NCBI GenBank assembly: GCA_951406725.2
Contig: OX597818.1
Coordinates: forward strand, 92,504,001-92,568,000
Direction of reading: 5' to 3'
Source: Octopus vulgaris
Taxonomy: Eukaryota
DNA: 64,000 nucleotides
Part shown: one piece after another, positions 1 to 64,000 of the stretch
How positions within the stretch are numbered: position 1 is the first letter of the stretch
How the letters are laid out: every line of letters begins with the position of its first letter
The notes under the pieces: model-generated
Seen by the model: the letters and a program-made list of their open reading frames with translations, nothing else
Database searches by the model: none
Told to the model about the DNA's origin: nothing
Program-made: the position numbers and the translations under genes

Positions 1-366
1 TTTTTCGCCAAATATATACGCATATATATATACAAACTCATACACACACACATGCGTACCGTAAACGTTCATACATACGTCTATATACGCACAAGCACAA
101 GAAAAAACATGGTTAAAGATAACAGAAAAAAAAATAAGGAAGTATACAAAGCATAAAAACTACGTTCATATACGGACATGCTCTTATGTGCTCATACACA
201 CACGCCCATATATGTACATACCCGCACATGTTTATATACGCATACACACACACGCATATACGAAAAATGAATATACATATGCCCCTCCCCCAAAAAATTT
301 TTTATATGGTATGCATGTGTGTGTGTATGAGTTTGTATATATATGCGTATATATTTGGCGAAAAAT
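1..366. repeat. ~65-bp inverted repeat pair (1-66 vs 300-366), fold-back element cut by the window edge
   Basis: tttttcgccaaatatatacgcat.. is the reverse complement of ..atgcgtatatatttggcgaaaaa. Confidence 0.75.
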
Positions 367-743
367 GCGAGTGAAGAGTATATATATATATATATATATT
401 TAAATATGAATTGATTTCACCGCGCACGGTGTAATGAAATGAATATTTTGCAAAGTATATGAGTACAGTAAACTTGGTTGATCCTTAATTAAGTGCTAAC
501 GCACAAAAGGTGATATCAATTGATACCAAGTTATCTGTTTTTGCTTTGCAGTTTATGCAAAGGTAAGACCTATCTTTATTATATTCGTTACATTCACCGT
601 GCCTTGGAGTGTTGAATCCTACTTCTAGTAGGTTGATATTTCGGTACCCTAATTTATTTGTATATTTTGCCTATTTAGGTTAAACTTGCTGACCATTTTA
701 TTATTATTGTTATTTTTAATAATGCTAGTAATACTTTGTTAAA

Positions 744-799
<56 letters not shown>

Positions 800-806
<7 letters not shown>

Positions 807-1163
807 ATATTTCGGAATGGTCATATTGCCAGTTTAGCCAATAAAAACACACGCACTATATATTTGGTGTTACTTTGCTTCAGTGATATTTATTTTTTAC
901 ATTAATCTTAAGGAGAGACACAAATAAGAAAGAAGAAAACAAAGGACCACTGATGCGGTCACAGGAGTGTGACGAAAGAACTTTGGCCGAAATAAGATTA
1001 AGATTAATGTAAAAAATAAATATCACTGAAGCAAAGTAACACCAAATATATAGTGCGTGTGTTTTTATTGGCTAAACTGGCAATATGACCATTCCGAAAT
1101 ATAACAATATCTGTTTCAACACACGACTTCACATAAAAAATCTTGCACAACAAATATTTAAAC

Positions 1164-1165
<2 letters not shown>
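800..1165. mobile_element. Fold-back repeat element with ~110-bp inverted arms, embedded in (TA)n
   Basis: 801-910 is the reverse complement of ~998-1108. Second family member at 58983-59375. Confidence 0.8.
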
Positions 1166-1195
<30 letters not shown>

Positions 1196-1262
1196 TAGCA
1201 CTATGACCCGGCGTCATAATGTATATATATTATATTATAGTATATTATATTATACATTATAT

Positions 1263-1299
<37 letters not shown>

Positions 1300-1325
1300 A
1301 TATTAATTTATATTATATATTATAT

Positions 1326-1366
<41 letters not shown>

Positions 1367-1480
1367 TATATTATATTATATATTATATTATATTATATTA
1401 TATTATATTTATATTATATTATATTATATATTATATTATATTATATTATATATTATATTATATTATATTATATTATATAC
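1165..1480. repeat. (TA)n / (TATTA)n simple repeat
   Basis: Directly visible. Confidence 0.95.
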
Positions 1481-1824
1481 ACTACTGTTGGTTACATATT
1501 TAGATATTTTATATGCATATATTAGATTTAATGGTTAATATAATAAATTATAGAACTACTCTACACACATTGTTAGTTCATATCTTAAGAGAATAATTTA
1601 AAATTCTTGCATAAATCTCGAGGACGGAGTACATTTTTCTACGAATTTTTGTTCCCAAACGTATTTAAAGCAGAAGAATATGAAGTAGCCATTCCTGTTT
1701 TCCAACTGTCCAATAAATATCTTTTGAAATTATCATCTAGAGATGTTGTTGTTGCTGTTGTTGTTGATGTTGTTGTTTTCTGCACTGATCAAGCAGATCA
1801 CAGGTAATCCGTCCATGACGGATT

Positions 1825-2395
1825 TTGTTAGCCGCTCTCCAGCCATCTCCAGCCATCTATTTAAAACTGTATACAGCTATGGTACGATCACACTTGGAAT
1901 TCGCATCATCAGTTTGGAACCCCTATCTTGCTCAGAACATTGACCTCCTGGAATCTGTCCAGAGACGTGCAACCAAACGCATACCCTCCATCAGACACCT
2001 ACCATATTCTGAGCGCCTTGTTTCCTTGGGCATGGATTCACTGAAGCTCCGGCGTCTGGCGACGGACTTGGTAAACACCCACAAAGTTATCAACCACCTC
2101 ACCAACAACAACACTGAACACCTTTTTGATCTCCATGTGTCTAACACACGTGGACATGCCTACAAAGTCAGAAAACAACACAGCTCCTATGACTTTCGGA
2201 AACATTTTTTCACGCTCAGAGTTGCTGAAGCATGGAATAAACTGCCTGCGTCAGTTGTTGACTGCCATGACACTGCATCCTTTAAGGCCCTCATGCTTTC
2301 CGAAATCCGCCGAAACTACACCTGATTATATATACACTTTAGATGAGTTGTAGTGCACCTGAGCACTGTACACAATTATTATTATTATTATTATT
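1825..2395 (+). mobile_element. 5'-truncated CR1/L2-group LINE (ORF2 C-terminus + 3' UTR + (TTA)n tail)
   Basis: LYTAMVRSHLEFASSVWNPY, LESVQRRATK, LPYSERL..L..SLKLRR, TRGH, FFTLRV..AWNKLP motifs. Confidence 0.9.
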
Positions 2396-2669
2396 ATGAC
2401 CATGACAGCTATTCTTCAAATATGGTACATCTAGGAATATATTATACAATGTGTTCTTTTATCTTGGTTAGTAGGGTGTGATCTGTGTGAAGGTGAGTTA
2501 TTATTTCTGGCACGTCAAGTACGTCATGTTTGCTGGATCATCACGATTTAGAGTTGTCTTCAAATGAATGTAATATATTTTCAACCTAGCTGACAATAGA
2601 CTTTACAGTAAATAATCTGTTTCTATCTCAATAAGATTGGAATAGTTGTGTCACCACTTATATCACAAA

Positions 2670-3560
2670 TACGAGGTGGTATCAAGAAGTTCCCAGATTA
2701 GTTCTGTAGCGCGCTAACAGGTGGCAGCACACGGTTGCATGTGCTGTGAGAACTAGCAATGGCCTTCATGAGGCAGTGTGCTAAGTGTATACTTCGCAAG
2801 TTGTGAAATTTGTGATTTTGTGATCACTTGTATGCTGTAGTCTGCGATTTTGTCATGGACAGGATCAATGAGCCAACGGAAAACTTTATGTTAAACTTGG
2901 AAAGTCTGTTATAGAGACATTAAGCATGCTTGGGATAGCTTATGTCGACGAGGCAATGGGTTGCACGCAGTTTCGAGTAGTGCAGGCGCTTCAAAAGCGG
3001 AAGAACCTGCCAAGAAGACGATGAGCGATCTGGAAGACTACCACGTGTGTCACCCCACCCCACCGGAAATGTGGTATTGTGCATCGAGAATTAGTCCCCC
3101 AGGGTCGAAAGTTCTACAGCGACGTCTTGAGGCGTTTGAGGGACGAAAGCGCCCGGATTTGTGGAGCGTGAAGTATTGGATTCTTTACGACGACAATGCA
3201 CCCTGTCACTGAGTACTCCTCACTCGTGAGTTTCTTGCCAATAGCAACATAGTATCGCTTCTGCATCCGCTGTATTTGACAGATTTAGCCCGACGGACTT
3301 CCATATTTTTCCCAGCATGAGAATGCAGTTCATAGTTCACCGTTTTAACACCGCTGTCGGGATTCAGAGGGAATTGTAGGTCTTCGACTCGCTTACGGAA
3401 AATTACTTCCAGGCTGGATTCCAAATGTGACAGAAACTCTGGGACTGGTGTATTGCTGCGCAAGGTGACTACTTCGAAGGCGATGTTGTTAAAACTTAGG
3501 AAAATACGTTATTTTTTATTAAACAAAACTAGTCTGAGAACCTTTTGCTACCACTTCGTA
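2670..3560 (+). mobile_element. Degenerate mariner transposon
   Basis: TIRs TAcgaggtggtatcaagaagttc / gaaccttttgctaccacttcgTA, TA target, WILYDDNAPCH (HHDNAPAH-like) remnant. Confidence 0.85.
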
Positions 3561-4464
3561 CCAGCAAGCAATTATACGACTGATATACGAAACATTTATT
3601 GATATCGATGCCGCAGTGACTCGTCCATCTACGACTACTATGAGAAAAACCACATGTATATATAGATTTTTGAGATAGACATATCCTACTCTATATCTAC
3701 TGTCCTAATAATTTTTTTTATGAATGTGTGTCTAACCGTAGGATTCACTCTCAATACAGCCCACCATTTTTCTTTTTATAGTCTGCATGCATCTGCTTTG
3801 CCTATCACATTCTGAACTTTCACATTCATCAACAATTGCCCGATTATTTTTCACTGAGTATTGAGCATTGAGCACATTATTTCGTCTCACTCTAAAATCA
3901 TACAAGGGATCATGACATCGAGTGCCTAGTTCACTTCTGACACGACAAAGACAAAAATGTTTTTAGTATGATATCGCAGTATCAAATTATTTGGGAGTAT
4001 CTAATCGACACAACCTAAAACATACCAATCTTATGCCTAACATGCTCTACCTCCTGAATCTTCAAGGAGGTAGAATTGTAAGTCTTCTCACCTCCAGAAA
4101 GGCAGCCACTTGAATCTTCATATTTCTTTAAAGATTTTCATCTTTTCAGAATAGTCTTATTGGATGCTCTTGCTTGTAATGCCTCTTCATTAAAAATTGA
4201 TTTATAAATAACACTCAGTTATATCGACCACATTAGTCATACAAACAGCAGAACAATATTTTGTTGACACATTCAAGATAACCTGTCTCAATATTTGCAT
4301 CAGACAGTTACCTGCATATGAAAATTCTATGATCATTTGAGTCTAGTATAAGAACAGATTCTGACGGATCTACCTTCTTATTTCTAAACAGAGCATTTTC
4401 AAGTAAGTTCCAAATGAAATACTCTATTCCTCTCTCTCTCTCTCTTTTCTCTCTCTCTCTCTTT

Positions 4465-4496
<32 letters not shown>

Positions 4497-6664
4497 ATTC
4501 TTGCTCTCTGTTAGTATAGATCCCAACTGATAAAGATATCTATTTTGTCCTTTTTTTGAAAGGTTTTAACCTTCTTAAGCTTGTTTTTCATCCCACCAGT
4601 TCAGTTTTCCATCCCACCATACTTTCCGTCACAAAACACGTTACATTCCTTGTATTTTCCCACTTCAATTCATCATAGTTGTTTATTTTTTCTTCTTCTT
4701 TCACATTGACCCTGTTGTCACTATGTCGATTATCAAGCAATATATTAATTTGACGCTCGGTGAAAGAAGAGATTTGCTGTTAAGGTTTCGAGCATAGCTC
4801 TTTGTCAGAAACAGGAAAGTCCAAAGAGAAAGGAAAGGAAAATCGCCAACAGTCCACGTATGGTTATACACACGTATACACACACACACACACACATGTA
4901 CACACACACACACACACATGTACGCACATGTAATGATACGAAATTGGTGACCTTAATATAAGCAAGAAGAGGTTAATTATTACGTTTATGACAAAGCAGA
5001 ACCATATTAAGGATGAAAAGTTGATTTTATCTTTAGAAAAATATTTATCACCAAGCCATCATTAAGCATGTTTTTGTGCTGTTATAAAATTCAAATACAT
5101 ATATAAAATTCAAGTACATATATACATGTGATATATCACATTTAAACACAAACATTTTTATTCTGATGTTTAATCTTATATCTCACATTCTGTATTTGAC
5201 ACATACTTGATTTTACATGATTTATATAATAATTCATATTTATAATGTATAATTTATAAATTTTAATTTTTAATATTACAAAGTATAATTTTTATTCTTA
5301 ATTTTCAATTCTTAATTTTTAATCTTTAATGCTTAATTGCATTGCTTATTTTTAAAGGGATGTAAAATTAGATATATAATATTATGAAATAGAACCTGTG
5401 TATATGTATATATACTGTAATCTTCCAATAGTGAAACACGTGTAGTTCCTTCATATTTAATAAATATAAGTATTAACTAAAATAGGATATAACTAATGAA
5501 GCATATTAAATAACCAGCTGGTAATTTTGGTTATATCCTTTATGCATTATTTCGTGATGTGCAAACTGATACTATGAGTTTACTGTCAGATATACTCATT
5601 AGGTTATTTTTGTATTATCTGAAATAGAATACCCGCATATCGGTTAACCCCACAAAAAATTAATTATATTTAGATATCTAGATACTTATGTGAAGAGAGC
5701 AGGTTCGGAAAATCCTTTATGTCATCTGTTCAAAATGTTCCATGGAATTAAATAAACTGTATAACATTTGATAAGCGTTTATAAAATTACCAAAATTATT
5801 TAAAAGGCGGACGCCTATGAATCAGAAGAATCGACAGAGAAAAGATACATTTTGCAGGTTTTAAACACGCTGTGAAATCTGTGTATTCAAATTTTCTATA
5901 CATTATAACAAGCCATGATATTTTCCAATCTTTCCAACTTTTCATAAATACTTTTTAATTTTTTTTTCTTTGTATCTCCGAAACAATAATTTCTTCAGTC
6001 CCTTTCAGTTACTGAGTATCTATTTTCATCAACTCTTTGTTTCGTACCTGGTTGCACACAGTAGATTTCATTCTCAGTCCGTTCGGTGTAGTGTGTCTAT
6101 GAGTGAGTCACTAGTTTTATTACGCTCAACTGAAGGTGAGCACCATTTGCACCTGGGAATTAACCTGTGAAGGACCAGAGTTCTCTACCTTCAGTATTAA
6201 ACACCTCGTAAACCAAGATAAACTTTGGCCTCGCGAGACTGTAGAGACGTAACAGAATCTTCTCGGAGTTCTTTGAAGTATGCTTTTATGTATTTTCTTT
6301 TAACTTTTCCGAATTTTGAAATAAAAGATAGCGAATTCCATTTACATTTTTTGAAAATATTTTCAAATATTTTTCCAATTTTGTTTATTCTTATCAACCT
6401 TGAATTGATGTAATAAATTTTGCGAATAGTTTCACATTGAAGAAGAAACGAAATTTCCAAAACAGTAGTCTGCAAACATAATGGGAATAAATACTGAAGT
6501 TAAATAAAATTAATAAGAATGGAGAAAAAAGAATATAAATAGTAACTTTGTTATTTTACGAAACGAAAAAGTGATAATGAAAGAGAACTTTCGGCAAAAT
6601 GTTTCGCCTTTACAAAGCAGAATAAACAGTGACTGGAACATTTAAAACTATATATAGTAATACG

Positions 6665-6992
6665 TGAGGGCGCGTGGCTTAGTGGTTAGGGCATTCGGCT
6701 CATGATCGTAAGGTTGTGAGTTCGATTCCCGGCGACGCGTTGTGTCCTTGAGCAAGACACTTTATTTCACGTTGCTCCAGTCCACTCAGCTGGCAAAAAG
6801 GAGTTGTACTTGTATTTCAAAGGGTCAGCCTTGTCACTCTCTGTGTCACGCTGATTATCCCCGAGAACTACGTTAAGGGTACACGTGTCTGTGGAATGCT
6901 CAGCCATTTGCACGTTAATTTCACGAGCAAGCTGTTCCGTTGATCGTATCAGCTGGGACCCTCGTCGTCGTAACCGGCGGAGTCTTTTTTTT
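6665..6992 (+). mobile_element. tRNA-derived SINE (family B, CORE-like centre)
   Basis: A box tggcttagtgg, B box gttcgattccc, ccttgagcaagacactt motif. Related copies at 10085-10337 (-) and 24959-25210 (+). Confidence 0.85.
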
Positions 6993-7175
6993 TATATAGT
7001 AATACATTTCAGGTGGATATTTTAAAAAGTATTAGATATTTAAAAAACATTCAGATCATCTACTATTTTGGTGGAAGGTTTTCACTAGATCTTGAATAAT
7101 CCAAAAGACTAAACCATGCTAAAAGATATATTCTTGGATATAAAGCTTTTGTTTGGGTTTTTTAACACCGACCCA

Positions 7176-7593
7176 TTTACTCTTTACTCTTTACTCTTTT
7201 ACTTGTTTCAGTCATTTGACTGCGGCCATGCTGGAGCACCGCCTTTTAGTTGAGCAACTCGACCCCGGGACTTATTCTTTTGTAAGCCCAGTACTTATTC
7301 TAATCTGTCTCTTTTGCCGAACCGCTAAGTGACGGGGACATAAACACACCAGCATCGGTTGTCAAGCAATGCTAGGGGGACAAACACAGACACACACACA
7401 CACACACATACATATATATATACATATATACGACAGGCTTCTTTCAGTTTCTGTCTTCCAAATCCACTCACAAGGCATTGGTCGGCCCGGGGCTATAGTA
7501 GAAGACACTTGCCCAAGATGCCACGCAGTGGGACTGAACCCGGAACCATGTGGCTGATTAGCAAGCTACTTACCACACAGCCACTCCTGCGCC
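7176..7593 (-). mobile_element. tRNA-derived SINE (family A) with internal (CA)n
   Basis: Head ggcgcaggagtggctgtgtggtaag, tail (aagagta)n. Many copies in the window. Confidence 0.88.
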
Positions 7594-8008
7594 TATATTT
7601 CTATCATTTTGTTGCATATTTCTCTTTTCATCGTCAAGAATTTTGTTCTTCGTTTATGATTCAGAAATGTATCGTTTGCTTCAATAATTTAATTCTGATA
7701 TCCTCAGATAGGGACTTCTGTGAGAAATTCTATAGGAATTTCTAAAACCAGCCACATTTATAACAAATATTTAACTTTGCTGAAAACAGCAGATTGACGT
7801 GCAGAGTAAAAGGGATATGCATTACAAATTACATACAAGAAATAACGCCCAAAAATCTATTTATATAATTCGTAATCTAAGATGTTTTTCTACTTCCATG
7901 CGTTATCTTGAAAATGTTTTTTATCGATGATTAATTCATTTGATAACTGACATTCATAAAAGTAAATCAGTTGCTGTTGCTATAGTTGTTGTTGTTGCTA
8001 CTGTTAAT

Positions 8009-8080
8009 CTTCTTCTTCTTCTTCTTCTTCTTCTTCTTCTTCTTCTTCTTCTTCTTCTTCTTCTTCTTCTTCTTCTTCTT
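8009..8080. repeat. (CTT)n microsatellite
   Basis: Directly visible. Confidence 0.95.
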
Positions 8081-8116
8081 GTGTAGGCCTGGGTTAGCCC
8101 TGATCTACCTTATCTG

Positions 8117-8347
8117 TTTCTTTATTACCCACAAGGGGCTAAACATAGAGGGGACAAACAAGGACAGACAAACGGATTAAGTCGATTATATCGACCCCAG
8201 TGCGTAACTGGTACTTAATTTATCGACCCCGAAAGGATGAAAGGCAAAGTCGACCTTGGTGGAATTTGAACACAGAACGTAACGGCAGACGAAATACCGC
8301 GAAGCACTTCGCCCGGCATGATAACATCTCTAACAGCTCACCGCCTT
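8117..8347 (-). mobile_element. tRNA-derived SINE (family C, gcctttcatcctttcggggtcgataaa central domain)
   Basis: Copies at 20530-21115, 37108-37325, 45349-45485. Confidence 0.85.
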
Positions 8348-8737
8348 GCCCTGATCTACCTTATCAGCGACACGCCGGATAGTCGGTGAACGACATGAGG
8401 CCACAAACGAATCCATGTTCCAAATTACTGTTAGTCTTGCCTGAGTACCATACTACATATTCCGACATTCATTAATAAATCGTATCGGATAAAGTATGAC
8501 AGTCTGGATAAGTTGAACTCCCCCTATCACCCACCCACTATCGGTACACACATACAAATGACCTATCTTATTTTTCTACAACTGCAGATGTAGCGAAATA
8601 AAAATGTCGCTGGGGGTTCTGCAGATGAAGAGAAATCTCTATTGGCCACAGATTCGCAGAATAAGGGGAACTTTACCAAGAATGTGAAATTATTTGTTCC
8701 TTTGCTGATCTCAACAGTCCAACTCTCTCTCTCTCCT

Positions 8738-8769
<32 letters not shown>

Positions 8770-9020
8770 TCTACTCACAAGGCTTTGGTCGGCCCGAGGT
8801 TGTAGTAGAAAACATTTGCTCAAGGTGCCACTCAGTGGGACTGAACCTGGAACCATGTGGTTGGGAAGCAAGCTTCTTACCACACAGCCACGCCTGCGCC
8901 TATGTATATATTCACAATGATCCATGTATATATCCACAACAGTCAATGTTATTAGACCTGTCGGGGTTGCAGAATATAAAGGCCATGTCAAACTTTAAAT
9001 TTTACAACGGAAACAAGCGG

Positions 9021-9142
<122 letters not shown>

Positions 9143-9744
9143 AGGAAAACGGAAAATGGATTTTGTAAGAATCTTTATCCAACATGACGATCATTTCGAC
9201 ATCCTGCAGCTGTATCTTACGGGTATTGTGCATTTAGTTGTGTCGCATCAATCAATGCAGTCTCTGTCGCCAGAGGTGTTTGGCGTAAAAAGGCATCCTA
9301 TTACATATACTGAGTACCCCTTGGCATAATGTACTCGCTCGAAGTATGTGGATACGCTGACGGAGGGTAGAATAATTTTGGGGTTATTACCTGCAAATGG
9401 ATCTGGCTACAGTTGACAGTGAATATATCACATAAATTAAAATGATAAAGGATAGAGAATGAAATCTGCCAAAGGGTACGAATTAAAAGTTAAAAGGAAG
9501 AAGGATAATGTGAAGTATATTTGCCACTTAAATGTGGCTAACCACTAAGGGTGGATGCTCCTGTAGCTTGTAGCCCCAGGAGAACATCTTCTCCAGCTGG
9601 CAATTGACACACTTTTTGTGCCCTATCAGTATTTGCAAAGGGAAGCCATCCTTATACCTCGTTCAGAGATTTATTATTGGAAGAAGGGTAGATATACTCT
9701 AATTGACCGTGAAAACACATATAGACACATACAGACGTACACAT

Positions 9745-9800
<56 letters not shown>

Positions 9801-10084
9801 GTGCTGCCAAGGGAATGGCATTTAATGTGGTCATGAACAACCATGATGGTCGTATTAGAAGCAGACAGACAAATGGTATCTAGCTCCCCGCTGCGTGGCA
9901 AATTCTACAGTCAGTTACATATGACTAAGCTAGCACGTTAGGGGGTCGTTCGCCGGACACGCCAAAGCCCACTTGTAAACGTCTATAATTCAGGTGTATA
10001 ATCACACCTCATGAAGTGTATCTAAATATTTATTCATCCACGCATGCACCATATAGATGTATTTAAATGTGCATATAAAATAAA

Positions 10085-10337
10085 ATAAATGCGCCCTTTT
10101 AAAGCCTAGCCAGGCTCATGGGCCCGGTTTCCCGGTTTCAATGGCGTATGTGTTCCCCAGCTGGATAGGACGCCAGTCCATCGCAGCGTTACTCATTTTT
10201 GCCAGCTGAGTGGACTGGAGCAACGTGAAATGAAGTGTTTTGCTCAAGAACACAACCCGTCGCCCAGTCCAGCAATCAAAACCACAATCTTACGATCATG
10301 ATGCTGACACCCTAACCACTAAGCCACGCGCCTCCAC
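10085..10337 (-). mobile_element. SINE family B
   Basis: Reverse complement of 24959-25210. Confidence 0.85.
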
Positions 10338-10790
10338 TAAACGTCCATATAAATAGCTGTATTTTCGCATTTACACACATCAGTGGCACACAGACACACT
10401 CTCATGGTTGCATAAATAAAGAGACAATAATCGCAATACATATCGTATAGAATAACGATTCGTATCATATCCATTATCCATTTCAATCATCAATTATAAA
10501 CTAAATCAACACTGCAGAATTCATGATGTAGATCCAGTGAAAATGATACCGTGACTATGAATGACATCAGATAGCCCAAACGGTGAATGAGCTTTAATCG
10601 GCATACCAATAGACATATATATACATAGACACACACAAACACACACACACACACATATACACGGTTTTAAAGCTGCGGTCTTGCATATATACGAAAAGGC
10701 ATAAACAACATTTTGTTAACCTGGTATTAAGAAAAAGATAGTGAAGCATTTTGCCCGGATTCACAATCCCTTATGCATAACACTTTATTA

Positions 10791-10842
<52 letters not shown>

Positions 10843-11213
10843 ACGTTTTCCTTTAACATAGTTTCTAAAACGTAATTTGAGATATTTCTCCACAACAGAA
10901 TTTAACCTATCCCATTGGTTCTAATTGAGATAACTATTCTTAAGGCATTTTATTCAATAGCTGCTTATGTTTCAGAATTTAGATTTGACAAATCCTGTTT
11001 CAGTTCCGTCATTCCACAATATAAATAACTCAGGGTTTACAAGAGATTCTTAATGCTATGTATACGTATTCAGTATGTATAAGTGTTCGTTTGTAAGTAA
11101 ATATATTTGTTGACTGTTAACCACGCTGTTTAGAGATATTTTATAACATTTTGAAAAGTAATTCTTTAAAGAAATATTTGAAAACAGAGGAAATTGAAAG
11201 AATCGCTAACAAA

Positions 11214-11291
11214 ATGGCTCCGCGCTTGTTATTTGTAATGTTCGGTGCTGTATATTATTTGGGGATAACAGCCAATGGAGAAACTGTTCAA
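11214..11291 (+). CDS. ITIH-like exon 1, signal peptide [26 protein letters not shown]
   Basis: aaaATGg start context, basic N-region, hydrophobic core, small-residue cleavage site (ANG), strong donor CAA|GTAAGT, phase 0 matching the next exon. Confidence 0.8.
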
Positions 11292-14200
11292 GTAAGTCAA
11301 TATTATACTAATTATTTTAAAGAAATCTTACTGTCATTTAGTGTCATTGATTTTACAGTATTTTCTGAAGAGAGCGAGTTAATATCATAGTTTCTGTCAT
11401 TTTCCAGCATCAATTTTTATTGCAGATTTTATTTCGATAATTAGCTGACATTCGAGGCCATATAGTTAGAACTGGTAGAAATCGAACTCGTCTATTGAAG
11501 CTAGAGTAATATTATCTTGTTATAAATCATATCGAATGTTTAATCTAACATTTTCTATTCAATGATTATGAACCTATTAGTGATCAGGTTAGACAATAAG
11601 CGCTTTATCGTGCTTCTTAGCAATACTTAACTACGAGAAAGTACCCAAAACCGTAAATTTTGCGATATTATTTTATTCACACAGTTTTACATATTTACAC
11701 ATTTATCACCTTCTCCATTTGAAGCAATGCATCGGTCCAGATGCGTTTTCGACTGTTCGAAGCAATCCTAGAACTCTTGCGAAGTGATGCCTTTTAACGC
11801 CTCGGTCGTTTTTTCTGTTTTTTTTTTTATTCACCTCTTCCACATCTGCAAAACGTTTTTCCTTTAAAGATTTCTTTCATTCAGGGAAACAAAAAAGTTG
11901 CAAGAAGCAAGATCGGGTGAATAGGAAGGGTGGGTTAGCGGGGTCATGCTATTTTTGGTCAAAAACTGTCACATACTCAAAACGGTGTGCGAAGATGCAT
12001 TGTCGTGATGAAACCACCACTCTCCACTTTGCCATTAGTTGCGGAGTTTTCGTCTCGCCGTGTCTCGCAAGCGCTTCAGAACTGCCAATTAAAACATCTG
12101 GTTAACAGTTTGACCAGGAAGAACAAATGCTGTGTGGCCAATTCCTTTCGCGTCGACGAAACAAATCAGCATCGTCTTGACATTGGACTTCACTTGACAC
12201 GATTTTTGGGAGCGTGGTGATATTGAATGCTCCCGTTGACTTGATAGCTGCTTTGTTTCTGGGTCGTAGCCGTAGCACCAGCTTTCGTCACCACTGATTA
12301 CCTTAGAAAGGTTCGGATCAGCTTCCAACTGTTCTTTCAGTTCGCGACATGCATTCGGTTGTGAATGTTTTTGATCTTCCGTGAGCAAGTGAGAGACAAA
12401 TTTTGCTGCAACTCTTTTTATTCTCAGTTCGCCACTCAAAATTCGTCGGCAGGAGTTTCAGGACACACCAGTCATATCAACAAGTTTGTCAGTTGTTCGG
12501 TGACATTTCCCCAAGATAAATTCATGGATTTTCGTGATGTTTTCATTCTTTGACGGTCACCTTGAACGAGGTTGGTCTTCAAGCGACAAGTGACCTTTAC
12601 TAAAGTGTGAAAAACACTCTTAAACTTGTGTTTTGCTTATGGCAGTGTCCTTGTAAGCTGTTTGTAGCATAAGAACTGTTTCGGCGACCGGATTTCACGG
12701 AAGCACGCTGTTCCTTCGCTTCAGCCATCGCAAAAGTCGACGAACAGGGGAGAAGCATTACAAAACAAAAACTCACCACATGGTAGTACGAGTCCACCTA
12801 ATGACGCCGGTCGGCATGACTGATGCCTGAGAGTCGCATCAAGTGGCCTCTAGCCGTGGAGGCCTGAACTACAACGGGTTTATATCGCAGAGAACCTTTC
12901 CGATTACTTTTTCGTACCCCGTCGTATATATTTACTACATGAATATTTGCGCAATATTTGCAGTTTCAATGCTAATTTGTTTGGATAGATGAGAGTTATT
13001 ACATCTTTGAAGTATTTGTTTTGTAATCTAATACCATTTATTATTTCCATGTTGAACCGATTATTTCAGAAAAAAGTTTTCTATAGAGAAAATTTACAAA
13101 AGATCGTTTTAAAATTCCTTATAAGTTTTTTTTTTTCTGCCTGAATTGAAAAATTATCTGCTAAATATAATAAATCTATTTAATAATACATAAGCACCTG
13201 ACAGAATTATTTAAAGTTTTGTAAGATTTGACGTTCGGCTAAATCTTAGTAAAATATCTACATATTTTATTATTAACGTTTCATTTACCACACTCCCTCG
13301 AAAAATAACTGCTAAACAGCAGCACCTGGCTCACTTTGACACCCATTTCGTTGAAAACTGCACACAAAATAAAGTTATTTTGCAGCGAGGTTTGCATGTC
13401 TATGAACTATACAAGTATCACAATGGATATACTACGAATGAATTCAGACCCTACTCGGTTTCATGTTGATACATCCTCTCGCTATTCCACAATGGGCGCT
13501 GTATTTAAATTAGGCCTCGACGATGATGCCTCTTTCTGTCACAACCGGGGCCTTTTAGCTTCGACCACTGTAGCCTAACTCTTCCGTTTTAAAGAGTTGG
13601 AGTCAGTTACTGATCTGTGACGTTACAGGTAATGGCAGTTCCAACCCAGTCGCTTAAACCCGGGTCCTACTGCACAGCGATAATCTCAGGAGCAGCTGTT
13701 GGCTTTACGGAAGAGCAGAAGATAAATCAGTACGCGTTACTAATGGACAGAATCCTTTACGCACCAGGCGCTGTGCAGATCTCAAGCGTAATGGAGCAAC
13801 GGACTACCCTATCCATCTGTAAATCTGGCATAAAGACCTTGTGTTTAAAAAAGATAGCTGCTGAGGATAAAGTGACCTGAAGCTGGGATATCACAGATTT
13901 TTCTTTGTAACAGGGATAGTCTATCTCCAGAGATATTTTATCTCACGTAGGTGAGATAAAAATTATTTAACAGCGTAGGAGTGGTTGTGTGGTAAGTAGC
14001 TTGCTTACCAACCACATGGTTCCGGGTTCAGTCCCACTGCATGGCACCTTGGGCAAGTGTCTTCTACTATAGCCTCGGGCCGACCAAAGCCTTGTAAGTG
14101 GATTTGGAAGACGGAAACTGAAAGAAGCCCGTCATATATATGTATATATATATGTATGTGTGCTTATGTTTTTGCGTCTGTGTTTGTCCCCCCAACATCG

Positions 14201-16577
14201 CTTGACAACCGATGCTGATGTGTTTACGTTCCTTGTAACTTAGCAGTTTGGCAAAGGAGACCAATAGAATAAGTACTAGGCTTACAAAGAATAAGTCCTG
14301 GGGTCGATTTTCTCGACTAAAGGCGGTGCTCTAGCATGGCCATAAAAGAGAATAAAAGAGAGTAACAGAAAATGTGGAATTTATGTCTTCAAATATGTTT
14401 TCTCTCGGTATCTAGAATTCTTTGCGTATTAATCCTATTTCCTGAATTATGTTCGATATAATTGGTCAGTTGAAATTTAAAAACAAAAGACCAGCTATCT
14501 TACCCCGTTATACGAGGTAAGATAAATAAATAAATAATTGATTGGGAAACTGGTGTATGTTGTAAGGGGCCCTAAAAACGCTTAGGACAGTATATACTAG
14601 ATTAAAAATAATAAAGATTATGGATTAAATATTAAGAGAGAAACCTATTCGGACATTTAGGAAGTAAGACGGTTAGGGGTGAAAATGGTCTAAAAGTTTT
14701 TTTTTAATAGGAACGTGAAATTAGTAAAAACAATGAAAAGAATTTATTCCGTAGAAAAATTAGGGAAATAATTATGGTTAAGGAGAGGTAATAACCAAGG
14801 TAAGTGGCTTAAATTCAGTGCACCAAATGAACAATACTTTTTATGAATGCATGAACAAATTGTAGTAAGAGTTGCATCTGTAAGAATAATTTGCAAGTAT
14901 TTTAATTTTTAATTTTTAATTATAAATTGTAATCATTAATTTAATTAGAGATATCTACGTTTACTTATTTAATTGACCACTTGACTGACTGATTTATAGA
15001 TTGTTTTGTCAATTAGCGGCGAAATTAGCCGTCTGTTGTACTGGATGGCACACCAACAGTCTCTAATTTAGGCCACTTACCCTGGTTATTACCTCCCCTT
15101 AACCATAAATATTTCCCTAATTTTCCTACGGAATAAATTCTTTTCATTGTTTTTACTAATTTCACGTTACTATATAAAAAAATTTTGGACCATTTTCATC
15201 CCTAACCGTCTTATTACCTAAATGTCCAAATAGGTTTCTCTCTTAATATTTATTCCATAATATTTATTTTTTAATCTAGTTATATACTGCCCTAAGCGTC
15301 TTAGGGCCCCTTACAACATACACCAGTTTCTCATTCATTTATTTATTTATTTTACCCCGTATAATAGTCTCAATAGCTGGTCTTTTGTTTTTAAATTTCA
15401 ACTGACCAATTATATAGAACGTTGGACCTTGGCCTATCTCACTTTGGACAACAGGTGGAAGGGCTTAACCACCTACTAGTAAATAAATTTTTAAAATTAC
15501 ATTTAATCGATTAGCACTTTATTGTGATAAATACTATTAATTAGTACTATAAACGTAATCATTATAAATTATTATGATTAATCTAAAACCTTATTGTATC
15601 TTCACTCCTTCTCCGACTAAAACCCATTGACGTATCCCGCTATAATTTTTTATTTTTCATTATTTATCCGTCCTACCCCACCACCTCGTTCAAAGTATTA
15701 ATACACCAAATACTATTATTTTATGCTTAATTATATACTTAACATCCCAGTGATACACAAGCAAAATGGTGTAATTACAACCATATTCAAAATGTTCCCT
15801 CTTCTTCTCTAGGCTCTACATTTTTTTTAATTTATTCTTCACTCTGATGAAGTTCCATGTTTCAGATAGGTTTTATTACCAGATATGATAAATACTTTTA
15901 GCATATCAATAACAATGCCATACAACATTGGAAGCAGAAACAGCTGTTAGATGGGATGCAGACTATTTGTATTGAATTAATAAACAACAATTGATGTAAG
16001 TCAATTGCTGTTCATCAATATTTCTCCATTTTCTGTTTCCTTTAAATTTTGATTCTTGATAAACACATGTCTATCTTTGTTTTTACCTATAATTTATGTC
16101 GTGATGAAACCACCACTCTCCACTTTGCCATTAGTTGCGGAGTTTTCGTCTCGCCGTGTCTCGCAAGCGCTTCAGAACTGCCAATTAAAACATCTGGTTA
16201 ACGGTTTGACCAGGAGGAACAAATGCTGTGTGGCCAATTCCTTTCGCGTCGACGAAACAAATCAGTATCGTCTTGACATTGGACTTCACTTGACACAATT
16301 TTTGGGAGCGTGGTGATATTGAATGCTCCCGTTGACTTGATAGCTGCTTTGTTTCTGGGTCGTAGCCGTAGCACCAGCTTTCGTCACCACTGATTACCTT
16401 AGAAAGGTTCGGATCAGCTTCCAACTGTTCTTTCAGTTCACGACATGTATTAGGTTGTGAATGCTTTTGATCTTCCGTGAGCATATGTATGCCTATTGTT
16501 AAACATAGATAATATACCGGTAGTATAATGGATACTTCCTTCCCTTAGATGTTTATTTTAACTTCAATCTCAGCAAA

Positions 16578-16621
<44 letters not shown>

Positions 16622-16841
16622 GGTGCGTAAAATATTTGAGGACAGAGTTATGTTTATATAAAACAACAATATATAATAATGAATAATAAATTTCAGTTTG
16701 AAAACGGCTATCGAAAAGCTCGTTACTCGTTAGAGTAACTGTAAACATTATCATTAATATAAAAATAATCCCCACCAAAAGCCATCTCTACTCATTTTTT
16801 CAAATATATTATACTGTACCAAGAACTTTTTTTATTATTCT

Positions 16842-16896
<55 letters not shown>

Positions 16897-18253
16897 TTAT
16901 ATATATATATATTTATTTATTTATTTATTTATTTATATCAAGTGTGAATGAAGGTGAGGTGTTCCCAAAAATATATACGTACATTGAATGATAATAAAGT
17001 AATTGTTTTATTAAAATAGATTTTGTTCGGTAATTGTGGGCATTTTCGTTCAATAGCTGCTCAGTTAGGCGGCTGTTATCAGTTTTGTACTCTCAACTTC
17101 ATCTTTAAGCATCCAAAAAAAACAGTCTAGCAGTGTGAGATCCGGTGAATGCAGATAATATTTCACTGAACCACTTCCTCCAATCCATCTTTTTGGGAAA
17201 ACATCATCTAAGTAAGCATTTACATTACTATAGTTGTTTGGACGTACAATATGTTGCTGAAAATAAAACTCACTACTTTCAAAGTCCTCTTGAAAGAATG
17301 CCATTAAAGACTGTGGTAGCAACTTGGAGAAATAATACCACTCGCAGCACCATCAAAAAGAATGGGACAATTAGTCGTTTTGATAATAAGCCGTGTCATA
17401 CTGTAACTTCTGGTAAATTAACATGATTTTTTGCGTCTTATGCGGTTCCTCAGATTCCCTGTGGATACAACTGTAGTAGTTAATTAAGTTATTTAATATA
17501 AATGTAGCCTCTTTACTCCAAACAATCTTTATCGAAAAGTGAATATCTATACATCTTGCCAGTTATCTCTCGTAAAACTCTACATTTCGGCCCAGGTAAT
17601 CTTTATTGAACACATAGACTGTTCTTGTGAAGTAGCTTTTTTCCATTTACAACACTTTAAAATTCGAAGGACGTTAAATTTTGAAATTCCCCTCTCAGGA
17701 TTCGTTCGATGCACTATTTCTCTTAAACTCTGGCAATACGTTACTAGAGCTTATTCTTGCTTTATTAGACTCATCGATGTGTCCAGTCTTCCTGAATCTT
17801 TCTTGAGAACATTCTGAATAGTTTCACCTGCTTCAAACTTATTTCTAATTCAGGTGACAATGAGTTCGCGATTAGCCAGTGAGCTTGTTAACAAAAAGAC
17901 ATGATATAATATAATATAATATAATATAATATAATATAGAATATATATATCTTTTAATAAGCTTACGGGATAATCGTAACACCGGCGCCTGTTCAGGCAC
18001 TGTTATTCAACATATCGTTAGTGGGAAGATGAGTCATTGCTGTCTCTAGCGGTCGAGTGTCAATCATTGATGAGAGGAAGGAATGTTGAAATCATGTGAC
18101 CTGGTAGTCTCGGTGCTAGAGATGGCGGAGATCTATCTCCTCGCAAGCAATATAAACAAGAGCGCATTTCGGCCCAAAAGCCAATATGAAAGTTTCTCTC
18201 ATAGTATCTACCGCAACATAGTTTGTTCTAAGAATATCCACAATTAAAATTGG

Positions 18254-18343
<90 letters not shown>

Positions 18344-18530
18344 ATGACAGGGAAAAGTAAGTTGGTTCTTTTTTCAAATACACAAGTAGACGTTATCCGA
18401 TTTAGACCTAAATGCAGTTTGAAGTGTGCATAGTTATAGTTATTGCATCAAATTGTGACAGTCAACTCTGAGTCTTGCGCTTCTCATTTGGTCATGATAC
18501 TTGTGACCTACACAGACAGACAAATAGACT

Positions 18531-18594
<64 letters not shown>

Positions 18595-19126
18595 CCGTAA
18601 ATCCTCGAGTATAGTCCGCCCTTGGGTATAATACGCAGGGGATTTTTAGGGGGCTGTACTTCTGAAAATCTAAACCTTGTGTATAATACGCACCACTCCT
18701 CTAACTTGAGTCGTGCGTAATTAAGCCATCAGCACCTAGTCGAAAAAACACTTCCGCGCGTGCGTATTACAATAATGGTGATGTTCTTAACTGTTATATG
18801 GGAATGTAAATATGTTTGCAAATTATTTTTGTTACATGTTATTCTGTTCTGAATACTTTTATTTTAATAAATGTTGCTTACTGCAAGTTATGGATGATTC
18901 TTTTATGACTTCATTGCTTTCAGGCTTAGCTTAAGGTATTTTCGCGCCTGACATCACAAAATGCGCCTGAATAAACATTGCCGGTCAGCAAATAGAGACT
19001 CGGACATTGCTTAGTATATATTTTTTCCTTTTTAACCTCGTATATACTACACACTAGGGATTTTGACCTTTAAATTTTAGGGGGGAATGCGGATTATACT
19101 CGAGGATTTACGGTAGATAGATAGAC

Positions 19127-19207
<81 letters not shown>

Positions 19208-22200
19208 CATACATACATACATACATACATACATACATACATACATACATACATACATACATACATACATACATACATACATACATACATACGAGAGGGT
19301 GCTGAAAAGTTTCTGGATTTTAGAAAAAGAAAATACAGGAGGATCAGTTAATTATGATTTTATTCAACATATCCTCCTCCCAGGTTCACGCACTCATTGC
19401 AGCGGTCCCTCAGTTTTTCTAAGCCTGTGAAAGAACTCGGAGATCTGAGCCTCCAACCAGGCCTTTCGCGACACATCCTTAAAGCCAGGAACTGTTCAGC
19501 ACCCCCACGTGTATATATATATATATATATATACATGCATACTGGCTTAGTCAGAGAGAGGGGCAGCGCCAATTTGTCTTTTAAGAGCTTGTGTTACGGG
19601 TAGGAGGAACGGAGTAAATTTGCTCTCTTATATTCAGATTCGAAATTTGGTTTAAGCGCTTTCCACCAGTGTGGAATACCTCTGCTGACGAATTAGACGA
19701 ATGTGTTAACATTCCATCAAAGGTATCTGGCTATCGTTCGTATTTCAGCTATTTTGTGTGCTTCTTTTAAGACCTTCCTGAAACTTTTGATATATTGATT
19801 TCTTAAGGAGCTTCCCCGTGCAGTAGTAATATCATATCCATTCTTATGAGATTTACTTCTATAGCTTTGGTAAAAACTTCAAGCTAAAAGAAAATTTATT
19901 GCCGTCACCTACAAACGATTACGACCTAGTAGTATGAAACATGCCTTCACTAATTGTTTTAGGTAGCCACGAAGTTGCAAAGATGTTCTCTCATTCTTTC
20001 CACACTTGAACAAACTGAATATCAAAAATGTGCTGGCTGAAGGGGGAAATGATTGCAAGAGCATTAGGATGGTTATCATTTGCATTCGAGTAAACTAAAG
20101 CAACGGAAAATGAGGAATAACACGTAACGCAGACCAGAAATTGAAACTAAGCCTTGGTGACAGTAAGCTCAACACCTTACCACTAGACTGCAAGTTTTCA
20201 GCTAAAAGAAATGTCTACAAAAATCAGAAATATATACAAGTTGTCTTTTTTTTTCATCAAAATGTAAAGATTTAAATTATGTGTTTAAATATCTATTTTC
20301 TTACAAGAAGAGGAAATATAATTCGATTTTTATCGGTGTGTTGCAGTTTACTCTTTTAAAAAATTGATTATATCCAATCAAGGAATTTTCGAACCAAATT
20401 TCTTTTCTTATTAACTTCTACTTTTGTCGATGAGCACAAGAATTTTGCAATTATCAGGTCAACCCATGAGTAATGTCCGAATTTTGTGTAAGGAATGTTT
20501 AACAAAGGAAGCTCTTCCATCATATTACCTATTTCTTTACAACCCACAAGGGGCTAAACACAGAGAGGACAAACAGGGACAGACAAACAGATTAAGTCGA
20601 TTATATCGACCCCAGTGCGCAACTGGTACTTACTTAATCGACCCCGAAATGATGAAAGGCAAAGTCGACCTTGGCCGAATTTGAACTCAGACGAAATACC
20701 AATTTCTTTACTACCCACAAGGGTCTAAACACAGAGAGGACAAACAAGGACAGACAAATGGATTAAGTCGATTATATCGACCCCAGTGCGTAAATGGTGC
20801 TTATTTAATCGACCCCAAAGGGATGAAAGGCAAATTCGACCTCGACGGAATTTGAACTCAGAACGTAGCGGCAGACGAAATACCTATTTCATTACTACCC
20901 ACAAAGGACTAAACACAGAGAGGACAAACAAGGACAGACAAACGGATTAAGTCGATTATATCGACCCCAGTGCATAACTGGTATTTATTTAACCGACCCC
21001 GAAAGGATAAAAGGCAAATTCGACCTCGGCGGAATTTGAACTCAGAACGTAGCGGCAGACGAAATACCGCTAAGCACTTCGCCCGGCGTGCCAACAATTC
21101 TGCCAGCTCGCCGCCCTTATTCCATCATATTATCTTGACTTACTTCAAATAGAAGTTAAATTTTCTTTAGCTTGCAATTTGTCAAGTTGAAAGAAAGGAC
21201 TCTTTGGATTATGCATTTTCAGATAGACCTAACCAGATTGAATGGTCCTACCTAGAACTCCTCAAAACATAGGTCAACTCGTGAAAGGGATCATGTAGAA
21301 ATAAACTTTTGAAATGCATACAACATAACATTTGTCTGTTTTTTAAATGCCCGAATAGTATTAAATCTGACAATCTTAGAAGTTTATTACTTATCATGTA
21401 AACAAAACTCTCTTTTGGAAAATATTTTAATTGCTATATACAGGTTAACATTAAATAAAAATCTATTGAAGTGAATTACGATATTCTTGAATTTATATTT
21501 TCAGAAAGCAAACTTGAAATCACTTCATATAATCAGTAATATTACATATAGAGTTGCTACCACTTTAGTTTCCATGAAATATTATAACCCGTGCAATTCT
21601 ACAGTCGGCGCAGACTTAGTCATAATGATGCCTCTTAATTCAATTATATTGAATTTTTCTAAGTAAGTAAAGTTCATTTTTCACGATATATACTTCTTGT
21701 CTAACCTACTATTGTTTCCCTTTTAGCCTTAGAAAATGAAGTTCTTTAGAATAAGATACCAAATAAATCGGACTGTGCCATGTATGAAATTTTAGAAGTC
21801 ACTGAATATATTATGATGTTCAAGTAATGACCCAACGATTTGTAAAAAATATGTATAATATTGAAATTACAGCAATTTAGACGGCTATGTGAAGCTGGTA
21901 ACGTCTATGTGAAACTGTGACTAATACCTGGCTGCATGGGATTGCTACTGAAAGGTCACATGTGTAACAGCAGGATTCGTCTCCTTGCAATACCTCAGGA
22001 ATGAATCAGACGTGGTTGTCGAAAAATCTCGACGACTTCAACAGCTCCAATTTCTGGTATCTTAATTCCTCCGATCGCAATAACATGGATTACAATGTGT
22101 ATGCTACGGTTCAGAAAAGCACCAAATACTCTGCTTCCAACATTAACAGGGAGCTGGTGGCCAAGAGCAAAGAGATGTTCGTAGGTCCTCCTAGCGACAC

Positions 22201-25200
22201 TGTGAGGAATGCATGCACCAGATTCCGGGGCCGCCTTGAGGCCGTGCTGGAAACCGAGGGTGGCTTTTTTCAGTAAACTGTGATCTGACAGCCATAATCT
22301 AGTTGATATGTTTTCACTTTTCAAAATATATTTGTTTTTGGATAGAGTATTGTGTTTCCCTTTCCTTTGGTACGGACTGTCAAATTCAACCGGAGCACTC
22401 TGTAATTTTTTAAATTTTTCAATGTTAATTATATTTATTGAATTTTATTTTCGATTGCAGGGAAATTGATGGACATGTGACTATTGGAGACGAAATGAAA
22501 AAATCAGTTGCTAAAAATATTCACGAAAAGAACGTGGGAAAAGGAAAAAGTTCTGGCTATTTTAAAGTCGAGTAATTTTATATTTTCCCAACTATTTGAT
22601 ATTTCTTGCACTTAGTATTTTAATAACAACATCTCCAAAATATTTCAATTATTATTTTTTATCATTTTCCAGACACAGCTCTACAACAGCTTTTGATATA
22701 TCTGTTAATGTTGAACCACAAAAGTATATAGTTTACAACTTGACTTACCAAGAACTTCTGACACGACAGAACAATAAATACAGGCACGACGTTCATGTGA
22801 CCAGTGGTGGAATTATTGATGACTTTTTAGTTGAAGTTTTCATTACTGAACCACAAGATATTATTCACGTGTCTGTACCAAAAATTACAGATAATAAATT
22901 AACGGATATTACCGTTGACAAAGGTTGGCAAATCATTTATGATTGGTTTTTCTCTATATTTTCAGTTTTCATTATCGTCATAAACTTCATTTAACCACTG
23001 CTTTTAGATACTTCACAAAGTAGGTGCACTTCAAAAATACAGAAGCTATTCCTGATAATAAAAACGTTCCTGTAGCGATTTTTTTTAATGCTGGGTTGAA
23101 TCTAAGCATTTCTTTAGGCAGTAAACAAAGATGTAATAAAAGTCAATAGAAGCAGAAATATAAGAAATATAAGAAATATAAGAAAACTACGTTAATAATA
23201 AAAAGACTGGTCACATTTCAAGTTCTATATTTGTACAACATGCTACAAAGATCCACATATACGAGGAGCGTTCAATAAGTAATGCCCCTGACCCACTTCC
23301 CATAGCAGTAGAGCAACGAAACTTGGCACAGTAATTAGTCTTTTTCTACATAGAAACCACCCAGAGTTACGCATTTCTCCCATCGTTTGATGCAGCTCTC
23401 GAGGCCGTTTTTGTAGAAGACCCCAGCTTGGTCCTCCATTCACGATGTGACTTCAGAAATCAAGGCTGCATCATCTGGGAAACGCTTTCCTTTCAAAAAC
23501 AACTTCATGGCTGGAAAGAGGTGAAAATCAGAGGTGCAAAGTCAGGAGAGTAGGGGGATGGGGGAGGAGTTCATAGCCGCACGCTTGTGCTTCTGATCTT
23601 GCGACACGCGAGTTGTGGACCGGAGCGTTGTCCTGCAGGAGGAGGATGCCTTTGCTGATCTTGCCCCGCCTCTTGATTTTGATAGCTTCTCTTAATTTCC
23701 TCAAGAGTGAAGCATAATAGGCTCCTGTAATTGTGGTACCCTTTGCCAGGAAATCTGTCATCACTACTCGTAAGAACAGAAGGTGGAAAATTGAAATAAA
23801 CGATAGGCTTACTCTCAAAGGATTAGATTTGGTAAACATCCAACAACATTGCTAAAGATAACAGAAATGTACGATATACAGATGACAAATTATACAAGAT
23901 TATATTACTTTCTTCATTATTATTAATACTTATAAGAAGTAATATAAAGCTACTGTTATCAATAAATTGTCTACAAATTAATCTTCATTCTCCGATAAAG
24001 AACACACTTCACATCAAAATGGTACAAATGTCATTTCGTTTGCAATTTACTAATATTACGTCTCTGAGATAATACTTTGACTCTTCCTAAAGATGATATC
24101 ATTCTACAATATAATGTCCAAGTGCCCACTCTTGTACTAGTGTCTCCTTCTCCAAGTAGAATTACACTGCGCTGCTGTAAACATTTCACTGTTCTGCAAC
24201 AAGCATTATATTTTCCCATATATCAAGTGTTATCGATCCTCCAGTTAACAGTCCGTTACTATTCAAATATCAAATTAAATGTTATACTACCTCTTGTTAT
24301 GGCACGCTCTTGTTAAACATACTCTTGATAACCACTCTCATTACATAACTACACTGGTTATCACTTTTTAAGATTGCCCTTGACATACAAAACAGTACGC
24401 TACAGTAAATTCCAAACTTAATTGTTCACATTCTGGTAGTAAGCTTAATGATTCCTCATTATATACATTAATAGTCAAGAAAGAATAAAAGAAAATTTCG
24501 GAAGGTACAATGATACCCTACATTCAACTGGTGTCTCAAACGGAAGTGGTTACGACATCCAAGGAATTCTAGACTCTGGGAAAATTTGAACACCCAACAG
24601 GTGCTATTTACAATGCAAACAGTAGCACGAAATAGAGAGAAAAGAGGGGTATCCTTGGTGTACCCGGTTCCTTAGACTTTCAGAAATCATACGAAATACT
24701 TGCATAAGAGAAGGTTCTTGTTCTCTGAAGACCTTCAGCTATTCAGCTCCCTCCCACCCGCCAGAGATTCTTCCTACACTGTTGTATAATAGATACCATT
24801 CAGTAATCATTCTTTGCTATCTCATCATGTTGCACATTCTCTTATTACTAACTAAAACTAGTAGTAAGATGTCATACACTGACAACATTACTCGCCCAAG
24901 GTAAACATTTAATTCTGCCGCTGATCACGTTGCATTATCACACAGTAAATATGACACTGTGGAGGCGCGTGGCTTAGTGGTTAGGGTGACAGCATCATGA
25001 TCGTAAGATTGTGGTTTCGATTCCTGGACCGAGCGACGCGTTGTGTACTTGAGCAAACCACTTCATTTCACGTTGCTCCAGTCCACTCAGCTGGCAAAAA
25101 TGAGTAACGCTGTGATTGACCGGCGACCCGTCCAGCTAGGGAACACATACGCCATTGAAACCGGGAAACCGGGCCCATGAGCCTGGCTAGGCTTTAAAAG

Positions 25201-25615
25201 GGCGCATTTATTATCATTATTATTATTATTTAATATGGCACTGATTCACTGTCAACGTTAAATTATTAATCAAGCCTTTTAAATTATACCTCTTTGGGTT
25301 TGAAGATATTGAAATAACAGGTATTCATTCAAGTCTGTTATAGATATAAATTAAGTTATTGTTAATGATTTTCAATAGAGCTGGATTCTGCTTTAATTAA
25401 GAACATCAGCAGTAGAGAAATTTACATCAAATACAACCCAAGTCGTAAACAACAAGAAGAAATATCAGAGAAAGATGGCGTTGCAGGTTTTCTCGGAGTG
25501 GAATATGACGTGGATCGTCAATATATTTCAAATTCACTAGATGTAAGTTATTGTTTTACATCAAATTCCCATCTTGCCATTTAAAAGTGATTATAATACT
25601 ATAATTATATGTTAT

Positions 25616-25660
<45 letters not shown>

Positions 25661-25828
25661 TGCGTGTGTCTGTGTTTATGTGTGAACGTGTATCACATTC
25701 ATTTTTTCAATACATCATTATTTTTCATCTTCATATATTGTTTACACATTGTTTATTCTTATTCTTTCACTTTCTATTTGCCTCTTTTTCTCTCTCCCTC
25801 TCTCTATTTCTCCCTTTCTCTCTGTCTG

Positions 25829-25865
<37 letters not shown>

Positions 25866-27893
25866 AGCCCGTCTCTCTCTATCTCACTATCTCTCTCGTT
25901 CACTTTCATCTTCGCTTTTGAGTGTGTGCGCAATTCCATATTTCTATGTACGTTGGAATGTATTTTGTGTGTTTTTGTTACATATCCTTATATACATACA
26001 CGCGGATATTTATGCACAACTATATTGCTGAGACCGAACTCTGCCTTTTGCACAGTCTGGATCGATGAGATGGGCATCAGTCAGCCACCAGAGTTGATTC
26101 GAAAGGCAAAACCCACTAAACTTTTGTTCTCTGGCATATGTTATTTTGGACTGTTGTTATGTATTTTACTTCTCAGATCTCTCGACATTACTTGCTCCGG
26201 TTAATTCTGTGAAAGCGGGCAGCTTTTGTCAAGTACCTCAAAGGGTCTCTCAGGGTCATTTTAAAATTAACTCTCTCGATGGAATAGAAAGTATTATTAG
26301 ATTTTTATCTGCGTATTGCAACTTGCTTTTTTAAAAGATTATTTATTTCCAGACAATAAGTTTTCAAACCCAGTACCCATCCCTTATTAATAACTGAGAT
26401 TATTAATTTTGCATAGTATTTTACAATTAGTATACTGTTTAAAATATTCATTAAGTATTCTCCCCTGATTATCTCAGCATTGTTTAACAAAGGAAGCCTT
26501 TCCGTCATATTTCCTTGATCTGCTTGGGATAGTAGCTAAATTATCTTTAAATCACACTCTGGGGTCTTGAAGAAAAGGAATACATTCAATCATGCATTCC
26601 TAGATACACTTAACAAGACTGAATTGTCCTGGGTGGAACGTCTCTAAACATTGGTCAGCACGTGCCAGAGATCTTGTAGAGCTCAGCATTAACAAGTTTG
26701 TTCCTTCTCGAGCCATGTCTGGCTCATAAGTGCCGGTTTCCCCGTTTCATTGGTGTATAGATTCCCCACCTGGACGGGACGCCAGTCCGTCGCAGGTGAG
26801 CTGCAAGAGGAAAGAGTGAGAGAAAGCTGTGGCGAAAGAGTCAGCAGAAGTTCGCCATTACCTTCTGCCGGAGCCGCGTGGAGCTTAGGTGTTTCGCTCA
26901 TAAACACACACACATCGTCCGGTCTGAGATTCGAACCCGCGAAGTACTAGGATTACATAGCCGCAGTCAAATTTAACACTGTATTTCTAATATTCTTAGC
27001 GCTCTAGTTATAAAGAATTATGCTTACATGTTTTTGGGGGTTTCTTTTTTCATGTAAAAAAAATGTTCCATTTGGAAAGCAGTTTATATACTTACTCTCG
27101 ACCGCGAGTCCGCTGCTCTAACCACTAGCCCATGTGCCTCCACAGCATTAGCAACCATTAACAAGTCCATATATATGAATATTAATAGTCTCTGGTTCTT
27201 TGTAATCACCATGAGCTCTCATTGAAAGCTAATGTAATCGCTATTGATTTTATACTCATCAAAATAGAAAACTTGTAAGGAGCGCAATAAATACTTGCAT
27301 TTCCTGTGGGTGGCTAAATTTTGAAATGTTTATACTATACTGTTCATCTTTGTTTTTCAAGTGCCTGAATAGTATTAAATATAATCATCTTAGAAGTTTA
27401 TTACTTATCACCTAAACAAAATTGATTATATAGATTTTTTTTTTGATTGCCACATAAAGCTTAACAGTAAATAAAGCTCTATTTAAGTGATTTACGATAT
27501 TTCTTGGATTTTTTTTCAGAAAGCAACCCTGAAATCCATTCATGTAATCAGCGATATTAAATATCGATTTGCTACCACTCTGGTTTCCATGAAATATTAT
27601 AACCCGCACAATTCTTCAGTCACCGCAGACTTAAACCTACTGATGCCCCGTAATTCATTTATATCCAATTTCTCTATGTAAGTATAATTCATTTTTCACA
27701 ACATATATTTCTAGTCTACCCTACTGCTGTTTCCTTTTTAACCCAAGCTCGCGAAGTTCTCTTAGTATAATAATCGGTTCCGGGTTCAAACCCACTGTGT
27801 GACATCTTGGGCAAGTTTCTTTTACTATAACCTCGGGCCGACCAACGCCTGGTGGAGGGAAACCGAAAGATGCCTGTCGTGTATATATATATT

Positions 27894-27974
<81 letters not shown>

Positions 27975-30900
27975 ATGTATATGTTTGTGTGTCTGTTTGT
28001 CCCCCACCATCAGTTAACAACCGATATTGTTGTATTTTCGTCCCCGTAGCTAAGCGGTTCGGCAAAAGAGATCGATATAAGTACTAGGATTACATGGCCG
28101 CAGTCAAATTTAACACTGTATTTCTAATATTCTTAGCACTCTAGTTATAAAGAATTATGCTTACATGTTTTTTTGTGGGGGAGGGGGTTCATGTAAAAAT
28201 TTTCCGTTTGGAAAGCAGTTTGTATACTTTACTGACCTGTTTTACAAGTAAGTGCCAACACTTTGCGAAGATTAATAAGTTTCATCCTCAGGCGGATCTC
28301 GTGAAGGTGAAGAGTAAAGGAGAACATGTCGGCAGGAAACTAGGAGAAGGAAGCTGTTCTGCAAAGGAAAATGTAATCAAAGTATCATACGTCAGAGAGA
28401 ATCTTGAGTTTTTTTTATCTAGCTATTAGTACCCGCTAGAAATTAAGAATAAATCACAGCTGTGTGTGGAAAAAATAGAAGAATGACATCACAGAGCGCG
28501 GTATACGCTTTCTGTGAGCTTAGATAAAATACAGTCGTTAACTGATCAGGACAGACAGTTTTATGAAAATTATTTTTGACTGAAAACTCGATCCGTCTGA
28601 AACTGCTAAGCGATTGATTAAAGCATTATTCTTTGTATATCCTTTCATATTCCCACACACAACTAAACCCATAAATACAAACCATCCGAGTAGCTGGTGC
28701 GCAGTTGTGGAAGCACAGCCTACAATATCTAAAATTAAGCGTTCATTTAGAAGTGTCTGTTCAAGCATTTCTACGCCTGCAAAACAATAAAGATTTAAAG
28801 GGGACACACTGTACAGATTGCAAATTTCCACTCCTCCCAACCTGCAACAGTACCTTTAAAACAAAAAATTATATCGTTTACCTGTTCTGTTTCTGGCTCA
28901 ATACTGCTCACACACACACACAAACACACGTACACACACATATGCATAATTAATCATATTCAAATCATGTTTTTAACTTAGATTACCAATCCTTAAAATT
29001 TTATAAAGTCAACCCCACTGGTGAAAAGGGTGTCCGTTCATTTATTCTTAAATCTCCAGCTTCTGAGACAGCTTAACAATTTCTTCTCTCTTTCTGTCTC
29101 TCGATAAAAATATACCTTTATTTAAACGTTCTAGAATAGACGATGCCAACCTTTGCATCACATACAGAAATCGCTGCACATGGCCCACAGCTGTTTTTTT
29201 GACATTTTAAGGAGAATTGTAAATTGTTTAGGTATTTAGAAAGCTTTGATATTTTTAATGTTCCACATTAGTTATATCATTGTTCTAGAATAAGCCACAA
29301 GCAGAGCATACCCACTCAACTTGCCGATTACTTACCTACAAGTATCTCAGAAGTGACAGAAGACCAGATAAGCAATGAGACCATTAGGAGCAAAAGATCT
29401 ATCAGATGTTTGCTCTCCAACTTCATCCGCTATTGGTCTATCGCGTTCGAGAATCCCGTTGAAAACATGATTGTTGCATTGCCTTCAGCAAAGCTTCTCA
29501 TCGTGAATGCCATTAAAGTCTCTTGACTAAGCTACTTATACTTGACGTCCATCCCTCTCTAGCATCTTGGTTATGAAGATCATTTGAAGATCTACTTTCT
29601 AACTATAAATGTTAGCATCACTCTCATACTATTGATTTTATACTTTAACGAGCTACTTCCGTTTCCCACACTCATACCATCCCGTCCATAAGAAAACCAT
29701 ATTTCTATACAAATGTTGCTCCTGTTTATTTTTTTATTTTTTTTATTTTTTGCTATTTATGACAACACACAAGTATTCCAATTGAATACCAGACACATCA
29801 AGCGTACCATGATTTAGAAAGCTCTTATATCTTAGGAAACTGCCTCATGAAAATTTGATTAAACGCATAACATTGAAAACGAAACTTTCTGCTGAAACAC
29901 TTTATCAAAATACTTAGAATTCATTTTGTTAATTAGTTTTTAAATCTAGTCTTAATGCAATAGTCTTGTGAGTTTATTTGATTGTTACATACAAACATTT
30001 GGAACACAATGAAACAATTTCAAATACATTCAAACTTCTGAAATACTGGATGTTCGGGAAAACTTTGACGACTTCTTATGTTTACTTTCGTCAAGAACAG
30101 TTTGGTGAACAGCCAACAGCGTTAGAAATTAAAGTTGTAGCTGGGAAAATGTTAGCTGATACAGGATTTGAAGGCATATGGATACTGGAAAATAGTTACT
30201 TGTATTCTAATGATTCACACTAGTTATCAAAATGTCGAAATCATGACTGCAGCCCAATGGTCTGTGAACAGTGTAAAAGTTGTAAGATATGACATGACAA
30301 TCATGAAAACCAAGATCACCCAAATTGTGATGTGTCTTCAGTGAGGGTGACATCATGCGAACCTATATTTTGGAAAAGAGCTTTAGGCTCAATTTAGACG
30401 TCTATGTGAAACTGTGGTTAATACCTGGCTGCATGGGATTGCTACTGAAAGGTCACATGTGTAACAGCAGGATTAGTCTCCTCGACATACCTCAAGAATG
30501 AATCAGACGTGGTTGTCGAAAAATCTCTACGACTTCAACAGCTCCAATTTCTGGTATCTTAATTCCTCCAATCGCAATAACATGGATTACAATGTGTATG
30601 CTACGGTACTGTTAATTATTTTTATTGAATTTTATTTTCGATTGCAGGGAAATTGATGGACATGTGACTGTTGGAGAAGTAAAGGAAAAATCACTTGCTA
30701 AAGATATTTACGAATATACCAGGGAAACAGGACAAAGTTCAGCCTCTGTTGAAGTCGAGTAATTTTATATTTTCCCAACTATTTGATATTTCCTGTAGTT
30801 TTGGAATATCTCCAAAATATTTCAATTATTATTTTTTATCGCTTTCCAGAAACCGCTTCACAAATGTCTTTGATATATCTGTTAATGTTGAACCACAAAA

Positions 30901-33900
30901 GTATATAGTTTACAACTTGACTTACCAAGAACTTCTGACACGACAGAACAATAAATACAGGCACGCCGTTCATGTGACCAATGGTGAAATTATTGATGAC
31001 TTTTTAGTTGAAATTTTCATTACTGAACCACAAGATATTATTCACGTGTCTGTACCAAAAATTACAGATAATAAATTAACGGATATTGCTGTTGACAAAG
31101 GTTGGCAAATCATTTATGATTGGTTTTTCTCTATATTTTCATTTTTCATTATCGTCATAAACTTCATTTAACCACTGCTTTTATATAATTCACAAAGTAG
31201 GTGCACTTCAAAAATACAGAAGCTATTCCTGAAAATATTTTTCTTTTTAATGCTGGGTTGAATCTAAGCATTTCTTTAGGCAGTAAATAACGATGATATA
31301 AATATCAACAGAAGTAGACGTGCAACAGTCACTAGTCTTATATCAAGTTCTATACTTGTACAACATACTACAAAGAACCACATATAGAAATAGACGGTGG
31401 AGAATTAACAGCAAGGATATAAGGCATACTATCGACGTATTAGAATTGATAATCATTCAACTTCATTGCTAAGGGTAACAGATAAGTATGATATGCCTAT
31501 GACAGCCTATATGAAACATGAGGCAACTTTTTCTGATTATTACTCATAGGTAGTACTATAGAGATGCAGTTATCAATGGTGTAAAAATTTATCTTTATTC
31601 TTGTAGAAATAAAATAAAATTCATTTAGAATAATGATGCATATCGGAATCGTACGTCATTTCGTTTACAATTTGCTAATATTATAATGTATCTGGGTTAA
31701 CATTTGGTCTCTTCCTAAAGATGATATCATTCTACAATATAATGTCCAAGTGCCCACTCTTGTACAAGTGTCTCCTTCTCCAAGTAGAATTACACTGCGC
31801 TGCAGTAAACATTTCACTGTTCTGCAACAAGCATTATATTTTCCCATATATCAAGTGTTATCTATCCTCCAGTTAACAGTCCGTTACTATACAAATATCA
31901 AATTAAATGTTATACTACCTCTTGTTATGGCACGCTCTTGTTAAACATACTCTTGATAACCACTCTCATTACATAACTACACTGGTTATCACTTATTAAG
32001 ATTGCTCTTGACATACAAAACAGTACGCTACAGTAAATTCCAAACTTAATTGTTCACATTCTGGTAGTAAGCTTAATGATTCCTCACTATATACATTAAT
32101 AGTCAAGAAAGAATAAAAGAAAATTTCGGAAGGTACAATAATACCCTACGTTCAACTGGTGCCTCAAACGGAAGTGGTTACGACAGGCAAGGAATTCTAG
32201 CCTCTGGGTGGTCTTAAAGATCTAGGAGGTACTAGTTACAATACAAACAGTAGCACGAAGTAGAGTATAAGAGGGGTATCCTGGGTGTGGCCGGTTCCTT
32301 GGACTTTAAGGAATTATGAGACGAAATACTTACAAATGAGAAGGTACTTGTTCCCTGAATACCTTCAGCTATTCAGCTCTTCACCTAGAGTTTTTTACTA
32401 CACTATCATAAAATAGATATTGTGCTGTAAACAGTTTATACCATCTCACCATCAAATGTTACGCAGTCCCTTATTGCTGACTAACTAAACTTACCCAGCC
32501 ACAGTAAACATTATTTAATTCTGCCGCTGTTCACTTTACATTATCCAACAGTAAATATGACACTGATTCGCAGTCAACATTAGATAGTCCATCAAGTCGT
32601 TTAAATTATATCTCATCAGGTTAGATGATATTGAAATAACAGGTATTTATTCAACTCTGTTATCGATATTCAAATTAAGATATTGTTTGTTTTTAAAACA
32701 GAGCTGGATTCTGCTTTAATTACGAACATCAGCAGTAGAGAGGTTTACATCAAATACAACCCAAGTCGTAAACAACAAGAAGAAATAAAGAAAGATGGCG
32801 TTGCAGGTTTACTCAGAGTGGAATATGACGTGGATCGTCAAAATAATTCAAATTTGATATACGTAAGTCATTGTTTTACATCAAATTCTCATCTTGCCAT
32901 TTAAAAGGGAATGTTATACTATAATCTTATCTTATATAAATGTGTGTGTGCGCGTCTGTGTGTGTGTATGTTAATCACCATTTAAAATTGTACCTGAGAA
33001 TGGTGAATTATATGTTTTGATGTAATTTGCGAATATATCAATAAAATTCTACTGAAACAGCTATCGTAAATTTTAAACCCATTTGTGCCTCTTGTTACAC
33101 ATATGCTTCAACTAAAACCAAACCCAGAGTTGGATCTACTAAAACTGGATTTGGTATATACATACCTACAGTATCCTATTAACACTTGATACCTCCAATT
33201 TTGTTTATCTCACTCTGTTATTTTACCCAGTCATTCCTGGCGCCCTACGTATTGATGTACATAGGTTCTATTGAATCCTACAATACGTAATTTGTGTGTG
33301 TATGTGTGTTTGTTACTCAAATTATAAGGTATTACAGATCTATTACAGCTTATATTCACAATTGATTTCGAAAGAGATATAAGATAAAGAACAGCTATGT
33401 AATACACGCGCTCTTCGAGGATGACAGGTATGGAAAAATATGATGATTACTCTCTATTGATGAAGGTGAGAAATTATCACATCTACGTTGTAGTTGCTGT
33501 GAAGAGAAGACGAAATGAAGTCACGTGAGACAATTGATCGAAGATTTGGCCCTAAAACACCTGAGTCAACTGTGATGCAGAAAGTGCCTGGTGTGTAAAT
33601 ATATGTGTAGTAGGTTTTAAAGAGTTGGCATATCTGTAGAGTTGCTGTGTGTTTAAGATGTAGAGGAAGGAATAGAGTGGGCGCACAGAATTTTAATCTT
33701 GTTTGGATGCATACGCGTATGTTTGTTATGTATGTATGTTTTGCCTACAGACCCAGTTTAATCTTCAGGACCTGATGGTAAGAGGATCGAGGGTGCAGAA
33801 CCTTGTAATCTGTATATATAAAAGGCAGGATGTGTGTGTGTGTGTGTACGTGAATGTAATTTATGCACGTCCACAAATTAGCACGCATGTCGCTCCAATT

Positions 33901-34232
33901 TTAGGAAGACATTCCTCATGAACTTAGCTGTATTTTCGTCAACTTATTTTTACCAGAGGCACCAGCGAATAGCAGTAAAAGTAAATTTTCTAACAAAACT
34001 TTTAACAATTTTCAAGTCGGAGAAATCACCATTGTTTGCAAACATGAGTTAAGTCCCCTTCTAGCGACGAGTAAGTTTTTGTTAAGACTTTGTTGGTTTT
34101 TTCCATCGAAGAAAAAGTGTTTTGTTGATATACAGGCAACACACACACACACGAACATGTATGCGTAAAAAAATATGTATGCAATAGGTGTACGTTCGTA
34201 CGTGCATGTATGTGTGTATGTGTGTGTGTTGC

Positions 34233-34271
<39 letters not shown>

Positions 34272-37200
34272 AATTTCACGGATTTCACCCAAATTTGACG
34301 TCAATGTTACTTAGTTTGGTTTGAAATAAAGAACTTGATTAGCTTAATAATCCTAACTTAATCCCGGGCAAAGCCGGCTTATACTGCTAGTTATTGTTAT
34401 ATTGAAATAAGCCTTCCCCTTCTCCAAGATTTTGCACTTCATGTTGTAATCCATGGTTATTTCCTTGCCATCAAACACTTGTCGTAGCACAGTAACCTCA
34501 AGTGGTTTGGGTGCAAGGGACATAACTTTGGAGAAATAGCTCATTCAGTTGTCTCTTAGACCCGTGTTTCCCAAATGTAGACCGAGGATCCCTGTTGGTC
34601 CTCAAAGGCAGTACTGGGGTTCCGTGAACATGTTAAGCTAACAGACCTTTCAATATCCTGGTGTCCGTGGGAAAATTCATTTAAATAAAAGAGGTCCTTG
34701 GTAGTGAAAAGATTGGGAACCATTGCCCTAGACTATGTTTCGTCATTATCTTAGCACCAACAAAATAAAAGTGTTTCTGTTATAGATAACTGTCTACCCA
34801 AAGCAGAGTGTCAGTGAAACATCTTTTAACTTTCTCAAGGTCTTTTAACTGACTGTTAGCTTAATCATAAGAGGAATAGCTGTGTCCCATGACACTTCAG
34901 TGCATGTTTGAGCGGGGTTTAACCTAGTAATAGACCTTATACTGGACTGGAATGCTTGTACATGCGTGCATTCCACTAAAGTCACCAATAGCGCCTAATC
35001 TGTGGAGGCACATAGCCTAGTGGTTAGAGCAGCGGACTGGAGGTCGAGGGATCACGGGTTCGAATTTCAGACCGGACGATGTGTGTGTTTATGAGCGAAA
35101 CACCTAAACTCCACGCAGCTCCGGCAGAAGGTAATGACGAACTTCTGCTGACTCTTTCGCCACAACTTTTTCTCACTCTTTCCTCCTGCATCTTGCAGCT
35201 CACCTGCCACGGACCGGCGTCCCGTTCAGGTGGGGAACCTATACGCCAAGGAAACCGAGAAACCGGCCCTATGAGCTAGTCATGGCTTGAGAAGGAACAA
35301 ACAACAAATAGCGGCCAATCTGGGTGCAACGTTTCTCTACATGAATTCTGAGCAGGTCTCCGTTCATAGTCGCTGTACGGGATTATATAGTTGGATGGAG
35401 CACAGAAACAAACGACCACAATGATTTATGTAATTATTTATAAAATACGTTATTATAGGAAATAAAGGGAACGAAAAAAACAAGACAGTTTCGATTCAGA
35501 GATAGGTGACTGGGAACATTGGTTTGTCTAGTACTTGAAGTGTTACGCCATAGACTACTCAAACTTAATATTCGGGTGTCAAATTTTACTGTGGGGCGAA
35601 GGATTAATATTCGCATATGAAGGCAAATTTGCGATGATCTGTTGAGACAATATTTTACTTGTTAAAAACATTACACAACTAAGCTATTAACTTCTGTGTT
35701 GTTGTAAGCGTTTTTTTTTGTTTTTTTTTTATGCGTGCATATTAGGAAAACGAAATGAGAATTGAAATACTGGGTTAAAACTGTCGTATCGATTGTTTGT
35801 TATATTTTTGGGGCGGTTTAAACATCAAGAGACAGTCATGGAGAATAGCGACAACTTCTAAAATGACGATGGTAGAAACGTGGCAGCGGCTGAGTGTTTA
35901 ACAATTAACCATTTTCATTAGATAGATAAAATCTTGAAAATTAAGCAAATAGTCGACTATAAACAGATTTATATAACAAAATCCAAAGACCTAGTACAAT
36001 AATATGTACGGTAAATTATCTTTGATCTAAGAATGCAGTGGACGTTGTTGAACACTTCCATAAGTATGTGTCTTCTGGATTAGATAAGAGAATTAATCGA
36101 AGGTTCATACTGGTATTCCAAACTGCACAGTGGGTTATCTTTTAAATTGTTGTTAACATAAATAAATCTATTTCTCTTCTGATAACAGGACTACAACTAT
36201 AATATATTTGATATGCTGTATATTGTGACTAAATATCATATCTGCTAGTAAAATCTCATACTAAATAGTTGGAATAATTTTCCATAAAATGTTATTAAAA
36301 TAAACCATCATGTTCTATTTTCTCTTCAAAATTCGCAGGCAGTTGATGGCTACTTTGTACACTTCTTCACTCCTGATTCCTTACCAAGTCTTTCAAAGCA
36401 CATCGTATTTATGCTTGATGTCAGTGCATCAATGTCTGGTCGTAAAATTGAACAAATGAGCGAAGCTATGGAAAACATCCTTGATCAACTCGACCCAGAA
36501 CTTGATAAATTTCTCATCGGTAAATTCAGTAGTGGCGTTTCGTGGATGAAGGACGAGTTTTTAATAGCAAACAATCTTAACAAAAATTTAGGCAAATATT
36601 ACATTAAGAATCTTCAAGCCACTGGAAGTAAGTTAAAAAAAAAAGTATTATATTTGTATCGAATTTTGTTTATCAGTGCTTTACAATCTATCAATATTGT
36701 TAAATTTTGCTAGATTATATTAGGGAAGAAGACGCAGGGTTAGCTTTAATTCCATTACCGTGAGTTCATGGATATATATAGTTCTTCAAATTATCGGGAA
36801 AGTTCATTTTTGTTACATACTTTTTTTTAGTCCTTAAATGATAATTTTATATTCCTTATCCAGAAGATAAGGACGAAGCTGTTTTGCTAGCTTACTTCTT
36901 TTTAACTCTCATATATATCATGTTATAATATGTTAGTGTGATTGCTGGCAGACGTTGAAGTGCCAACAGTTCCTTTTGAAGTTGTGATGAAGTTTCGTTG
37001 TATTTAGCCACAAACCAGCTTTGCAGTAGCCGTCATCAACTTACATTCCCAATCTAATAGTTTTCCTCTTCAGTATGGCATCTTTTGTCTTACACTCTAA
37101 ATATTCTTTTCTACTCTAGGCACAAAGCCCCAAATTTTTTTGGGGGGGGGGGGGGGGCAGTCGATTAGATCGACCCCAGTACGCATCTAGTACTTAATTT

Positions 37201-37445
37201 ATTGACTCCGAAAGGATGAAAGGCAAAGTCGACATCGACGAAATTTGAACCCAGAACGTAGTTACGGGCGAAATACTGCTAAGCATTCCGTCCAGCGTGG
37301 TAACAACTCTGCCAGCTCGCCACCTTCTACACTCTAAATATTGAATTAACTTTTATTCAGAATGTTAAAATGTAAGGTCACTATTTGACAATGGTCCTTC
37401 ACGTCCCTATTTTAAAGCTCTTATTACTAAGTACTACAGTCCTAA

Positions 37446-37518
<73 letters not shown>

Positions 37519-38046
37519 GAGTGAGAGAGCAGTGACACTGGAGTAAAATATACGAAGCCCAGTATACCCGTCATGACTACCCGTCTGATAAGGGTACACT
37601 AGGCACATGTATCACAATCATATGTGTTTGACATGGTGATCTCATATCAAGATAAACAGCACATGATCTTGCAGGTGGGGCCCAGTTATAATTTCTTCTG
37701 GTCGAGTAACCAATCCTGCACAAAATGTTCCTGAATAAGAGTTGTTTAAGGATGTTGAATGATACACCCATGTTTCCAGAGTTGAATTAATCCAACCCCA
37801 AAGAATCCCTCTCAACACATGGCTATGATGCTCCCCAACTACTTCTGCTCATGATCAGAGGTGCACATATCGTCAGCCACTAAGGGACATGCTCAACTGG
37901 TTAGGGTCAAACAAATGACAAGCAAATCTGTGGTATTCAGCAGAATATTTACTGTAGCCCGTCTTTTATACAAAACAATGTACATGATAACACTTCCAAT
38001 CAGTTAAGATAAGAAGACACGAGAGCCACTGCCTGGTACTGCATCA

Positions 38047-38128
<82 letters not shown>

Positions 38129-41100
38129 GAACTTTTATCTTGAACTCACATTTTGCTTAAACATTTTAAAATAGTTCCACATTTTAACATTTAATGATTA
38201 AATTCATCTTTTCATGTCAAACGATTTAGTTACGATTAACTTTGAATTATACGTCTGTGATGCTTTCCTGTAAAGTTTGTATTAATGATCCTAATTCCTT
38301 ATGAGTACAAACATTCTGTTACTTTTTTCTGAATATGTAATTTTACTGTTGTCTCAGGTACAAACATTAATGCTGCTCTCCTTCAAAGTGTAGAGAAACA
38401 TAAAGCAACTTCAACCCCTACGAAGAAAAGTATTATCGTATTTCTTACTAACGGATATCCAACAGAAGGAGTCACAAAACTCAAAGAAATCAAGAAAAAT
38501 TTCAGAGAAGTCAACGAAGAGATTTCATTATTCACCCTTTGTTTCGGAAGAAAATCTATCAATAATTTTTTTCGTGAGCTTGCCACAGAAAACGGAGGAT
38601 TTAATAGGAGGATCTACGCAGACTCTGACAGTAAACTTCAAATTGAAAATTTTTATAAAGAAATATCTAACATTTTATTAAAGGATATTACGTTTGTTTA
38701 CTTGGATGATGCTGTTAATATTAGTTCTACATCATTTAACAACTACTTCAAAGGATCAGAATTGGTTGTTTCCGGTGTTTTGCCGCAGAATAATCACTCA
38801 ACCATAAATGTGAATTTAACAATGACAAACCACTTGGGGCCAACTATGGAAAATTTGGAGCTAGAATTATATAGAGATGACTTTACTTCAGATGATGGTT
38901 TTTCGCAAAATTACAGTTTGACTAGTATTCAGTCATTTTCTGAAATTACTGAAAAGACTTATGCTTATCTCACTTTGAGACAACTTCTCATGGAAGACAA
39001 AACAAATGAAGTGCGTTATGACATTCTTAATTTAGCTCTAAAGGTGAGTAAAAAGGATATCATTATCAATTACATTTTTATTTTAATATTTTAAGAGATA
39101 ATATGGTTTATTTGTTACTAGTTATCGATATCAGTCAATGTCTGATAAATGTGCTTTTATTTTTTTACTAATTTCACTTATATTCCTGCGTTCATGTTGG
39201 GCACCTCATGAAAGTTTAATTTGGTCTGATCGACAAGAGTACTTATTTTTTAAATCTGGTAACTGTTGTATCGGACTCATTTTGCCGAACAAGTAAAATT
39301 ATGGAAACAACCTATACAAAATGAAACTGGTTGCCAAGCAGTGAGGTTGAGTTAACAGAAATAGAATTCAATACATACATACATACATACATACATACAT
39401 ACATACATACATACATACATACATACATACATACACACATACATGCATACATACATGATGAACTCTCCTGTCAAACAGGACTGTGAGTGTTCAGATTTTT
39501 GCCGAACGACCTGCACAAATTATTTGTTTTATAGCGATCAAATGAGCTGTATATTAGCTCACTCCATCCGTCAAATTGGCGTTGCCTGAATAGATGCACT
39601 GTGTACCATTTGCCAGATGTCGAAGTGATCGCAGAGAAACGTGATAAGAAGTGTTTTGCTCAAGAAAACAACGCACTAGGTCTAGGAATTAAAACCAGTT
39701 ATCACTCCTCCTCCTCGACTCTCTCGTTGCTGATACGTGATGCGAAGGAAGCCATCATTCCGACTATTACTTTCACCAAGACTAAACGGGCATATCCTGT
39801 CTCCTTAAGCGTTCAGAATAATTTTTCCATCGTCTTGACTTAACAACCCTCATCGTTTGTTTTTACTGTTTTGTTCTCCTTGTTCTGTCTTTAACTGTTT
39901 TTACTTTTTTTATTGTTTTTACTGTTTTGTTCTCACTGTTCTGTTCTTGTTACCACTTTCACCCTCCGCAAAAAGTCCCAAATTTTATTTAATTTGCTTC
40001 GCGGAAAGGACTGTTTCAATGAAGTCGCGTCTTGTCCTTACCTTCAAAACGCGGAGTAGACAAAACAGGGACAACTGAAGAAGGGGAATATTCTATATGT
40101 TTTATGTCTCGTTTTTCTGGGGGGTTTTTCTCGTTGTTTGAAAAAAGTTCATTTCTATGTTTTTGTTTTTATGTTTTCGTTTCTCATTGTGTTTAACGTT
40201 TTTTTTTTTATGTCCTGTACCCATATATGCATGTATATATACATATATATGTAAGTATGTACATATATGTATGTATATATGCATATATTTATAAATTATT
40301 TACATTATAAAATATACAATGTCGGTTATAAAATATAATGATATAAGTCACTAGTTAGTACTCTCCTCTGATATTTCAATATTTCAAGATAAGCACCCCT
40401 TCTTCAGAAAATTTACGAGAAAAGGTGTGGAAAGCCAACATCTCTGCTCTGTAGTATGTGTGTATTATTTTTGTTCAATAAAAAGTTACAAAAGCAAAAA
40501 TCATTACTCGCGGTCCAAGATTTTGCGCATTTCATTTAGTCCCATGCAGGAAACTAACTGCTTTTGAGTCCCTGTTACATACATACATACACACATACAT
40601 ACATACATACATACATACATACATACATACATACATACATACATACATACATACATAAGACTGTGGCCTAGATCATAATTTCGATACGCGGATCGGGCGG
40701 CGCTTTTCGACATCTGACGTGTGGCACATCTGTGCACCCTTAGAAGCAGTGTCGATTTGATAGAGAGTGTGTGCTTATGTGAATACAAATATTTGAGCGC
40801 TATAAACAAACCATCTGTGTGGTGGTTTAGCAAGAGACTACAGAACACTCATCTGTCACCATGAGTTTGCGCGCGCGCGTGTGTTTGTAGAGATGAACAA
40901 ATATCATGGATCAACTGGGAAGCGGAAAGGCAACTAGGGTGGATGGCGCAGCACTGCACTCTTAACTTTACAAGCTTTTTGTCTGTTGTTGGGAGCAGGG
41001 AAAGTTACCACAGAATTTCCGCGATGCTGTCATCATTATTCTGTATAAAAACAAGAGAGAAGTATCTACTCCAGCCACAAGGTTATAAGCTATCTCTCCA

Positions 41101-44013
41101 TAGCAGACAAAATCCTTGCCAGAATACTCATCAACAGACTAAATGCTCACTAAGAGCTCTACCGACATTGTTTTTGTTCTCATCAAATGCCAAAATTGAT
41201 AATGAAGTTGATAACATACTGGCCAATGCAAACAGTAATTTCAACAGTCTGTACAATGGTCCGCTGAAGAAAATGACTGGAAACATTGTAAACACACAGT
41301 CGTGTAAGATTGAGAGTCGTAGATCATTTATTTGTGCCCCTAAAAACCCCTTGTGTGGCTTCATCAGCGCTATCTTCGATTCATCCGCAGCATCCACTGG
41401 AGTGACTTTGTCAGCACTGAGGTCCCAGAACAGACAAAGAATCTGCCACAACGAAACAACTCTGCTGAAGGCACAGTTACCTTGGGCAAGGATGGAGTAT
41501 CATCGACTTTCTAATATCAAGCTCTATGGCTAACTTTCCTCTGGTTACTGTGATAGAAGAGTACCAAAGAAGAAGTTCAAAGTCTCCCTGAAGGAATCAC
41601 TTATTGCCTGCCACATTAATCCCCACCTGTGTCCTGTATTTGTCGCTGACTGTGAAGCCTGACATCTCATTCTGCTCTGGACAACAACCATTTTTGTGGA
41701 CACTCGCAGAACCATCGAGAGAAAATGAGGGAAAACAAGTATACTACGACCAATTCTAGCCAACCAACCCTCCAGTGTAGTCTTTCTGATCATGCCTGCT
41801 TGTCTCGAATTGGACTCGTTTGACATAAGCAAGCCTGAAAAAGACGTGAACATCCCACTCCGTACCTCTTCGTACACAAAGCCAATCCAGGATACGGACC
41901 GAAACTGTTTGTTTACGAAGTGATTCCCAAAACAAACACAATTTTATGAATTTTTCGCAGAATATCTACCTAAACTTGATATCAAATCAAAATGTAATAC
42001 TCTAAGTATATTTAGTTCTTCTTTATAACATCAATGACGTGGTATCCCTATATTAGAGCTTAATAACAATATTTGAAGGTTTATTACAACTGTAGAGTCC
42101 ATTTAATTTAGATAATAGTCCTTAAGATATCTTACTTCAAGATAAATACTACAGTAACTGGTCTATGCGCTATGCATGATACATAGAAACATTTTAAGGC
42201 GTAGGCAGGCTGTGTGGTAAGAAGTTTGCTACCTAACTACATGGTTTCAGGTTTAGTTTCACATATATACGGTATATATATATATGTGTGTGTATATATA
42301 TATATATACACACACACACACTCACACATGTTGAAAAGATAAAATTACATCAATTATTTTCATGTATTGTTTTCTTATTAATATTACTATTGTCCTAAAA
42401 CTAATATTCTTGTTTTCACAGTATAATTTCGTAACTCCATTAACATCAATGGTTATTACCAAATACAATGTGAACGAGGAACTCTTTGAGAAAGGTAATT
42501 TTATCATTCATACCATTTTAATGACAAGCTCCTGTGGTCATGATAACGAAATATTTAAACTGAGATGACTTTAATATATACGTCTTGTTGAAATGAATTT
42601 GTTATGATTGTTTAAATTACAAAATCTAAAATTATATATTATAGGTTTTATGTTTTGTTTTGTTTTTATCTTGCTTTGGGTTTTTTTAGATTTTGTAAAT
42701 GCGTCGGTTAATTCATAAAATACGATGAAAGTTTTTATGTGATATGTTTGATAAATTATCCAACATTCTGCTTTTAAACTTTTAAAATTTGTAATAAATG
42801 CACAAGATAACACGAAATTTCCGATATATAGATTTCAGAACATAATAAGCATAAATTTATTCATATATATAATATCTAGAAAATTACATTATTGTTTATA
42901 TACTTTAAGCAACGTACAGTAACGTTTAAAGTATTATCTATAAACCTCACCATAGCTACAATCACATCAGTGTACCACTGTTCTTCTCTACGCTTAGGGT
43001 ATGATTGTCATAAGGACATCTTTGAATGTTCCTTTGGTTCATCTATGAAATCTTGTTGAAAGTCATAAGCAGAGATCATAGATATTATCACATTGTGTCT
43101 GGGTATAAATATATAACTGAAGAAAGCTACCAAATAGATAGGCATGGCAACTTAAACCAGCTCAAGGGATCGTGGTTACAAACAGCAGGTTGCTTCTCTA
43201 CAATACATAACCACTCTATCCACATCTCAACGATCTATCTCATCAAATTTATGTTCATCATATCAAACATTGACAGCAGTAAAGTCTGACTAACGACTGA
43301 GAGATAAGCGACTTAATAGTATTGGAATAAAAAATTGATGGTTTTCAATAATGTTAGATTCATAAATCCTCCTTCACAATTTCTTTATTTCTCCTCTATT
43401 TTTCTTTTATGACCATTGCGCTCCTTTCTTAATGAAACTTCTCTGAAGCGGAAAAGAAATATAGTTGATGATAAGATATAACTGAATTATACTTCCTGCG
43501 CAATGTAGCAAAGACTAATTACGTAGTATATTCTAAAAATACATAATACTGCATTAATCGTATTTTAGACTGATCCGGCAAACATTTTTAGAATAATCGC
43601 TATCTTAGTATGTAACATGTTGTACACCCAAAATAAGGAAATCTTGTTATTGTTAAGTCCTCAATCGAAACCAGCAAGGAAAACAAACAGGTCTATACAA
43701 TTCAGTTATATATTGAAAAATAGGATAAAGTTTACAATGATGGCAGTACAGAGTTGATGCAAAATAAATGAATCAATAGTCAAATACTGGACAAAGTAAC
43801 ATAATCACCAGAGTCATGAGTCAAACAAGAAGATGTAGGTTCTTGATCACAGTGATTTCAATGTCGATGATGACGGTTGACGAATGGTCTTGGCTGCGAG
43901 CGTAGTTTTAAAAGCTATATAATCCAAAGTCTAAAATAATAATTTCTCTGATCCGAGGGAAACAAACAGGAGGTAACTCTAAGGCATCACTTTTTTCTTT
44001 GAGATTAATTGGT

Positions 44014-44079
<66 letters not shown>

Positions 44080-45201
44080 TATATAGTGACTTCACTGGTT
44101 CACAACCATTCAATGGGGTAAACATTTTCAATCCAAAGATAACTAAAACTTTATTATTACAATATCATAATTAAGAAAAATACATTCTCATAACATTATA
44201 TCTATGCAAGTATTTAAAAAATGGTGAAACCACTTTCTCTTCTAGTACAGTTTTCTTTATATTTTATTATTTCATGGCATAAATTATATTTTGAGATTAA
44301 TCATAAGTTCAATTTTCATATTTCTCTTCCTTTGCAGAATACCTTCCTTCACGTAAGTATGTTCAAATTTGGATTGCTTGAAACTCGAATAATATTATTA
44401 TCTCTTTCATTCATAAATCAATTTAAGTCATTTATAAAACAGACAACTTATTTTATTTCAAGTTTGTAGCTTAAGATTTTTGCTTGTTCATCTTTATTTT
44501 GCTTTTTTGCATGTATTTTAGTTGTAACAGTCATGAAGCACAAGACCAGCTTTTATAGGGAAGTGGTATCGGAAAACCAATTAACTCTAGTGTATTAATG
44601 GAACTTATTATATCGAGCCGGTGGAGATATTAGATGAAGTTTACACTATAGACTCGGTTGATAGCCAGATACAACCTTTTTTACATAGACCCACAAATCA
44701 GCAATGTAGGGAAACTGAAGTAAACCGTAAAAGACTAGTTCATAACACTACGCATAATTTGCATAATTAAGGCTGTTATCAACTAAATTGAAGCTGTGCT
44801 TGTAGAGTTAAATTCTGAACAGGCATTCTGGGCCGAGGTCTTTCGGTAATTGTTCATAATTCTTTAAAGTCCACTGAAAGAGGTGACTGAAGCAACACCG
44901 TGGTCGAAGTCGAGAATTTCTCCAGTGTCAGCCATACACTCATGTAACCCAGTAAGAATGAAAAGAAGAAGAAGAAGAAGAAGAAGAAGAAGAAGAAGAA
45001 GAAGAAGAAGAAGGAGGAGGAGGAGGAGGAGGAGGAAGAAGAAGAAGAAGAAGAAGAAGAAGAAGAAGAAGGAGGAGGAGGAGGAGAAGAAGAAGAAGAA
45101 GAAGAAGAAGAAGAAGAAGAAGGAGGAGGAGGAGGAGAAGAAGAAGAAGAAGAAATAGAAGAAGAAAAAGAACAACAACAACAACAACACTAACTACTAC
45201 A

Positions 45202-45236
<35 letters not shown>

Positions 45237-45315
45237 AAGAATGTCTTTGTCCTAGTTGTCAGGAAGACATTTGGCAAGGATTAGAAAGAAAATTGTAATA
45301 AGAAAATCCATCATC

Positions 45316-45347
<32 letters not shown>

Positions 45348-45511
45348 TCTTTCTACTAAAGGCACAGGGCCTGAAATGTAGGGGAGGGGACTAGTCGATT
45401 ACATAGACCTCAGTGCTTCACTGATACTTAATTTATCGACCCCAAAAGGATGAAAGGTAAAGTCGAATTCGGCAGAATTTGAATCGTAATAATAATACTT
45501 TATAATTTTTC

Positions 45512-45545
<34 letters not shown>

Positions 45546-48500
45546 GGAAAGCCATAGAAACACTAATATGGGCCAGTTTAGCAACGGGGAAAAATAACTC
45601 TCAAAGAATGGAACATCTACAATACCTCGTGAGTATTTGAAATTCTCTTCAAAGTGGGTTAAGAAATTTACAAATTTACATATCTGCAGCTTTCAAACAT
45701 ACATCCGATCGGCTTTAAAAACTTTAATACCCACAACTGCCTCTGTAAGCACCTTTTTTTTTTCTCTCTAAAAACATCACGCTTTTCTTTTTGTGGACTT
45801 GCAAAACCCTAAAACTTTCTATGAAAATCTGACTTTTCTTTGCTTCCTCCCAGAATATTCAAATATAAATGTAAACATATACTTTTTATTGCAAAAACAC
45901 ACCTGTTCTTCTAACTGGACATACAAACATCTCTAGAGGGGTCAACTTCAACCTCCACAATATTACCTTGCACGAAATATACAAACACTTTTTATTGCAA
46001 TAACACAAACGCACATGGAAAAAATAATGATGCTAAGATTCTCTCTGGTCGAACACAGCTTCTCTATTCACAAATAATACAGAACAGCCCTTCAAAATAA
46101 GTTAAGAAAATTTACAAATTTACATATCTACAGTTTTCAATCATACATTCGACCAGCTTTAAAAACTTTGATACCCACAATTGCCTCTGTAAACATCCTT
46201 TTTTTTTCTTCTCTCTAAAAACATCACGCTTTTCTTTTTGTGGACTTACAAAACCCTAAAACTTTCTATGAAAATCTGACTTTTCTTTGCTTCCTCCCTG
46301 AATATTCAAATATAAATATAAACATATACTTTTTATTGTAAAAACACACCTGTTCTTCTAACTGGACATACAAACATCTCTAGAAAAGTCAACTTCAACC
46401 TCCACAATATTACCTTACACGAAATATACAAACACTTTTTATTGCAATAACACAAACGCACATGTAAAAAAAAATGATGATGCTAAGATTCTCTCTGCTC
46501 AAACACAACTTCTCTATTCACAAACAATACAGAACAGCCCTTCCTTAATTTTTCTTAAGCCTAATAGTAGTAAACATCTGAACTTTTTTTGACCGATAGG
46601 ACCCCCACCTAAAAAATTAAAAAAATAAAAATTTTTTAAAAATAAAATTAAAAAAAATATCACTGATGGTGATGGTGATGATGGTGGTGATGATAATAAT
46701 GATAGTAACAGTGCTGATAATCTATCTATCTATCTACACACACACACACTCAAAGAGTTCAACCAACACAAAACCTCACCTCGGCTCTATTGTTAACCAA
46801 ATATGAAAGTATTATTTGACAGGCAAGAACTCTGGCATTGAAGACAGTCAGCCAGCCAACCACCAAGCCAGCCAACGAGACAGACAGACACTACTGTGAT
46901 GGTGATGATGATAAAAAATAACAATAATAAGATACTGCTGTGACTACACATAAAACAATATCATTGATGATGATGATGGTGATGGTGATGATGATAATGA
47001 TGATGGTAATGGTGGTGATAATGATGATAGTGATAATAATGGTGATGATAATAACAAGAATAAGCCGACTACGGCTGCTATAATGGTACGGTTATAATTG
47101 TAACGGCAATGATGGCCGTCTCCCCACGAGCCAATCAAAGCTAAAAAATGATAACATTATCGTAGCACCAAAATGTTTTTGGAAACTAAAAGGAAAACTA
47201 AATCAGTATACCAAATCGCTTGTCCTATGGTTAATCTGGAAGCGCGTCCCCCAGGGAAGAGCCAGCCTGGGATCAAAAAGTCATCAACTGGCACAAACTC
47301 TTCTCCGAATACGGACATGGATGGTCACTTGAACGGGAAATCCCCCAACTCGAGCCCTCCAAGTTCACCACCACAACCACCACAGAAAGAAAAACGTAAG
47401 CGGAACAAATGGACCCGAGAAGAGTATAAAGAAGTAATATACGCCTATTACAATGCATTATGTAGGCCATCTCAAGAGAGACACACCGCAAACTCTTACA
47501 GTATATGGAGAACACGGAATCAAGGCAGTAGGCCCTATTTGGACGAGAACAAATTAGCAAATGTGAGGAGGGATATCCTTAGAAATAACAGACTCACAGA
47601 CAGTGAAATAAGCGCGATCAAGCACGCAACGGAAAATGACATAAATATAAGACACAAAGGAAATGAAGAATCAGATGAACAGTATAGCCCGCCACGAGGC
47701 TTAATTGAAAGACTGCCATCTGACCAAAGTACGCAAAGGCCTGAAGATACAAGAAATTCTATTGTACCTGTTAAAGATAGCCAGGAAAACGAAAAAACAA
47801 CAGTAACTGAAGATCTCGCATTTGCTGAAGAACACAGAGAGTCTATGGCAGAAATGAGGCAGAAAATCCTGAATACGCTTGAAGTTGTAAGACATACAAG
47901 TATGAATGATAGAGAACCACTTCATAAACTCTCAAATACAAACCAAAATAAAAAACAAATCCAAATTGGCAACTATGTAACAAATGAAATAATACGAGAA
48001 TTAAAACCTGATTTTACTGAGTTAAATGAAATTATTTACGCTTCTGCTAGGGCAATTGAAACCAGCTGTATGCCCCCGAAAAAAACAAAGAAAACAAAAC
48101 CTGGGAAGAAATCAAGCCTGGAGAAGTAAAATTGAAAAAGAGATTGAATTTATGAGAGGGGAAATATCAATACTAAATTAACTAATATGTGGAAATGATG
48201 TAAGATCCAGAACAGGAAGAAAGATGAAGAGAAAATTTGGATCCTCACCAAGAGAAGAACTGATATCAATAAAAGAAACGCTGAAACAAAAAGTCCAAGC
48301 AAAAGCCCAAAGAATACGAAGATTTGAGAAGAGAAACAAGTTTTACAAGCAAAATAAGCTGTTCACATCCAATGCCAAAAAATTCTACAGAGAAATAGGG
48401 AAGGAGAAAGTAACCGTTAAAGACCCCCCCTCCCATGGAAGAAGTTCAAAACTTTTGGAAAAGGATTTGGAGTGACAAGAAGATGTACAACATAAATGCA

Positions 48501-51500
48501 GACTGGATTATACAAACTGAAGGATCCTACCAAAATTTACAACAAGCATGGGAAGATATCACAATAGCAGACCTAAGAAAGGCACTCACGAAGGCCCATA
48601 ATTGGAAATCCCCCGGTAAAGATAGGGTGCCGAATTTCTGGCTCGCATCGCTCCCATGCGCACACGGTAAGCTAGTTCAGCTGCTCAATGGAATTATGAG
48701 AGACCCAAAGAAAACACCTGAATGGTTAGCAAGTGGCATTACTTACCTACTCCCAAAGAATAACGAAACCAACCTTCCAAAAAACTATCGGCCTATAACC
48801 ACGTATATCCACCACGTATAAAATCCTAACATCTATCCTGGCGGAGAAAACATATGCATTCATGGAGAAGAACGATATTTTCCCCATTGAACAAAAAGGG
48901 TGCCGCCGAGGCTCTTACGGATGCAAAGATCAACTGCTAATCAATCGTATGATCCTTGAGAACTGTCACAACAAGCGCAGAAATCTCAGCACCGCATGGG
49001 TTGACTATAAAAAGGCCTTCGACAGTATACCGCATCCATGGATCTTGAGATCGCTGGACATCTTCAAAATTTCCCCTGTGATTTCAAACTTCCTGAAGCA
49101 CAATATGTCGTTGTGGAATACGAATCTCCAATTATACCACTCTAATGGAGTACTTGCCTCAGAAAATATAAACATCAACTGTGGAATTTTTCAAGGTGAC
49201 TCACTTTCACCTTTAATATTCTGCATAGCCCTAATACCCCTTACAAGTGAATTAAACAGAACAGGGTATGGGTATAAAATTGCCAATAAAAAAATAAGCC
49301 ATCTATTTTATATGGATGACTTAAAACTTTATGGTAAAGACAATAATGAACTTGAAGGCCTATTGCGCACCGTGAAAGCATTCAGCGATGACATCGGGAT
49401 GGAGTTTGGACTTGAGAAGTGTGCCAAGGCCACTTTCCAGAAAGGGAAAGTGAAGACCACAAATTCAGTCGTGTTAGATGTTGACACAGTCATAAGAGAG
49501 CTTGAGCAAGAAAAAACATACAAATATTTAGGGATAAATGAAGGCTCTGGTATTCAGCATGCAAGCATGAAAGAGAAGATCAGGAAGGAATGTTATAGGA
49601 GAGTTCGTGCAGTCCTGAAATCTGAACTAAATGCACGTAACAAGGTGTTAGCTATAAATTCCTTAGCAGTTCCAGTTGTTACTTATAGCTACAATGTGTT
49701 GAACTGGAATATGAGTGAAGTAAAGAATATAGATAGGAAAATACGCAAGCTGCTGAGTTGTAATAGGATGCACCACCCAAAGGCAGACGTAGATCGCCTT
49801 TACCTTCCCAGAGCCCAAGGAGGTCGAGGCCTGATCCAATTTGAACTAGCTTACAAAACAACCACAATTGGACTGGCCAAATATCTCGAAATATCGAATG
49901 ACTGGATGCTAAAGCTCGTGGAAAATCACGAGAGACGAAAGAAGCTTCATTCTATTATAAAGGAAAGCAAAAATTTTGCTATTGATCTCGTGCAGGATAC
50001 CCAAACTGAACAACCCGAGGGAAGTATGGCAACTATTGTTGCAAAGAAGGTGAAAATGATGGCAACGAAAAAAGCGCACGAGCAATTGGCTGATAGGTGT
50101 GAGGAGAAATCTCTGCACAGCAAATATGTGACCCGCAGCAAACAAGCTGATGTTGACCAGAAGCAAACCTATCAGTGGCTACGGAGCTCAGGGCTAAAAG
50201 CAGAGAGCGAAGGTTTCATCCTGGCTGCTCAAGATCAAAGCCTATTAACCCGGAACTACCAGGCCAATGTGATGAAAAATGGAGCAGACCCAAAATGCCG
50301 ATTCTGCAACGACATGATTGAAACAGTGGACCACCTAATCTCTGGATGTAAAGTCTTATCACCAGTGGAGTATAAATTAAGACATGACAGAGTTGGCCAA
50401 TATCTCCACTGGCTAATAAGTCGGCATTACAATATCAAAACTGCCGACAAGTGGTATAATCACCACCCTGAGGTTGTAACTGAAGGAGAAAATGTAACCA
50501 TTCTGTGGGACTTTCCAGTACATACAGACCGAACCATCAAGGCCAATGAACCAGATATTGTTGTGAAAGACCAAAACAATAAAGTTTGCTTATTGATCGA
50601 CATGAGCATCCCCTGTGATCATAATATCTCAGCGAAAGTGTTTGACAAGCTCAGAAAATATAAAGACCTACTCATTGAAATTGAGAAAATGTGGCATCTC
50701 AAGGCGGTTACAATACCAGTGATCGTAGGAGCACTAGGAATGATCAAGAAGGGAACCGAAAATTATATGAGAATGATCCCTGGCTTACCATCCCTGCAAG
50801 AAGTGCAAAAGATTGTCTTAACTGGTACATCACATGTATTGAGAAGAGCATTGTCGATGTGAGAACTGTTGCTGCTCATGTATTTTAATTTAAGCTAAAA
50901 AAAAAAAAAAAAAAATTAACGAACTATTGAGTTTGGTTTAATGGCCTACCAATGTATACTATGAGTTTCTTTGCCCTTGGAGTCGGGAAGACACTCGGCA
51001 AGAAATGGAAGCAAATTTGAAAGAAGAAAAAAAAACAATAATAATAATAATAATAATAATAATATTGATAGTAATAATAATAATGATGATAATGAACCAA
51101 ATGAGAGTGATTAGGAGGAAGGGATACTTAACTAGAGTAGAAATATCTCGGATTAGTGAGAGTCTGAGGGACCTGCGGATGGGCTACAAAATATGGTCGG
51201 AGTTGAAAACAGTGAAAAGAGTAGAAGGAAGAGGGGAATGCTGATGGGGCTGTTAAGGATGAAGAACAGGAATGTTATACGGTGAACCCTGATACTGTGG
51301 AGGGTGGACTTGTAGGGGAAATGAACCAAATAGATAATGAATTGCTTGAAATTCAAAAACGGCCCATCGAGTTGAAGAGTGCTTCAAAAGAAAAGATCCT
51401 CATGAATATGTGAAGGGTAGATAGGAGTATGATAAATAAAGTAACACAAACGATAAATACTGTCATACCATACATCAAGACGGAGGGCATAACAGAAGCT

Positions 51501-54500
51501 ATTGCGCTACTTGTTGAAGAGAAATTACAATTTAAGAGAACAAAAATGGTGGAGCAAAAGAACCAAGGTGGAAACGACGCATTGAAAGGGACATAATGAC
51601 TTAGTGGCTGACAATAAGTGCATCTCTGGTCAGGAGCAGAGGTAGTGGAGGAGCATCATAACCATGTGTTGAGAGGACTTCTTTGGGGTTTGAATAATCC
51701 ATCTCTGGAAACATAAGTGTTATGGTCATCATCTTTAAACAAACCTTATTCAGGAACCTTTTAAGCGGGGTGGACTACTCGATCTGAAGAAAATTCTAAC
51801 TGCAAGGTCATGCGTTGTTTATCTTGATATGAGATCACATTTTCGTGCACATATGGCTGTGATGCATGTGCCTGATGTACCCTTATCATACGGGTAGTCA
51901 TGATGGGTCTATTGGGCTTCGTACAATATCCAGCAGTTTAGTTTTTATTTCCCTATGTACATTGACAAATCCCAACAATGAATGACAACAAATACAAAAC
52001 TTTATATCAAAATTCTATTATATTTAGAAGAAACCCAAGCCAAAAAAACAAACCTCTATGAGGTCGAATTGTTTGCAAAAATTTGTGTCGAATTGTCTGC
52101 AAAATATTGTGTCGAATTTGCCAAATTCACACGATATTTCTTTCAAATGTAGGTATAATGTTTTCGTAGAATATCGCGTAATATTGGCTTTTTTTTTTAC
52201 TTAAATCAGAGAATATAGCACCGTAGAAATAAGTTCCAGTTTGAAGTACATAGACATACTCGACGGAATTTCATTCTTAAAAGAATAGCTGAGTAATACG
52301 TAATACCTAATCTATCTCTTCTGATAAAATAATTAGATACAGTTGATCAGGAGGCTCATCTGCAATAATCAGGGATCTTTAATCCTAAACCAACTATACA
52401 ATATTGTTTATATGTAATGATTATTCTTCAAATATATGTGAAAATAATTATTTATATATTTCGCATTTTCATATCCCTATAATATGTTTATTGCTTTTTT
52501 CAGGATTTGAGAATCAAGGTAAGTAGATAATTATTTCATAATATATTTAAATTCATAATGCTGCATTTAATTTTTAAAATTCATCAAAATTTATAAGTAA
52601 ACAAGCCTGATTATGGGGTTAACAAACTCGCTATGCAACCGCGTAGTGAGACTGAACAATTTTTCGGGTTCAGCCCCACTGCACGGTACCTTGTGCAAGT
52701 GTCTTCTACTATAGTCCCAGGTCGGTCAATGCCATGTCAGTGAATTAGATAGAAGGAAACTCTAAAAATATGTCTTTCTATCTGCATTTGTCCCCACCAC
52801 AGCTTGACAACCAGTATTGTTTTCTTTTCATCCCTGTAACTTAGTCGTTTGGCAAAAGGGTCGATAGAATAAGTAGTAGACTTTAGAATAATCAATGGGA
52901 TCAATTTGTATTTAATTCCTCTTTTAAGTCAGTGCTCCAGTACGGTTGGAATTCTATGAGTAAAACAAGTAAAAGCCAAAATATGAATCAGCATATACCA
53001 AAAGACACACTTGTATCTATGGCCCATTGAATAGAAATGAAGATTCTCTTGTCTTGGCTGAAATACAGCTGAAGATCTTTTTGTGAAAGATCTGCAATGG
53101 TTTTCTGAAAATTTTTAAACTTTCAAAGGGATCTCGAAGTCCTATCGTTTGAATAAAAGAATATATTTATAATTAAGTGAAATACATTTTAATATTTTAC
53201 ACGTGAAAAAAAGAAGGTGCCAAGCTGACAGAATCGTTTGCGCGCCAGGCAAAAATGTAATGAGTTATGAGCCCAAAATTTGGTCCCCCTTGTTCGGGTC
53301 TTTTCTCAACAACATCATAACTCCACGGGTCATGGCGTTGAGAATTCCCCCGTTCTCCTCCCAGCTGATGTAGACATGCACCACAACGAATGAGGCATCT
53401 GCACATGCACATGATGTTGCTACAAGCCTCTGAAATCGAGTTAACGCGTGCTGTAGGTATGCGTCAGGGCGGATGAACAGAGAATCCTTTTCAAAAATTT
53501 CCCTTTCCTCTCAGGATAATGAAGGTGAAGTTAAGTAGTTTGTGTCTTGTTGTAGAGCACTGATCTCCAGATAACAGTTGGGTCTTTGAAAAAAAGTGAA
53601 AAAACTCCTGCCTAATATTAGTCCCAGAAACTATGTCTCAATGGCCGCTCGGAATGAGTTATTATGTATATGAATACAATAAAGCCAATCTTTATTCTGA
53701 AGATTATTTAGTCAAGATGGAACGATTGTGTTCATCTTCTGGCAAAATAGTAAAACGCAGTTGCTCAGAAAATTCTAAATAATTGTATCTGACACCACTC
53801 TTTTATTTAGTTATTTATTTATTGTTATAACAATAACAAAAAACAAAAGCCAGAAAAATTTTTTGTTGCAGTGTCCATCCTCGCCAGTCACCTACCTTTC
53901 AACAAAATTGCTGGAAGGAGGGGGCAGTACTTTCCTCTCCACCCTCACCTTTTCAAGTCTAACTTGAAAATAGTCGATGAGGATTTGGTCTAAGGGGAAA
54001 GTATCTTCCTTCAGTCCTTCCAACCTCGTCCATCATACAACCTCTTTCGTCATAACTACCACATAGAAGAAAACTACTTTCCCTTCCCGGCTAAAAGAAG
54101 GCAGCAGAGCGATCTTCTCGGTGGAATCGGCTGATAACCGGATCTGTCCTACATACATCAGGAACTGTTCGAGAAAACTCCGTCAGACAGCAGTACCTGG
54201 ACACTGGACGAATCCATGCAGACCGATTTCGTCACTCTGCGCTAATCTCAGTTCTTGTCCACTTGGAGGTCTGGACAAAACTAGACCCCAAGCAATTTAA
54301 GCGGTCTTTTCGTCCATCACCCCACGACACTGTTGTTTAGCATAGCTCTGCTTCCCCAGATGCCGAGCTGCAAACTTCTTTTTAATCTTTACTCCTGTCA
54401 CCGCTTCGTACTTCCTTAAGTTAGTACTGATCACCTTGATTTCCGAAATATTCGACACTTCTACAGTGACGTCCACCGCATAAGCCGAAGCAAACATTCT

Positions 54501-57500
54501 GGAGCCTAGTTAACGCGGGATGCCCCTCGAAACATTCAACTTTCTTAGTAATGGCTCGAGAGCCAGCACCGACAGAAAAGGCGAGACTGGGCAACCTTGA
54601 CGGAACGAACGTGCGATGCTAATCGATTCCGATAGATGGTCAATTACTTTTACCACCGAACATTGCAGCGATCAAACCTCTGAGAACAGGACCGAAACTA
54701 GCTGCCGTGAGCCTAGCCTCAACGTATTGATGATGGACCCAATCTAAAGCTTTTTATTGATCCAACTTGATCAGGGCCACACATATGACAGGTTCCTTTC
54801 CTACCCTCTCTCTGATGTAGCATGTGTGCTGGGGGTTGTCGTGGATAGATCTGTTTGAGATAGTACAGTCTGCGCGTCACCTACCAGATTATCGGCAACA
54901 AACTCAACCTCTTGTCTAACACCTTGTCCAAAGTCTTTTAATCTACATTCAGCAAAGTTATGGGCCCTCTTGTTCGGTTCTTTTCTCAACAGTATCATAA
55001 CGCCACGGGTTACAGCATTGGGAATTCCCCCCGTTATCTTCCCAGTTGATGTAGACACGCACCACGAGATCACGCAACAAGTCTGACATATGAAAACAAA
55101 GCTCCAAGGGCAGACCACCCAACCCCAGTGACTTCTCTCTTGTGAAGCTTATCATCCCGTTCTTTATGCCAGCAGCTGTTATCAGCATTTCACAGAACTC
55201 CGCATCCCTGGCCTAAAGGTGTGGCATTCCAATGAGGTAAGAGGTGAAATCCATCCCGTTCCCAACTCACCTCGTACTCCGTACAGTTCGGCAAACTTCT
55301 GTTGAATTTCTGCACACATCTACTAAAATTTGAGCAGCATGCGCCCGTTCTGGACCGTCAAAGACTGAATTATGTCTTTGTTACCACGTTGCAATTCTTC
55401 CCTCATCGAACGACTTTCCACCCCTTGTGTCTTAGCACATGTGCCCTAGCTCTGACAACACAACCTTCGTGTTTGGCATTGAAATATTGAACAAGAATCA
55501 ATCTCGCCGCCACCGTCCCTCATGTAGCTTCCTAACTAGGTCTGCCTCTAAGACTATATTTACTAAACCTTACTGCCTTTACTCTAATAGCCCGAGGGCA
55601 AAACAATGCGTTCATACACATACTCGACGGACATTCGTTGTTCTAAAGAATGCTTAATTAATTTGTGGTGCTTAAGCTAACTCTTCTAATCGAAGGATTA
55701 AATACTTTTGATCAGAAGGTCCATCTGCAATAATCAATGATCTTCAGTCCTAAACTATCTATACAATATGGTTTGTGTTGGTTTTTATTTGTTATTCTTT
55801 AAATGTATGTGAGCCTAATCATTTATATATTTGATGTTTTCATATCGCTATAATACTTTTATTGTTTTTTGCTTTTTCAGCGATAGTGATACATGGTAAG
55901 TAGATAATTACTTCATGTATTTATATTCATAATTTTGCAATTTTATGAAAGATTTATTTATCAATTTTCAACTATCACCCTGCTCAGTTGTCTGGTTAAC
56001 AAACTAGCTTTACAAACATCTGTTTTCCAGTTCAATCCCACAGCGCGGTACCTTGTACATGTGTCTTCAACTATAGTCCCGGACCAGCTAATGCCTTGTG
56101 AGCGAAACTGATAGATGCGCGTTCGTGCGCGCGTTTGTGTCTTTGTGTCAGCGTTTGTCCCTACCACAGCTTGACAACCGATATTGATTGCTTTACGCTC
56201 CGTAATTTAGTCGTTTGTCAAATGGAATCGAGCAATATATTTTTAATGTATCCTTTAAGGCAGTGCTCCAGCATGGCCGGAACCTTATGAGTGAAACAAG
56301 TAAAAACAAAAATACGAATCAGCATACACCAAAGACACACTGGTATCTATGACCCATTGAATAGGAATGAAGAATGTTTTGTCCTGGCTGAAAGTCTGCT
56401 GGAGAGTTTTTAGTGAAAGATCTGCAATGGTTTTCTGAAAAATTTAAGCTTCCAAAAAATTCGGGGATCTCGAAGTCTTATCATTTGAATGAAGGAAAAT
56501 ATTTTTAATTAACATTTTTTAATATTTTACATGACTACAGTTAATAATTTGGTTAAAGACTGCGGTTAATAATTCTTTGGGTGTGTGATAAGTAGCTTGC
56601 TTACGAACCACATGGTTCCGGATTCAGTCCCACTGCGTGGCACCTTGGGCAAGTGTCTTCTACTATAGCCTCGGAAACGGAAAGAAGCCCGTCATATATA
56701 TGTATATATGTCTGTGTATGTGTGTGTGTCTGTGTGTGTGTATGTGTGTGTATGTGTGTGTGTGTGTGTGTATGTTTGTGTGTCTGTATTTGTCCCCCCC
56801 CCAACGTCGCTTGACAACCGATGCTGGTGTGTTTACGTCTCCGTAACTTAGCAATTCGGCAAAAGATCCCGATAGAGTAAGTACTAGGCTAATGAAGAAT
56901 AAGTCCTGGTATCGATTTGCTCGTCTAAAAGCGGTGCTCCAGCATGGCCACAGTCAAATGATTGAAACAAGTAAAAGAGTAAACTAACATATGGATTGTC
57001 TCTATGCAATAGGAGATCAAACCTCACTCGAAACAGCAATAACTTTAAACACAATAAAGCTTGTATCATGATAGGATATTGGGTGTTTTGAAGATCATCA
57101 TCCTTCAAGTGCCAAAAGCGACTCGGGTATCTGCGCATAAGGGGATGTTGCTACAAACCTCCGAAAGTGAACTAATGCATACTGAAGTAACTGAATAAAA
57201 ATTTAGTGAGACTGTGTAATGGCAGATGTCCAATCCTTTTTTTTAAATGCCTCTCAAGTTACCGATGATGCAATCAAATAGTTTGTATCCTGTTGTAGAC
57301 CCCCCGGGGCTCCAGACAAAAATTGGGGCTTGTGAAAAGAGCGAAAAAAGTCCCGTCTAATATTAGTCTCACAAGCTGTGTCTCAATGGCCACTTAGTGT
57401 ATATGTATGCAATAGTGTAATTTCTCTTGAGGGCCAACCTTTATTCCAAAGGTTATTTAATCAACATGGAGCGATTGCATTCCTCTTTCTGCAGGAGAGT

Positions 57501-58408
57501 AAGACGCAGTTGTTCAGAAAATTCTGTATCTGGCAACACCATGTTTTTGTTTTGTTTTGCTGTTGTTTTTTTTTTTTTTCTTTTTGTCATAACAACGAAA
57601 AAAGAAAAATTAGCAGCAATTGTTTTTGTTATAGCAAACAGTCCGCACTATAATTTCATCGTGTCCCCCCCCACACACACACACACAAACACAAACACAC
57701 GCGCACACACGTACATGGACACGTACGAACATACACACAAACATACACACATACACACATCTGCAAATATCTCTCAAAATATATCACATAAATCATTTCC
57801 TCATTTTGTGTCCTAAATACTTAAACTCATTAGTGACACATAGACCGCAAACTCATTAGTAACACATAGACCACAAATTATGGTAACATATGTCTAAACG
57901 CATACGTTAACATAAATATATTTACATTTGGTATAAACTTTGATAAATTATGGTGTTTCGGTCTAAATTGCCCCAAGCAATCAGACAGATAATTTTGAAG
58001 TTACTTTTAGTGGAATCATGACCCATTCAAATATGGAGTTATTGTTAACTGAGATGTATCCATGTATGGGTGGCTTGTCTCGCATCCTTTGGAGATATTT
58101 GTTCAGATAGCGTTTAAAGATGATGGAATCTTTTTCATTTCTTTGCTTATTCAGAAACCTTTTGAGCGGGGTGGACTACTTGACCTAAAAAAATTTCTAA
58201 CTAGGCCCCCGCCTACAAGGTCATACGCTGTCTATCTCGATATGAGATCACCATATCGTGCACATATGATTGTGATGCATGTGCTTGGTGTACTCTTATC
58301 AGACGGGTAATCATGATGAGTATTTTGGGCTCCGTATATTTGTACTTCTTTGTCACTTTGACGGCATGCACTGCTCTCTCACTCAATAATAATAATAATA
58401 ATAATATA

Positions 58409-58480
<72 letters not shown>

Positions 58481-58495
58481 TACTATTACTATTAC

Positions 58496-58543
<48 letters not shown>

Positions 58544-58557
58544 TTTTATTATTATTA

Positions 58558-58599
<42 letters not shown>

Positions 58600-60508
58600 C
58601 ATTATTATTATCATTATTATTATTATCATCATTATTATTATTATTATTATACCTTGATGTAGTACCAGACAATGGTTCTCATGGCTTCTGATCTTAACTG
58701 ACTGGAAGTGTTATCATATGAATTGTTTTGTCTTGGTATAAAAGATTGGCTACAGCAAATATTCGACTCAATAGCACAGATTCAATATTTTCATTAAGGA
58801 CATACTTATATTCCAAGCATTTGTTACGGACTCTTTCATGAAATAAAAACTATTCCACTAGATCATATTATATAGTAGATTAGGAACCAAAATATAAAAT
58901 AATTTTCTACAACATAACATAACAGTTGACCATATTAGTATGGTATATTGTCAACTGATTTTTGGAACAATATTGGAATTATTACGTTTATATATTTGTT
59001 TTGCAAGATTTTTGATGTGGAATCGTGTGTTGAAACAGATATTGTTGTATTTAGGAATGGTCATTTTGCCAGTTTAGCCAATAAAAACACACGCACTATA
59101 TATTTGGTGTTACTTTGCTTCAGCGCTATTTATTTTTTACATTAATCTTAATCATATTTCGTCCAGAGTTCTTTCGTCACGCTCCTGTGACCGGATCAGT
59201 GGTCCTTTGCTTTCTTCTGATGCGGTCACAGGAGTGTGACGAAAGAACTCTGGCCGAAATAAGATTAAGATTAATGTAAAAAATAAATAACGCTGAAGCA
59301 AAGTAACACCAAATATATAGTGCGTGTGTTTTTATTGGCTAAACTGGCAAAATGACCATTCCTACATACAACAATATTGGAATTATTATTTTCTAGATTA
59401 ACGGAAATATTCAAAATTGTATATTTTCAAAACTATGTAATAAATCTGTTAATTATTTTACGCATTTACGTTAACATCAATATTTTTAAAATTCCTATTT
59501 TCATAAAAATATGAAATGTTTATAATTTTTACAGATTGTACCTCAATGAGTGTGTAGATTTTTCATAACCATAAAACACACACCTAGATAGCATTGAATT
59601 ACAATCGAGATTAATTTGCTTGTAACGCTTTCAAATAGACACACATTTGTTTGCGAGTGTACGTATGTATGCATTTATGTATATGCACAACATAAATATA
59701 TATACTTCTGTTTCATGTTCATGCACAAAAAAAATGGGTTTACCTATAACTATTCAGTGGTTGTTTATTTTAAAGTATACGTTCAAACTAGTTAATGACG
59801 AAAGACTGTTTTATGAAATTTAATTTACATTTTTTTTTTTTTATTATTTCATTATTTTTTTCATTTTTCAGTCAAAGATCAAGAACCGGAATTTTGTGAG
59901 TACAACAGCTTCGTTGCTTTACTTCCCTATATATATAGCATCACTAATATCTGAACACATTTTTTTCAATAATATTGATTACTACATTACACAATGCATA
60001 ATATTGCAAAATACTTTTGAATCCCTGAAACATACAAATTACATAGTACTCGGTGTATCGGTAACGTTTGGTCTATTTCAGTTTTCAATCCACATTTCAA
60101 ATTAGTTATTTTCTCTATACTAGTATAATATTAATAACGTAGTGGGCGAGTGTTCGACAAATAAATCAAATTTGACTAAATAGGAATCACAACAATATGA
60201 ATAATTTGTCAAATATAATATACTCCTTACGAACATATATGTATATATTCCAAATGATATTTAAGAACTCTAACATAAAAAAGTATTCCTCGAAAATGTA
60301 TAGTATAGCATATCAAACATCACAATATATAAATATTTTCTTGAGGTTAATATAAACACGAGATGCTTCATTTTAATGATATCATATACGTCATAAATTC
60401 ATAAAATTTTCATATCGATTTCAAAAACACACCGAAACTTTGAGTAAAACTTTCATTCATAGTGGAGTATATGTCTTTCTATGAATGTGTGTGAGTGTGT
60501 GTGTGTGT

Positions 60509-60554
<46 letters not shown>

Positions 60555-60884
60555 TGAGTGTCTTGTGTGTGTGTGAGTGAGTATTTTGTTTGCGTGTGTG
60601 TGTTGCGTTTGTGAGTTTGTTTTAAATATATATAGCGCAGGAGTGGCTGCGTGGTAAATAGCGTGCTTACCAACCACATGGTTCCGGGTTCAGTCTCTCT
60701 GCATGACACCTTGGGCATGTGTTTTCTGTTGTAGGTTCGGGTAGACCAAAGACTTCTGAGTGGATTTCATAGGCGGAAACATGAAGAAGCCCGTCATATA
60801 TATTCATGTGTATGTGTGTGTGTGGCTTTGTGTTTATCTCCCCACCATCACTTGACAACCGATGCTGGTGTGTTTGCGTCCCCG

Positions 60885-60933
<49 letters not shown>

Positions 60934-62209
60934 TGAGTTTGTTTTATATATATAGCGCAGGAGTGGCTGCGTGATAAGTAGCTTACTTACCAACCATACG
61001 GTTCCTGGTTCAGTCCCACTGCGTGGCACCTTGGGCATGTGTCTTCTGCTGTAGGTTCGGGGAAAGAAACACAAAGACACACACACACGCACACACACAT
61101 GCGTAAACAACCAGAGAAACAAATGGAAAAGGGATAAGTAACATAAAGAACGACCCTTCATCAGTTGTCGGCTGCCTAAATACTCCTCATTTCGAGCTTT
61201 GAACGACAATATGAGTCTTCGAAGGCAGCTGCTCCCACAAAATCCAAAATAAATTTGGGGATTTATGGAGGGTCAATGATGGTAACAAACGATAGTTAAG
61301 TATGAGCAACGAGAGAGAGTAAAGGAGAAAGTGGGGGAGGGAGAGAGACAGATAGAAAACGGTGAAGGGGAGAAAAACGGAATTTTCAGCACACACCTAA
61401 TTTAATATTATTTTATTCCTGCTGGTATAATACTGACAGCGTGGGTAATTTTTTGTTTTTTCTTGGAGGAGAGGACTTCAATCAAATTTCATTCGATTCG
61501 GATACCTGTATTATGAATAACTTCTTGAATGTAATATTTTCATTAAGGTCATGCATTTTTTACGAAATCTATCATGACATACAAACAATTCCACTAGATC
61601 ATATATTGTAGAATAGGAACCAAAATATAAATTTTCTTCAATATAACACAACATTTAACAATAGTAGTAACGTAAATTGTCAATCTATAATATGGTAATT
61701 ATTATTATTATATAGATTAACATACATATTGATGGTCTATATTTTCAAAACTATATAATAAATCTGTTAATTATTTTATGCATTTACGTTAACATCAATA
61801 TTATAAAGATTCCTATTTTCATCAAATATTCAATTTTTATAACTTTTACAGATTTTTGCCTCAATGAGTGTGCAGAAATTTCATAGGCATAAAACACACA
61901 CCTAAATAGCATTGAGTTAAAATCTGTATTCATTTCTTTATAGTGCTTACAAATGGACATGCATTTCTATCCGAGTGTGCGTATGTTTGCATTTATGTAT
62001 ATACACAACGTAAATATATATACTTCTCTTTCATGGTCATACCACAAGAGATTATTTACATATGAACTATTCAGTGGTTGTTTATTTTGAAGTATACATT
62101 CAAACTAGTTAGTAAGGAACGGTTGTTTTATCAGAATTAATTTACATTTTTTCTGGTTTTTTATTTCGTTTTTATCATTTTTCTGTTGAAGATCCTGAAG
62201 CGGAAATTG
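11214..62209 (+). CDS. ITIH-like secreted protein (signal peptide - VIT module x2 - vWA - ITIH core - micro-exon linker). Multi-exon, 3' end probably outside the window. Model: join(11214..11291,21505..21662,22461..22571,22673..22923,25379..25542,27520..27677,30648..30758,30850..31100,32702..32862,36339..36627,38358..39043,42422..42494,44338..44352,52504..52518,55881..55895,59878..59895,62192..62209)
   Basis: All junctions are GT-AG with compatible phases and no in-frame stop. ITIH hallmark motifs: [124 protein letters not shown]. The micro-exon part is less certain than the core. Confidence 0.9.
11632..12926 (-). mobile_element. Near full-length degenerate mariner (~1.3 kb)
   Basis: TAcga..TIRs; transposase remnants [48 protein letters not shown]; frameshifted. 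Confidence 0.9.
13973..14345 (+). mobile_element. SINE family A
   Basis: Full head-to-tail match with the other copies. Confidence 0.88.
14451..15420. repeat. Long inverted repeat, ~360-bp arms (14451-14815 / 15065-15420), ~250-bp spacer
   Basis: e.g. attggtcagttgaaatttaaaaacaaaagaccagct vs agctggtcttttgtttttaaatttcaactgaccaat. Confidence 0.9.
16097..16484 (-). mobile_element. Internal mariner fragment nearly identical to 12001-12385
   Basis: Same sequence, no TIRs. Confidence 0.9.
16940..17440 (-). mobile_element. Degenerate Tc1/mariner-type transposase remnant
   Basis: [29 protein letters not shown] motif. Confidence 0.75.
18593..19115. mobile_element. Non-autonomous pogo/Tigger-like DNA element inserted in (GATA)n
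   Basis: Perfect TIR TAccgtaaatcctcgagtata / tatactcgaggatttacggTA, with (GATA)n on both sides. Confidence 0.85.
19290..19511. mobile_element. Mariner-derived MITE
   Basis: TIRs tacgagagggtgctgaaaagtttctgg / ccaggaactgttcagcacccccacgt; remnant of transposase C-terminus on the - strand. Confidence 0.75.
20530..21115 (-). mobile_element. Head-to-tail trimer of SINE family C
   Basis: Three ~175-bp units starting tttctttac(t/a)acccacaaggg; only the last carries the tRNA head. Confidence 0.85.
21505..21662 (+). CDS. VIT module copy 1, exon a ([52 protein letters not shown])
   Basis: tttcag| acceptor, |gtaagt donor, 158 nt, paralogous to 27520-27677. Confidence 0.85.
21970..22405 (+). mobile_element. 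Tc1-like 3' remnant, partly shared with the paralogous intron (30395-30607)
   Basis: [14 protein letters not shown] (WPPNSPDxNPMDY-like), [17 protein letters not shown], ends gcactctgta. Confidence 0.75.
22461..22571 (+). CDS. VIT module copy 1, exon b ([36 protein letters not shown])
   Basis: ttgcag| acceptor, |gtaatt donor, 111 nt, phase 2-2, paralogous to 30648-30758. Confidence 0.85.
22673..22923 (+). CDS. VIT module copy 1, exon c (..[23 protein letters not shown]..)
   Basis: ttccag| acceptor, AAG|gttggc donor, 251 nt, VIT C-terminal motif. Confidence 0.9.
23260..23772 (-). mobile_element. Internally deleted mariner, present only in module copy 1
   Basis: [38 protein letters not shown]; tacgag/ctcgta ends; empty site at ~31385. 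Confidence 0.88.
24959..25210 (+). mobile_element. SINE family B, copy-1-specific insertion
   Basis: Flanked by atatgacactg / atatggcactg duplication; absent at the paralogous site ~32560. Confidence 0.85.
25379..25542 (+). CDS. VIT module copy 1, exon d ([33 protein letters not shown]..)
   Basis: caatag| acceptor, |gtaagt donor, 164 nt, ends in phase 0. Confidence 0.85.
26693..27143 (-). mobile_element. SINE (family B') interrupted by a ~155-bp insert
   Basis: Reverse complement of 35002-35306, with foreign sequence at 26942-27097. Confidence 0.8.
27520..27677 (+). CDS. VIT module copy 2, exon a ([35 protein letters not shown])
   Basis: ttttcag| acceptor, |gtaagt donor, canonical VIT motifs RFA and FISNFSM. 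Confidence 0.92.
30648..30758 (+). CDS. VIT module copy 2, exon b ([36 protein letters not shown])
   Basis: Canonical VIT GEVKEK..AK.IY motif, GT-AG, 111 nt. Confidence 0.92.
30850..31100 (+). CDS. VIT module copy 2, exon c
   Basis: 251 nt, GT-AG, FDISVNV/LTYQELL motifs. Confidence 0.92.
32702..32862 (+). CDS. VIT module copy 2, exon d
   Basis: aaacag| acceptor, |gtaagt donor, 161 nt, RVEYDVDR motif. Confidence 0.9.
34562..34725. mobile_element. hAT/Charlie-like MITE
   Basis: Termini ccgtgtttcccaaa / ttgggaaccattg, imperfect 8-bp TSD tcttagac / ccctagac. Confidence 0.65.
35002..35306 (+). mobile_element. tRNA-derived SINE (family B')
   Basis: A box tagcctagtgg, B box ggttcgaatt. Confidence 0.85.
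36339..36627 (+). CDS. ITIH-like vWA exon 1 ([35 protein letters not shown])
   Basis: MIDAS DxSxS, cgcag| acceptor, |gtaagt donor. Confidence 0.95.
37518..38046 (-). mobile_element. ~530-bp non-coding interspersed element flanked on both sides by (TTA)n
   Basis: Related copies at 51600-51925, 58155-58385 and 58655-58775. Confidence 0.75.
38358..39043 (+). CDS. ITIH-like vWA exon 2 and downstream core ([37 protein letters not shown])
   Basis: 686-nt open exon, ctcag| acceptor, AAG|gtgagt donor, many ITIH motifs. Confidence 0.95.
41160..41860 (+). mobile_element. Degenerate RTE-clade LINE 3' part
   Basis: [45 protein letters not shown] remnants. Confidence 0.75.
42422..42494 (+). CDS. ITIH-like exon [24 protein letters not shown]
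   Basis: Highly conserved FVTPLTSMV motif, cacag| acceptor, AAG|gtaatt donor, ends in phase 1. Confidence 0.93.
44338..44352 (+). CDS. 15-nt micro-exon (E)YLPS
   Basis: tttctcttcctttgcag|AATACCTTCCTTCAC|gtaagtat. Strong sites, phase 1-1. Confidence 0.7.
44963..45237. repeat. Compound (GAA)n/(GGA)n/(CAA)n/(CTA)n microsatellite
   Basis: Directly visible. Confidence 0.95.
45659..46543. repeat. ~440-bp direct tandem duplication
   Basis: Unit ttaagaaatttacaaatttacatatct...agaacagcccttc at 45659 and 46102. Confidence 0.9.
47060..51036 (+). mobile_element. Near full-length R4/Dong-clade non-LTR retrotransposon (RT + CCHC + restriction-like endonuclease), disrupted
   Basis: [77 protein letters not shown]. 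Single ancestral ORF 47173-50862 broken by ~3 frameshifts and a TAA at 48179. (TAA)n at the 3' junction. Confidence 0.92.
51085..51600 (+). mobile_element. Older degraded Dong-like N-terminal fragment
   Basis: [16 protein letters not shown] and ccaaggtggaaacgacgcattgaa (PRWKRRIE) remnants. Confidence 0.55.
52504..52518 (+). CDS. 15-nt micro-exon (R)FENQ
   Basis: ttgcttttttcag|GATTTGAGAATCAAG|gtaagt, phase 1-1. Confidence 0.75.
53870..55300 (-). mobile_element. Degenerate L1/Tx1-type LINE RT region
   Basis: Minus strand RQGCPVSP (54580-54606) and SAYAVDVTV (YADD-like) remnants. Confidence 0.7.
55881..55895 (+). CDS. 15-nt micro-exon (A)IVIH
   Basis: ttgctttttcag|CGATAGTGATACATG|gtaagt. Flanks are paralogous to those of 52504-52518. 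Confidence 0.75.
56580..56985 (+). mobile_element. SINE family A
   Basis: Match to the other copies. Confidence 0.85.
58385..58651. repeat. (AAT)n then long (ATT)n microsatellite
   Basis: Directly visible. Confidence 0.95.
58983..59375. mobile_element. Fold-back element, ~170-bp arms, short loop, long target-site duplication
   Basis: Same family as 800-1165. Flanked by repeated acaatattggaattatta. Absent from the paralogous site ~61690. Confidence 0.8.
59878..59895 (+). CDS. 18-nt micro-exon (D)QEPEF; alternative in-frame acceptor at 59872 gives 24 nt
   Basis: Long T tract, ttttcag|tcaaag|ATCAAGAACCGGAATTTT|gtgagt. Confidence 0.65.
60634..61060 (+). mobile_element. Two tandem SINE family A copies with duplicated upstream (TG)n/tgtgagtttgtttta flank
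   Basis: Heads at 60634 and 60954. Confidence 0.8.
62192..62209 (+). CDS. 18-nt micro-exon (Y/D)PEAEI
   Basis: tttttctgttgaag|ATCCTGAAGCGGAAATTG|gtgagt, paralog of 59878-59895. Confidence 0.65.
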
Positions 62210-62659
62210 GTGAGTACAAAAGATTCGTTGCTTTACTTCTCTATGCATAGCATAACTAATATCTAAGCAGGCTTTTTTTTCAATAATGTAGACTTCTTCG
62301 TTACACAGTGTATATATTACAAAAGACATTTGAATCCCCAAAACATACAAATTGCGTAGTACTCAGTATATTGGTAACGTTTGATCTATTTCAATTTTCA
62401 ACCCAGATTTTAATTTAGGAAAAGAAAGATGGACGACGGTTACGTGTGAGCAGCGAGGAGGGTAAAGAAAAAAGAGAGATGCAGATAGAGAACTGTGAAG
62501 GGGAGAAAAAAGGAATTAGAGAAAGGATGAGAGAGAAAACGATAAGAAGAGTAAACAGTAGAGGATAGAGTCGCATCAAAATGATTCAGATAAACAGCAT
62601 TCAATCAAATAATAATATAAATATATATATGCATATATATACATATATATATATGTATG

Positions 62660-62754
<95 letters not shown>

Positions 62755-63199
62755 AGAGAGAGGGAGTATAAGGTGTGATGTGCAGAAATTGAATATTAAG
62801 AAAAAAAGGTCGTCAGAATTTTGGAAAAAACCCTTTAGTTCACTATTATTAGCGCTTTCGTTCCTTTCTAGAACTTGTCAAATAAAATGTGAATGCACAA
62901 GCAGCTTGTTGATTTATATAAAACATGCTTTTTAACAGTTTTGTTTAGGAGAGAATATTGATATTGTTTTTTGTTTTTTTTTCGGTTGAGTTTCTATGAC
63001 AATGGAGATGGATAGATAGAAATATCACCTTACTATTCACCGTTTATTTATTTATTTATTTAATCGTTTACCATTGTATTGGTTTAAGGATGGTGACCTC
63101 TTCAAAAACAAAATAGTTGCGGTTTGGTCATCACTGAAAGTCATTTTGTTTAATTTCTCTCTTCACCCTTCTTTTTTTCCTTTCTTTCTATATATATCT

Positions 63200-63613
63200 C
63201 TCTTTTACTCTTTTACTCTTTTACTTGTTTCAGTCATTTGACTGCGGCCATGCTGGAGCACCGCCTTTAGTCGGGCAACTCGACCCCGGGACTTATTCTT
63301 TGTAAGCCCAGTATTTATTCTATCGGTCTCTTTTGCCGAACCTCTAAGTGACGGGGGACACAAACACACCAGCATCGGTTGTCAAGCAATGCTAGGGGGA
63401 AAAACACAGACACACAAACACACACACGCATATATATATACATACATAAATACGACAGGCTTCTTTCAGTTTCCGTCTACCAAATCCACTCATAAGGCTT
63501 TGGTCGGCCCGAGGCTATAGTAGAAGACACCTGCCCAAGGTGCCACGCAGTGGGACTGAACCCGGAACCATGTGGCTGGTAAACAAGCAACTTACCACAC
63601 ACCCACTCCTGCG

Positions 63614-63615
<2 letters not shown>
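63200..63615 (-). mobile_element. SINE family A
   Basis: Near-identical to 7176-7593. Confidence 0.88.
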
Positions 63616-63706
<91 letters not shown>

Positions 63707-63885
63707 TTATATTTATATGTATATATATATGTATGTATATATTTCAAATTAGTTAATTTCTTTAAACTTGTATAAGGTTTATAACGTAGTGAGCGGAAGT
63801 TCCATAAATAAATCAAATTTGATTAAATTGGAATCGCTACAATATGAATAATTTGTTAAATATACTATATTCCTTGTGAACATAT

Positions 63886-63951
<66 letters not shown>

Positions 63952-64000
63952 AAAGAGTGAAAAAACTACAGAAGGCTTGTTTTATAAGGTTAAAGAATAT

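Follow-up and report, generated by a model that had tools for sequence, protein, structure and literature searches.

A tandemly duplicated array of symmetric micro-exons in the linker of an octopus ITIH gene

The bait-and-trap mechanism of ITIH4, in which a cut in the linker leads to a non-covalent inhibitory complex, has, according to the source text available, been demonstrated in human and mouse. The protease-susceptible region of the human protein spans residues 633-713, and complex formation requires the MIDAS, of which the paper tested both Ser residues and the Thr but not the fifth residue, Asp (PMC7793589). A human brain isoform skips exons of the susceptible region (PMC12455821, accessible part). 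The bait regions of A2M, TEP and CD109 proteins are alternatively spliced in Biomphalaria, scallop, shrimp and Drosophila, and BgTEP2 carries a tandem array of 12 exons over 30 kb (PMC7016707, accessible part). A first-pass annotation of an octopus ITIH locus had cited as parallels the ITIH4 susceptible region, the spliced TEP/A2M baits and the Schistosoma micro-exon genes (MEGs; PMC4350168, accessible part), and all three are borne out in print. What is already known, then, is that the octopus exons are in public gene models and that the susceptible region is spliced in human ITIH4; what is new is the extreme expansion of micro-exons in an ITIH linker, whose combinatorial use is unproven. Literature searches on octopus or cephalopod ITIH micro-exons or splicing, which left subscription papers largely uncovered, returned no paper on this array, and the literature searched held neither a cleavage or inhibition test of a cephalopod ITIH nor a tested function of an octopus one.

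Like human ITIH4, the octopus gene has a VIT plus vWA core, no bikunin-linkage consensus, a variable stretch, predicted to be disordered, in the same place and a degenerate C-terminal domain; it differs in having two VIT modules, an Asn as fifth MIDAS residue and a linker of 23 or more 15-24-nt exons in tandem repeats, acidic rather than proline-rich. Octopus ITIH paralogues (O. bimaculoides XP_014784808-12 and XP_052823894-6; CAI9723172.1) share the phase-1 micro-exon linker, and all 5 of the other ones examined contain one or more exons no longer than 27 nt, but they have only about 1-8 micro-exons (lower bounds), a basic Pro/Thr-rich linker and a full MIDAS, whereas the array gene has roughly three times more micro-exons, chiefly recent repeats. 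Seahorse ITIH4-like isoforms X1-X6 (XP_019736231-6) likewise vary by in-frame linker blocks of 4-14 residues, although this is a vertebrate lineage, known here from protein isoforms alone, in which we saw no tandem repeat array. The A2M/TEP/CD109 baits share tandem exon arrays and a spliced variable segment exposed to protease (in the octopus, by analogy), but these unrelated thioester proteins are described, in the text accessible, as using mutually exclusive exons and covalent trapping, in contrast to the additive symmetric micro-exons of the octopus. Schistosoma MEGs resemble the octopus gene in their very small symmetric exons and secreted product, and the mosaic of folded parts and micro-exons recalls VAL-6; MEG coding regions, however, are mostly micro-exons, whereas the octopus units contribute 432 nt (about 144 of some 1180 residues) to a frame exceeding 1034 codons. 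As for the pool of skip variants that MEGs yield, the octopus contigs have no branch across the first five units, the repeat part gives hints of skipping and models of paralogues include it.

Positions in Table 1 refer to the window, the 64,000-nt stretch of Octopus vulgaris contig OX597818.1 that we analysed, or, where marked extended, to its continuation past the window end. The reading frame is open for 1034 codons with splice sites intact. A helix is predicted at residues 2-20 of the orthologue, at the putative signal peptide. The exons of the second VIT module are 81-94% alike to those of the first, and the orthologue XP_036358745.1 also has two VIT stretches (Pfam). The final exon is incomplete in the GCA_951406725.2 assembly, and a genome search for the missing part, with a paralogue's exon as query, matched two paralogue exons only.

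Table 1. Features of the octopus ITIH gene and the evidence for each
Feature	Position	Strand	Evidence
Exon 1, coding; hydrophobic N-terminus, by eye a likely signal peptide	11214..11291	+	CAI9723174.1 match 100%
VIT module 1: exons 21505-21662, 22461-22571, 22673-22923, 25379-25542	21505..25542	+	AG/GT sites, open frame
VIT module 2, tandem duplicate: exons 27520-27677, 30648-30758, 30850-31100, 32702-32862	27520..32862	+	Open frame
vWA exons 36339-36627, 38358-39043	36339..39043	+	Pfam VWA; MIDAS from alignment column counts
Last core exon, 73 nt, end phase 1	42422..42494	+	Contig coverage in 4/4 runs
Micro-exon 1, 15 nt	44338..44352	+	Contig loose end in 4/4 runs; both annotated proteins
Micro-exon 2, 15 nt, forms a duplicate pair with micro-exon 3	52504..52518	+	Contig loose end in 4/4 runs
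Micro-exon 3, 15 nt	55881..55895	+	Splice sites; both annotated proteins; RNA letters not reached by 30-letter loose ends
Micro-exon 4, 24 nt, member of 24/18-nt family	59872..59895	+	First AG used in both annotated proteins
Micro-exon 5, 18 nt; 24-nt family member with first AG lost	62192..62209	+	Splice sites; both annotated proteins
Large exon after array	134940-135014 (extended)		C-terminal exons begin after array end

Membership among the ITIH heavy chains is indicated by Pfam VIT (2 stretches) and VWA matches above cut-off in the orthologue; the best solved-structure matches are ITIH4 and ITIH1, and the predicted fold fits both. The C-terminal domain went unrecognised in the Pfam scan, with no match to PF06668, and resembles the canonical ITIH one weakly in a profile comparison (E 0.0024, probability 12%). 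A DPH-type C-terminal motif, which serves proteoglycan linkage and self-cleavage in bikunin-linked heavy chains and was anticipated by the first-pass annotation, occurs in none of the 10 named octopod proteins, of which some are truncated models, and in 11 of the other 17 proteins listed. With no DPH consensus and no PF06668 match, we rejected a bikunin-linked heavy chain of the ITIH1/2/3 type; the missing consensus and a long predicted-unstructured stretch at the 633-713 position are as in ITIH4, although the canonical five-residue MIDAS is not. Orthology to ITIH4 was also rejected, since a cephalopod-type clade (100/100) stands apart from vertebrate H3/H4-like rows in a tree of 33 rows built on the region of one exon, with human ITIH4 left out and long branches flagged. 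The branch of the array gene is long (0.25, vs 0.09 for its sister clade), and no O. bimaculoides orthologue was among the proteins found. An A2M/TEP bait protein was discarded as well: none of 9 proteins scanned contains a macroglobulin or thioester Pfam family. The MIDAS keeps D-x-S-x-S and the T but has Asn as fifth residue, where 117 of 119 aligned sequences, and the paralogues, have Asp. Because this fifth metal ligand is Asn, we regard cleavage leading to trapping in this copy as doubtful.

Downstream of the core, five tiny segments had been proposed as micro-exons in a stretch with no large exon for over 21 kb. The gap is real but reaches 92 kb, to the large exon at extended 134940. The segments have the AG acceptors, pyrimidine tracts and GT(A/G)AGT donors ascribed to them and, entered from exon 42422-42494, keep an open phase-1 frame, and four of the five proposed positions stand; the fourth segment most likely starts at 59872 rather than 59878, giving 24 nt and two extra residues. 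Position 59878 is an in-frame tandem second acceptor that would yield 18 nt, and is rejected as the main one, both annotated proteins reading from 59872. Together the five sum to 87 nt. A strict splice-site scan of 42495-64000 returned exactly these five candidates on the + strand, all multiples of 3, and one (35 nt) on the - strand, vs 0.19 on average and at most 2 in 200 local shuffles. Gene predictors had been expected to miss such exons, yet all five lie within XP_036358745.1 and CAI9723174.1, and the complete gene model of the sister species shares these first five units. In 4/4 runs of presumed transcript data, the exon ending at 42494 is joined directly to micro-exon 1 and then 2. All five segments are micro-exons that code for part of an ITIH linker.

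The transcript data are assembled contigs, presumed to be RNA, from 4 runs (3 studies) of the 15 presumed-RNA runs that match the exon wholly or partly. Contig loose ends display 30 letters, and the units read directly are 1, 2 and the last of the array, whose coding use is observed. Order-preserving skips among the five are all stop-free (32/32 subsets), as had been claimed; the added claim that each skip alters the junction residue holds for 4/5 single skips, loss of segment 3 leaving it unchanged. Free combinatorial skipping of the five does not fit the contigs: forward from the core exon, each run has one unbranched contig (147, 253, 112 and 252 nt), passing 87 nt in 4/4 runs, whereas any single skip among the five would stop it at 0-70 nt (k=31 unitig), and both annotated proteins retain all five. 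The five thus appear mostly kept, with the caveat that rare forms are lost in contig building and low-level or tissue-specific skipping would escape. The gene is spliced in all 4 runs, at contig depths of up to ~490-675 in one; one run includes unspliced RNA, or else DNA, with introns covered at depth 19-36.

The first-pass annotation had advised looking downstream for more units, and 18 further strong ones lie past the window end, as far as extended 133390. The array comprises 23 strong units of 15-24 nt, plus 4 with a weak donor and 7 that have decayed, all phase 1, over 89 kb, of which 69 kb is past the window; within the 92 kb, 24/24 strong candidates have a length of 3n. That the array grew as exon-plus-intron blocks duplicated in tandem is shown by self-matches that span 0.7-6.9 kb and are 66-99% identical. 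Six of the 23 strong units are absent from both annotated proteins, and a 12-nt candidate with good sites at extended 133700 is missing in 3/3 contigs. Across the 27-unit array, a stop codon would arise at just 3 of 406 junctions, and the 23 strong units (17 distinct) could form 4.2 million distinct chains; since the later units are mostly near-identical, these would differ chiefly in length.

Duplicate pairs give a mixed picture of exon divergence. Micro-exons 2 and 3 agree at 7/15 positions within flanks that are 73% alike, and the three oldest pairs (7/15, 17/24 and 13/24, vs flanks at 0.73-0.84) give a combined P of 0.0009, these pairs having been picked post hoc, after the self-match result. 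Over all 9 pairs the excess is not significant (P 0.089), and in the 6/9 pairs that are recent duplicates the exons show no excess divergence over their flanks (P 0.48-1).

For the later repeats, a full 23-unit chain predicts contig ends at 138 forward and 49 backward, which 0/4 runs match; the backward lengths seen are 60, 64 and 171 (the 3 runs with a contig on exon 134940-135014). Among simulated random single chains (222,167 distinct ones from about a million subsets, reference alleles only), the forward/backward pair 253/64 occurred in 32, and 147/60 and 112/171 in none. This comparison is weak, since the samples carry alleles differing from the reference, one run includes unspliced RNA or DNA and the contig-building rules are assumed; the mismatch with the full chain is a hint that the repeat part varies. 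In RefSeq, isoforms of two O. bimaculoides paralogues differ through whole linker micro-exons, the five of the neighbouring paralogue combining skips of three blocks (indels were assigned to exons via O. vulgaris counterparts where these exist). A protein search with transcript-derived linker fragments gave 3 matches and no new isoform. We consider it likely that the later-repeat part varies, by skipping or copy number.

As the first-pass annotation had placed it, the linker sits at the ITIH4 protease-susceptible position: it aligns to ITIH4 residues ~601-725 (structure 9c4f_I), enclosing 633-713. It is predicted to be disordered, with pLDDT <50 at orthologue residues 834-952, between two folded parts (from the second structure model; the first, with 19 sequences, gave pLDDT 38.6 and was rejected). 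Its composition is K+R 0.05 and D+E 0.18, where 6 further octopod linkers have 0.10-0.22 and 0.02-0.09, respectively, and its proline content is 9-11%, vs 17.3% in ITIH4. It is acidic and hydrophobic, with units ending in Phe or Ile, and the paralogue linkers are Arg/Pro/Thr-rich; any cutters would therefore be of chymotrypsin, elastase or metalloprotease type, not trypsin type. By analogy with ITIH4 it is likely to serve as a protease bait.

The explanation that we prefer, at somewhat better than even confidence, is that the five segments are the first of about 23 block-duplicated symmetric units encoding a predicted disordered linker, likely a bait, in which the first five are mostly kept and the later repeats vary. 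On this view the symmetric phase-1 units that tandem block duplication has multiplied encode a stretch, predicted to be disordered, that links the ITIH core to the C-terminal domain. Gain, loss or skipping of any unit would leave the frame unharmed, so that linker length and sequence could change fast; skipping or copy number in the later repeats would supply variation, and the linker would be exposed to proteases as an ITIH4-like bait. The MIDAS change and the low proline content argue against a plain ITIH4 mechanism.

Two other readings are each unlikely but need weighing. The linker could instead be a constitutive acidic spacer, not a bait, grown largely neutrally as unequal crossing-over duplicates symmetric exons lying in repeat-rich introns and the copies are tolerated; the paralogue would be evolving fast and has perhaps lost trapping or is decaying. 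This combination, which we think rather improbable, accords with the long branch, the Asp-to-Asn change, recent copies no more diverged than their flanks, 7 decayed copies, the incomplete last exon and a protein set with no orthologue from O. bimaculoides; it sits poorly with the open frame and intact splice sites, splicing in 4 runs (at high contig depth in one), 3n lengths kept throughout the strong candidates and the complete sister-species model. Slightly less probable in our judgement is that all units, the first five included, are skipped freely, giving a large combinatorial bait or recognition library, perhaps regulated by tissue or infection. The stop-free subsets and junctions, the millions of possible chains, the block-skipping O. 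bimaculoides isoforms, the oldest pairs and the snail and scallop TEP/A2M parallels (PMC7016707, accessible part) speak for it, but the unbranched contigs, the five units in both annotated proteins, the near-identity of later units and the non-significant excess over 9 pairs speak against. A reading of the segments as splice-like sites arising by chance in repeated intron DNA is scarcely credible given the shuffles, the annotated proteins of two species and the contig joins, which refute it for units 1, 2 and the last, even if duplicated blocks make later counts non-independent and the unannotated or unspliced candidates suggest that it may apply to single late copies.

Combinatorial splicing of the repeat part, if it occurs, would place a second, unrelated scaffold beside the splice-diversified A2M/TEP baits of molluscs. 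More speculatively, and in our view improbably, octopuses could hold an anti-protease repertoire on ITIH scaffolds: a paralogue cluster with differing bait chemistries, each member built from symmetric micro-exons that block duplication and single splice-site changes create, retune and kill, and in the present gene a 23-27-unit array spliced combinatorially into many linkers directed at Phe/Ile-cutting proteases of microbes, prey or the animal's glands. If true, this would be a MEG-like diversity generator within a vWA-trap inhibitor, independent of alpha-2-macroglobulin. The locus also offers a natural test set: basic vs acidic linkers, intact vs altered MIDAS, and units that can be added or removed exon by exon. 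It records the growth and decay of a micro-exon array clearly: a 24-nt unit that loses its first AG becomes one of 18 nt, copies lying side by side have donors that are strong, weak or dead, and copies are thus born and lost through single splice-site changes.

The window exons match the O. vulgaris protein CAI9723174.1 at 97-100%, and the large vWA exon matches its O. sinensis orthologue, RefSeq XP_036358745.1, at 97%. The first-pass annotation had described five short segments following the last core exon of this ITIH gene, with strong splice sites and open in phase 1, and the window sequence bears this out: a strict scan of 42495-64000 returned exactly these five on the + strand and one candidate on the - strand, where chance gives a mean of 0.19 and a maximum of 2 (200 shuffles). 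Segment 4 stands as a real exon, and its start moves from 59878 to 59872, since both annotated proteins use the first of two in-frame acceptors lying 6 nt apart. The five exons are symmetric and, as had been proposed, all 32 subsets obtained by order-preserving skips are stop-free; the further claim that each skip alters the junction residue holds for four of the five single skips and fails for the other. Contrary to the view that gene predictors miss such exons, these are already present in public gene models.

A suggested downstream scan, extended to 200 kb of flanking DNA on either side, found 18 further strong units past the window, giving 23 between 42494 and 134940 with a total of 432 nt and a spacing of 1.5-8.2 kb. 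Sixteen are found in CAI9723174.1 and one more has, by eye, a counterpart in XP_036358745.1; the remaining six are near-identical copies that are in neither protein and stand as candidate exons. A further 18-nt family includes four copies with a weak GTCAGT donor, for which the O. sinensis model has a matching unit, and six with a dead donor; a further copy, near 120904, lacks an acceptor. Six Ile-type units are followed by a repeated 39-nt candidate that both annotated proteins lack. Of the 406 junctions that 27 units and their flanks could form, only 3 introduce a stop, and the 23 strong units, comprising 17 distinct sequences, allow 4.2 million distinct chains, most of which differ in repeat number. 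A LINE-type element with a 687-codon frame and a reverse transcriptase match lies in the intron that separates micro-exons 1 and 2. The last coding exon lacks its first two thirds in this assembly, reflecting either an assembly error or a truncated allele.

Features of the linker and its surroundings (contig position minus 92,504,000; values above 64000 or below 1 lie outside the window)
Feature	Position or starts	Remarks
VIT-module exons	21505-32862	two tandem sets of four
Large vWA exon	38358-39043	
Last core exon	42422-42494	73 nt
Micro-exons 1-5	44338-44352, 52504-52518, 55881-55895, 59872-59895, 62192-62209	+ strand
LINE-type element	47155-50862	+ strand
Strong units beyond the window	68471, 71231, 77163, 78806, 86426, 88117, 93796, 96641, 100558, 102241, 106639, 114866, 116590, 121774, 126230, 129045, 130525, 133376	15, 18 or 24 nt
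Weak-donor 18-nt family	68701, 70970, 78544, 130218	GTCAGT donor
39-nt candidate	62407 (in window), 71457, 79028, 96863, 106851, 126452	stop-free, phase 1, GTGAGC donor
12-nt candidate	133700	
C-terminal exons	134940-135014, 135784-135888, ~136207-136473	downstream of array
Region of the incomplete last coding exon	136680-138718	(CATA)n array ahead of remainder
Last exon, remainder	138662-138718	only 19 codons, behind 2-kb (CATA)n array
Neighbouring paralogue, exons	-13350, -10308	18 and 15 nt
18-nt stretch	~-15541	strong donor, no AG acceptor
Paralogue at -95 kb, candidates	-88362, -86440	exon pairs span -88362 to -86426

Self-comparison shows duplicated blocks of 0.7-6.9 kb with an exon inside, at 66-99% identity. 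Flanking sequence is shared (75-99% among compared pairs) by micro-exons 4, 5 and 6, by the weak-donor family and by the PEAEI/PEAEF-type units, and because of this we consider it likely that all of them descend from one 24-nt exon. Splice sites have been gained and lost: in the 18-nt forms the first AG is gone and a second AG, 6 nt inside, is used. A second family consists of the 15-nt AAxxF units; unit 2 and unit 3 are duplicates of each other.

From the start codon, an open frame of 1034 codons continues through the two VIT modules, the vWA exons and all 23 units, and on through two C-terminal exons. The two intact sets of VIT-module exons are 81-94% alike, making this a predicted double-VIT ITIH, as is the O. 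sinensis model, the only octopod protein listed with two VIT stretches; the two sets may be joined in one transcript or serve as alternatives. A profile of 19 octopod sequences finds human ITIH4 as its best match (E 3.8e-113) and sets the linker opposite residues ~601-725. This range spans the susceptible region (633-713) of human ITIH4, which is cut by several proteases and whose trapping function needs a metal-bound MIDAS (PMC7793589, PMC11538491), in keeping with the positional equivalence proposed earlier. The orthologue was modelled from 119 sequences (mean pLDDT 73), with a fold that matches those of ITIH1 and ITIH4 and with poor resolution of the second VIT module. Its residues 834-952, which lie after the folded core and before a beta-rich C-terminal domain that is also folded, have pLDDT below 50. 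A DPH-type domain had been suggested for this end; the domain has no DPH motif and resembles the canonical domain weakly (E 0.0024, against 0.5 for a reversed control). The gene product is an ITIH, is not an ITIH4 orthologue and lacks one defining ITIH4-type feature; by analogy, its mode of action would most plausibly be like that of ITIH4. In its linker the fractions of K+R and D+E are 0.05 and 0.18; in six other octopod linkers they are 0.10-0.22 and 0.02-0.09. Those units that have Phe or Ile as their last residue would be suitable targets for chymotrypsin-, elastase- or thermolysin-type enzymes. Relatives of 650-666 residues (assembly-derived P0033-P0035, P0077-P0084 and P0112) end soon after the core with a hydrophobic tail and are possibly membrane-anchored ITIHs; two of these fall with the octopod clade.

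For the vWA exon 24 runs were listed, not one of them recorded as RNA; the exon, or part of it, is present in 15 that are guessed to be RNA. Contigs were compared for four guessed RNA runs from three studies. In all four, a single contig leads from the last core exon through micro-exon 1 to micro-exon 2, reaching 147, 253, 112 and 252 nt past the core exon; together the five units come to 87 nt. A second isoform with any one unit skipped would end a k=31 unitig at 0, 15, 30, 45 or 70 nt (computed), and therefore the dominant path is unbranched within the five. Because contigs drop rare variants, we describe the units as mostly kept and not as never skipped; support for units 3-5 comes from the two annotated proteins. 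The first C-terminal exon is covered in three of the four runs, each time with unit 133376-133390 and the final part of an Ile-type unit ahead of it (60, 64 and 171 loose letters upstream); the 12-nt candidate is absent from the contigs of all three. The gene is expressed, and units 1, 2 and the last are included. In one run introns are also covered by contigs, at a depth of 19-36 where the exon reaches ~600, which is what RNA with some unspliced precursor or DNA would give.

Five tandem ITIH paralogues, this gene included, lie within ~470 kb of the 2.8-Gb genome, with a sixth 2.6 Mb upstream; CAI9723174.1 (2709 residues) is one model fusing three adjacent paralogues. Skipping in relatives is known from gene models or single reports. 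A neighbouring paralogue has five O. bimaculoides isoforms, which show four combinations of skips among three blocks of 5-6 residues, and two of these blocks correspond to exons here; another O. bimaculoides paralogue has three isoforms with two differing blocks. The 18-nt stretch near -15541 resembles, by eye, an exon alternative in the O. bimaculoides isoforms and is likely a dead micro-exon in O. vulgaris. Two candidates of the paralogue at -95 kb are each only 53 nt from a used exon, and both are missing from CAI9723172.1 and from an O. vulgaris transcript given in a supplementary ink-proteome table (PMC10142993); steric exclusion might make the members of each pair mutually exclusive. In the paralogue at 89.9 Mb there are three micro-exons, of which the third occurs in the O. 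vulgaris model and not in those of O. sinensis or O. bimaculoides. In ink, peptides were assigned to transcripts of the paralogues, and none to this gene, among 20 of 27 places. Seahorse ITIH4-like isoforms (XP_019736231-6) vary by in-frame blocks of 4-14 residues in the same linker, which suggests that short cassette exons are widespread in this region, and exons 15 and 16 of human ITIH4, where the susceptible region is encoded, are skipped in a brain isoform (PMC12455821).

With moderate confidence, we favor a reading in which duplicated symmetric units would allow the linker to lengthen or shorten with the frame kept, the linker would be exposed and cut by proteases, different paralogues would cover different protease classes, and the later repeats would vary through skipping or copy number. 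That the linker is a spacer whose growth is mostly neutral, in a paralogue that is derived or decaying, seems rather unlikely to us. Within a cephalopod-type clade the gene and its orthologue sit on a long branch; none of the proteins found is an O. bimaculoides orthologue. Both the gene, in its large vWA exon, and the O. sinensis orthologue carry Asn as the fifth MIDAS residue, which among the octopod proteins listed is found in the orthologue only and is Asp in 117 of 119 aligned ITIH-like proteins. In six recent duplicate pairs the exon is no more diverged than its flanks; in the three oldest, exons are alike at 7/15, 17/24 and 13/24 positions against 0.73-0.84 for flanks (combined P 0.0009), and over all nine pairs P is 0.089. 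Free combinatorial splicing that includes the five, as first proposed, we judge unlikely: the one unbranched contig per run speaks against it, and low-level skipping is compatible with the data. For the repeat part, which differs between CAI9723174.1 and XP_036358745.1 (both models, from two species), the full 23-unit chain predicts contig ends of 138 forward and 49 backward, seen in none of the runs; among 222,167 random single chains, the end pair 253/64 arose in 32 and 147/60 and 112/171 in none. Skipping, differences in copy number between alleles, or an admixture of unspliced RNA would each fit these ends, which are a hint only, because the samples' alleles differ from the reference. That the segments are an artefact is extremely improbable. 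Strong candidates in the five linkers of the cluster are multiples of three in 32 of 32 cases (duplicated units not being independent counts), with 3/7 outside linkers and 3/6 on the - strand.

Two parallels drawn by the first-pass annotation are in print: bait regions diversified by splicing in A2M, CD109 and TEP proteins of a snail and other invertebrates (PMC7016707), and the symmetric micro-exon genes of schistosomes (PMC4350168), which share very small symmetric exons with the octopus gene. No paper on octopus ITIH micro-exons was found among the listings and abstract openings searched; what is new here is the scale of the array and its visible birth-and-death history. A separate VIT expansion comprises nine tandem, apparently intronless VIT-domain frames (G000:C15:19262520-19383677), six of them of 772-859 codons, with one further frame at C14:61484526 counted with it.

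Follow-up and report, generated by a model that had tools for sequence, protein, structure and literature searches.

Octopus vulgaris possesses an ITIH-like gene (gene D) in which spliced, frame-preserving micro-exons have multiplied by block duplication; pooled over the gene cluster to which it belongs, such exons show more amino acid change than their introns show change. The folded core and the first five micro-exons lie in the 64,000-nucleotide stretch of contig OX597818.1 that was analysed (the window; positions 92,504,001 to 92,568,000, forward strand). The linker encoded by these exons may be a protease bait whose sequence selection has diversified in bursts after duplication, a reading of the combined analyses to which we give about an even chance.

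Gene D and the ITIH-like cluster

The host of the micro-exons belongs to a set of five tandem paralogs, the octopus ITIH-like cluster, and has a VIT-VIT-VWA layout:

11214..11291, + strand, first coding exon of gene D (tblastn, sequence)
21505..25539, + strand, first VIT/hybrid module, four exons, frames open in those translated (Pfam VIT twice in the ortholog XP_036358745.1)
27520..32862, + strand, second VIT/hybrid module, four exons, an internal tandem duplicate of the first
36339..39043, + strand, VWA domain in two exons, 36339-36629 and about 38360-39043 (Pfam VWA; motifs)
42422..42494, + strand, last exon of the folded core, ending in phase 1 (spliced contigs)

The hydrophobic N-terminus encoded by the first exon is likely a signal peptide. 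The order of VIT followed by VWA is found both in the O. sinensis ortholog (XP_036358745.1, an automatic RefSeq model of more than 1100 residues, with two Pfam VIT domains and one VWA) and, for VWA, in the exons of the window; the O. vulgaris model (GenBank CAI9723174.1), also automatic, fuses three genes. None of the proteins retrieved from O. bimaculoides is an ortholog of gene D, which is weak evidence. The best PDB sequence match of the gene D core is human ITIH4 (E 1e-85), and the top Foldseek matches of its structure model are to ITIH1 (E 1e-49). The MIDAS of gene D keeps DxSxS and the T but has Asn in place of the last Asp (four of five positions retained) in both species, a substitution confined to gene D, as the other octopod proteins keep the Asp.

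The C-terminal family ITI_HC_C (Pfam PF06668) matched none of five octopod proteins; the top three ESM Atlas matches (scores 0.89-0.91), in which 13-77% of members carry ITI_HC_C, are a lead only. DPHF, which we take to be the cleavage and bikunin-attachment motif of ITIH1/2/3-type proteins, was seen in two proteins, P0011 and P0013, out of 27 compared, neither of them octopod. The octopod ITIHs form a single clade (support 1.0, FastTree) among 17 sequences that do not include vertebrate ITIH4; the cluster is likely a lineage-specific expansion, any orthology of its proteins to ITIH4 being putative.

Micro-exons of the window

Five micro-exons and two degenerate copies follow the folded core within the window:

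44338..44352, + strand, micro-exon 1, 15 nt, phase 1-1, YLPS (spliced contigs in three of four runs; XP_036358745.1, CAI9723174.1)
52504..52518, + strand, micro-exon 2, 15 nt, FENQ (spliced contigs in three of four runs; XP_036358745.1, CAI9723174.1)
55881..55895, + strand, micro-exon 3, 15 nt, IVIH, placed by an intron tree as sister to micro-exon 2 (XP_036358745.1, CAI9723174.1)
59872..59895, + strand, micro-exon 4, 24 nt, KDQEPEF (gene models; an earlier note on this DNA used the last 18 nt)
62192..62209, + strand, micro-exon 5, 18 nt, PEAEI, acceptor moved by 6 nt (gene models)
59535..59549, + strand, degenerate copy of the 15-nt exon family with a weak donor, likely dead (missing from both gene models)
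61852..61867, + strand, degenerate 16-nt, frame-breaking copy of the exon that is dead at 59535..59549 (alignment)

The micro-exons are real. Spliced contigs join 42494 to 44338-44352 and the latter to 52504-52518; splicing is read from the exon-exon joins themselves, no source run being recorded as RNA, and run X6 yielded contigs of paralogs only, which are no evidence of absence for gene D. Of the four segments that the earlier note had taken for exons, 52504-52518 is confirmed directly by spliced contigs and the other three by gene models only. All four were already included in both automatic models, which choose different exon subsets (16 exons in XP_036358745.1 as read here), and neither model describes the array or its evolution.

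Block duplication and growth of the array

Two pairs of duplicated blocks were delimited by alignment:

52246..53201, + strand, block 1a, holding micro-exon 2
55610..56531, + strand, block 1b, 79% identical to 1a in gap-free columns
59382..60105, + strand, block 2a, one copy of the unit amplified downstream
61701..62418, + strand, block 2b, 84% identical to 2a

The exons at 52504-52518 and 55881-55895 agree at only 7 of 15 positions (FENQ versus IVIH, phase 1), as originally counted, within blocks that are 79% identical over 877 gap-free intron columns. When the blocks are aligned and exon is compared with flank, as had been proposed, this pair exceeds intron divergence (binomial P = 0.006, or 0.016 with trimmed 300-nt flanks); gap-free 15-mers as low as the exon pair number 7 of 635, or 21 of 849 with gap columns skipped. 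The immediate flanks, described before as almost identical, are indeed 91% identical over 43 columns, but these are splice signals, and identity is 78% further out; they were dropped as a neutral yardstick.

For the second pair, the count of 13 matches in 18 positions was correct but falls short of significance when introns are 84% identical (P = 0.15, with 83 of 505 windows matching no better), and the belief that length and splice sites are preserved does not survive. The upstream copy has its acceptor at 59871, and both public models give a 24-nt exon (59872-59895, KDQEPEF); in the downstream copy a TG stands at the equivalent place, and an AG lying 6 nt beyond it yields the 18-nt exon 62192-62209. 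A pair of 18-nt exons with preserved splice sites is ruled out by these lengths (24 versus 18 nt), and only the reading frame is kept.

Multiplication of the micro-exons by duplication of kb-scale blocks is supported across the array, which extends about 70 kb past the window and there includes 23 more candidate exons (68471-133390 in extended window coordinates). The gene D linker has up to 28 candidate phase-1 micro-exons and at least 11 dead copies; the candidates add up to no more than 513 nt, for a protein whose length exceeds 1100 residues; the number 28 is not firm, as downstream blocks that are 99-100% identical could be collapsed or haplotype duplicates. Preservation of length and splice sites fails across the array as well, acceptor shifts giving exons of 9, 15, 18 and 24 nt besides the dead copies, although all 28 candidate live exons are multiples of three and one dead copy is not. 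At 133700 (extended coordinates), a candidate exon of 12 nt was rejected, being missing from all three contigs across the junction. Isoform models of O. bimaculoides paralogs, which differ by 5-11 linker residues, hint at exon skipping; in gene D it would be conjecture.

The array may have grown by unequal crossing-over that copied blocks of 0.2-6 kb, each with phase-1 exons, so that each block copy would lengthen the protein by 3-10 residues without disturbing the frame. Point mutations in splice sites would then resize a copy or silence it.

Rates of change in micro-exons and introns

Nonsynonymous change in the micro-exons exceeds the neutral intron yardstick. Codon maximum likelihood over 10 families in four paralogs gives a nonsynonymous rate of 2.90x intron (CI 2.30-3.79; 2.6-3.9x leaving out one family at a time) and a synonymous rate of 1.52x intron (CI 0.71-2.60). 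This tree-based fit is the main figure because pooling along a minimum spanning tree favours low intron distances; it covers neither the 30-nt and 15-nt gene B copies, the 9-nt gene D copy and two 27-nt exon copies of gene A in a near-identical block, nor the dead copies and codons divided between exons. In the folded core of these genes, in contrast, exons change at 0.63-1.47x (synonymous) and 0.39-0.63x (nonsynonymous) the intron rate in six of six pairs. Over 36 comparisons, 103 exon differences were found versus 43 expected after composition correction, 90 remained without CpG transitions, and synonymous changes came to 15.3 versus 6.5 expected. Deeper cross-paralog families, which are drawn partly from the first set and do not count as independent, give 2.8x nonsynonymous and 1.6x synonymous (P(omega=1) = 0.18).

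The proposal that micro-exons outpace their introns therefore holds in aggregate but not for every copy: the largest family, PEAE (14 copies), changes at 0.9x the intron rate. Four AxxF blocks show 4 changes in 15 exon columns versus 37 in 849 intron columns (P = 0.0045), the exon changes all falling in two codons, and a dead exon homolog in these blocks is unchanged as read from the alignment. Six donor-dead copies have no changes where 0.3 are expected, which is too little power for a neutral control. Omega is 1.91 and not significant (P = 0.094), P(omega=1) reaching 0.027 only with the PEAE family dropped post hoc; for gene D alone P is 0.60, and the data are compatible with a single rate of 1.5x (P = 0.35). 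An equal-rate 2.55x model is not rejected either. Positive selection and a locally raised mutation rate are not formally separated (P(omega=1) = 0.09).

Comparison between species

The first five exons of gene D differ from those of O. sinensis at 0 of 29 residues, and the core at 13 of 576. Under a sustained 2.9x rate such identity would have a probability of roughly 0.009-0.042. This lends no support to an arms race that is still going on and partly bears out the finding that the earlier note named as counting against its reading, conservation of orthologous exons across species. Gene C, compared with O. bimaculoides, differs at 6 of 28 micro-exon residues and 24 of 335 core residues (P = 0.02). 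With no residue changed in the first five gene D exons relative to O. sinensis, and no acceleration of the PEAE exons, divergence looks episodic rather than a continuing arms race.

Position and chemistry of the linker

The linker begins where the match to human ITIH4 ends (about residue 601) and ends at the alignment column of the vertebrate DPHF motif, forming a long region, variable in sequence, between the core and the C-terminal domain. The protease-susceptible region of ITIH4 comprises residues 633-713 and is bait-like and variable among species, and ITIH4 is without the DPHF/bikunin consensus, according to the available part of PMC7793589. The part of the protein that the array encodes thus corresponds in position to the protease-bait region of human ITIH4. 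The guess that the exons encode bait sequences fits in so far as they occupy this position, but its other half, diversification by selection, is not separated from mutation rate.

The gene D linker is richer in acidic residues (D/E 18-20%) than seven other linkers (3-10%) and poorer in basic ones (K/R 6% versus 7-21%), and none of nine linkers contains cysteine. The structure model has no secondary structure at 824-956, a weak indication given its shallow alignment, and low pLDDT in the linker carries little weight, since any sequence that lacks homologs in the alignment would show it. Trapping by ITIH4 depends on an intact MIDAS, as tested at other MIDAS residues (PMC7793589); gene D, with Asn for the last Asp, departs from the canonical motif.

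If the linker is a bait, a protease cutting anywhere within it would, by analogy with ITIH4, be trapped through the VWA domain, and copies with new cleavage-site residues may have been favoured and later held. The acidic, hydrophobic linker of gene D (AxxF, PEAE-I/F) would be a fitting substrate for enzymes of the chymotrypsin, elastase or metalloprotease type, and the linkers of most paralogs, richer in Arg/Lys, for those of the trypsin type.

Alternative explanations

The linker might instead be a weakly constrained spacer, under selection for frame and splicing only, with the excess arising from higher local mutation where micro-exons are richer in GC and CpG, from paired indels that escape notice, from mosaic recombination and from intron distances estimated too low. 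We consider this unlikely, though the equal-rate model, the raised synonymous estimate, the many dead copies, the composition of the micro-exons (43% GC and 4.6 CpG per 100 nt versus 27% and 1.3 in the flanks) and the 2 of 12 exon pairs that align better with gaps all speak for it. The excess nevertheless persists after composition correction and removal of CpG transitions, synonymous change in core exons analysed in the same way is near the intron rate, and the PEAE exons are not fast in the same array; the unchanged dead AxxF homolog, the donor-dead copies (weakly) and the 3n length of every candidate live exon also argue for more than a mutable spacer. That the segments are AG...GT matches arisen by chance within duplicated intron, or errors of the assembly, is very improbable: the near-identity of some downstream blocks would suit an artefact, but the spliced contigs and the two gene models refute this for the reality of the exons, and the blocks first noted are only 79-84% identical.

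Selection for a non-protease role, as a binding or spacing element of a secreted matrix, ink, mucus or reproductive protein whose length is set by copy number and splicing, appears doubtful. It would accommodate the changed MIDAS and doubled VIT module of gene D, and the conserved acidic PEAE repeat, being the most amplified, resembles a change of length or charge more than diversity of sites. The O. vulgaris ink proteome table, in the available part of PMC10142993, lists ITIH-like proteins, with two peptides that match paralogs, not gene D; the ITIH4 VWA domain also binds a virus capsid (PDB 9c4f). On the other side, the linker occupies the position of the one bait region of the family that experiments have defined, changes in the AxxF exons are concentrated at the two residues preceding an invariant Phe, as would be expected around a cleavage site, and bait regions of mollusc TEP/A2M proteins diversify through tandem exons (PMC7016707, available part).

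Relation to known systems and significance

Gene D resembles human ITIH4 in its VIT-VWA core, lack of a DPHF/bikunin motif and long, variable post-core linker (PMC7793589, in part), and its C-terminal domain may resemble ITI_HC_C. It differs in belonging to a probably lineage-specific tandem cluster, in a linker that is encoded by duplicating exons of 9-30 nt and is acidic with 9% Pro (17% in ITIH4), and in two VIT modules and the D-to-N change of the MIDAS. The invertebrate TEP/alpha-2-macroglobulin proteins (Biomphalaria BgTEP2, 12 tandem exons), with bait or variable regions that are alternatively spliced, are similar in that a secreted mollusc protein owes variety in the region cut by proteases to exons duplicated in tandem, but the scaffold is unrelated, with a thioester trap, and the TEP exons are mutually exclusive whereas the short octopus exons are chained in series (from the portion of PMC7016707 available). 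Schistosoma MEGs share small symmetric exons, frame-neutral skipping and raised amino acid change; they are parasite proteins coded almost wholly by micro-exons, whereas the octopus array is one module in a conserved host protein (PMC4350168, in part) and its 28 exons do not make up the bulk of the coding sequence. The literature searched, which lacks most subscription journals, contained no account of a cephalopod ITIH with a linker built from micro-exons.

At its broadest, the bait reading would make the cluster an evolvable protease-trap repertoire of the octopus, with micro-exon bait cassettes born, resized and killed by duplication and splice-site change, positively selected cleavage-site residues, exon skipping, and paralogs and isoforms covering different host or pathogen protease classes; we regard this extension as tentative and rather less than probable. 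Bait-and-trap inhibition by ITIH4 is known from mammals. A bait position that is modular at the level of exons would supply linkers that vary naturally while the scaffold stays the same, on which the age of the mechanism and the relation of bait sequence to protease range may be tested, and the live, resized and dead copies lying side by side offer a clean system for asking whether selection or mutation lets octopus micro-exons outpace their introns.

Gene cluster and gene D

Gene D and the micro-exons discussed here are placed as follows on the forward strand (numbers beyond 64000, or below 1, are extended along the contig).

C5:92504001-92568000 of the O. vulgaris assembly: the window
11214 to ~138700 (extended): gene D
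36288-36713 and 38333-39094: open frames of the VWA exons of gene D, with Pfam VWA matches
44338-44352: micro-exon 1 (YLPS)
52504-52518 and 55881-55895: first pair of micro-exons (FENQ and IVIH)
59872-59895 and 62192-62209: second pair (KDQEPEF and PEAEI)

Gene D belongs to the ITIH family, though not demonstrably as an ITIH4 ortholog, and is probably part of an octopod expansion. C5 carries five ITIH-like genes in tandem within ~0.4 Mb (A to E), a sixth (F) lies 2.6 Mb upstream of this cluster, and a more divergent copy is found on C14. The best protein match of gene D is an O. sinensis RefSeq model named ITIH4-like (P0001, XP_036358745.1, 97% identity). The first 200 residues of P0001 match genes B and C more closely than gene D, and this model may therefore be chimeric; the O. 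vulgaris model (P0022, CAI9723174.1) fuses genes C, D and E in one 2709-aa protein. The VIT-VWA core of the C14 copy (L058, ~61.4831-61.4849 Mb, minus strand) spans 574 aligned columns in a single unbroken match and so has no introns; this copy is possibly a retrocopy.

The VIT/hybrid module of gene D occurs twice in tandem (21505-25539 and 27520-32862), with open frames in those exons that were translated, and the O. sinensis model shares this doubling. Omega between the two is ~0.9, and one of them may therefore be released from constraint. The branch of gene D is longer than those of its closest paralogs.

The micro-exon array

The micro-exons encode a linker that follows the folded core, and they are exons, as the earlier note had supposed. 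Contigs from three of four sequencing runs (X1, X3 and X4; two studies) pass from the end of the last core exon at 42494 to exactly 44338-44352 and then to 52504-52518. At the far end of the array, a PEAEI-type exon is spliced to 133376-133390, and this to the next large exon, in three of four runs (X2, X3 and X10; three studies). The RNA origin of the runs is a guess; the exon-exon joins themselves are splice products. YLPS, FENQ, IVIH, KDQEPEF and PEAEI are all present, ordered and in frame, in both P0001 and P0022; the contig joins cover the first two, and the models are the basis for the other three. At the junction L044:277-291, the exon before it ends in a different base in run X2, a change that would turn the junction Gly into Arg, and a synonymous change within the VQPT exon appears in runs X3 and X10; these differences are possibly polymorphism.

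The unit of the second pair has been amplified by nested duplications, out to 130.5 kb in extended coordinates. Both splice sites are present at 24 of 35 donor-like sites; a further 6 have lost the donor GT and 5 have no acceptor. The 24 and four other exons make 28 candidate phase-1 exons (9-24 nt each, 513 nt in total), a provisional count that needs long-read confirmation because some array blocks are at least 99% identical. HGSDI exons (extended 68701, 70970, 78544 and 130218) have a weak GTCAG donor; one is in the O. sinensis model and none in the O. vulgaris model, and the GT is gone in six sister copies. A LINE-type element (47155-50862) with a 687-aa reverse transcriptase frame lies in the intron that separates micro-exon 1 from micro-exon 2. 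An inverted-repeat element at 59039-59377, whose hairpin is near 59116-59350, is probably a MITE and has a relative at the start of the window (799-1166).

Duplicated micro-exons also occur independently of gene D in genes A, B and C, F likewise has micro-exons, and certain families are common to more than one paralog; gene E has a few small exons, and no duplicated micro-exons were found in it. In gene B, introns of just ~53 nt separate micro-exon pairs (extended -88362 to -88262 and -86511 to -86426), and a 15-nt exon at the junction of a duplication is chimeric. Gene A includes a 5.9-kb tandem duplication (extended -189876 to -178368, identity up to 99.8-100%) that is either very recent or an assembly artefact. 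Isoform models, a kind of model that rests on RNA, of two O. bimaculoides paralogs are 5-11 linker residues apart, as exon skipping would produce.

Divergence of micro-exons and introns

The earlier note held that the paired exons diverge beyond their introns between near-identical flanks, with length and splice sites preserved. Divergence stood for the first pair (identity 7/15 versus 79% in introns, P=0.006, or P=0.016 with other flanks; equally low in 7 of 635 gap-free windows) and fell within intron noise for the second (13/18 versus 84%, P=0.15; 83 of 505 windows). The immediate flanks are indeed 91% identical, versus 78% farther out, and are splice signals. In the second pair, length and acceptor are not preserved: the upstream exon has 24 nt, and its 18-nt partner has lost the corresponding acceptor and is spliced at an AG 6 nt farther downstream. 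Frame alone is kept.

In aggregate, micro-exons outpace introns: exon differences number 103 in 36 comparisons, versus 35 expected (43 after base-composition correction), and 90 of them are left without CpG transitions. A codon model with branch lengths from introns (10 families, 44 copies, 56 codons) upholds the claim for pooled block-duplicated micro-exons, with a nonsynonymous rate 2.90 times that of introns (CI 2.30-3.79), a synonymous rate 1.52 times (CI 0.71-2.60) and a pooled omega of 1.91 (P=0.094); gene D by itself gives 2.18 times (CI 1.40-3.21; P=0.60 for omega=1). Control exons of the folded core of the same genes have synonymous rates of 0.63-1.47 and nonsynonymous rates of 0.39-0.63 times that of introns in six of six pairs; exons here are therefore not hypermutable in general. 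In four AxxF blocks the exon has 4 changes in 15 columns, all within two codons, versus 37/849 in introns (P=0.0045); 4 changes or more occur in 20 of 835 intron windows, and a dead exon homolog within these blocks carries none.

Other results count against the excess: the PEAE family (14 copies) evolves at 0.9 times the intron rate, a gap-containing alignment is better for 2 of 12 exon pairs, and GC and CpG are higher in micro-exons than in flanks. Between P0001 and P0022, micro-exons one to five differ at 0 of 29 residues (core, 13/576), an identity improbable under a sustained 2.9-fold rate (P 0.009-0.042, rough), which speaks against an ongoing arms race. For gene C, compared with the more distant O. 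bimaculoides, 6 of 28 micro-exon residues have changed, versus 24 of 335 core residues (P=0.02). Bursts following duplication, with the exons then retained, fit this pattern better than a continuous arms race.

The linker as a putative bait

Human ITIH4 is cleaved within residues 633-713, a region likened to the alpha-2-macroglobulin bait, and then traps the protease via a MIDAS-dependent VWA contact (PMC7793589). The start of the octopus linker coincides with the end of the human ITIH4 match, and its end falls on the column that holds the vertebrate DPHF motif; every octopod protein checked lacks this motif. A structure model built on a shallow alignment (mean pLDDT 61) shows the ITIH fold, with residues 824-956 free of secondary structure; the C-terminal domain resembles ITI_HC_C via language-model features, with no Pfam match to that domain. 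By analogy, the linker is likely a bait with cleavage sites gained exon by exon: each added micro-exon would bring new sites, and a protease cutting there would be trapped by an ITIH4-like mechanism.

That the linker is a bait under episodic diversifying selection has roughly an even chance of being right. A relaxed spacer whose excess change is mutational is a considerably weaker candidate. Selection for a role other than protease trapping is slightly less probable still. An artefact is very improbable, and the array is a genuine feature.

Bait diversification through tandem exons is known in mollusc TEP/A2M (PMC7016707), as are fast-evolving symmetric micro-exons in schistosome MEGs (PMC4350168). 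An incomplete literature search, main texts only, found no description of micro-exon linkers of cephalopod ITIH. The exons already sit within automatic gene models; what is new is the large array, with the birth and death of its copies, and a rate test set against controls. ITIH-like proteins are listed in a proteome table of octopus ink, with peptides that match paralogs of gene D (PMC10142993).

In gene D only, and in both O. vulgaris and O. sinensis, Asn replaces the last Asp of the MIDAS (exon ~38360-39043), and its product may therefore be a weak trap or pure decoy. The linker of gene D is acidic and hydrophobic, and most other linkers are more basic. Going by the usual specificities of proteases, acidic versus basic linkers would split protease classes among the paralogs.
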